Source: Haliangiales bacterium (GTDB taxonomy: Bacteria; Myxococcota_A; Polyangia; Haliangiales; Haliangiaceae). From it: a stretch of DNA of 21,116 nt. A model generated the notes under the pieces. It was not told the DNA's origin and did not search any database. It saw nothing but the letters and a program-made list of their open reading frames with translations. Both the position numbers and the translations under genes were made by a program. Location: NCBI GenBank assembly GCA_041916575.1, contig JAYRZI010000002.1, positions 1-21,116 of the forward strand, read 5' to 3'. Positions 1 through 21,116 of this stretch are shown in pieces. Numbering within the stretch: the stretch's first letter is position 1; the number at the start of each line of letters is the position of its first letter.

Positions 1-2
1 CG

Positions 3-1838
3 GTGACCGACGGCAGCGGCGCGGCCAGCGTGACCGCGACCGCGAGCGCGGTGGCGGGTAGCTACAGCGTGACGGCGACGGTGAGCGGGCTATTGCCGGC
101 GAGCTTCTCTCTGACCAACACGCCGGGATCGCCGGCGACGATCGCGGCGACTGGAGGCGGGGCGCAGAGCGCGGTGGTGACCACGGCGTTCGCGCAGGCG
201 CTGGCGGTGCGGGTGGAGGACGCGCATGGCAACGCGGTGCCGGGGGTGACAGTGACGTTCGCGGCGCCGGGCAGCGGCGCCACGGCGAGCCTGTCTTCGA
301 CGACGGCGGTGACCGACGGCAGCGGCGCGGCCAGCGTGAGCGCGACCGCGAGCGCGGTGGCGGGTAGCTACAGCGTGACGGCGACGGTGAGCGGGCTATT
401 GCCGGCGAGCTTCTCTCTGACCAACACGCCGGGGGCGCCGGCAACGGTCGCCGTCACTGGCGGCGGTACGCAGAGCGCGGTGGTGACCACGGCGTTCGCG
501 CAGGCGCTGGCGGTGCGGGTGGAGGACGCGCATGGCAACGCGGTGCCGGGGGTGACGGTGACGTTCGCGGCGCCGGGCAGCGGCGCCACGGCGAGCCTGT
601 CTTCGACGACGGCGGTGACCGACGGCAGCGGCGCGGCCAGCGTGACCGCGACCGCGAGCGCGGTGGCGGGTAGCTACAGCGTGACGGCGACGGTGAGCGG
701 GCTATTGCCGGCGAGCTTCTCTCTGACCAACACGCCGGGGGCGCCGGCGACGGTCTCCATCACTGGCGGCGGTACGCAGAGCGCGGTGGTGACCACGGCG
801 TTTGCGCAGGCGCTGGCGGTGCGGGTGGAGGACGCGCATGGCAACGCGGTGCCGGGAGTGACGGTGACGTTCGCGGCGCCGGGCAGCGGCGCCACGGCGA
901 GCCTGTCTTTGACGACGGCGGTGACCAGCGGCAGCGGCGCGGCCAGCGTGACCGCGACCGCGAGCGCGGTGGCGGGTAACTACAGCGTGACGGCGACGGT
1001 GAGCGGGCTATTGCCGGCGAGCTTCTCTCTGACCAACACGCCGGGAGCGCCGGCGACGATCGCGGCGACCGGGGGCGGGGCGCAGAGCGCGGTGGTGACC
1101 ACGGCGTTCGCGCAGGCGCTGGCGGTGCGGGTGGAGGACGCGCATGGCAACGCGGTGCCGGGGGCGACGGTGACGTTCGCGGCGCCGGGCAGCGGCGCCA
1201 CGGCGAGCCTGTCTTCGACGACGGCGGTGACCGACGGCAGCGGCGCGGCCAGCGTGACCGCGACCGCGAGCGCGGTGGCGGGTAACTACAGCGTGACGGC
1301 GACGGTGAGTGGAGTGACGCCGGCGAGCTTCTCTCTGACCAACACGCCGGGAGCGCCGGCGACGATCGCGGCGACCGGGGGCGGGGCGCAGAGCGCGGTG
1401 GTGACCACGGCGTTTGCGCAGGCGCTGGCGGTGCGGGTGGAGGACGCGCATGGCAACGTGGTGCCGGGAGTGACGGTGACGTTCGCAGCGCCGGGCAGCG
1501 GCGCCACGGCGAGCCTGTCTTCGACGACGGCGGTGACCAACGGCAGCGGCGCGGCCAGCGTGACCGCGACGGCCAACGCCACCGCGGGCAGCTACAGCGT
1601 GACGGCGACGGTGAGCGGGCTGACGCCTGCGAGCTTCTCTTTGACCAACACACCGGGAGCGCCGGCGACGATCGCTGTGGTCTCTGGCGGCGATCAGCGC
1701 GCCGCGATCGAGACCGCGTTCGCGCAGCCCCTGGTGGTACAGGTGCTCGACGCACACGGCAATCCAGTGCCGGGCGCTGCGGTGAGCTTCACAGCGCCAG
1801 GGACGGGCGCCACCGCCACGGTCAGCGCCAGCGTCACC
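3..1838 (+). repeat. Six head-to-tail copies of a 306-bp (102-codon) unit at ~95-99% nucleotide identity. Copies start at about 3, 309, 615, 921, 1227 and 1533. The following ~8 units (to about 3850) are progressively diverged at both DNA and protein level.
   Basis: Direct comparison of 3..308 with 309..614 shows only about a dozen substitutions. These cluster in the PG(S/A)PAT(I/V)A(A/V)TGGG(A/T)Q segment. The TIAATGGGAQ variant occurs in copies 1, 4 and 5 and the TV(A/S)(V/I)TGGGTQ variant in copies 2 and 3, giving a mosaic pattern. Confidence 0.9.
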
Positions 1839-4800
1839 ACCGATGCGCAGGGCAGGGCCTCGACGGCGGCGACCGCTGGTTCGATCGCGGGCTCGTACTT
1901 GGTGAGCGCCAGCGTCACCGGCGTGCTCACGCCGGCCACGTTCTCGCTCACCAACGATGCAGGCGGGGTGGCCACGCTGTCCATCGTCAGCGGCCACCCG
2001 CAGAGCGCGGTGGTGACCACGGCCTACGCCGCGCCGCTGGTGGTGGTGGTGCGGGATCACGCCAGTAACCCAGTCCCCGGCGCCACGGTGACCTTCGCTG
2101 CGCCGCTCGGCTCGCCCACGGTGACACTGTCGGCGACCAGCGTGGTCACCGACAGCAACGGGCGCGCTCAGGTGGTTGCCACCGCCGACACGCGCAGCGG
2201 CAGCTTCCAGGTGACGGCGCAGGCGAGCGCCGGCGCGCCGGTGGCCTTCGATCTGACCAACCTGGCGGGCGCTCCCGCCACGATCTCTGCGCTGGTCGGC
2301 GGCACTCCGCAGAGCGCTACGGTGCTGACCGGCTTTGAGCAGCCCCTGGCCGTGCTGGTGCAAGACGCCTTCGGCAACCCGGTGCCGGGCGCCACTGTGA
2401 CCTACACGGAGCCGGGCGTCGGTGCCTCGATCGTACTCTCGGAGATCACCGCGCAGACCGATGCCAGCGGCGTGGCCCAGGTGACCGGCACCGCCAACGG
2501 TACCGCCGGGGCCTACCTGGTGAGCGCCCATGTCGCCGGTGTGCTCGATGCAGCGGCGTTCGCGCTCACCAACCTCGCCGGCGCACCAGCGACCGTCGCT
2601 GCGCTAGGCGGCGACGAGCAGGCCACCGAGGTGGATACCGACTTCGCCGAGGCGCTCGAGGTGCAGGTGCTCGATGCGCAGGGCAATCCGGTTCCCGGGG
2701 CGGTGGTCACCTTCTCGGCCGCCACCGGTGCGGTGACCGCGACGCTCTCGGCCAGCACGGTCGCCACCGATAGCGAAGGCCGCGCTCAGGTCGGGGCGCA
2801 CGCCAGCACCACCGCCGGATCGCATCAGGTGACCGCGGTGGTCGTCGGTGCCTCGTCGCCGGCGGTGTTCTCCCTCGAGAACCTGCCGGGGGCGCCGGCG
2901 AGCCTGGTGGTGAGCCCCACCTCGAGCCCGCAGCAGGCGCAGGTCACCACTGCGTATCCGCAGCCGCTGGCGCTCATCGTGCTCGATCGCTTCGGCAACC
3001 CGGTGCCGCAGGTGGCGATCACCTTCACTGCGCCGACCAGCGGCCCCAGCGGCGCGCTCGATGCAGGCACGGCGACCAGCGACGCGCAAGGCCTCGCCGC
3101 GGTGACGATCACCGCCAATCAGCTCGCCGGCGCCTTCGACGTGCTGGCCACCGTCGATGGGGTGACGCTGCCCGCCGTGTTCGCGCTGACCAACCTGCAC
3201 GGCGCCGCTCACACGGTGAGCATCGATGGCGGCAACATGCAGGAGACCATCGTGGACACCGCCTTCGCCGCGCCGCTGGTGGTGCGGGTGACGGACTCCT
3301 TCGGCAACCCGGTGATCGGCGAACCCGTCACCTTCACCGCTCCGATCGCCGGCGCCACCAGCGTGCTGGCCACCGCGAGCGGCACCACCGACTCCAGCGG
3401 GCGCTTCGCCACTACGGCGGTCGCCGGCACCGTGACCGGGGCCTACCAGGTCGAGGCGGTGGCCGCTGGCGGCGGCTCCCCGGTGGAGTTCACGCTCACC
3501 AATCTCGCCGGTGCGCCGGCCTCGATCTCGGTGGTCGGCGGCGGCGGCGCGCAGAGCGCGCAGGTGCTGCATCCCTTTGCCCAGGCGCTCGCGGTGATCG
3601 TGCGCGATGCCTTCGGCAACCCCGTGCCCGGCGCGACGGTGAGGTTCGTGGCCTCGGCGCTGCCCGGCGCTACGCTATCGGCGCCAGACAGCGTCACTGA
3701 CGGCGAAGGTCAGGCCTCAGTGCTGGCGATCGCCGACCGCATGACCGGCAACTATCAGGTGGTGGCCACCGTCGGCGCGCTCGTGGCCACGTTCTCGCTG
3801 ACCAACACCGCCTCCGCGCCTGGTGCGGTGGTGGTCGCGCGCGGCGGCGGTCAGCGCGCGCTGGCCACCGTGGCCTACGCCGAGCCAGTGGTGTTCCAGG
3901 TGCTCGATGCGTACGGCAACCCGGTGTCCGGCGTCGAGCTGCTCATCGAGCTGCCGGTGCATGGCCCCGGCGCCGAGGTGGTGCGAGTGTCCGCGCAGTC
4001 CGATGCTGCGGGCGAGGTCTCGCTCGAGCTGCTGGCCAAGGGCATGGTTGGCACCTTCTCGGTGAGCGCCTCGGCCCCAGGCGCCAGCAGCGCCGCCATG
4101 GCGACCTTGACGGTGGCGCCCATCCCGACCACGGTGACCGCGACCGCGCCCGCGTCGGTGCCGGTGGATCGGCGCGCGCCGCTGGCCATCTCGGTGACCG
4201 GCCAGCTCGGCGTGCCGACCGGCGAGGTCCAGATCTACGACGAGCTCGGCCAGCTCGTGGCCACCGTGGCGTTGACCCGCGGCCTGGCCGAGGTGGAGGT
4301 CGACCTCAGCGCTCGTGGTCAGCGCCGCTTCGTGGTGCGTTACCCGGCGCAGGGCTCCTACGATGGCAGCGACAGCGCCGAGGTGGTGGTGACCGCCTCC
4401 GACGACGCCGGCACGCTGTCGGGTAGCGGCTGCCAGAGCGGCGCTGGCGGCGGCGGCTGGTTGCTCGTGGGCTGGCTCTTGCTGTGGGCGGCGCGGCTGC
4501 GCGATCGGCGCTCGGGCCTGTCGCTGGGGATCGTGCTCGGCGTGCTCGGCGCCGCCGGGGTGGCGCGGGCGCAGTCGGAGACCCGCGCGGTCAATCGCTA
4601 CCACGCGCCAGCAGCCGACAGCGAGTGGCTGGCCGCGGACTCGCTGTCCTACGGCGACACCTTCGGCGTGGCGCTGGCGCAGACCTGGGACTACGCGCGC
4701 CGGCCGCTGGTGGTGTACGAGGACGATGGCACCATCCGCTCGGTCCCCGTCGAGAATTCGCTGGTGGTGCACACCAGCGCTGCGGTGGCGCTCGGCCGCG

Positions 4801-5390
4801 GCCTGCGCGTCGCGGTGGCGGTGCCGATGGCCGTGTACCAAAACGGCGACGACGCCGTGTTCAACGGCGAGATGCTGCCTGGCCCCAAGTACGCCTTTGG
4901 CGATCTCCAGCTCGCCGCCGACCTGCGCCTGCGCGGCCAGCCAGGAGCGCCGCTGCGCGCGGCGGTCGGCCTGCGCCTTGCCACCCCGACCGGCTCGCGC
5001 TCGCACTTCATGAGCGATAGCCGCTGGGGCGTGGAGCCGCGGGCCTTCGTGGCCAGCACGCGCGGGCCGCTCGAGCTCGGGGCCGAGCTGTCGATGCTCT
5101 TGCGTCGGCGCACCGAGCTGGCCGGGCAGAGCCACGGCAGTGAGCTGCGCTTCATCGGCAGCGCTGGCGTGCGCGTGGCCCAGCGTCGAGTGCTGGTGGG
5201 CGCCGAGCTGGTCGGCGCCACCTCGCTGGTCTCGGACACCGCTACCGGCACACCGATCGAGCTCGGGGTGTCGGCGCGCACCACGCTGGCACACCATGTG
5301 GTGCTCGGCCTCGGCGGCACGCTAGGTCTGGTGCAGGCGGTGGGGACGCCGGACTATCGCTGGATCCTGTCCGCCTCTTGGACGCCGTGA
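3..5390 (+). CDS. Giant surface protein, 5'-partial (no start codon in window, ORF opens at the edge). It has at least 14 tandem ~102-aa bacterial Ig-like (Big_1 / invasin-intimin type) domains, then a MYXO-CTERM-like Cys/Gly-rich hydrophobic Arg-rich segment, then, still in frame, a signal-peptide-like stretch and a ~270-aa C-terminal module with beta-barrel-like amphipathic strands. The stop TGA is at 5388..5390.
   Basis: A single 1795-aa ORF with strong GC3 bias. The unit xGGxQSAxVxTAFAQ(A/P)LxVxVxDAxGNPVPGxxVTFxAPxxGATxxL...TDxxGxAxVxxTAxxxAGxYxVxAxV...F(S/A)LTN recurs at least 14 times. The protein ends ...GSGCQSGAGGGGWLLVGWLLLWAARLRDRR (4422..4511), then SGLSLGIVLGVLGAAGVARA|QSE, then alternating hydrophobic/polar strands to the end. 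All overlapping minus-strand ORFs are Arg/Pro/Ala-rich artefacts. Confidence 0.85.
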   Translation: MTDGSGAASVTATASAVAGSYSVTATVSGLLPASFSLTNTPGSPATIAATGGGAQSAVVTTAFAQALAVRVEDAHGNAVPGVTVTFAAPGSGATASLSSTTAVTDGSGAASVSATASAVAGSYSVTATVSGLLPASFSLTNTPGAPATVAVTGGGTQSAVVTTAFAQALAVRVEDAHGNAVPGVTVTFAAPGSGATASLSSTTAVTDGSGAASVTATASAVAGSYSVTATVSGLLPASFSLTNTPGAPATVSITGGGTQSAVVTTAFAQALAVRVEDAHGNAVPGVTVTFAAPGSGATASLSLTTAVTSGSGAASVTATASAVAGNYSVTATVSGLLPASFSLTNTPGAPATIAATGGGAQSAVVTTAFAQALAVRVEDAHGNAVPGATVTFAAPGSGATASLSSTTAVTDGSGAASVTATASAVAGNYSVTATVSGVTPASFSLTNTPGAPATIAATGGGAQSAVVTTAFAQALAVRVEDAHGNVVPGVTVTFAAPGSGATASLSSTTAVTNGSGAASVTATANATAGSYSVTATVSGLTPASFSLTNTPGAPATIAVVSGGDQRAAIETAFAQPLVVQVLDAHGNPVPGAAVSFTAPGTGATATVSASVTTDAQGRASTAATAGSIAGSYLVSASVTGVLTPATFSLTNDAGGVATLSIVSGHPQSAVVTTAYAAPLVVVVRDHASNPVPGATVTFAAPLGSPTVTLSATSVVTDSNGRAQVVATADTRSGSFQVTAQASAGAPVAFDLTNLAGAPATISALVGGTPQSATVLTGFEQPLAVLVQDAFGNPVPGATVTYTEPGVGASIVLSEITAQTDASGVAQVTGTANGTAGAYLVSAHVAGVLDAAAFALTNLAGAPATVAALGGDEQATEVDTDFAEALEVQVLDAQGNPVPGAVVTFSAATGAVTATLSASTVATDSEGRAQVGAHASTTAGSHQVTAVVVGASSPAVFSLENLPGAPASLVVSPTSSPQQAQVTTAYPQPLALIVLDRFGNPVPQVAITFTAPTSGPSGALDAGTATSDAQGLAAVTITANQLAGAFDVLATVDGVTLPAVFALTNLHGAAHTVSIDGGNMQETIVDTAFAAPLVVRVTDSFGNPVIGEPVTFTAPIAGATSVLATASGTTDSSGRFATTAVAGTVTGAYQVEAVAAGGGSPVEFTLTNLAGAPASISVVGGGGAQSAQVLHPFAQALAVIVRDAFGNPVPGATVRFVASALPGATLSAPDSVTDGEGQASVLAIADRMTGNYQVVATVGALVATFSLTNTASAPGAVVVARGGGQRALATVAYAEPVVFQVLDAYGNPVSGVELLIELPVHGPGAEVVRVSAQSDAAGEVSLELLAKGMVGTFSVSASAPGASSAAMATLTVAPIPTTVTATAPASVPVDRRAPLAISVTGQLGVPTGEVQIYDELGQLVATVALTRGLAEVEVDLSARGQRRFVVRYPAQGSYDGSDSAEVVVTASDDAGTLSGSGCQSGAGGGGWLLVGWLLLWAARLRDRRSGLSLGIVLGVLGAAGVARAQSETRAVNRYHAPAADSEWLAADSLSYGDTFGVALAQTWDYARRPLVVYEDDGTIRSVPVENSLVVHTSAAVALGRGLRVAVAVPMAVYQNGDDAVFNGEMLPGPKYAFGDLQLAADLRLRGQPGAPLRAAVGLRLATPTGSRSHFMSDSRWGVEPRAFVASTRGPLELGAELSMLLRRRTELAGQSHGSELRFIGSAGVRVAQRRVLVGAELVGATSLVSDTATGTPIELGVSARTTLAHHVVLGLGGTLGLVQAVGTPDYRWILSASWTP

Positions 5391-5430
5391 ACCGCGCCGC
5401 GCGACAGCAACGTCACGCTCGCGTGCGCGC

Positions 5431-6993
5431 CTAGTTGTGGCGCGCGCCAGCAGTCAGGGCCAGCGCCGCGCACTCGCCGAAGGCCACGCAGCGCAGATCG
5501 AGCACGCGCGCCGGCAAGAACACGTTGTTCATCGCCGCCGAGCGCTGGAACGAGCGCACCGGCTGGCCGAAGGCATCGGGCGCCGCGGTGGCCGCGCCCG
5601 GCGTCTCGTTGACGTGCACGAACCCAGCCGAGGGTGGCCACACCAGGCCGCCGCCGAGGTTGTCGTTGTTCGAGTGCTGGTGGCAGCCGCCGCAAGACAT
5701 CGCGGTGGCGCGGTTCATCACGTTGGCCGGGGTCAGCGTGGAGCCCAGCGTGGTCAGGCGCCCTTGCACCGCGATGTTGAGCGCCGGCGTGGCGAACAGG
5801 TTGTAGTCGTTCGAGAACTGGGTCACGTCGCCGGTCGGGCCCTCGATGGCGCCGGTCTGCGAGTCGCTCTGGCCGGCGCCGAAGGCCGGGTTGTCGTCGA
5901 GCGTGAACTTGTTGAGGTCGTTGATGATGAGCTTGTCGACCTGGCTCACGAACCAGGTGGAGAAGGCGTCGCTGCCGGTGGCCGCCGAGAACGCGCCCGG
6001 CCACGGGTTGGCCTTGACGTATTCGGGGCGCAGGAACAAGCGGCCGGTGCTCGAGAGCTGCGTCTTGAACTCGCGCAAGTTCCAGCGCGCCTCGTTGGGG
6101 CCGTTCATGAAGCCGTTGGTGCGAACCTGGCCGCGCACCGCGCCCAGGTTCTGGAAGTGCATCACCGGCTGGGTGGTCACCACCACGCCGTCGGAGTAGG
6201 TCAGGGACACGCCGGTGTAGTAGAACGCGGCCAGCGTGCTGCGCGCGCTCGCCGCCGTCACCGCCGGATCGCTCAGGCCGGCCCACAGATCGGCGATGGG
6301 CTGGCAGCCGGCGGCGCCCAGCGCGGGCCGCGGGTTGGGCAGCGCGGCCTCGAAGATGACCAGCGCGCGCCCGGTCGGCGCTACAGGCAAGGCATCCTTG
6401 CGGCCGTAGATGATGCGGAACTCGCCGCACGTGGTGCCCGCGGCGTCGCGCAGGTCGAGCCGGTTGACCAGCGCGATCGGGTAGAAGTACGCCGGCGAGA
6501 CCGGGGTCAAAAGATCGGTGCCGACCAGAGCCATCGAGCCCTCGTTGCGCGGGCACTGGATCGGGAAGCCGTTGATGAGGCCGTGGCCCGCTCCGTCGAC
6601 CACGTCGTCGCACTGCGGCAGGCTGGTGCCGAGCCCGGTCCCGGCGTTGGTGTTGTGGGTATCCCAGAGCTGGCGCGCCAACACGTTCATCGGGCTCTCT
6701 CCGGGCGCGGTGGTGGGCATGCCGGCGGTGGAGAGCATGGTGGCGAGCGTGCGCCGCAGCGAGAACGTGGACTCACCCGTCGCCGAGCAATCGGTGAGGC
6801 CGGCGACGCCGGTGAGACACGGCTGGAGCACCGAGCTGGCGGTGATGGCCAGCGAGCGCGCCGCGTTGGTCGGGATCGCCGGCGAAGCCTTGGCGGTCAG
6901 CTCCGAGAGCTCGGGCTCCTCGGGAGCCAGGGTGCAGGCGCCGGCCAAGAGCACGGAGCCGAGAACGGGAACCAGGGAGTGAATGTTGCGCAT
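5431..6993 (-). CDS. Predicted lipoprotein of 520 aa with a single CXXCH motif (SCGGCHQH) near the C-terminus. Function unknown; possibly a mono-heme c-type cytochrome-like or redox lipoprotein.
   Basis: The ATG at 6991..6993 (complement) is preceded by GGAAGAAGAGG (a Shine-Dalgarno-like site). The N-terminus MRNIHSLVPVLGSVLLAGAC is a lipoprotein signal peptide with an L-A-G-C lipobox. Amino-acid composition is diverse (N, F, Y, Q, T-rich), whereas the overlapping plus ORF 5437..7065 is an Arg/Gly/Ala artefact. The track ORF extends upstream to 7281, but those 96 residues are Arg/Trp-rich and unlikely to be real. Confidence 0.7.
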   Translation of the reverse strand: MRNIHSLVPVLGSVLLAGACTLAPEEPELSELTAKASPAIPTNAARSLAITASSVLQPCLTGVAGLTDCSATGESTFSLRRTLATMLSTAGMPTTAPGESPMNVLARQLWDTHNTNAGTGLGTSLPQCDDVVDGAGHGLINGFPIQCPRNEGSMALVGTDLLTPVSPAYFYPIALVNRLDLRDAAGTTCGEFRIIYGRKDALPVAPTGRALVIFEAALPNPRPALGAAGCQPIADLWAGLSDPAVTAASARSTLAAFYYTGVSLTYSDGVVVTTQPVMHFQNLGAVRGQVRTNGFMNGPNEARWNLREFKTQLSSTGRLFLRPEYVKANPWPGAFSAATGSDAFSTWFVSQVDKLIINDLNKFTLDDNPAFGAGQSDSQTGAIEGPTGDVTQFSNDYNLFATPALNIAVQGRLTTLGSTLTPANVMNRATAMSCGGCHQHSNNDNLGGGLVWPPSAGFVHVNETPGAATAAPDAFGQPVRSFQRSAAMNNVFLPARVLDLRCVAFGECAALALTAGARHN

Positions 6994-7225
6994 GTACCTC
7001 TTCTTCCAACCCGCAACTGCTGTCGGGTGAGAGTTGCAAGAGCAAGCCACATGCCTCTTCCCTAACTGCAGGAGCCGCCACGACTCGGCGCTCGAGGCTG
7101 GTACGTCGATCTCCCAAAGCGTCACGAGATGGCGTGTTCGCGTGGACCGCCAGGTACCGCCTGCGTGCGCCAGGCTACGCGAACGGCCTCGCCGGTCATC
7201 CAACAGCCACAGCGTCGGCGATCGG

Positions 7226-8893
7226 TCAGGCGGCCACCACTGCCTTGGGCAGCGCGCCGTCGCGACGGGCGCGTAGCGCATCGATCACCATGACGGCGGC
7301 CAGGGCCAGTAGCACTACCGAGACCAGGCCGTTGGTCCAAGGCGGCGTGCCGAAGCTGGCAGAGACGAGCTGGCGCGCTTGCAGGACCAGCGAGGTCACG
7401 GTCACCGCGAACACGCCGAGCATCGGGTAGAACGTGTACCAGGTGCGGCGGCCCTGGCGCTTCATCCACACGGTCACCGCCAAGAGCGACAGCGCGGCCA
7501 GGAGCTGATTGGACGAGCCGAACAAGGTCCAAAACAGCCGGAACGAGCCGCTCTCGGTGGCCAGCAAGAACAAGAGGGGCACGCCGCAAGTAGCGGCGGT
7601 GGCGAGCGCCGCCGAGGTCATCCCGCGCGTGCCGGTGAGCTCTTGCAAGATGTAGCGACCCAGCCGCGTCGCCGAGTCGAGCGTATCGAAGATGAAGGTA
7701 GAGAGCGCCATCGCGCCGAAGGTGGCGGCGACCAGCGGCGCCATGCCAAAGAGCTGGTTGAGGAACGCGCCGATGCCCAGCGCGTACACCGCGCCCGGCG
7801 CCTTGCCGGCGGTGTCGGCCGGCGCGACGATCATGATCGTCGCCAGCGCGATGAGCGCCACGAAGCCCTCGAGCAGCATGGCGCCGTAGCCGATGGGGTG
7901 GCAGTGGCGCTCGCGATCGATCTGCTTGGAGGTGGTGCCCGAGCACACCAGGCCGTGGAAGCCGGAGCACGCGCCGCACGCGATGGTCACGAACAGAAAC
8001 GGAAACAGCGTGCCGCCGGGCGAGGAGAAGCCCAGAAACGCCGGCTGCTTGATCTCGAAGCCGCCGAGGAAGATGCCGAGCGTGCCCACCGCCAGCGCCG
8101 CGTACAGCACGAAGCCACCGAGGTAGCCGCGCGGCTGCATGAGCAGCCACATCGGCGAGATCGAGGCGACGAAGCAGTAGCCGATGATGAGCACCACCCA
8201 CACCTTCCAGCTCGCCAAGAGCACGGTGGAGAGCTCGGTGCCGAGCCACACTGCGCCGAAGGTGGCCGGCACGAAGATCACCGTGAGGAGCCACAGCGGT
8301 GGGTTCCACAGCCGGGTGACCAGGCCCATCACCACCGCCAGCCCCAGGTAGAGCAGGCTCGCCATTGCCACCGCGCCGCCCTGGTTGAAGCGAAAGGTCA
8401 GGCCCGCGGCCTCGGCGTCGCCCGAGACGAAGGTGCCGGCGGTGATATCGACGAAGGCGACGATCACGTAGACCAGCGCCATCCAGATGAACGCCAGGAT
8501 GGCGAGCCAGGCGCGCCGGCCCAGGTTGGCCTTGACCACCTCGGCCACCGTCATCGCGTCGTGCCGCACCGAGGCCACCAGCGTGGTGAAGTCGTGGACC
8601 GCTCCGATGAACACCACCCCCAGGCCGATCCACAAGATCGCCGGCAGCCAGCCGAACTGCTGGCAGGCCAGGATCGGCCCGACGATGGGGCCGGCCGCGG
8701 CGATGGCGCTGAAGTGCTGGCCGAACAGGTAGAACGGCCGGGTCGGGACGAAGTCGATCCCGTCTTGGCGGCGGTGCGCCGGGGTATCCGGGCTATCTCC
8801 GAGCTGGTACTGGCGTGCGACGAAGCCGCCGTAGTACCGGTAGCCCAGGGCCAAAGTCACCAGCACCGCGATCGCGAGCAGCGGCAGGGTCAT
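7226..8893 (-). CDS. cstA: Carbon starvation protein A (CstA family peptide/pyruvate transporter), 555 aa, polytopic membrane protein.
   Basis: Conserved CstA N-terminal block GQHFSAIAAAGPIVGPILACQQFGWLPAILWIGLGVVFIGAVHDF. The internal motif ACGACSGFHGLVCSGTTSKQ is present. There are many TM segments, and the ATG is at 8891..8893 (complement). Confidence 0.9.
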   Translation of the reverse strand: MTLPLLAIAVLVTLALGYRYYGGFVARQYQLGDSPDTPAHRRQDGIDFVPTRPFYLFGQHFSAIAAAGPIVGPILACQQFGWLPAILWIGLGVVFIGAVHDFTTLVASVRHDAMTVAEVVKANLGRRAWLAILAFIWMALVYVIVAFVDITAGTFVSGDAEAAGLTFRFNQGGAVAMASLLYLGLAVVMGLVTRLWNPPLWLLTVIFVPATFGAVWLGTELSTVLLASWKVWVVLIIGYCFVASISPMWLLMQPRGYLGGFVLYAALAVGTLGIFLGGFEIKQPAFLGFSSPGGTLFPFLFVTIACGACSGFHGLVCSGTTSKQIDRERHCHPIGYGAMLLEGFVALIALATIMIVAPADTAGKAPGAVYALGIGAFLNQLFGMAPLVAATFGAMALSTFIFDTLDSATRLGRYILQELTGTRGMTSAALATAATCGVPLLFLLATESGSFRLFWTLFGSSNQLLAALSLLAVTVWMKRQGRRTWYTFYPMLGVFAVTVTSLVLQARQLVSASFGTPPWTNGLVSVVLLALAAVMVIDALRARRDGALPKAVVAA

Positions 8894-9002
8894 GGCCGCG
8901 AGCCTACCGCAAGGCCCGCTGGCCGGGGCGGTGCCGGGCCGCCGTCATCTCCTGTGAAGCCGCCGACAGCGGGCGCGCCGATCGTGCTAGGGTGCGCGCC
9001 TT

Positions 9003-10187
9003 ATGGCTTCTGACGACGAAGACTTCGCATCGATGTTCGCTGCGTTCGAGAGCACCTCCGGTGCCAAGGAGCGCCGCCGGCCGCGCGTGGGCGACCTGGT
9101 CTCCGGCACGATCATCTCGATCGGCAAGGACGCGGTGTTCGTCGATCTCGGAGGCAAGGCAGAGGGCACCCTGGATCGCGGGCAGGTCGAGGATCGCGAG
9201 GGCAAGCTCACCGTCGCCATCGGTGACAAGATTGAAGCGCGAGTGGGGCAGGATGAAGGCGGCGTCCTGTCGCTGCGCATCAAGGTCACGCGCGGGCCCG
9301 AGGCCAAGGCCGAGCTGGTGAGCGCCCAGGAGATGGGCCTGCCGGTCGAAGGCCTGGTCACCGAGATGGTCAAGGGCGGCCTGTCCGTCGACGTGGCCGG
9401 CGTGCGCGGCTTCTGCCCGGCCTCGCAGATCGACAACCGCTTCGTCGAGGACCTGTCCGGCTTCGTCGGCCAACGCCTGACCTTCCGCATCACCCGCTAC
9501 GAGCCGGGGGGCCGCGGCAACCTGGTGCTGTCGCGCCGCGTGCTGCTGGATGAAGAGAAGGAGAAGCTGGCCGCCAAGACCCGCGAGCACCTCAAGGTGG
9601 GCGCGGTGATGCGCGGCAAGGTCGTGAGCTTCCGTCCGTTCGGCGCCTTCGTCGACCTGGGCGGCATCGAGGGCATGCTGCACGTGTCCGAGCTCGGCTT
9701 CTCCCGCGTCGAGAAGCCCGAGGACGTGCTGGCCCTGGGCCAGGAGGTCACCGTGTCGGTGCTCAAGATCGAGCCCGGCGACAAGGGCCAGCGCATCGCG
9801 CTCTCGCTCAAGGCGTTGGCCACCGATCCGTGGGCGAGCGCCGGTCAGGCCCTGACCGACGGCGCCCGCGTCAAGGGCAAGATCACGCGCATGCAGCAGT
9901 TCGGCGTGTTCGTCGAGGTGGCGCCCGGCATCGAAGGCCTGGTCCACATCAGCGAGCTCGGCGCCGGCCGCCGCATCAACCACCCGCGCGAGGTGGTGAG
10001 CGAGGGCCAGGAGGTCGAGGTCCAGGTCATCGGCCTCGATCCCGAGCGCCGCCGCGTCTCGCTGTCGATCGCGGCGGTCGCTGCCTCTGGCGGCGCCACC
10101 GCCGAAGACGTGGCCGCGGCCACGCAGCGCCCGTCGGGCGGCGCTGGGCTCGGCACCCTCGCCGATCTGCTCAAGCTCAAGAAGTAG
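9003..10187 (+). CDS. RNA-binding protein with four tandem S1 domains (ribosomal protein S1-like paralogue), 394 aa.
   Basis: The S1 OB-fold signature (G.V.G.V..i..fGaFVdl.g.eGllHiSel) occurs four times, around aa 30-95, 110-175, 195-260 and 280-345. The protein has a highly acidic N-terminus. Confidence 0.85.
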   Translation: MASDDEDFASMFAAFESTSGAKERRRPRVGDLVSGTIISIGKDAVFVDLGGKAEGTLDRGQVEDREGKLTVAIGDKIEARVGQDEGGVLSLRIKVTRGPEAKAELVSAQEMGLPVEGLVTEMVKGGLSVDVAGVRGFCPASQIDNRFVEDLSGFVGQRLTFRITRYEPGGRGNLVLSRRVLLDEEKEKLAAKTREHLKVGAVMRGKVVSFRPFGAFVDLGGIEGMLHVSELGFSRVEKPEDVLALGQEVTVSVLKIEPGDKGQRIALSLKALATDPWASAGQALTDGARVKGKITRMQQFGVFVEVAPGIEGLVHISELGAGRRINHPREVVSEGQEVEVQVIGLDPERRRVSLSIAAVAASGGATAEDVAAATQRPSGGAGLGTLADLLKLKK

Positions 10188-10245
10188 CGGCCAAGCGCGC
10201 GCGGCGCGCGGCCACGAGCGCGGTCATCGCCTGCGCCCGCCCCAG

Positions 10246-10602
10246 TCAGGGCTTGGCCACGGTGAAGCCGGTGATGCAGCGAAACGACTTCTGGTTGTAC
10301 TCGCTGGTCACGTACTCGAGCGTGACCTGATCGCCGTTGCGATAGGCCGCATACAGGATCTGGATGCCGGTCTCCGACAGCTCGCGCCCTTTGCACTGCA
10401 AGCCGCCCCAGCGGTAGTTGGTGGTGGCCTTGTCGAGCGCCAGCCAGATCGCGCCGTGGAAGAGGCGATAGCTGGAGTCACCCGGCTCGAGCAACATGAG
10501 CTGCGCCACCGACGAGGTGGGCGTGGTGTCCGCGTGGGCAGGCGCGGCAGCGGCGAGCAGGGCCAGCATCCCCGCGGCGACGGAAGAAGAGCGGAAGGAC
10601 AT
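10246..10602 (-). CDS. Small secreted hypothetical protein of 118 aa, with a cleavable signal peptide and two Cys in the mature ~94-aa part.
   Basis: MSFRSSSVAAGMLALLAAAAPAHA|DTT is a signal peptide with an AxA site. The composition is non-GC-biased (Y, N, K, F, Q-rich), unlike antisense artefacts. The ATG is at 10600..10602 (complement). Confidence 0.55.
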   Translation of the reverse strand: MSFRSSSVAAGMLALLAAAAPAHADTTPTSSVAQLMLLEPGDSSYRLFHGAIWLALDKATTNYRWGGLQCKGRELSETGIQILYAAYRNGDQVTLEYVTSEYNQKSFRCITGFTVAKP

Positions 10603-10737
10603 GGCGAAATGATACCCAAGTGTCCGCGGCGGTAGGCATTTTGCGCCGTCAAAGGTCGCAAGCCTCCGCCGGTTCTTGCCGTTATCTGCCCGGAACTGCT
10701 CACAGATTCACACATCGCGCTGCGAATCGTCCGCGCC

Positions 10738-12252
10738 ATGGCAAGCTCGCTGTCATGTCGCGCCCTCCTGCAGACACATACCAGCAGCATGGAACGAAGT
10801 GATGCAGAGCTGCTAGCGGCCTCGCGCCGCGGCGAGCGGGCCGCCTTCGCCCTGCTGGTCGAGCGCTATCAGGGCGTGGTCTGCGCGGTGTCGTATAGCG
10901 GCACCGGCGACCGCTCGCTGAGCGAAGACGTGGCGCAGGATACTTTCCTCGCCGCGTGGCGCCAGCTCGATCAGCTCCGCGAGGTCGAGCGCTTGCGAGC
11001 GTGGCTGTGCGGGATCGCCAGAAACCTCGCCCACAAGGCGCGGCGCCGGCGCGCTCGCGAGCTGCCAGTGGCCGATGAGCTCGAGGCCGGAGCCGGTGCC
11101 GATCTGTTCGAACAGGTCAGCGACAGGCAAGCCGAGCGCGTGGTGCGTGAAGCGCTCCATCGCGTGCCCGAGACCTACCGGGAGGCGCTGGTGCTCTACT
11201 ACCACGAGCAACGCTCGGCCAAAGAGGTCGCGCAGGCGCTGGGGATCAGTGAAGCGGCGGTGCTGCAGCGCCTCGCTCGCGGTCGCCAATCGCTGGCGCA
11301 AGGCGTGTCCGCGCTCGTCGAGCGCGCGCTCGCCAGCCCGCTGCCACGCCGCAGCTTGGTCGTCGGCGTCCTGGCCGGGCTATCCGCCATCACTGCGTCC
11401 CATGCGTCCGCTGCCACCACCACGAGTCCGCATGGAGGAATGTCGATGTTGAAGCTAGCTCTTGCCGCCGCAGCCCTCACCGCCGCCGGCGCCACCGCCT
11501 ACGTTACTACCAGCCGCGACGGCAGCCCCGCCGCGGCCCCCAGCAACCCCGTCGCTGTGCTGCAACCTGCGGCGAGCCTCGGCGCCAGCACCCCGCCGGC
11601 GCAAAGACTGACCACGACCCCGGTCCGCAGCGCCGCCGCCGGCTCCAGCTCCACCGCCGGCGGAAAAGAGGAGGGCTGCGGCACCTGCGATGGTTCGGCC
11701 GAGCCCGAATCGCAGCCGCCGGTCGATAGCGCCACCGTGGCGCGCCTGGGCCTGCACGAGGGCCCCTCGCGCGGCGCCGCCGATGCGCCGGTGGTCATCA
11801 CCATGTTCACCGACATGCAGTGCAAGTACTGCGGCGAGTCGCTCGGCACCATGGATCAGCTCCTCGAGGAGCTCGATGGCAAGGTGCGCCTGGTGATCAA
11901 GCAGTTCCCGGTGCGCACCGGCTCCGAGCTAGCGGCGCAGGCCGCCTTCGCCGCCGAGGCGCAGGGCAAGTTCTGGGACCTCTACGACCTGATGATGGCC
12001 AACCAAGATCGGCTCTCGCAAGAGGGCTTGATCGAGCTCGCTCGTCGCGCCGAGCTCGATGTCGACGCGTTTGGGGCCGCCCTGGAAAAGGGCACCTACC
12101 GCAGCTCGGTGGAGGAGGTGCGCAAGGTCGCCAAGGCTCTGAAGGTCATGGGCACGCCGGCCTTCTTCATCAACGGCCGCCACATCGCTGGCGCCCGCTC
12201 GGCCGAGGTGTTCCGCGAGCACATCCAGGCCGCGCTCGCCGAGCGCCGCTAG
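10738..12252 (+). CDS. ECF (sigma-70 family group IV) RNA polymerase sigma factor read in one frame with a hydrophobic anchor and a C-terminal DsbA-like thioredoxin-fold domain (CXXC = CKYC). An alternative start is the ATG at 10789 (MERSDAELL). An internal strong SD+ATG at 11434..11448 could also give a stand-alone signal-anchored DsbA-like protein.
   Basis: Sigma region 2 (DVAQDTFLAAWRQLDQL...WLCGIARNLAHKARRRR) and region 4 (ETYREALVLYYHEQRSAKEVAQALGISEAAVLQRLARGRQSL) are recognisable. There is no stop codon through the hydrophobic segments SLVVGVLAGLSAITAS and MLKLALAAAALTAAGATAYV. The C-terminal 160 aa match the DsbA-family pattern (VVITMFTDMQCKYCG...KVRLVIKQFP...AQGKFWDLYDLMMANQ...GTPAFFINGRHIAGA). 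Confidence 0.8.
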   Translation: MASSLSCRALLQTHTSSMERSDAELLAASRRGERAAFALLVERYQGVVCAVSYSGTGDRSLSEDVAQDTFLAAWRQLDQLREVERLRAWLCGIARNLAHKARRRRARELPVADELEAGAGADLFEQVSDRQAERVVREALHRVPETYREALVLYYHEQRSAKEVAQALGISEAAVLQRLARGRQSLAQGVSALVERALASPLPRRSLVVGVLAGLSAITASHASAATTTSPHGGMSMLKLALAAAALTAAGATAYVTTSRDGSPAAAPSNPVAVLQPAASLGASTPPAQRLTTTPVRSAAAGSSSTAGGKEEGCGTCDGSAEPESQPPVDSATVARLGLHEGPSRGAADAPVVITMFTDMQCKYCGESLGTMDQLLEELDGKVRLVIKQFPVRTGSELAAQAAFAAEAQGKFWDLYDLMMANQDRLSQEGLIELARRAELDVDAFGAALEKGTYRSSVEEVRKVAKALKVMGTPAFFINGRHIAGARSAEVFREHIQAALAERR

Positions 12253-12360
12253 CCGCGCCGCGACCCGCTGGGGACACCGAGCGCAACTTGCCAGCCTCTG
12301 CCGCCGGCAGTGGCTGTCATCACCTGAGGGTGCCCAGCGCGCGCACCTCGGCGCATTTGA

Positions 12361-12387
12361 TGGAACTCTGGAGCTTGCCGTCCCGTA
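12361..12387 (+). promoter_or_regulatory. Candidate ECF-sigma-type promoter (TGGAAC-N17-CGTA) ending 10 nt upstream of the TonB-dependent receptor start codon.
   Basis: tGGAACtctggagcttgccgtccCGTAgagccatccATG. The -35 AAC and -10 CGT spacing matches the ECF consensus class (GGAAC ... CGT). It lies in the 144-bp gap after the sigma-DsbA gene. Confidence 0.3.
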
Positions 12388-12396
12388 GAGCCATCC

Positions 12397-14658
12397 ATGG
12401 TGCCGCTGCTTTCCATCCGCTCGCCTCGCGTCGCGAGCCTCTTGCTCTCGCTCGTCGGCGCGGCCGCCGTCGCTGGGACCGCGCAGGCGGCGCCGCTGAC
12501 CGCGACCATCGTCGATGCTGCCACCGGCGCTCCCATCGATACCGCCTCGGCGCTGCTCGAGCGCGGCGAAGGTGCCGGTGTCGATGAGGCAGGCAAGCTC
12601 GTCCTCGAGCTACCGCCCGGCGTGCGGCAGGTCACGATCATCGCCCCCGGGTACGCCACGCGAGTGGTGGCCGTGCCGACCTCCGCCACGCTCGCCGCGG
12701 GCTGGGTGATCCAGCTCACGGCCGAGGGCGGCGCCGAGATCATCGAGGTCACGGGCGCCGGTCCCGAGCGCACCCGCCCGGTCTCCTACGAGCTGACGGC
12801 GGAGGACATCCGCACCTTGCCCGGGGCCGGCAACGACGTGCTGCGTGCAGTGCAGAGCCTGCCCGGCGTGGCGCGCATCCCCTACAACTTCGGCGGCCTG
12901 GTGCTGCGTGGCCAGGCCCCGCGCGACACCAGCGTGTTCCTCGATGGCATCGAGGTGCCGCTAGCCTTTCACTTCGGCGGCGTGACCTCGTTCTATCCGG
13001 CCACCCTGCTCGAGGACCTCGAGGTCACCAGCGGCGGCTTCGACACAGGCTGGGGCCGCACCCAGGGCGGCGTGATCTCGCTCGCCACCCGCGAGGCCCG
13101 CACCGATGCCTGGCGCGTCGGCGGCGAGGTCGGCCTCTTGCACTCGGGCGCCTTCGCTGAAGGTCCGGTGCCCGGCGGTGGCGGCGTGATGTTCGGCGTG
13201 CGCCGCTCGTACCTCGACGCGCTGGTGCGGCCCTTCGTCGAGGGCTCGCAGCCCTTGCCCAGCTACCTCGACGGCCAGCTCCGCGCCTCGTGGGGCGATC
13301 CGCGCCGCCTGGGGCGCATCATCCCGCAGGTCTTTGCCTCGGTGGATCGCATCACCAGCGAAGAGCTGTCGTTCACCTCGGCCTTCGTGCGCGCCGGCCT
13401 CACCTATCGCAAGAGCTGGGGCCCCACCCACCTCGAGGTGGTGCCGTGGGCCGGCTACAACACGCTCTTGCTCGAGAACGACGAGCGCGATTCGTCAGGC
13501 GACCCGATGGAAGAGGAGCCCTCGGGGCCGGTGCGCTTTCGCCGGCCGGTGCGCATGATCGGCGCGCGCGCCGACCTCCTGCACCAGCGCTCGTGGGGCC
13601 ACCTGCGCGCCGGCCTCGATGCCCAGGGCGGCCACCTCGGCCAGCTCGAGATCAACATCGAAGACGTGGACACCAAGGCCACCACCTCGCTGTGGTGGCG
13701 CGACCTCGCCGGCTACGCCGAGGTGCGCCTGGCGCCGTGGGGCGGCCGCGTCGCCGTCAAGCCCGGCGTGCGCGTGGAGAGCTACGGCGCCACCGACGAG
13801 CTCGTGGTGGATCCTCGCATCAACCTGCAGCAGCGCCTCAGCGAGCGCTGGAGCCTGCGCCAGGCTCTGGGCCGCTATCACCAGCCCCCGACTCCGATGG
13901 AGCTGGAGAAGACCCTGGGCAACCCCGACCTCGATAGCGCCTATACCGATCAAGCCTCGCTCAGCGTGGATGCACGGCTGCCGTACGGCCTCACCGCCTC
14001 GGCCACCGCCTTCTATCACCGCGGCCGCAAACAACCCACCGCTGCCGTGCGCCCCGAGCCCGATCCCGAAGTCCCCGAACCCAACACCGGCGGCCTGGGC
14101 CCGATCTTCGCCGAGCTCCTCGAAGAACAGTTCGGATCGTTCGACTACCGTGAGGCTACCGGCCAGGCGCGCACCCGCGGCCTCGAGCTATCGCTCAAGC
14201 GCCGCGCCGGCCGCTACTACGGCTACGCCGCGTACTCCCTGGCCTGGGCCGAACGCAAAGACGATCCCGCGCGCTTCTCCGGCTGGCGCCCCTACCAGCT
14301 CGACCAGCGCCACCACCTCACCCTGATCGGCTCGATCTCGTTCACCAAGTGGCGCTTCGGCGGCCGCATGTCGCTCGTCTCCGGCAACCCCTACAGCCCG
14401 GTCACCGGCGTCGACGAAAACGGCGAAGCCATGGTGAGCGAGTGGGGCGGCCGCCTCCCCGTCTTCTTCGCCGTCGACGTGCGCGCCGATCGCGCCTGGA
14501 AGCGCAACTGGGGCGAAGTCATCCTCTACTTCGACATCCAGAACGCCACCAACCGCCGCAACATCGAAGGCCGCGAGCTCGACGGCAACCGCGAAACCGA
14601 CATCCGCGGCCTGCCCATCCTGCCGTTCATCGGCGTCGAGATCGTCCCGCGCGGATAG
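12397..14658 (+). CDS. TonB-dependent outer-membrane receptor-like protein of 753 aa. It has an N-terminal carboxypeptidase-regulatory-like (CarbopepD_reg) domain, a plug domain and a C-terminal beta-barrel.
   Basis: Signal peptide MVPLLSIRSPRVASLLLSLVGAAAVAGTAQA. The ATIVDAATGAPI beta-sandwich motif is present. Plug motifs are DVLRAVQSLPGV, GGLVLRGQAPRDTSVFLDGIEV and EDLEVTSGGFDTGWGRTQGGVISLATRE. Amphipathic beta-strands run to the C-terminus. Confidence 0.8.
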   Translation: MVPLLSIRSPRVASLLLSLVGAAAVAGTAQAAPLTATIVDAATGAPIDTASALLERGEGAGVDEAGKLVLELPPGVRQVTIIAPGYATRVVAVPTSATLAAGWVIQLTAEGGAEIIEVTGAGPERTRPVSYELTAEDIRTLPGAGNDVLRAVQSLPGVARIPYNFGGLVLRGQAPRDTSVFLDGIEVPLAFHFGGVTSFYPATLLEDLEVTSGGFDTGWGRTQGGVISLATREARTDAWRVGGEVGLLHSGAFAEGPVPGGGGVMFGVRRSYLDALVRPFVEGSQPLPSYLDGQLRASWGDPRRLGRIIPQVFASVDRITSEELSFTSAFVRAGLTYRKSWGPTHLEVVPWAGYNTLLLENDERDSSGDPMEEEPSGPVRFRRPVRMIGARADLLHQRSWGHLRAGLDAQGGHLGQLEINIEDVDTKATTSLWWRDLAGYAEVRLAPWGGRVAVKPGVRVESYGATDELVVDPRINLQQRLSERWSLRQALGRYHQPPTPMELEKTLGNPDLDSAYTDQASLSVDARLPYGLTASATAFYHRGRKQPTAAVRPEPDPEVPEPNTGGLGPIFAELLEEQFGSFDYREATGQARTRGLELSLKRRAGRYYGYAAYSLAWAERKDDPARFSGWRPYQLDQRHHLTLIGSISFTKWRFGGRMSLVSGNPYSPVTGVDENGEAMVSEWGGRLPVFFAVDVRADRAWKRNWGEVILYFDIQNATNRRNIEGRELDGNRETDIRGLPILPFIGVEIVPRG

Positions 14659-14695
14659 GGGGCGGGGGCTCGAGCCGCGCAAGGACGTGTGGGAC

Positions 14696-17662
14696 TCAGT
14701 CGTCGTCGCCGTCCTCGTCGTTGTGGCCAGGATCGTTGTCGTAGAGCTGCTCGGGCGGAACCTCTGGCGGCTCGAAGCCATCTGGCCAGCGCGTGGTCTC
14801 GTCGAAGCGCGCCGCGGGGTGATCTAGGTAGGGCCGGTACTCTTCGGGCGGCGTCATGAGCATGGCTCCTTCGAGCATGGCTCCTCGAAGATCTGCCCCT
14901 ATCAAGTTGGCGTCGCGGAGATCAGCAAGGTGGAGGTTGGCCTCTTGGAGGTTGGTTTCTTGTAAGTTGGCGGCTTGGAGATTGGCGTGTTGGAGATTGG
15001 CGTGTTGGAGATTGGCGTGTTGGAGCTTGGCGTGTTGGAGCTTGGCGGCTTGGAGCTTGGCGGCTTGGAGGTTGGTTTTTCTGAGGTCGGCGCTGTCGAG
15101 GTTCGCGAGTGTAAGGTTGGCGTATTGGAGGTCGGCCTCTTGGAGGTTGGCGTATTGGAGGTCGGCCTCTTGGAGGTTGGTGTATTGGAGGTCGGCTTCT
15201 TGGAGGCTGACCCCTCGGAGGTCGGCTTCTTGGAGGTTAGCCTCTTGCAGGTTGGATCCCGAGAAGTCGGCGCTGACCAAATTGGATCGGGCGAGCTGTG
15301 CCTTGGGGTGCGTGCCACCTGGTGACATGACGGCTGCGGGCAAGCCGTGAAGTAAGAAGCTGCAGAGCATGGACATGAGCCTTTGGGGATCCCTCGCGGT
15401 GACGCCCGAAGATCCTGCGGTATAGCTGCCGATGGCCAGCGCTGCCTCGCGCAGGTACAGCCGTTCATCTTCGCGTAGGGTCGGCGCCGGTACGGCGGAC
15501 GGTCCTCCGAGTTTCTGCAGCGATTCATCATTGAAGGTGTGCTCGGCCCAGCGTGCCAGCTTGCCTCGATCTTCATCGGTCCATACCCCCGTGGCGGTCT
15601 GTGCCGCGCCCTGGTTGACGAGTTGCATCAGAAACTCGAAAGCGCGATCTTCGGTCCCGAGCAGTCGGGCACCTAGCAAGCGCGCCGGCGTCTTGTGCCA
15701 CTCCGCCTCGCTGCCACGCACGATGCGCAACAGCTCTTGCGACCAGTAGCGCGCCACCAGGAACTCGCGAAACGATTGGTGGCCAAATAGAATGGTGTGA
15801 TCGCCCGATTGCAGGTTGGCCTGCAGTGCCAGCACCAGGCCAAGTTGGATGAGCGCCATCATCTTTGGGTCCAACTTCAACTCGTTTTTCAAGAAGTGCG
15901 CGACATCGCTCTCGCTCAGCACCTGCTGGGCCTGCTCTTGCCTCAGCGCCTCCCAAGCCACGCGCCCCATCAGCCACAACATGGCATCCATCGGGGTGGC
16001 GCTTCGCTTGATGGTGGCGCTATGGCGCAGTACCTCAAGTAGGCTCTGCGAGGCCTCACGGATCGGCCGGTGCTGCTCGCTATCTCCGTCGGCCTTGCCG
16101 TTCGCGAGCTGGCGAAAGAACTGCTCGTACAAGAGCGCCTTGGAGGTCGCGCCTTCGTCACCCGAGTGCTTGGCCCAGGTGAAGGCGATCATGAATAGCA
16201 GGATCGGCGTAGTCGCCAGCTCGGCGAGTCCGCGCGGCTCAAGCTGCTCCCTCGTGAGCGAGGCACTCTCAGCCTGCGTCTGGGTGCCATGCCACCACTT
16301 CGCTAGCCACTCATCGATCTGTGGCGCCTGAAAAGGCAGGAGCCGAACCTCCTGCACGTGCTTGCCCAACTCCTGGGGCAGCACGCCCGGCCGGGTGAAC
16401 ACCACGAAGCGGTGCCGCTCGGTGGTCTTGTCGCCGAGCTTCTGAAACAGCGTGCTCAGCTCCGTTTGGCCCAGCACCACCTCATCCAGCCCATCGAGCA
16501 GGCACAGAAAGCGCTGTTCGCGCTCGGGCCAGGCGAAGGCGGCATCGTCTACTCCTGCCGAGTGCCCCGCTTGCTCCGCGGTGCGCTTGAGCGCTCGGCG
16601 CAGCGTCTCGCCCAGGTCCACCCGCTCCGAGGAAAAATCCTCGGCACAGCGAACGTAAGCTGGGCGCCAAAGCTCGGGGGCGCGCTGCGCCGAGCCGAGA
16701 AACTCACGCGCTAGGTCCCATGCCAGCTTGCGTGCGCTCAGGGACTTGCCGCTGCCGAAATCCGCGGTGACCACGATCACCTTGGGCCCGCCCGAAGCCG
16801 CAAGGAGCTCGCGCAGCAGCGCCAGGATGGGCTTGCCGTCCTTGTGCGCTTCTTTCCGCCGCCCTTCTCCACGCTCCGCCACCCACGCCAGCGGCTCTAC
16901 ATACTGGTCGTCCAACGCCAGAAACGGCAGCACCCCATCGCCCTGCTTCTCCCATTCCTCGCGTCGCCCATTGCCAAACACGTGCCGCCCACCCCAGGTA
17001 GCCAGCTCGCGCAGCAGCAGGTCGCGCACCAGCAGCTCGCGGTAGCGCTCCATTCCCTCCAGGTAGTCGGCGATCGCCGGCGCCGCGGCCAGGCCGCGCA
17101 GATACTCCAGCAGGAAGAAGCGCTCGAACTCGCGCGCCGCAGTGGCCGTCACCTCGAACGGCGGCACCTCTCCCTGCTCGGCGATCGCGAGCTTTGCATC
17201 AGTGAACGCCCACCACAGCGCGCGGTAGTAGGGCGAGGACAGCGGAGCTTGCAGCGAGCCTACGAACTCCAGCTCTTTGTCGGAGCCAGCCCCCAGCTCG
17301 ATGAGCTTGGGCGCGGCGAGGTTCATGCGTAGCTCGATCTCTTCTTTGCGCGCCTTCTCCTCCTTGCTGCGCCAGCGCTGCCAGGCCGAGGCCAGCGGTG
17401 CGCTCAACCCGTGCAGCTCCTGGTGCCGCCCCAGCGCTCGCCCGAACGACCGCGTCACCAGCGCCAGATGGAGCGCCGCCGCCTCCGGCGCCTTGGCCTT
17501 GCGCAACCCCAACAGGCCGCTCCCGGTCTCGAGCAGCCCTCGCAGCCCCTCCAGGTCCTTCTTGTCGAACGCGCTATCATTCGCCCCCTCCCAGACCTTC
17601 ATCCCGGCGCCCAGCAGCCTGCTCAATACACTAACTCCCATCGCGATCGCCGCAGGTTCCAC
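14696..17662 (-). CDS. STAND NTPase of the NACHT family (988 aa from a GTG at 17662; an alternative ATG at 17641 gives 981 aa). It has a ~290-aa N-terminal domain of unknown function, a NACHT module, a helical linker, about 29 C-terminal pentapeptide repeats and an acidic tail.
   Basis: Walker A KVIVVTADFGSGKSLSARK. Walker B / NACHT signature QRFLCLLDGLDEVV. The C-terminus is ...SNLQEANLQEADLRGVSLQEADLQYTNLQEADLQYANL...HANLQHANLQ...ADLRGAMLEGAML, which are A(D/N)LxxA(N/D)L pentapeptide repeats, followed by DNDPGHNDEDGDDD. Confidence 0.85.
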   Translation of the reverse strand: MEPAAIAMGVSVLSRLLGAGMKVWEGANDSAFDKKDLEGLRGLLETGSGLLGLRKAKAPEAAALHLALVTRSFGRALGRHQELHGLSAPLASAWQRWRSKEEKARKEEIELRMNLAAPKLIELGAGSDKELEFVGSLQAPLSSPYYRALWWAFTDAKLAIAEQGEVPPFEVTATAAREFERFFLLEYLRGLAAAPAIADYLEGMERYRELLVRDLLLRELATWGGRHVFGNGRREEWEKQGDGVLPFLALDDQYVEPLAWVAERGEGRRKEAHKDGKPILALLRELLAASGGPKVIVVTADFGSGKSLSARKLAWDLAREFLGSAQRAPELWRPAYVRCAEDFSSERVDLGETLRRALKRTAEQAGHSAGVDDAAFAWPEREQRFLCLLDGLDEVVLGQTELSTLFQKLGDKTTERHRFVVFTRPGVLPQELGKHVQEVRLLPFQAPQIDEWLAKWWHGTQTQAESASLTREQLEPRGLAELATTPILLFMIAFTWAKHSGDEGATSKALLYEQFFRQLANGKADGDSEQHRPIREASQSLLEVLRHSATIKRSATPMDAMLWLMGRVAWEALRQEQAQQVLSESDVAHFLKNELKLDPKMMALIQLGLVLALQANLQSGDHTILFGHQSFREFLVARYWSQELLRIVRGSEAEWHKTPARLLGARLLGTEDRAFEFLMQLVNQGAAQTATGVWTDEDRGKLARWAEHTFNDESLQKLGGPSAVPAPTLREDERLYLREAALAIGSYTAGSSGVTARDPQRLMSMLCSFLLHGLPAAVMSPGGTHPKAQLARSNLVSADFSGSNLQEANLQEADLRGVSLQEADLQYTNLQEADLQYANLQEADLQYANLTLANLDSADLRKTNLQAAKLQAAKLQHAKLQHANLQHANLQHANLQAANLQETNLQEANLHLADLRDANLIGADLRGAMLEGAMLMTPPEEYRPYLDHPAARFDETTRWPDGFEPPEVPPEQLYDNDPGHNDEDGDDD
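14900..15260. repeat. Tandem 15-nt (and 30-nt) periodic DNA repeat that encodes the pentapeptide repeats of the NACHT protein. Examples are ttggagattggcgtg x3, ttggagcttggcgtg, ttggagcttggcggc x2, and a 30-nt unit ttggaggtcggcctcttggaggttggcgta x3.
   Basis: Exact or near-exact consecutive 15-mers at 14975..15079 and 30-mers at 15125..15214. The plus-strand ORFs 14856..15350 and 14975..15325 are artefacts of this periodicity. Confidence 0.9.
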
Positions 17663-17829
17663 GCCAGACCTCCTGTGCGCACGAGCCTACCTGAGCTTCA
17701 AAGCTGCCCGCCACCTCCGCCGGATATCAAACGCCGACTCGCGCTCTTCCAGCGCGCGCGTTCTTTCCTGCCTCTCACTCCCGATCTCCTTCTCCCCAAA
17801 AACAAAAACTCAGGGTTCTGGTACTCGCA

Positions 17830-18910
17830 GGGGCTGTGGGCGGTGTGGGGAAGCGCGCCATAGCCGAAGGCATGCCCTGGCTCATGCTCGCTCAAGCGCT
17901 TCTCCAAGGGGCTGTGGGGTGCTCCGCGAACCTCCTCGATGATAGGCCCGCTTGCGCTCTTGCCTGCGCGGACACTCCATCAGCCCCGCCACCGTCCATC
18001 AGTCCCGCTCGTGGGCTCCGAACTGCCATTCGTGATCTCCGCCGAGAATCAAAAAACTGATCTTCGTTGTGATTGGCAATGTGAATCGTTGATGGTTTGA
18101 GTGTGAATGTGTAGAGTGTTGACATGCGCAGAGCGCCAACTCGCCGTCGCGCGGCTCGCACTACGAGTCCCCTTCAGCTCACGCTGGATAGCGCGCGCAA
18201 GCCTGCCGGCCGCGGCGGCTGGCGGCCCAACGCCGGACGTCCCCGTGGACGCCACACGTGTAGCCATGAGGCTCGCAAGCGCTTCGCCTCACGCGTACCG
18301 CTACACATCACGCTGCGCATGGCCCAAGACGTCCCCAGCCTGCGCCGCAGCGAGCCCGTCGCCCTCGTCCGCGAAGCCATCGCGGCTAGCCACACCGAGG
18401 GCTTTCGCATCCTCGAGTACGCCGTGCTCGCCAATCACGTTCACCTCCTCGTCGAGGCCGATAGCCAGGATGCGCTCGCCGGCGCCATGCGCACCCTGAA
18501 CGTGCGGCTCGCCAAGCGCCTCAATCGTTGCTTCGGCCGTCGCGGTGCATTGCTTGCCGAGCGCTACCACGCGCGACGGTTGCAGGCGCCGCGCGAGGTC
18601 CGCAATGTTCTGCGCTACGTATTGCTCAACGCGCGCCACCACGCCGCCGAACGCGGCACTCGCCTCGCTCGTGGCTGGGTAGATCCGGCCTCCAGCGCCG
18701 CCTGGTTCGAAGGCTGGCAACACCCGCATCATCTCGATCGCGGTGCCTACTGGATCGTGCAGCTCCTGCGCCACCCGCGGCCCACGCAACCCGCAAGAAC
18801 CTGGCTCTGCTCCGTGGGCTGGCGCCGCCACGGCTTGCTCGCGATCGATGACATTCCCGGCGACACTCCGTGAAGGCGCTCATGGTCGGGGGCTATGGAC
18901 GGTGGCGGGG
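17830..18910. repeat. G-rich REP-like motif GGGGCTRTGGRCGGTG(K)GGGG present three times in the same orientation, flanking the RAYT gene on both sides. Sites are 17830..17850, 17907..17923 (shorter) and 18888..18910.
   Basis: ggggctgtgggcggtgtgggg, ggggctgtggggtgctc and gggggctatggacggtggcgggg. Downstream 18955..19020 also carries reiterated ctcgagccccgc / ttcgagccccgc / ttcgagcccccggcgggggcctc units, with a GCCCCC-ggc-GGGGGC hairpin. Confidence 0.35.
18124..18873 (+). CDS. IS200/IS605-family Y1 (HUH) transposase-like protein of 249 aa, of the REP-associated tyrosine transposase (RAYT) type. It stands alone, with no TnpB partner. The true start may be a non-ATG codon downstream of 18124.
   Basis: N-terminal GRGGWRPNAGRPRGRH...PLHITLRMAQDVPSLRR block. 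HUH motif ANHVHLLVE. Tyr motif VRNVLRYVLLNARHH (RY..N). Confidence 0.75.
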   Translation: MRRAPTRRRAARTTSPLQLTLDSARKPAGRGGWRPNAGRPRGRHTCSHEARKRFASRVPLHITLRMAQDVPSLRRSEPVALVREAIAASHTEGFRILEYAVLANHVHLLVEADSQDALAGAMRTLNVRLAKRLNRCFGRRGALLAERYHARRLQAPREVRNVLRYVLLNARHHAAERGTRLARGWVDPASSAAWFEGWQHPHHLDRGAYWIVQLLRHPRPTQPARTWLCSVGWRRHGLLAIDDIPGDTP

Positions 18911-19228
18911 CTGGTCTCGGGGGTTCTTCCGTTCGAACTTGGCTCAATCCCAGGCGCGGGTCTCGCCTCGAGCCCCGCCTCGACCCTGGTTCGAGCCCCG
19001 CTTCGAGCCCCCGGCGGGGGCCTCCAGGCGGCGATCGGCCCTGGGCGGATGGCCGGCGCTCGGGTGCTAACGTGGCGGCATTGATGCTAGAACCATGCGG
19101 CCCATGGATCCCCTCGTTGCGCTTCATCGCGCCCGCCGCGCGGCTATTCAGCGGCGTAGATGCATGGCTCTCCAGGGAGGGCTCTGGGGCGGCAACGCGA
19201 TGGTCCGTCAGCAGCAGGGAGCGCGTCC

Positions 19229-20530
19229 ATGAACCCGATGATCTCGCCGGAGATCCAGTACATGCTGCTGGTGCTGGGGCTCTTCATCGTGCCGCGCGCG
19301 CTGCAGCGGTTTCGCCTGCCTAGCGCGGTCACCTGCGTGGTGATCGGGGCGGTGCTGGGTATCGGTTTCCACCTCTTTCACGAAGACGCCACCATCAAGC
19401 TCCTGGCCACGCTCGGCATCGTGGCCATGTTCTTGTTCGCCGGGCTGGAGGTGGACTTCGAGGAGCTGCGTCGAGGGCGCAGGATCTTGATCCAGCACGT
19501 GGCGGTGCAGCTCGTGTTGCTGGCCGCCGGCGCGGTCGTCTTCTTCTATCTCTTCGGGCTCGAGGTACGCGCCGCGCTGTTGTTTGCGCTGGCGCTGTTC
19601 ACTCCCTCCACCGGCTTCATCCTCGACTCGCTGCACACCTTCGGGCTCACCGCCGAGGAGCGCTTCTGGGTCAAGGCCAAGGCCATCGCCTCGGAGCTCT
19701 TGGCGCTGGCGGTGCTCTTCTTCACCATCCAGAGCCGGGACGTGGTGACGCTCTCGACCTCGGCGGTCGCGCTGACCGCGATGGTCTTGCTGTTGCCGCC
19801 GGTGTTCCGGGTGTTCGCCCGTGTGATCGCGCCGTTTGCCCCCAAGACCGAGTTCACGTTTCTCGTGATCATCGCGCTCTTGTGCGCCTTCATCACCCGG
19901 CAGCTCGGCGTGTACTACCTGGTGGGCGCGTTCGTGGTCGGTCTCACCGCGGTGCGGTTGCGCAAAGATCTCCCCGAGCTCAGTTCCGAGAAGCTGCTCG
20001 GCGGCGTGGAGCTGTTCGCCTCGTTTTTCATCCCGTTCTACTTCTTCAAGGCCGGCCTGCACCTCGAGCGCGAGAACTTCTCGCTGCGCTCGATCGCGGT
20101 TGCGGCCGCCTTGCTCGTGATCGTGCTGCCCGTCCGTGTGCTCCGCGTGGCAGTTCACCGCAGGCTGGCGCTGCGGGAGCCGTGGCGGATCAGCACCCGC
20201 ATCGGCGCGGCGGTCATCCCCACGCTGGTGTTCACCATCGTGATCGCCGAGATCCTCCAGGAGCGCTTCGCGTTGCCGCCCGACCTGTTCGGCGCCCTCA
20301 TCGTGTTCACCTTGGCCAATACGTTGTTGCCCGGGTTCTTCTTGCGAGTGCCGCCGCCGGAGTTCGAGACCCCCGAAATCCCCCGCGAAGGTGCAGCCGA
20401 TGAACCTTCGCCAGTGCCCACCGCGCCCCAGGATGCGCTAGACGACAACACCGTGCCGACGACCGCCCCGACATTGCCCGCCGCGAGCGAGGACTCGTCC
20501 GATTCTCCGACGCAGGAGCCCGCGCCATGA
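19229..20530 (+). CDS. Monovalent cation:proton antiporter (CPA1/CPA2, Na+/H+ exchanger-like) of 433 aa, with a disordered Pro/acidic C-terminal tail.
   Basis: AGGGAG lies 7 nt upstream of the ATG at 19229. MNPMISPEIQYMLLVLGLFIVPRALQRFRLPSAVTCVVIGAVLGIGF is a typical N-terminus for Na+/H+ exchanger family proteins. The protein has about 11-12 TM segments. The track ORF begins earlier at 19160, but that N-extension lacks an RBS. Confidence 0.85.
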   Translation: MNPMISPEIQYMLLVLGLFIVPRALQRFRLPSAVTCVVIGAVLGIGFHLFHEDATIKLLATLGIVAMFLFAGLEVDFEELRRGRRILIQHVAVQLVLLAAGAVVFFYLFGLEVRAALLFALALFTPSTGFILDSLHTFGLTAEERFWVKAKAIASELLALAVLFFTIQSRDVVTLSTSAVALTAMVLLLPPVFRVFARVIAPFAPKTEFTFLVIIALLCAFITRQLGVYYLVGAFVVGLTAVRLRKDLPELSSEKLLGGVELFASFFIPFYFFKAGLHLERENFSLRSIAVAAALLVIVLPVRVLRVAVHRRLALREPWRISTRIGAAVIPTLVFTIVIAEILQERFALPPDLFGALIVFTLANTLLPGFFLRVPPPEFETPEIPREGAADEPSPVPTAPQDALDDNTVPTTAPTLPAASEDSSDSPTQEPAP

Positions 20531-21116
20531 CGGGGGCCACCGCGCGAAGGCTCTCGCAGCTACAGGATCGCTTGCTCGCGCTGCTGGGCAACTCTGCGCA
20601 AGGCCGGGCGCCGCTGGTCGCTGGCATGCTTCGCCGCGACGCCAGTGAAGCCACCTCGTACTGGCTTCAGCTCGTGGTCTCGGTGGGCATCGCCACCTTG
20701 GGCCTGGTGGTCGGCAGCGCGGCGGTGGTCATCGGCGCCATGTTGGTGGCGCCGCTGATGGGGCCGATCGTCGGCCTGGCCATGGGCCTCGCTACCGGCT
20801 CGCCGTTTCTGGTGTTGCGCTCGGCCGGGCGCATCGGCGGCAGCGTGCTGGTCGCGGTGGCTGGCGCCGCGCTCATCACCCAGCTCCTGCCGTTCCACGA
20901 GCTCAACTCCGAGATCGCCGCGCGTACTTCGCCCACCGTCTTGGACCTCATCACTGCGGGGTTCTGCGCCCTGGCCGGCGTCTACGCGGCGCTGCGCCCC
21001 GGCGGATCGGATACGGCGACCACCGCTGCCGGCACCTCGATCAGCATCTCGCTGGTGCCGCCCTTGTGCGCCAGCGGCTACGGCTTTGGCACCCTCACCT
21101 GGTCCGTGGCCGGTGG
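20527..21116 (+). CDS. DUF389-family integral membrane protein, 3'-partial (runs off the window). Its start codon overlaps the antiporter stop as ATGA.
   Basis: Manual translation gives MTGATARRLSQLQDRLLALLGNSAQGRAPLVAGMLRRDASEATSYWLQLVVSVGIATLGLVVGSAAVVIGAMLVAPLMGPIVGLAMGLATGSPFLVLRSAGRIGGSVLVAVAGAALITQLLPFHELNSEIAARTSPTVLDLITAGFCALAGVYAALRPGG... The motif AVVIGAMLVAPLMGPI is the DUF389 hallmark. There is no stop to the window end. Confidence 0.65.
   Translation, partial: MTGATARRLSQLQDRLLALLGNSAQGRAPLVAGMLRRDASEATSYWLQLVVSVGIATLGLVVGSAAVVIGAMLVAPLMGPIVGLAMGLATGSPFLVLRSAGRIGGSVLVAVAGAALITQLLPFHELNSEIAARTSPTVLDLITAGFCALAGVYAALRPGGSDTATTAAGTSISISLVPPLCASGYGFGTLTWSVAG

Follow-up and report, generated by a model that had tools for sequence, protein, structure and literature searches.

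The first gene of the window, the 21,116-nucleotide stretch of Haliangiales DNA analysed here, probably encodes a natural polyprotein. In this reading, a MYXO-CTERM-type lipid-anchored Ig-repeat adhesin and its cognate TraB-like outer-membrane barrel are encoded in one frame as a TraA/TraB-like pair. Translation of the whole open reading frame (ORF; plus strand, 3..5390) gives Ig repeats, a sorting-type tag, a signal-peptide-like segment, and a C-terminal module (Table 1). The fusion design is real and conserved. It is not new, since an in silico description exists for MXAN_5598 by Guo, Haft and Wall (mBio 2025, PMC11980579).

Table 1. Features of the polyprotein gene and the basis on which each was assigned
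Feature	Position	Strand	Basis
Tandem array within the passenger, 5.5 near-identical copies of a 306 bp unit (one Ig repeat each)	1..1675	+	Tandem Repeats Finder
Passenger, at least 13 Big_1/invasin-type Ig repeats	3..4142	+	Pfam Big_1 (E 1.7e-118 in 13 stretches); Invasin_D3 (E 7.6e-71)
Last Ig-like domain, Big_3_5-like, with conserved RYPAQGS motif, directly 5' of the sorting motif	4143..4394	+	Pfam PF16640
Gly/Cys signature GSGCQSGAGGGG of the internal MYXO-CTERM-like tag; Cys codon 4431..4433; proposed lipidation and myxosortase cleavage site	4422..4457	+	Sequence; tag models pass in most homologues
Hydrophobic helix 1, WLLVGWLLLWAA; proposed stop-transfer, N-terminus out, C-terminus in	4458..4493	+	Sequence; low-confidence AlphaFold2 helix
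Arg cluster RLRDRR; proposed cytoplasmic loop	4494..4511	+	Sequence
Proposed retained signal peptide SGLSLGIVLGVLGAAGVARA; predicted signal peptidase I site ARA/Q between 4571 and 4572	4512..4571	+	Homologue alignment
Mature C-terminal module, 12-stranded TraB-like outer-membrane beta-barrel, 272 aa, ending in SASWTP; stop codon 5388..5390	4572..5387	+	

Continuity and conservation of the fused frame

A preliminary description of this DNA held that the frame passes a sorting tag without a stop into a second signal peptide and a further module. Translation of the junction (4302..5450) agrees with it exactly, and neither a stop codon nor a change of frame lies between the modules. The tag, GSGCQSGAGGGGWLLVGWLLLWAARLRDRR (4422..4511), is followed by the signal-peptide-like segment and then by QSE and the remaining module up to the stop codon. 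From base 1 to 5400, the GC of third codon positions keeps to a single phase (0.84-0.94, and 0.86-0.93 across the junction from 4201 to 5400), and therefore the adhesin half and the barrel half are coding in the same frame. Beyond 5400, the GC phase is instead that of a convergent gene on the minus strand.

The ORF runs off the left edge of the window, so that the N-terminus of the protein lies outside it. Full-length homologues of 2692 and 2550 aa begin with a lipoprotein-type signal peptide, which is followed by an unassigned head domain and DUF11 repeats. The tandem array in the passenger has a period of 306 with 95% matches and a score of 2944. The last Ig-like domain is kept in all close homologues, and its PF16640 match (ORF residues 1381-1464) reaches 31-32 bits, under the cut-off of 35.5.

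The same four-part in-frame junction is present in nine further sequences with 42-64% identity (P0001, P0003, P0147, L003, L004, L005, L006, L008, and partly L007). The junction starts with a Gly-Cys motif and a hydrophobic stretch; an Arg cluster then leads into another hydrophobic stretch, which ends in [AVS]-x-A. Kofleriaceae and Myxococcales MAGs are the sources of the closest homologues. The letters of the junction diverge among the homologues while the four features stay, and by this comparison the sharing of the junction goes far beyond chance. A genome scan and a metagenome scan, one of each, found no orthologue split into two separate genes. Moreover, a local census of 153 TraB-like proteins (the best 150 representatives plus earlier matches) shows an internal Cys/TM/Arg motif and a signal peptide before the barrel in at least 24. 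The passengers of these 24 are diverse, and the fused proteins with a source name belong to Myxococcaceae, Polyangia, and Kofleriaceae. The preliminary description regarded the arrangement as unusual for MYXO-CTERM proteins, and internal motifs are indeed called "rare cases" in the literature (PMC11980579); however, with MXAN_5598 and the census fusions it is not a novelty.

Sorting tag, second signal peptide, and barrel

The tripartite build of a MYXO-CTERM signal, a Cys/Gly motif, a hydrophobic helix, and an Arg cluster, can be read directly from the sequence (GSGC QSGAGGGG, helix 1, and RLRDRR). Its position is not the extreme C-terminus, as 292 further in-frame residues come after the tag. 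The earlier assignment as MYXO-CTERM-like thus stands for the build but not for the score, because the window tag stays under the curated cut-offs of both models (TIGR03901, 13.2 bits against 20; TIGR03382, 13.1 bits against 15.85). The equivalent segment reaches the cut-off of TIGR03901 and/or TIGR03382 in L004 and in eight of the nine other junctions scanned (passing at least one model: P0001, P0003, L003, L004, L005, L006, P0016, P0047, and P0091). A hydrophobic stretch occupies the helix 1 position in every homologue. All fused homologues have an RRR-type cluster, and that of the window is broken by Asp. Two roles are proposed for this cluster: it would close the sorting tag with positive charge and provide the n-region of the next signal peptide. 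Neither mrtX nor type II secretion system genes lie within the window.

The segment after the Arg cluster aligns, column by column, with the signal peptides at the N-termini of P0004 and P0005, two stand-alone TraB-like proteins. This alignment shows the second hydrophobic segment to be the equivalent of the signal peptide of the stand-alone homologues. In addition, the fused homologues have an [AVS]-x-A (small-x-small) motif directly before the barrel (junctions read by eye), and in L004 the alignment with the NCBIfam TraB model begins at model position 3. The signal peptidase I site was called from the -3/-1 rule, conservation, and the homologue alignment. The alignment and the conserved motif agree with the second signal peptide and its predicted AxA site, as claimed previously.

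The C-terminal module was previously taken for an outer-membrane beta-barrel, and both the profile search and the structure prediction support this. Pfam PF13557 (Phenol_MetA_deg) matches with 24.7-25.6 bits, a small margin over the gathering cut-off of 22. AlphaFold2 predicts a barrel with a pLDDT of 96 and 12 strands, the fold of the Phenol_MetA_deg/COG4313 channels. The NCBIfam TraB model (NF033763) covers the module with its profile positions 46-296 of 522. Because this match reaches 30-32 bits against a curated cut-off of 700, the window barrel is by sequence a distant paralogue and not TraB. It has the signal peptide followed by an outer-membrane beta-barrel that is found in TraB, according to the alignment with stand-alone signal peptides and the AlphaFold2 model. 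The TSP3 repeats and the C-terminal OmpA domain are lacking, and the protein stops right after the last strand. Profile searches of six-frame translations of the window and of loci L001 and L003-L008 found no OmpA domain. Autotransporter and inverse-autotransporter barrel families have no Pfam match in the ORF.

Comparison with known systems

MXAN_5598 of Myxococcus xanthus resembles the window in having a large adhesin region, an internal MYXO-CTERM, and an outer-membrane beta-barrel in one ORF. It has been read as a two-gene fusion resembling TraA plus TraB, and processing of its N-terminal part has been proposed (PMC11980579). The protein was detected in outer-membrane vesicles (PMC4158809). 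In contrast to the window clade, which ends at the last strand and has no TSP3/OmpA tether, MXAN_5598, by its published description, carries OmpA cell-wall-binding domains behind the barrel. The retained signal peptide and the second cleavage are proposed here and are absent from the discussion of MXAN_5598 in PMC11980579.

In the TraA/TraB system of M. xanthus, a MYXO-CTERM surface protein is likewise encoded directly before a signal-peptide-bearing barrel protein, and it is the N-terminal barrel part of the TraB model that the window barrel matches. TraA and TraB form 1:1 complexes, with TraA modelled atop the TraB barrel (PMC12045341). The window has one ORF, whereas traA and traB remain separate ORFs with a 4 bp overlap (PMC3325183), so that a small indel joining the two frames would fuse them. 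Instead of the Big_1 Ig repeats of the window passenger, TraA contains a variable domain of PA14-like type and repeats rich in Cys. The window barrel lacks the TSP3 repeats and the OmpA domain of TraB.

FapF and the COG4313 channels (Phenol_MetA_deg, PF13557) are 12-stranded as well, with just 13-14% identity to the window barrel. They occur as separate proteins that form channels, either for amyloid subunits or for hydrophobic compounds, and none is fused behind a sorting tag. In type V secretion, the linker segment runs through the barrel lumen. The window linker, in contrast, consists of a stop-transfer helix, an Arg cluster, and a signal peptide, and the mechanism therefore differs from type V. 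The window has neither the beta-domain family match and lumen linker of a classical autotransporter (type Va) nor the order of an inverse autotransporter (type Ve), in which Big_1 repeats come after an N-terminal barrel. Intimin and invasin share Big_1/Invasin_D3 repeats with the window, but its barrel is C-terminal and of another family. Moreover, inverse autotransporters start with the barrel, whereas the full-length homologues of the window protein have a lipoprotein-type signal at the start and then a head that is not a barrel.

Sorting tags are functional when placed internally (PMC11980579). As cited there (refs 45 and 46), internal tags are recognised and cleaved in LPXTG constructs and in an ArtA substrate of Haloferax volcanii with a non-terminal PGF-CTERM-like signal. 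These precedents differ in enzyme and organism, and in none of them is the tag followed by an outer-membrane barrel that brings a signal peptide of its own.

Proposed processing and alternative explanations

From this arrangement we infer a membrane topology, two cleavages, a lipidation, an interaction of the products, and a biological role. The long passenger would be exported by Sec until the tag helix halts the transfer, and the Arg cluster would remain cytoplasmic. The original signal peptide of the barrel would then restart translocation, and the barrel domain would therefore also arrive in the periplasm. Two cuts would part the partners. Myxosortase (MrtX), whose cleavage of MYXO-CTERM is Cys-dependent (PMC11980579), would cut at the Gly/Cys motif to give a lipidated adhesin that is carried to the cell surface. 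Signal peptidase I would cut after ARA and free the barrel for BAM-dependent insertion. The outcome would be adhesin and barrel in a ratio of 1:1. By analogy, the barrel probably supports the membrane-proximal end of the adhesin as a platform in the outer membrane, an interaction extrapolated from a preprint in which TraA/TraB was modelled with AlphaFold. A TraB that lacks OmpA can still support adhesion, but it does not support exchange (PMC12045341). Without TSP3/OmpA, the complex would not be tethered to peptidoglycan, and it is therefore more likely an adhesin than an outer-membrane-exchange fusogen.

The preliminary description offered a natural polyprotein or autotransporter-like fusion as its first explanation. 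The polyprotein part is favoured by the conserved fusion, the 12-stranded barrel, and the signal-peptide equivalence. The autotransporter-like part is not supported, as the barrel belongs to the TraB/Phenol_MetA_deg lineage, has no autotransporter match, and is separated from the passenger by the stop-transfer helix, the Arg cluster, and the signal peptide. In a related and rather unlikely alternative, the barrel is a dedicated exporter or conduit of its own passenger, either cleaved autotransporter-like or FapF-like, through which the adhesin or its lipidated C-terminal end would be passed or threaded across the outer membrane once the two had been parted in the inner membrane. The same intervening elements exclude the covalent hairpin threading of type V, no autotransporter or inverse-autotransporter family is matched by sequence, and fold similarity between 12-stranded barrels is generic. 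In addition, MYXO-CTERM proteins are predicted to reach the surface via the type II secretion system, and TraA and TraB to arrive at the outer membrane independently of each other (PMC11980579, PMC12045341).

The protein could also remain uncut, with the two helices as a permanent inner-membrane hairpin that tethers the passenger and the C-terminal domain in the periplasm, which was the second option raised earlier. Adjacent hydrophobic segments with a short positive loop form a textbook helical hairpin, both segments were helical at low confidence in the first AlphaFold2 run, and the window tag is under the MYXO-CTERM cut-offs. However, a high-confidence 12-stranded barrel cannot insert into the outer membrane while an inner-membrane helix tethers it directly at its N-terminus, and here it lies behind a conserved signal-peptidase site. 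Since the second segment corresponds to a signal peptide that is cleaved in stand-alone homologues, the small-x-small site occurs in all fused proteins, and most homologues pass the MYXO-CTERM models with their first segment, the hairpin is improbable.

There is an equally small chance that separate products arise from one mRNA, with translation of the barrel beginning at a start codon within the tag or close to it and the long readthrough product minor or irrelevant. In-frame TTG and GTG codons occur inside the tag of the window, a start at the TTG of LLWAARLRDRRS would yield a good signal peptide, and L008 has an ATG directly 5' of its RRRR cluster. However, no candidate codon is conserved or preceded by a Shine-Dalgarno-like sequence, and L004 and L005 lack any in-frame start codon from the Arg cluster to AxA. 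The barrel must therefore arise within the long protein. None of the ten sequences has a stop codon, so the long product is made anyway.

The last option of the preliminary description, a sequencing or assembly error that lost a stop or shifted the frame between two neighbouring genes, is refuted by the nine fused homologues from different samples and assemblers, their NCBI annotation as single proteins, and the unbroken codon-position signal, even though a single-base error could fuse a pair such as traA and traB and the long-read assembly L003 has broken frames further upstream in its repeat region.

Beyond the polyprotein itself, there is a slim chance that TraB-like barrels have a general role as outer-membrane partners dedicated to a whole subclass of MYXO-CTERM proteins, possibly as docking pores or as conduits like FapF. 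If so, the repeated occurrence of fusions would count as Rosetta-stone evidence of a route for secretion or anchoring, a "cleave-and-reassemble" autotransporter whose polyprotein receives both cuts in the inner membrane and whose halves rejoin in the outer membrane. The OmpA-less clade of the window would in that case represent a minimal two-part machine.

Reading frame and gene context

The adhesin ORF has no start within the window and is open at the left edge. Its translation runs from about 13 Ig-like repeats through a last Ig-like domain to a MYXO-CTERM-like sorting tag, a second hydrophobic segment and a C-terminal module. Between bases 1 and 5400 the third-codon-position GC stays at 0.84-0.94 in one phase, including 0.86-0.93 over 4201-5400 across the junction, and the phase shifts only past 5400, where the convergent minus-strand gene begins. 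Because one phase is kept throughout, the passenger (the Ig-repeat adhesin part) and the barrel halves are coding in the same frame. Translation and codon-phase GC both bear out the preliminary description of a tag running in frame into a further segment and module. A promoter and terminator scan of 4300..5600 found neither, and since the next gene is convergent, the adhesin lacks a downstream operon partner.

Features of the window and their coordinates
Feature	Position	Strand	Details
Adhesin ORF	3..5390	+	stop 5388..5390
Tandem Ig-repeat array	1..1675		306-bp unit, 5.5 copies, 95% identity
Sorting tag	4422..4511	+	...DDAGTLSGSGCQSGAGGGGWLLVGWLLLWAARLRDRR; Cys codon 4431..4433
Second hydrophobic segment	4512..4571	+	SGLSLGIVLGVLGAAGVARA; no intervening stop after the tag
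C-terminal module	4572..5387	+	QSETRAVNRYH... to SASWTP; 272 residues
Convergent gene	5431..6993	-	ends 40 bp past the adhesin stop
ORF of 504 aa	10738..12252	+	ECF-type sigma regions 2 and 4 (residues 40-186); DsbA/thioredoxin-like domain (259-498)
NACHT (STAND NTPase) protein, 988 aa	14696..17662	-	C-terminal pentapeptide repeats
REP-associated tyrosine transposase-like ORF	18124..18873	+	51 bits against a cut-off of 80; adjoins the NACHT gene

A lipoprotein-type signal (MRNIHSLVPVLGSVLLAGAC) is encoded in the convergent gene, as is a CGGCH haem-c-type motif close to the C-terminus, and neither Pfam nor NCBIfam gives a match for it. Its listed ORF reaches 7281, though codon-position GC and the signal peptide suggest a start at 6993. 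The C-terminal domain of the 504-aa ORF resembles the Rcas_1661 thioredoxin-like lipoprotein family, and the ORF may be a sigma factor whose extension is redox-sensing or anti-sigma-like; alternatively, it may represent two genes that were read as a single one. The NACHT gene stretch has a GC content of 0.61-0.66 against 0.70-0.75 elsewhere, and together with the transposase-like ORF it may be a horizontally acquired island.

Fused homologues and the modules of the protein

A protein search with 4302..5387 retrieves P0001 (52% identity, 100% coverage) and P0003 (46%, 99%), both with a junction layout identical to that of the window and in frame. The one-genome-per-species scan yields five loci. 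L004, from a Kofleriaceae MAG, and L005 contain complete ORFs of 2692 aa (3074..11152) and 2550 aa (3434..11086), respectively; L003 and L006 read through the junction without a stop, and L007 is a barrel fragment. A metagenome scan adds L008 and a representative search adds P0147. The homologues are 42-64% identical to the window, and NCBI annotates them as single 'Ig-like domain-containing' proteins. Their junction residues are highly divergent, while four features are constant: a Gly-rich G-x-G-C motif, 12-20 hydrophobic residues, an RRR-type cluster, and a second hydrophobic stretch with a small-x-small end (ARA, VHA, ASA, AAA, ALA, AGA, or AEA), usually followed by Q, E or D. Neither two-gene orthologues nor a stop between the modules was found in one genome scan and one metagenome scan, and the relatives are all fused. 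A search for relatives ending at the tag, in which the translated last Ig domains and tag (3900..4511) were the query, gave zero protein matches at E <= 1e-5 and is uninformative. In the long-read MAG locus L003 (1781..10828), the adhesin is split upstream of an intact junction into overlapping ORFs (1781..5920, 5917..6825, and 6740..10828), and these breaks probably stem from frameshift errors within the repeats.

Pfam assigns Big_1 to 13 stretches of the passenger (E 1.7e-118) and also Invasin_D3, and a Big_3_5 domain after these repeats lies below the Pfam threshold. The near-identical Ig repeats of the tandem array reach the left edge, and the true repeat number is uncertain because such arrays readily expand, contract or collapse in assembly. 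The N-terminus lies outside the window, and its architecture is taken from the full-length homologues, which contain a lipoprotein-type signal peptide, a head of about 270 residues, DUF11 repeats, an InlB-B-repeat-like domain and the Ig array. The head is common to L004 and L005 and has no family assignment. The signal peptides of these two (...LAVAAC and ...LIATAC) are both of lipoprotein type, so that after processing the adhesin could carry lipid at its N- as well as its C-terminal end.

The tag of the window scores about 13 bits on both curated MYXO-CTERM models (cut-offs 20 and 15.85). In L004 and in 8 of the 9 other junctions scanned, the corresponding segment reaches the cut-off of one or both models, and the tag is for this reason regarded as a genuine MYXO-CTERM tag that has diverged. 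Its earlier identification stands as far as the tripartite definition goes, whereas its score falls under the cut-offs and its position is not terminal.

When aligned with P0004 and P0005, which are stand-alone relatives, the second hydrophobic segment coincides with their N-terminal signal peptides (MSRFEIALLASIPSVLVVFGVTGVARA followed by A, and MRRAPLRAAFALGALALSLAFASSAFA followed by Q). The alignment of L004 to the NCBIfam TraB model begins at model position 3 and so covers the TraB signal peptide. On both grounds, the segment is identified as the signal peptide that the barrel itself has retained, with the tag's Arg cluster as its predicted, positively charged n-region. The proposed signal peptide with an AxA site after the tag is thus upheld by the stand-alone relatives and by the conserved small-x-small motif.

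The C-terminal module matches the outer-membrane barrel family Phenol_MetA_deg in Pfam (24.7 bits, cut-off 22) and, in NCBIfam, positions 49-296 of 522 of the model for the outer-membrane exchange protein TraB (E 3e-8). AlphaFold2 with a 92-sequence alignment predicts twelve long strands (pLDDT 96, pTM 0.91); this run supersedes a first one with a 4-sequence alignment (pLDDT 52) that served as a hint only. The resulting model is confidently that of a 12-strand barrel with affinity to FapF/COG4313. Family models and structure prediction confirm the suspected beta-barrel, and a globular, non-barrel assignment was not obtained. Membership in the autotransporters was rejected after the Pfam and NCBIfam searches. 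In TraB and most relatives the barrel is followed by TSP3 repeats and an OmpA domain, whereas the window protein ends straight after the last strand, and an OmpA profile matches none of the frames of the window, of L001 or of L003-L008. A solved-structure sequence search with profile A3, whose 500 positions include OmpA columns and which also served for the representative search, matches OmpA domains only.

Proposed processing of the fused protein

According to PMC11980579, the myxosortase MrtX is a CPBP-family intramembrane protease, its cleavage of MYXO-CTERM is Cys-dependent, lipidation is predicted for the tag and arrival at the surface via the type II secretion system for the protein, and internal sorting tags are processed (references 45 and 46 therein). 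MXAN_5598, a published internal MYXO-CTERM fusion, is present in outer-membrane vesicles (PMC4158809). A separate signal peptide with a conserved signal-peptidase site implies two cuts. In the proposed mechanism, Sec would export the passenger until the first helix halts transfer, and the Arg loop would be kept inside, consistent with the positive-inside rule. The retained signal peptide would then re-initiate export of the barrel. The Cys motif would be cut by MrtX, the site after ARA by signal peptidase I, and the short two-helix remnant would be discarded. The lipidated adhesin would proceed to the surface, and the barrel, inserted by BAM, would serve as its platform.

A natural polyprotein of an adhesin and a TraB-like barrel is thus the probable interpretation. 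The preliminary description had offered a polyprotein or autotransporter-like fusion, and the first half of this proposal is favoured, whereas the autotransporter analogy is dropped, given the missing family match and the broken covalent link. The TraA and TraB proteins of M. xanthus form 1:1 complexes, and in an AlphaFold model TraA sits with its membrane-proximal head on the barrel of TraB (PMC12045341). Fusion in a single frame would guarantee 1:1 production of adhesin and barrel.

A barrel that acts as secretion conduit for its own passenger would suit the FapF fold match, but this is unlikely, as MYXO-CTERM proteins have a published, predicted type II secretion route and the covalent link between passenger and barrel is broken. 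A permanent two-helix hairpin in an uncleaved protein, also considered previously, is improbable, being in conflict with both an outer-membrane barrel and the conserved cleavage site. Equally improbable is separate translation of the barrel from an internal start: no Shine-Dalgarno-like sequence precedes any candidate start, no start is conserved, and in L004 and L005 the stretch from the Arg cluster to the cleavage motif is free of in-frame start codons. A lost stop or frameshift through sequencing or assembly error, the third of the original options, is ruled out by continuous codon-phase GC and by the fused relatives, and is excluded for practical purposes because the junction is conserved and no relative with a stop between the modules was found in the genome and metagenome scans.

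Distribution and biological meaning

When 1.84 billion cluster representatives were searched with a profile, the best 150 matches were TraB-like; the global E-threshold counts (140,308 etc.) are inflated and consist mostly of OmpA domains rather than reflecting family size, because the profile carried OmpA columns. For the census, the barrel was located in 153 proteins, and the upstream sequence was inspected with a relaxed regular expression and a check by eye, which added P0090. The barrel is N-terminal in 128 stand-alone proteins. In the 24 fused ones, hundreds to thousands of residues come before the barrel, and the sequence upstream of it shows a GGGC-type motif followed by a hydrophobic helix, then an Arg cluster and a signal peptide. 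The fused passengers are diverse (Big_1 arrays, Ca-binding TSP3-like repeats, and Cys-rich repeats), and where a source is named, it is Myxococcaceae, Polyangia or Kofleriaceae. This first census (24/153) shows the fusion to be recurrent across Myxococcota. In a neighbour-joining distance tree of barrel domains, without support values, the OmpA-less clade of the window adjoins OmpA-bearing Big_1-type fusions, and the remaining fusions are dispersed among stand-alone barrels. This tree is not robust and only hints at repeated fusion or fission events.

Locus L002 (1405..4801) has a tandem pair of TraB-like genes that stand alone, of 522 and 566 aa, each including OmpA, and no MYXO-CTERM gene lies immediately upstream; hence, not every TraB-like barrel is encoded beside a tagged partner. 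In the fused L008 (2381..3640), an ATG lies immediately 5' of the Arg cluster (ALA-M-RRRR-AAVAV...AEA, then Q) and may be the relic start codon of a once-separate TraB-like gene. The traA and traB genes overlap by four bases (PMC3325183), and in such overlapping ORFs a small indel joining both frames would create a fusion.

The window protein belongs to the same kind as the MXAN_5598-type, TraA-plus-TraB-like internal MYXO-CTERM fusions, but its clade is a distinct variant with a Big_1 passenger and without TSP3 or OmpA. As the published description is in silico only, this kind of protein is already known and barely studied. The present analysis adds the barrel's own signal peptide with its conserved site, the 12-strand model, and the census. 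Fused ORFs of this kind should not be split or flagged as frameshifted, and sorting-tag tools that scan only the C-terminus will miss internal tags. The finding is useful for annotation and for myxobacterial surface cell biology, and will not surprise specialists.

The junction is a compact, testable substrate in which myxosortase and signal peptidase I would act on one hairpin. Internal signal sequences of viral polyproteins resemble such a two-protease junction, and arrangements of this type are rarely documented in bacteria.

An engineered TraB without OmpA retains foci and adhesion and loses exchange (PMC12045341), and the OmpA-less clade is its natural counterpart. The lack of OmpA predicts an adhesin untied from the cell wall, and by analogy with the engineered protein the fusion is probably adhesion-capable, with outer-membrane fusion improbable. 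The clade could therefore help to separate adhesion from outer-membrane exchange. A tagged protein and a TraB-like barrel in one gene are strong comparative evidence for joint action beyond TraA/TraB, the single studied case so far, and the ratio of fused to stand-alone barrels in the sample suggests that adhesin-plus-barrel modules are common in building myxobacterial surface structures.

Follow-up and report, generated by a model that had tools for sequence, protein, structure and literature searches.

A putatively membrane-tethered ECF sigma factor joined to a DsbA-fold domain in Haliangiales, with a conserved candidate internal start codon and a promoter-like motif of its own

ECF sigma factors constitute the third major mode of bacterial signaling, and the control of those that lack a separate anti-sigma factor is only partly understood. 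The arrangement of a sigma factor, a membrane helix, and an extracytoplasmic domain in a single polypeptide is known from several groups. IutY from Pseudomonas putida (ECF243) is a fusion of a sigma factor and an anti-sigma factor, from which proteolysis by Prc and RseP frees the sigma part (PMC8999054). Proteolytic activation has also been proposed for ECF52 (SCO4117 from Streptomyces coelicolor), ECF48, and ECF53 (PMC8999054). [quoted passage not shown] 2021).

The protein described here is a variant of this arrangement in which the extension has a DsbA fold. As in IutY, an ECF sigma factor, a membrane-spanning part, and a presumably periplasmic domain are found in one polypeptide. However, IutY has an anti-sigma part of FecR type and is engaged in TonB-dependent cell-surface signaling, whereas this protein has no anti-sigma domain and carries instead a DsbA-fold putative sensor and a conserved internal start; its proteolysis would be expected by analogy with IutY. 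Like the actinobacterial groups ECF52, ECF48, and ECF53, it has a long C-terminal extension in which one or two membrane helices are combined with a proline-rich region and an extracytoplasmic domain (here a presumed one), but it does not have the zinc-finger (ZAS-like) that precedes their helix, nor their carbohydrate-binding domain. Set beside the class of sigma/anti-sigma fusions, it shows the single-polypeptide layout and no recognizable ZAS or FecR-type domain of about 80 aa. ECF263 resembles, by description only, some multi-helix relatives of this protein in Verrucomicrobiota, Acidobacteriota, Planctomycetota, and Pinirhizobacter, which have the sigma domain, the juxtamembrane motif, and the putative promoter in common with it; the protein itself differs from ECF263 in its DsbA domain and in its single hydrophobic segment (two at most). 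The soluble extensions of ECF41 and ECF56 (SnoaL-like), ECF42 (TPR), and ECF238 (Cys-rich) are absent, and Pfam gave no match to a SnoaL, TPR, or short Cys-rich cytoplasmic extension. An earlier note, made from the DNA letters, had placed the architecture outside the well-characterized ECF extensions. This holds for the DsbA or thioredoxin extension, of which no published description on an ECF sigma factor was found, but not for the overall plan, already represented by IutY, ECF52/SCO4117, ECF48/53, and ECF263.

The gene lies in a stretch of 21,116 nt from a Haliangiales bacterium, here called the window. Positions 10738..12252 of the forward strand form an uninterrupted ORF of 504 codons; this ORF, the CKYC motif, and the GGAGGA with its ATG were all found where the earlier note had placed them, and the GCGTC motif that it lists is likewise present. 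The sigma domain comprises two regions:

10855..11058, + strand: sigma region 2, aa 40-107 in the numbering of the 504-aa ORF (Sigma70_r2, PF04542; 52.1 bits, cut-off 24)
11140..11295, + strand: sigma region 4.2, aa 135-186 (Sigma70_r4_2, PF08281; 43.3 bits, cut-off 25.7)

The regions had been called clear from the letters, and the profiles agree: all the Pfam domain matches of the protein exceed their curated cut-offs, and TIGR02937 (sigma70-ECF) is matched with 80.5 bits against a cut-off of 42.9. Region 2 is modeled by AF2 with a pLDDT above 90, the QRLxRGR motif in region 4 is invariant among the homologues, and the linker between both regions (108-134) is short and of low pLDDT. No Pfam match to Sigma70_r3 or Sigma70_r1 was obtained. 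With regions 2 and 4 above the thresholds, no region 1.1 or 3, and a short inter-region linker, the protein is an ECF (group IV) sigma factor, and the AF2 model of its sigma domain superposes in Foldseek on SigW of the SigW-RsiW complex.

This sigma domain is genuinely fused to a membrane anchor and a complete DsbA-family domain, and the conservation of the fusion goes far beyond chance. More than 120 homologue clusters from Kofleriaceae/Haliangiales carry it at 50-93% identity, and in every one of the best 120 the sigma and DsbA parts belong to a single protein of 463-532 aa. A single ORF spans the junction in all the Kofleriaceae/Haliangiales loci compared, 30 related loci from independent assemblies, and no split version, with a sigma gene followed by a separate DsbA gene, was seen among these loci or the 120 protein clusters. 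The alignment of homologues reveals strong purifying selection on the segment from sigma-4 to the helix. The possibility that two genes have been artificially joined, by mutational loss of a stop (an alternative raised in the earlier note) or by an assembly error, so that only the separate products matter, would fit the Shine-Dalgarno sequence and ATG at the boundary, which resemble an ordinary gene start. It is nonetheless rejected, with next to no probability left to it: neither the window nor any of the 30 loci has an in-frame stop, the homologue clusters are fused without exception, the 46 residues from sigma-4 to Met237 show high conservation at the protein level, in other phyla too, and an identical sequence is present in a second, independent assembly (Logan SRR26835462). 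A stop in the orthologues, a sequencing error, or the lack of a DsbA profile match had been named beforehand as observations that would speak against a fusion; all three were checked, and all favor it.

The ORF extends upstream of the likely gene start, across two promoter-like elements:

10750..10758, + strand: -35-like element, CTGTCATGT (family consensus yTGTCA(G/T)GT)
10773..10779, + strand: -10-like element, GACACAT, 15 nt after the -35-like element (family consensus (A/G)G(C/A)AC(T/A))
10789..10791, + strand: start codon of the sigma-TM-DsbA protein, the ATG of Met18 of the 504-aa ORF

The sigma gene almost certainly starts at ATG 10789 and not at 10738, because homologues begin with M-x-R-S-D-A-E-L-L (MxRSDAELL), matching ATG 10789, and because 10750-10779 corresponds to a conserved promoter-like motif. 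The start formerly assigned at 10738 is almost certainly wrong, the codons upstream of ATG 10789 being overlaid on this motif. Initiation at ATG 10789, which has no Shine-Dalgarno sequence before it, gives a protein of 487 aa and 51.8 kDa.

The motif as a whole, TGTCAKGT-N15-GCAC, is found upstream of the sigma gene across the family. Among 22 aligned upstream regions, GTCAKGT is invariant (22/22), as is the AC (+24/+25) in the -10-like element, while +22 is a G in 20 of the 22. Exactly one copy per locus is present in the window and in 27 further loci, always directly upstream of the sigma gene, and in all these motif-bearing loci the ATG is located 37-38 nt from the G of GTCA. Of 50 distant relatives, from Verrucomicrobiota, Acidobacteriota, Planctomycetota, and Gammaproteobacteria, 33 have a related form, TGTCAC(C), at the same spacing. 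The fixed distance between motif and ATG points to autoregulation and to a transcript whose leader is very short or absent, and the motif is probably a promoter recognized by the very sigma factor that it drives. A consensus scan found no sigma-70-type promoter, and a terminator scan and Rfam were also empty. Since there is no second copy of the motif in the 21-kb window, nor within about 6 kb at the other loci, no regulon member beyond the sigma gene itself was identified. The genetic neighborhood holds no conserved genes, either by tblastn of the window neighbors against 80 loci or by clustering of the flanking ORFs; a conserved operon partner was rejected, the downstream TonB-dependent receptor not being conserved across the family.

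Between the sigma domain and the extension, the protein contains two hydrophobic stretches:

11305..11418, + strand: juxtamembrane segment, aa 190-227, in which the last sigma-4 helix continues (LVExxL) and is followed by a Pro-containing hydrophobic helix
11446..11508, + strand: predicted transmembrane helix or signal anchor, aa 237-257, MLKLALAAAALTAAGATAYVT, from conservation, AF2 helix, and hydropathy

The interval between sigma-4 and the membrane helix is only about 46 aa long and holds no canonical anti-sigma domain, in keeping with what the letters alone had indicated. For aa 190-236, no anti-sigma domain was matched in Pfam (full-length scan) or in NCBIfam (segment, E<=10), a profile search of PDB sequences with the sigma-4-to-helix segment was empty, and neither HxxxCxxC nor any other Cys/His motif occurs between sigma-4 and the helix. 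A hidden anti-sigma domain was rejected as well, hhalign recovering only a motif of 15 residues, placed on RsiW 59-73 (APADFTANVMAKLPK) with P=0.005 and a probability of 7%, which is weak. RsiW is the anti-sigma factor of SigW in Bacillus subtilis (class I, regulated intramembrane proteolysis), and its residues 62-71 resemble the FTxxV(L/M)AxLP that precedes the helix here. The membrane helix of RsiW is Ala-rich, as is that of the window protein. In RsiW, however, a complete zinc-binding anti-sigma domain of four helices belongs to a protein of its own, whereas here only a helix-IV-like motif, aligned at the 7% given above, is covalently attached to the sigma factor.

The juxtamembrane consensus, RPRRxLAAxVLAALPxxxPS, coincides with the first of two hydrophobic segments that the earlier note had counted. 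Among homologues, L193, E195, and L198 are invariant, and V194, L207, V211, A214, L215, and P216 are at least 90% conserved; relatives in other phyla carry the same motif as FVEGxLxRxxPGxxFTxxVLAALP. Both segments do exist, with median Kyte-Doolittle values (19-aa) of 1.47 and 1.62 that do not separate them, but the first (aa 207-220) is short in the family consensus, some 13-14 residues with two conserved prolines, and is probably a family-wide juxtamembrane motif rather than a transmembrane helix. The second is predicted by AF2 as a helix at 236-258, with K239 invariant and G251, T253, and A254 at least 90% conserved, which leaves the window protein with one clear helix and one doubtful segment. 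The juxtamembrane helix has a pLDDT of 33-60 both in the full-length AF2 run and in a run of aa 18-262 with a more diverse alignment of 98 sequences, so that an intramolecular inhibitory contact of this helix is unsupported.

Beyond the membrane helix, the extension consists of a linker and the DsbA-fold domain:

11509..11727, + strand: Pro/Ala-rich linker, aa 258-330, variable in length and sequence, disordered (AF2 pLDDT below 50)
11674-11688, + strand: GCGTC Cys pair (C314/C317) in the linker, not conserved
11728..12249, + strand: DsbA-fold thiol:disulfide oxidoreductase domain, aa 331-504 (Pfam, AF2, Foldseek)
11821..11832, + strand: catalytic CxxC (CKYC, C362/C365), both Cys in 120/120 homologues
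12151..12159, + strand: cis-Pro loop G-T-P (P474), P474 at least 90% conserved

A complete DsbA-family domain with CKYC had been proposed, and the profiles and the structural model agree with it. Thioredoxin_4 (PF13462) matches aa 342-497 (E 4e-25, 89.3 bits, cut-off 23.2) and DSBA (PF01323) aa 368-497 (E 2.5e-17, 63.7 bits, cut-off 25.6). The AF2 model, with a pLDDT of 94-98, shows a thioredoxin fold with an inserted helical domain; Foldseek aligns it to 3gyk (TM 0.86, rmsd 2.3), BdbD (TM 0.77), and also C. diphtheriae DsbA/TsdA and ScsC, and phmmer of the domain against the PDB reaches 1.6e-15. The dipeptide within the CxxC varies among the 120 homologues (K/P/S, then Y/H/F). By its fold, invariant CxxC, and conserved cis-Pro loop the domain is intact, and redox activity is predicted for it. 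Enzymes of the Thioredoxin_4 type (BdbD, C. diphtheriae DsbA/TsdA/MdbA, ScsC, 3gyk) have the inserted helical domain, the CxxC, and the Thr-cisPro in common with it, with TM 0.77-0.86 over the target, but they are free or lipid/helix-anchored proteins, and no reported fusion of BdbD, TsdA/MdbA, ScsC, or 3gyk to a sigma factor was found. The second Cys pair, GCGTCDG, is present in the window as described, but it is not a feature of the family, C314 being found in 31 of 120 homologues, about a quarter, and falling in a gap in 85; a role of this pair as a family redox element was rejected.

The boundary between the juxtamembrane segment and the helix holds the elements of a candidate second translation start:

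11434..11439, + strand: internal Shine-Dalgarno sequence GGAGGA, encoding Gly233-Gly234, 6 nt before ATG 11446
11446..11448, + strand: internal start codon (Met237), candidate start of a signal-anchored or secreted DsbA of 268 aa and 27.9 kDa

These elements, reported earlier for the window, turn out to be conserved. Of 31 sequences (30 loci and the window), 30 retain the in-frame ATG together with the Shine-Dalgarno sequence, usually as the sole such pair in frame within the ORF. GGAGGA or (A/G)AGGA precedes the ATG by 3-6 nt in 28 of 29 scored sites, and by 9 nt in the remaining one. Could this reflect a constraint on the protein (Gly-Gly, Met) or a translational pause, with the fusion as the only product? 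G233 is nearly invariant, M237 is found in 100 of 120 homologues, distant relatives retain a K-G motif at the same place, and the spacing is short in many loci, GGAGGA ending just 3 nt before the ATG in 16 of 29. On the other hand, the encoded residues vary (HGG, SGG, TGG, PGG, KGS, EGS, RGS, KGT) while the nucleotides (A/G)GGA are fixed, and GGA makes up 47 of the 48 Gly codons at the site against 12% of the other Gly codons of these ORFs (Fisher p=1e-39, a value without phylogenetic correction). In the distant relatives whose alignment reaches the site and that have the K-G motif, the Gly codon is mostly GGC and an ATG is only occasional, so that these relatives act as a control. Moreover, the ATG falls exactly at the M-(L/I/F)-K-hydrophobic beginning of a signal-anchor-like N-terminus. 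A fusion-only locus is accordingly considered unlikely, though it keeps a real minority share. Because GGAGGA and ATG are kept as nucleotides, a free exported DsbA of 28 kDa is probably produced beside the 52-kDa fusion, and the earlier proposal that one frame encodes both proteins is strongly reinforced.

The DsbA domain would lie outside the cytoplasm, as suggested by the presence of just one membrane helix, by the resemblance of the beginning of the shorter isoform to a signal anchor, and by the location of the structural relatives. An opposite topology is conceivable, in which both hydrophobic segments form a membrane hairpin and the DsbA domain of the full-length protein stays in the cytoplasm as an attached thiol-based anti-sigma domain or redox switch, comparable to RsrA, only the short isoform being exported. 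The similar hydropathy of both segments and the helices predicted for both by AF2 are compatible with it. However, the brevity and the two prolines of the first segment argue against a hairpin, which would also leave R222 and the invariant K239 outside, presumably in conflict with the positive-inside rule. DsbA, TsdA, MdbA, BdbD, and ScsC, the nearest structural relatives, are all extracytoplasmic enzymes, the 70-aa Pro/Ala linker seems typical of exported tethers, and the same helix would open the internal isoform as its signal anchor. The hairpin is for these reasons regarded as improbable.

Judging by its motifs, the window protein represents one branch of a family that extends across phyla and consists of one-component ECF sigma factors tethered to the membrane, with interchangeable C-terminal domains. 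The same sigma domain and juxtamembrane motif are found joined to multiple transmembrane helices, CarboxypepD_reg and PDZ, LRR, DUF6263, and unknown domains; four of the relatives (L037, L047, L048, and L073) have apparently many hydrophobic helices, their sequences having been judged by eye. Three Kofleriaceae paralogues (L023, L024, and L026) show the same design of Shine-Dalgarno sequence and ATG in front of another C-terminal domain of no known type. A further protein (P0170), in which a membrane helix links an unrelated-looking ECF sigma factor to several DsbA-like domains in tandem, would represent convergence on the architecture of sigma factor, helix, and DsbA.

The locus may be best understood as a self-contained module, with its own promoter, a tethered sigma-DsbA fusion, an internally started free DsbA, proteolytic release, and self-induction, a reading that is held somewhat above even chances. 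Transcription would proceed from the TGTCAKGT-N15-GCAC promoter, probably through the encoded sigma factor, and would yield an mRNA with little or no leader, because the promoter is so near to ATG 10789. Translation from this codon would produce the 52-kDa protein, with a cytoplasmic sigma factor, the juxtamembrane segment, one helix (aa 237-257), the flexible linker, and a periplasmic DsbA domain. The strong internal Shine-Dalgarno sequence and ATG 11446 at the start of the helix would very probably direct independent and more efficient translation of helix, linker, and DsbA, giving a free exported 28-kDa oxidoreductase. The tethered sigma factor would be held at the membrane until proteolysis, as in IutY or in regulated intramembrane proteolysis of the RsiW type, releases it. 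The trigger might be thiol/disulfide stress, possibly copper stress, reported by the periplasmic DsbA domain, for which redox sensing is plausible. The freed sigma factor would then raise transcription of its own gene, chiefly leading to more free DsbA, so that a single protein module would act as both sensor domain and effector.

Alternatively, the sigma factor might act uncleaved, in a manner similar to ToxR or CadC, recruiting RNA polymerase to its own promoter, which would be kept near the membrane by co-translational insertion, while DsbA modulates it through conformation or oligomerization. The only recognizable target promoter (in the 21-kb window and over some 6 kb at the other loci) is that of the gene itself, the product is a membrane protein, and there is no anti-sigma domain to degrade. 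However, the tether has just about 46 aa, and the fusions IutY and SCO4117 are described as activated by cleavage (PMC8999054); activity without release is rated as rather unlikely.

A bolder reading is a one-gene homeostat based on dual initiation, an idea put forward tentatively and at clearly less than even confidence. The full-length protein (sigma factor, transmembrane helix, and a C-terminal domain X) would be rare, its start codon having no Shine-Dalgarno sequence on a near-leaderless mRNA, and would serve as a proxy sensor, since the internal start would supply the very same X in free and abundant form. With a tagged copy of X and its own promoter as the sole target needed, the cell would gauge the DsbA pool and answer with more DsbA. 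If this is true, the Shine-Dalgarno sequence and ATG in L023, L024, and L026 would point to a general principle of "sigma-X plus free X", and the cross-phylum family would form a large uncharacterized class, in which membrane-tethered ECF sigma factors drive their own genes through near-leaderless transcripts.

The locus presents a DsbA-fold enzyme as the presumably outward-facing module of a membrane-tethered sigma factor, and its conserved internal start would supply both a sensor and a free enzyme from one reading frame. The promoter-like motif at a fixed distance from the start codon is common to relatives in at least five phyla with many different C-terminal domains. Such genes are labeled merely as "sigma-70 family RNA polymerase sigma factor", an annotation in which the start may be placed too far upstream and the second product is missing. 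If confirmed, the system would offer a compact model of how the disulfide status of the envelope feeds back on the supply of oxidoreductase in myxobacteria, and would define a large one-component sigma factor family with exchangeable sensor domains, useful for the design of synthetic regulators.

The frame in which the earlier note had placed an ECF sigma factor and a DsbA-family domain, 10738..12252 (+), is uninterrupted over 504 open codons, and GGAGGA (11434-11439), ATG 11446 and the CKYC codons (11821-11832) are all found in the sequence as claimed. Both domains give Pfam matches, and the protein also exceeds the threshold of the general ECF model TIGR02937 (NCBIfam); it belongs both to the ECF sigma factors and to the DsbA-like Thioredoxin_4 family.

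Pfam domains, all above the curated cut-offs (504-aa numbering)
aa 40-107, + strand, Sigma70_r2
aa 135-186, + strand, Sigma70_r4_2
aa 342-497, + strand, Thioredoxin_4 (E 4e-25)
aa 368-497, + strand, DSBA (E 2.5e-17)

Two genes could also come to share such a frame if the stop codon between them was lost or the sequence contained an error. Among 5.8 billion proteins searched, there was an identical protein, together with over 119 other clusters that are 50-93% identical; all are 463-532 aa long and combine the sigma domains with DsbA/Thioredoxin_4, and the named homologues belong to Kofleriaceae or Myxococcales. After clustering at 50%, about a dozen of the representatives have a single match that extends over the sigma-DsbA junction. 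When each species was represented by a single genome, full-length matches were confined to Kofleriaceae, Haliangiales and Myxococcota MAGs; no orthologous locus has a stop codon at the junction, which a single ORF spans each time. Because, in addition, a Logan assembly independent of that of the window encodes the identical protein, a lost stop codon and a sequencing error are both ruled out. The fusion is almost certainly genuine, and these searches point to a real family, but one restricted to a single lineage.

The start at 10738 was not borne out, as homologues open with MxRSDAELL, which corresponds to Met18 (ATG 10789). Their aligned upstream regions share a bipartite motif, yTGTCA(G/T)GT, 15 nt, (A/G)G(C/A)AC, with the start ATG always 37-38 nt after the G of GTCA and exactly one copy per locus at a constant position (27 loci and the window).

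Copy of the motif in the window
10750-10779, + strand, promoter-like motif, falling within the frame as first drawn

No sigma-70-type promoter was detected by a promoter scan. A closely related motif, tttcyTGTCACC ... CAC(T) ... ATG, is found in 33 of 50 distant relatives from other phyla, again with a spacing of 37-38 nt. Since the motif travels with the sigma domain across phyla, it is best explained as the target promoter of the sigma factor itself, a reading that we regard as probable. With only ~10 nt, at constant spacing, between the -10-like element and the ATG, the leader would be a few nucleotides long at most, and the absence of a Shine-Dalgarno (SD) sequence before ATG 10789 is consistent with both proposals. 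Among the distant loci (L031-L080), the shared form is tttcyTGTCACC-N14-(C/T/G)AC(T/G), placed ~40 nt before the sigma ORF and followed by an in-frame ATG 37-38 nt past GTCA; the carriers are verrucomicrobial, acidobacterial, planctomycete and Pinirhizobacter relatives, and many of the verrucomicrobial genes start with GGTGAT ATG ATG.

The proposal that one frame yields both the fusion and a stand-alone DsbA is reinforced by conservation of the internal SD and ATG at the nucleotide level. An in-frame ATG coincides with the first residue of the membrane helix in the window as well as in 29 of 30 related Kofleriaceae-type loci; it is preceded by GGAGGA, AAGGA, GAAGGA, AGAGGA or AAGGGA, and this is usually the sole in-frame SD+ATG of the entire ORF. 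The residues encoded at the SD vary by locus (HGG, SGG, TGG, PGG, KGS, EGS, RGS, KGT) while the nucleotides stay constant: the codon is GGA for 47 of 48 glycines there and for 12% of the remaining 1141 glycines of these ORFs (Fisher p ~1e-39, with no correction for common descent). The distant relatives, which keep a Lys-Gly motif at this place with mostly GGC as the glycine codon and only occasionally an ATG, act as an internal control. The predicted internal product (268 aa, 27.9 kDa; fusion 487 aa, 51.8 kDa) begins with M-L-K and ~18 hydrophobic residues, and its N-terminus resembles those of exported or signal-anchored proteins. On these sequence grounds the locus very probably makes both fusion and free DsbA, and use of the internal start itself is rated as likely. 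The same design recurs in three Kofleriaceae paralogues that end in a different domain (~350 aa) instead of DsbA, one without Pfam match or CxxC.

Loci of these paralogues (sigma part, juxtamembrane motif, promoter motif and internal SD+ATG as in the window)
L023: 6001-7848
L024: 3024-4835
L026: 2425-4191

An alignment of 120 homologues shows both active-site cysteines in every sequence; conservation of the Thr-cisPro loop (P474) reaches at least 90%. The second cysteine pair (GCGTC), previously singled out, is not a general feature of the family, as the linker (aa 258-330, Pro/Ala-rich and variable in length) carries a pair in only about a quarter of the homologues. AlphaFold2 models the sigma domain with pLDDT >90, the DsbA domain with 94-98, and the linker as disordered. 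With Foldseek, the C-terminal domain matches 3gyk (TM 0.86), C. diphtheriae DsbA/TsdA, ScsC and BdbD, and the N-terminal part SigW from the SigW-RsiW complex; phmmer against the PDB agrees. In sigma region 2, Cys91 (window 11008-11010, WLCGIARN; C74 of the 487-aa protein) is kept in at least 90% of the 120 fusion homologues and invariant in a mixed 98-sequence alignment including verrucomicrobial relatives.

Relatives of the sigma domain at 40-50% identity, likewise in long ORFs, occur in Verrucomicrobiota, Acidobacteriota, Planctomycetota, Hydrogenedentota and Pinirhizobacter. They share a motif after sigma-4, FVEGxLxRxxPGxxFTxxVLAALP, followed by hydrophobic segments and then by very different C-terminal parts, which makes the wider family, with members in several phyla, a modular one. 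A second protein search found hundreds of verrucomicrobial relatives, annotated only as 'RNA polymerase sigma factor'.

C-terminal parts of the relatives
apparent multi-helix membrane domains (judged from the sequences)
six CarboxypepD_reg repeats and a PDZ domain
leucine-rich repeats
DUF6263
regions without Pfam match

A metagenomic protein (P0170, 1044 aa, JGI) combines a different-looking ECF sigma, a membrane helix and several tandem DsbA-like domains. Because it is differently built and lacks the juxtamembrane motif, it suggests an independent fusion, and thus that the sigma-DsbA pairing may have arisen more than once. The best-scoring representatives for the DsbA part (P0121, P0122, P0123 and many others; 560-1196 aa, 3-6 matching stretches each) look like multi-DsbA repeat proteins; in P0122, the one sequence inspected, a signal peptide precedes tandem DsbA-like domains that each have a separate CxxC.

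The 46 residues from sigma-4 to Met237 are highly conserved across the 120 homologues (L193, E195 and L198 invariant; V194, L207, V211, A214, L215 and P216 at least 90%). Both hydrophobic segments described earlier are present, but the first is short, with a consensus, RPRRxLAAxVLAALPxxxPS, that includes two prolines; the second (MLKLAIAAAALAAAGTTAYVV; K239 invariant) is plausible as the membrane helix. AlphaFold2 extends the last sigma-4 helix to residue 199 and places a low-confidence helix at 205-219 and a further one at 236-258. Hydropathy alone does not tell the segments apart; a single membrane helix is preferred because of the prolines in the first, the positive-inside rule (by which RPRR, R222 and K239 would lie on the cytoplasmic side) and the extracytoplasmic location of the nearest DsbA relatives. 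The N-terminus would then be cytoplasmic and the C-terminus outside. From its Phe onward, the juxtamembrane motif matches RsiW residues 62-71 (FTANVMAKLP, checked against PDB entry 5wuq), which we take to be the fourth helix of the anti-sigma domain. The same alignment is recovered by hhalign (pairwise P 0.005, probability only 7%), the segment had no match in a profile search of PDB sequences or in NCBIfam scans, and a second AlphaFold2 run with a more diverse alignment (residues 18-262) left the helix at pLDDT 33-60, its confidence not raised. A built-in remnant of an anti-sigma helix is a lead, not a finding.

Genes around the sigma-DsbA gene in the window
3-5390, + strand, very large surface-type protein (>1795 aa, extending beyond the window start) with stretches of Big_1 (12), Invasin_D3 (7) and CarboxypepD_reg (5)
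10246-10602, - strand, 118-aa ORF divergent from the sigma gene, signal-peptide-like N-terminus, no Pfam match
12397-14658, + strand, TonB-dependent receptor (Plug and beta-barrel), 144 nt 3' of the sigma-DsbA gene
14696-17662, - strand, 988-aa protein, NACHT NTPase domain then pentapeptide repeats, an architecture typical of STAND-type signalling or defence proteins
18124-18873, + strand, 249-aa product weakly matching the IS200-like Y1 transposase family (PF01797, 27.8 bits), which may be a REP-associated tyrosine transposase

The 118-aa ORF and the adjacent S1-domain gene (9003-10187) are 88% identical to genes of Kofleriaceae BC1.218 (L014), where the sigma-DsbA gene lies 4.7 kb further off and is merely 55% identical. 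At the receptor gene the promoter motif is absent, and the homologues do not share this gene as a neighbour. Neighbouring genes in general are not conserved across the homologous loci, and promoter-motif scans of the window and the other loci reveal no other target nearby, which is compatible with a one-gene feedback loop without proving it.

In the proposed mechanism, the sigma factor would drive its own promoter and be set free by regulated proteolysis, in analogy with the proteolytic activation of IutY and the proteolysis proposed for ECF52/48/53 (PMC8999054). The signal may be thiol/disulfide stress or, by comparison with ScsC, copper stress, and free DsbA would be the main output, favoured over the fusion by a strong internal SD versus none at the sigma start. 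This working model as a whole is only slightly favoured. The protein would work like the sigma/anti-sigma fusions, but without the recognisable anti-sigma domain that defines them. In the literature searched, no ECF sigma factor was described as carrying a DsbA or thioredoxin extension; what is new lies in the DsbA sensor module, in the dual initiation and its conservation, and in a promoter that adjoins the start codon throughout the family.

Follow-up and report, generated by a model that had tools for sequence, protein, structure and literature searches.

A Myxococcota-confined NACHT protein with a C-terminal pentapeptide-repeat beta-helix and a family-specific N-terminal domain

Overall architecture of the protein

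The gene at positions 14,696-17,662 on the minus strand of the window, a stretch of 21,116 nucleotides of Haliangiales DNA, is a bacterial relative of the animal NOD-like immune receptors (NLRs), with a pentapeptide-repeat beta-helix at the usual ligand-sensor position. Its 988-residue product combines a complete and conserved NACHT NTPase module, a C-terminal beta-helix of 30 pentads and an N-terminal, family-specific helical domain in one polypeptide. By analogy, we see about an even chance that the protein is a single-polypeptide, NLR-like STAND switch, restricted to Myxococcota and related to conflict; defence or cell death would be its most likely function.

The open reading frame is intact, running from a GTG start (17,662-17,660) to a stop codon (14,696-14,698); all parts of the gene given below lie on the minus strand. 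A Shine-Dalgarno AGGAGG, read directly from the sequence, is located 6 nt 5' of the start (17,669-17,674, minus strand), and the GTG start fits the MEP/MDP N-termini of the homologues, whose alignments span 97-100% of residues 1-783. The gene has a GC content of 64.6%, compared with about 70% in the neighbouring genes, and its full-length AF2 model has a pLDDT of 83.9. An earlier note on this DNA had described a NACHT STAND NTPase, a pentapeptide beta-helix, an unassigned N-terminus and a RAYT-like neighbour, and all four assignments hold. Its tripartite reading as effector, NACHT and sensor is backed by relatives that carry a CHAT domain or a protein kinase N-terminally and keep the NACHT and the repeats.

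The NACHT module

The protein is a member of the NACHT clade of STAND NTPases, as seen from the Walker A and Walker B motifs, the sensor-1 and WHD motifs, the Pfam match and the fold. The nucleotide-binding domain comprises residues 291-460 (16,283-16,792), of which residues 295-458 match Pfam NACHT (PF05729) marginally (E 2.4e-6): the score of 27.9 bits lies just above the cut-off of 26.7. Scores in relatives reach 43 bits. The Walker A motif ADFGSGKS (residues 300-307; 16,742-16,765) follows the family consensus [AG]DFGxGKS, with Phe302, Gly303, Gly305, Lys306 and Ser307 invariant in 44 homologues. The Walker B motif FLCLLDGLDE (residues 385-394; 16,481-16,510) carries the NACHT signature D[GAS]hDE defined by Kibby et al. 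(bioRxiv 10.1101/2022.07.19.500537), and its residues Asp390, Gly391, Leu392, Asp393 and Glu394 are invariant in the same 44 homologues. The two motifs from which the earlier note had derived the NACHT assignment, GSGKS and hhhhDGLDE, are intact.

The NACHT domain is preceded by a segment of residues 216-290 (16,793-17,017), a beta-hairpin plus helix with the motifs W-G-RHVFGN and PFxxLxxxYVEP, in which His227, Phe229, Leu250 and Val255 are invariant in the 44 homologues. Residues 220-290 or so are kept in CHAT-fused, kinase-fused and other N-terminal-variant relatives without the N-terminal domain (P0045, P0053 and P0234), and the segment is part of the NACHT module. Downstream, the AF2 model shows an HD1-WHD-HD2 helical region with a cap (residues 461-787; 15,302-16,282), which includes TPILL (residues 485-489; Pro486, Leu488 and Leu489 invariant) and FGHQSFREFL (residues 626-635). 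From established knowledge of NLRs, we take the arginine of VVFTRPG (Arg424 invariant, Pro425 nearly invariant) to be the sensor-1 residue and FGHQSFREFL, with its conserved histidine, to be the WHD motif; Phe626, Gly627, His628, Phe631 and Glu633 are invariant in the latter. Foldseek comparison of the AF2 model retrieved NOD2 (5irm, E 3.9e-12), NLRP3 and NLRC4, at E values from 4e-12 to 1e-9; the multi-domain geometry keeps the TM-scores against these NLRs low (0.25-0.34).

The pentapeptide-repeat domain

The C-terminal part of the protein contains 30 uninterrupted pentads (residues 788-937; 14,852-15,301), corresponding to about 7.5 turns of a right-handed quadrilateral beta-helix, the putative sensor. 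The repeats reported earlier are therefore real, and their number of about 29 is corrected to 30 contiguous pentads. They match A(D/N)LXX, and their DNA has a 15-bp period with 21.7 copies. The domain belongs to the Pfam pentapeptide family (PF00805, E 3.8e-39), with tandem pentads and a predicted quadrilateral beta-helix in which AF2 models each pentad as one strand (pLDDT about 98), and Foldseek matched it to pentapeptide-repeat structures (E 3.5e-14). The number of pentads ranges from under 10 to 49 in the family. Following the repeats, positions 14,696-14,851 encode a C-terminal cap motif, FDETTRWPDGFEPP, conserved as DxxTxWPxGFDP, then an acidic tail with a net charge of -14 and the stop codon.

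The pentapeptide proteins MfpA and Qnr act as DNA mimics, and the earlier note had brought up B-DNA mimicry of this kind for the repeats. The proposal is unsupported: the domain scores 44.2 bits with the NCBIfam MfpA model and 42 with the Qnr model, against cut-offs of 360 and 240, respectively, and the HetL equivalog is also far under its cut-off. In addition, the acidic charge is not conserved; the repeats here carry a net charge of -9, and values in the family run from -27 to +5 with a median of -3.5.

In a comparison with an orthologue of 89% overall identity, the values are about 92-98% over the N-terminal domain and most of the NACHT module but drop to about 53% in the repeat domain, which also differs by indels of 5 and 15 residues, i.e. 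multiples of five. A second variable patch lies in the WHD region (residues 541-605; 15,848-16,042), where residues 551-600 are 54% identical to the same orthologue; its dS is 1.11, and, leaving the repeat domain aside, the other regions have values of 0.09-0.35. The repeat domain has a dS of about 1.05 and a dN/dS of about 0.3; its divergence is a product of recombination or of turnover among the repeats rather than of demonstrated positive selection. A second copy of the repeat-domain DNA outside the gene within the window and a reverse transcriptase among the window genes, both of which would be looked for in DGR-type diversification, were not found. No other part of the protein changes as fast as the repeat domain, yet this domain is kept through all N-terminal swaps, which suggests a recognition surface with fast turnover. 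The whole gene also diverges faster than its syntenic neighbour, with identities of 89% versus 96% in one orthologue and 48% versus 76% in another.

The N-terminal domain

The earlier note had left the first 290 or so residues unassigned. This holds as far as Pfam and PDB are concerned, and can be refined: only residues 1 to about 215 (17,018-17,662) form the variable N-terminal domain, and residues 220-290 go with the NACHT. The domain is a family-specific, all-helical domain without known relatives. No Pfam match was found in 31 members at E<=1, and a PDB sequence search with the N-terminal 290 or so residues gave no match. NACHT N-terminal helical (NNH) domains were likewise not matched by Pfam in the 31 N-terminal domains at E<=1, though the PF22735 model of the library detects the Scytonema protein discussed below. 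Comparison with an NNH3 alignment by hhalign gave a probability of 0.1%, and NNH4 was compared through the Pfam scan only. In the full-length AF2 model residues 1-120 have a pLDDT of only 50-70.

Helix alpha1 (residues 3-26) is the most hydrophobic segment of the domain and carries a conserved lysine. It contains the top hydrophobic 19-mer in 27 of the 31 N-terminal domains (Kyte-Doolittle 1.1-1.96), and in most of them no 19-residue window clearly passes the transmembrane threshold. The conserved residues are mostly aromatic or hydrophobic and are therefore structural. As catalytic-looking conserved residues are absent, the output of the domain is probably non-enzymatic. In close relatives, with 44-47% identity over the NACHT and the repeats, the domain is replaced by CHAT or, in one case, by a protein kinase. 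In two relatives (P0098 and P0241) CHAT replaces only the first 45 or so residues, and the domain is kept from about profile positions 41 and 52 onward. These exchanges, read from sequence, mark the N-terminal slot as the putative output position.

Family distribution and genomic context

Members of the family occur in Myxococcota only and make up about 184 clusters in a set of 1.84 billion proteins. The number of paralogues varies, with tandem copies in Chondromyces; no relatives were found on phages and no family members on plasmids. A RAYT/IS200-like Y1 transposase gene (18,124-18,873, plus strand) is transcribed divergently from the gene and is given as context, not as a shown part of the system. 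As the earlier note had stated, the gene is RAYT/IS200-like: its translation shows the HUH (NHVHLLV) and tyrosine (RYVLLN) motifs and matches Pfam Y1_Tnp with 27.8 bits (cut-off 23), while NCBIfam REP_Tyr_transpos (NF047646; E 1.2e-13) stays below its cut-off with 51 bits against 80. No REP repeats were found flanking it. The adjacency recurs beside a 49%-identical orthologue (L042/L043), and a neighbouring TonB-dependent receptor is syntenic in three genomes, so that the RAYT neighbour is an old linkage rather than recent mobility and the accessory-like context described before does not apply. The AT-rich islands of that description were overstated, as there is only one patch of about 150 bp with 47-50% GC in the divergent intergenic region.

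The survey of neighbourhoods in related genomes that the earlier note had called for covered 150 neighbours at 27 loci and revealed neither defence islands nor any family that recurs or is specific to defence, the commonest family occurring 3 times. PADLOC gave only generic kinase or sigma-54 domain matches for these 150 neighbours (3 and 2 members), and 0 families at E<=1 for the protein itself with the bNACHT, Avs and other models. The contexts are mixed; partial synteny with housekeeping genes is conserved, and some loci adjoin conflict genes, namely an AHH toxin with Imm11 and Imm49, Uma2 and EAD1-trypsin. No partner gene is conserved across 27-36 loci; therefore, sensor and output must sit in one protein. 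In a search for BASS-type pairing no ORF within 4 kb matched the first 32 residues (35 loci and the window), and a lone weak match is explained by a mis-assigned N-terminus.

Comparison with known proteins

Pentapeptide repeats are listed among the sensor repeats of NLRs and classed as antigen-receptor-type by Kibby et al. (bioRxiv 10.1101/2022.07.19.500537), whose clade 9 consists of NNH3 or NNH4, NACHT and Pentapeptide in cyanobacteria, Vibrio, Nitrospirae, Runella and Solidesulfovibrio. The arrangement, which the earlier note had taken as unusual, is thus already catalogued and less novel than was held. The protein here matches clade 9 in its three-part layout and sizes (an N-terminal helical domain of about 220 residues, NACHT, C-terminal pentapeptide repeats), and the cyanobacterial Scytonema protein BAZ19442.1 (NNH3 PF22735, NACHT, Pentapeptide) is collinear with residues 285-838 (E 1e-16), including the HD1-WHD-HD2 region. 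However, the NACHT identity to it is only 22%, from one pairwise alignment, and actinobacterial NACHTs score similarly. Moreover, the N-terminal domain is not NNH3 or, judged by the Pfam scan only, NNH4, and the family occurs in Myxococcota only, whereas the clade-9 list has no myxobacterial member. What is new is a Myxococcota-confined family with an N-terminal domain lacking Pfam, PDB and NNH3 matches, with CHAT and kinase swaps and with hypervariable repeats.

Phage protection was found for diverse bNACHT proteins by Kibby et al., and no pentapeptide NACHT protein of the clade-9 type was among those assayed. Similar to bNACHT01, 02, 11, 12 and 25 (Kibby et al. 2023 and follow-ups), the gene encodes a single-gene NACHT whose Walker A and B motifs are intact, whose C-terminus is variable and which has no operon partner, and the N-termini of bNACHT02 and bNACHT11 also open with an MDP/MEP amphipathic helix. 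In contrast, the characterised proteins are enterobacterial and end in short SNaCT C-termini or LRR/HEAT repeats instead of a beta-helix, and the PADLOC models do not match the protein here. The animal NLRs NOD2, NLRP3 and NLRC4 share the NBD-HD1-WHD-HD2 fold and the same effector, NACHT and repeat-sensor logic, at a sequence identity of only 12-16% and with LRRs in place of the beta-helix; the N-terminal domain here is neither CARD nor PYD. MfpA, Qnr, HetL and Np275/276 share the A(D/N)LXX repeats and predicted quadrilateral beta-helix but are stand-alone proteins, whereas the repeats here are one domain of a 988-residue STAND protein.

Proposed mechanism and alternatives

Characterised NLR, bNACHT and Avs proteins are the models for the mechanism that we propose by analogy. 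At rest, the protein would be monomeric, autoinhibited and loaded with nucleotide. The exposed faces of the beta-helix, and possibly the variable WHD patch with them, would bind a ligand, most likely a protein of phage or other foreign origin or a host protein that has been perturbed. Binding would lift the autoinhibition and lead to nucleotide-dependent oligomerisation, which would cluster the N-terminal helical domains for output, either by membrane attack led by the hydrophobic, lysine-bearing helix alpha1 or by recruiting an effector whose gene lies elsewhere. Again by analogy, abortive infection or programmed cell death would be the likely outcome. The switch reading is proposed because the NACHT hallmarks (Walker A, D[GAS]hDE, Arg424-Pro425, TPILL and FGHxSFxEFL) are conserved as described; the repeat domain is taken as the candidate sensor because it is kept through the swaps, changes fastest and varies in pentad number; and a conflict role is suggested because the gene outpaces its neighbour and some loci adjoin conflict genes. 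Counted against defence are the lack of a PADLOC match, of a defence island and of phage or plasmid copies; partial housekeeping synteny and the one-phylum range, also counted against it, would fit lineage-specific regulation as well.

Alternatively, the protein might be a switch for regulation specific to the lineage, in processes such as development, social behaviour or envelope stress; its NACHT would gate an interaction between proteins, and neither phage defence nor cell death would be involved. Non-immune bacterial STANDs are known, e.g. AfsR, and the restriction to Myxococcota, the partly kept synteny with the TonB-dependent receptor and the RAYT-like gene at 48-49%-identical orthologues, the missing defence context and PADLOC match, and an N-terminal domain without recognisable enzymatic effector would all fit. 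We consider this rather doubtful, as the protein lacks a DNA-binding domain or any other output domain of a regulatory kind, several relatives carry in the N-terminal slot the caspase-like protease CHAT, as conflict systems typically do, near-identical orthologues have a hypervariable repeat surface, divergence exceeds that of the neighbours, and paralogue number varies up to tandem copies in Chondromyces. The polarity could also be reversed, with the N-terminal helical domain as sensor and the beta-helix as effector, which on exposure would sequester gyrase or further DNA-binding proteins by serving as a scaffold or by mimicking B-DNA. The MfpA/Qnr precedent with its weak sequence matches, the net charge of -9 followed by the acidic tail of -14, and the pentapeptide repeats at the effector position of some vWA-MoxR systems (Kaur et al. 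2020) speak for it. It is nevertheless very improbable: known effectors (CHAT, kinase) swap into the N-terminal slot and the repeats stay, the Qnr/MfpA models reach 42-44 bits against 240-360, the family median of -3.5 with values up to +5 leaves no conserved acidic, DNA-like surface, and one would expect evolution to preserve an effector surface, whereas the repeats are the most variable part.

Within the proposed NLR-like switch, the N-terminal domain itself can be read in two ways. It may be a mere NNH-type adaptor or spacer that recruits an effector encoded elsewhere and does not act on the membrane, the switch otherwise working as proposed. Consistent with this, P0098 and P0241 keep most of the domain behind an added CHAT, as in the EAD10+NNH3+NACHT proteins of Kibby et al., which are built likewise; the conserved residues appear structural, and most members have no window clearly above the transmembrane threshold. 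We regard an adaptor as unlikely, since no conserved neighbouring gene fits as a partner, no adjacent ORF has a matching N-terminal motif, and CHAT replaces exactly the alpha1-alpha2 hairpin, which fits the hairpin as the output element. Conversely, the bundle led by alpha1 might be a new bacterial membrane-permeabilising executioner, freed by NACHT oligomerisation, with the hypervariable beta-helix as a bait surface for phage proteins, possibly nucleic-acid-like; as a whole this is quite improbable. If true, the bundle would do in prokaryotes what CC-NLR resistosomes do in plants and HeLo domains in fungi, and a pentapeptide-repeat domain would have its first defined ligand-sensing role in immunity. 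In plant CC-NLR resistosomes and fungal HeLo/HELL proteins, the N-terminal helix inserts into the membrane. The likeness to these resistosomes and to the HeLo/HELL partners of fungal NLRs, a functional analogy only, lies in a helical, non-enzymatic N-terminal domain with a hydrophobic, lysine-bearing first helix, and hydropathy and analogy are all that the idea of membrane attack is drawn from. The first helix here is also the module that is replaced in the enzymatic variants.

Architecture of the NACHT protein

The window has a base composition of about 70% G+C and a Gram-negative gene content, and the names of its homologues assign it to Myxococcota. The gene at 14696-17662 on the minus strand starts with GTG, with AGGAGG located six bases before it, and encodes a protein of 988 aa. 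The Pfam NACHT match covers residues 295-458 and, at 27.9 bits, lies just over the cut-off of 26.7; the protein carries both a Walker A motif (ADFGSGKS) and a Walker B motif (FLCLLDGLDE). Alignment of 44 full-length homologues revealed that G303, G305, K306 and S307, as well as D390, G391, L392, D393 and E394 around Walker B, are invariant. The residues R424, P486, L488, L489, F626, G627, H628, F631 and E633 are also invariant in this alignment. The protein thus has the D[GAS]hDE signature that separates NACHT from other STANDs (Kibby et al., bioRxiv 10.1101/2022.07.19.500537), and the constraint on this signature shows in D390-E394, which do not vary among the 44 homologues. A Foldseek search with the AlphaFold2 model of the whole protein (pLDDT 83.9, pTM 0.79) matched the NACHT regions of NOD2, NLRP3 and NLRC4 with E values of 4e-12 to 1e-9. 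The Pfam match, the motifs, the invariant signature and the structural likeness bear out the assignment to the NACHT STAND NTPases made in an earlier note from the sequence alone. The gene is a real and intact bacterial relative of the NLRs, and its type of architecture has been catalogued before.

Bacterial NLR-related proteins are now established as anti-phage sensors. To our knowledge, the sensors of all characterised members are LRR, TPR, HEAT or short C-terminal ones, and none is a pentapeptide-repeat domain; a literature search for experimental characterisation of a pentapeptide-sensor STAND found none. The pentapeptide sensor had been taken as an unusual layout, which does not hold, as bacterial NACHT proteins have been sorted into 25 clades, of which clade 9 combines NNH3 or NNH4 with NACHT and Pentapeptide (Kibby et al., Table S1, bioRxiv 10.1101/2022.07.19.500537). 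The same work describes NNH as NACHT N-terminal helical domains of about 220 aa, lists clade-9 members from cyanobacteria, Vibrio, Nitrospirae, Runella and Solidesulfovibrio, and counts pentapeptide repeats among the 'antigen-receptor-type' sensor repeats in its Supplementary Discussion. The tested-gene tag stands on 0 clade-9 rows of Table S1 (bioRxiv 10.1101/2022.07.19.500537), and the layout is therefore catalogued but untested.

The clade-9-type protein Scytonema BAZ19442.1, which is NNH3 (PF22735) + NACHT + Pentapeptide by Pfam, is collinear with residues 285-838 of the window protein (E 1e-16, 22% identity), a span that begins at the P-loop, takes in the linker and reaches the repeats, whereas by profile the N-domains are unrelated. 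A divergent NNH3 was rejected for the N-domain, as hhalign against both a single sequence and a 12-sequence alignment gave a probability of at most 0.3%. The family thus shares the NACHT-linker-repeat chassis and has its own N-domain. The likeness to clade 9 is drawn from the layout and one collinear member, and by this sequence comparison the N-domain would be the point of difference. The protein is not a categorically new system.

The N-terminal domain

Both the length and the sequence of the first ~290 residues are conserved among about 85 homologues. Structure prediction (pLDDT 80.7) gives helices only as far as about residue 240 and, beyond these, a small hairpin and a further helix. No Pfam family was matched by this region in 31 members at E≤1 and no match was obtained in a PDB sequence search, in agreement with the earlier view that it shows no recognisable motifs of known effector domains. 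A profile of the region matched only 184 clusters among 1.84 billion representative proteins, and nearly all of these clusters are proteins of 850-1050 aa with the domain at their N-terminus. The CHAT-fused and other N-terminal variants P0045, P0053 and P0234 retain only profile positions ~205-281, a pattern that assigns residues ~220-290 (RHVFGN, PFxxLxxxYVEP and a helix) to the NACHT module and leaves residues 1-~215 as the variable N-domain.

Aromatic or hydrophobic residues make up most of the conserved positions of the N-domain (F73, G74, A76, P140, Y146, L149, W150, F153, F179, E180 and F183), and no obvious catalytic constellation was found among them. In 27 of 31 members, no other 19-mer is as hydrophobic as that of the first helix, α1 (residues 3-26), which has Kyte-Doolittle values of 1.1-1.96 and bears a near-invariant Lys. 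This Myxococcota-specific helical N-domain outside Pfam is one of two modestly new features of the family.

The pentapeptide-repeat domain

Pfam detects pentapeptide repeats in the C-terminal part with an E value of 3.8e-39, as 30 unbroken pentads (residues 788-937) making about 7.5 turns with a predicted pLDDT of ~98. The underlying DNA shows a 15-bp periodicity with 21.7 copies, and the AlphaFold2 model was matched by Foldseek to pentapeptide-repeat structures (E 3.5e-14). The β-helix of about 29 repeats proposed earlier is thus confirmed at nearly the same count.

Identity to the homologue P0001, which is 89% overall, reaches 92-98% in the N-domain and most of the NACHT module but only 52-68% over residues 801-950, where indels of 5 and 15 residues occur, making the repeat domain the fastest-changing part of the protein. 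A second hot patch lies at residues 541-605 in the winged-helix domain (WHD) region. Both segments show dS of about 1.05-1.11 compared with 0.09-0.35 elsewhere, and a dN/dS of about 0.3 with dS saturating. These values do not demonstrate positive selection on the repeat surface; the high dS alongside this ratio indicates mosaic recombination or repeat turnover as the better description of what the sequences record. The second modestly new feature is that the chassis is conserved while the repeat surface changes fast, a clear contrast. Diversification of the DGR type was tested for and its template repeats were absent.

Distribution and genomic context

All 33 confident genome loci belong to Myxococcota, in Myxococcus, Pyxidicoccus, Archangium, Polyangium, Chondromyces, Byssovorax, Nannocystis and Haliangium-like MAGs. 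Metagenomic sequences supply the closest relatives (89% and 71% identity), and the best genome match is 48% identical. Two family members lie in tandem in Chondromyces apiculatus (L011, 154-3102 and 3291-6116), and Polyangium fumosum and MAG-83 each hold two copies at separate loci, so the number of paralogues differs between genomes. The closest genome-derived orthologue, at L037 (= L001), is annotated as two overlapping ORFs (9226-10086 and 10001-12388) one for the N-domain (286 aa) and one for a NACHT-repeat protein (795 aa); the split stems either from a frameshift, in which case this is a pseudogene or split gene, or from an error in the long-read assembly.

Local synteny is kept in part. 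A convergent TonB-dependent-receptor gene, located in the window at 12397-14658 on the plus strand (Plug and β-barrel by Pfam, no NCBIfam match), adjoins the NACHT gene here and at loci L041 and L001, and provides a handy internal rate control. The receptor of L001 is 75.6% identical to that of the window, whereas identity is only 48% for the NACHT orthologue next to it. With identities of 89% versus 96% and 48% versus 76% for NACHT gene and syntenic neighbour, the NACHT gene as a whole diverges faster.

The RAYT-like Y1 gene, a neighbour that the earlier note had observed, lies divergently upstream at 18124-18873 on the plus strand. A Y1 gene in the like position accompanies the orthologue P0004 (49% identical), and identity between the two Y1 proteins is 39%. 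The adjacency is therefore an old association and not a mark of recent mobility, and the 'accessory island' argument built on it fails. At loci L042/L043 (6213-6947, 7513-7833), where the RAYT-like gene accompanies a 49%-identical orthologue, a 23S_rRNA_IVP gene (four-helix-bundle, Avd-like) is located between the RAYT-like and NACHT genes; the ORF of L042 is absent from the window, and a related gene is found near the L017 paralogue. The GC3 of the NACHT gene is 0.79 versus ~0.90 for its neighbours in the window, and is lower than that of the flanks in 17 of 20 loci, the flank genes having been selected for high GC3. Between the NACHT and Y1 genes, which are divergent, a patch of about 150 bp (18000-18150) with 47-50% GC interrupts the otherwise 62-75% GC intergenic region. 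It is probably their shared promoter region, although it yielded no sigma-70 consensus; promoter and terminator scans gave nothing above shuffled expectation.

Clustering of flanking ORFs at 36 loci revealed no conserved partner gene, only kinases recurring. Some annotated contexts are housekeeping (succinate dehydrogenase, ABC transporters, EF-G, starch enzymes), and others are conflict-flavoured (AHH toxin with Imm11 and Imm49, Uma2, EAD1-trypsin). Among 150 neighbours in 27 loci, Pfam gave no recurrent family (maximum 3 members) and PADLOC only generic kinase or sigma-54 domain matches, and a defence-island setting was rejected on these results. The NACHT protein itself had no PADLOC match. 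No phage relatives were found and plasmid matches were distant NACHTs only, without family members, so that no association with mobile elements was found. Pairing with an amyloid partner (BASS/Bell) was also rejected, the partner motif being absent. The context-based arguments for defence are weak.

Proposed mode of action

Natural domain replacements bear on the polarity of the protein, as does the fast change of the repeat domain. CHAT occupies the N-terminal slot of P0041, P0042, P0045, P0048 and P0060, and a protein kinase that of P0099; the NACHT-repeat body behind these domains is otherwise homologous, and the repeat domain is retained through all N-terminal swaps. These swaps mark the N-terminal slot as the output. 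In P0098 and P0241, replacement by CHAT is confined to the N-domain's first ~45 residues, which points to the α1-α2 hairpin as a putative separable output element.

As the likeliest mechanism we propose a single-polypeptide NLR-like switch with a conflict-related role, an overall picture for and against which we would give equal weight. Its parts list is directly observed, and the switch cycle is modelled on characterised NLR, bNACHT and Avs proteins. The β-helix, perhaps together with the variable WHD patch, would bind the trigger. The NACHT module would then exchange nucleotide and oligomerise, and the clustered N-domains would deliver a non-enzymatic output, a step that is speculative. A variant of this model, in which the N-domain is a mere adaptor, seems rather improbable to us. 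The context data favour a non-immune, lineage-specific signalling STAND, which we consider unlikely but slightly more credible than the adaptor variant. It is very doubtful that the polarity is reversed and the β-helix acts as a DNA-mimic effector, since it is the N-terminal slot that is swapped and the repeats that are kept, the charge of the repeat domain is not conserved, and Qnr and MfpA scores are sub-threshold. On the charge statistics, the Qnr/MfpA-like mimicry suggested earlier was also rejected as a family-wide property.

The family offers a clean case for asking what the rigid, flat-faced pentapeptide β-helix solenoid recognises, with the advantages of a single gene, an intact NACHT module, a repeat surface sharply different between near-identical orthologues and natural effector swaps. 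If it is an output module, the N-domain would be a new kind of non-enzymatic effector. The value of the gene is that of a testable candidate and not of an architectural surprise, and it is a reasonable experimental candidate for learning the target of a pentapeptide-repeat sensor.

Other genes in the window

A 616-aa ORF at 5431-7281 on the minus strand has a strong coding signal (GC3 0.91) and no Pfam or NCBIfam matches, and shares 56 nt with the beginning of the CstA gene (7226-8893). The single 504-aa ORF at 10738-12252 on the plus strand encodes an ECF-type sigma-70 factor (regions 2 and 4, residues 40-186) at its front and a DsbA/thioredoxin-like domain (residues 342-497) at its C-terminus, an unusual sigma-thioredoxin fusion. 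The ORF at 3-5390 on the plus strand, cut off at its 5' end, encodes a giant surface protein with Big_1, invasin-D3 and CarboxypepD_reg domains. Within it, positions 1-1830 hold six tandem 306-bp repeats, the first five being 95-97% identical at the DNA level, which suggests recent expansion or concerted evolution.
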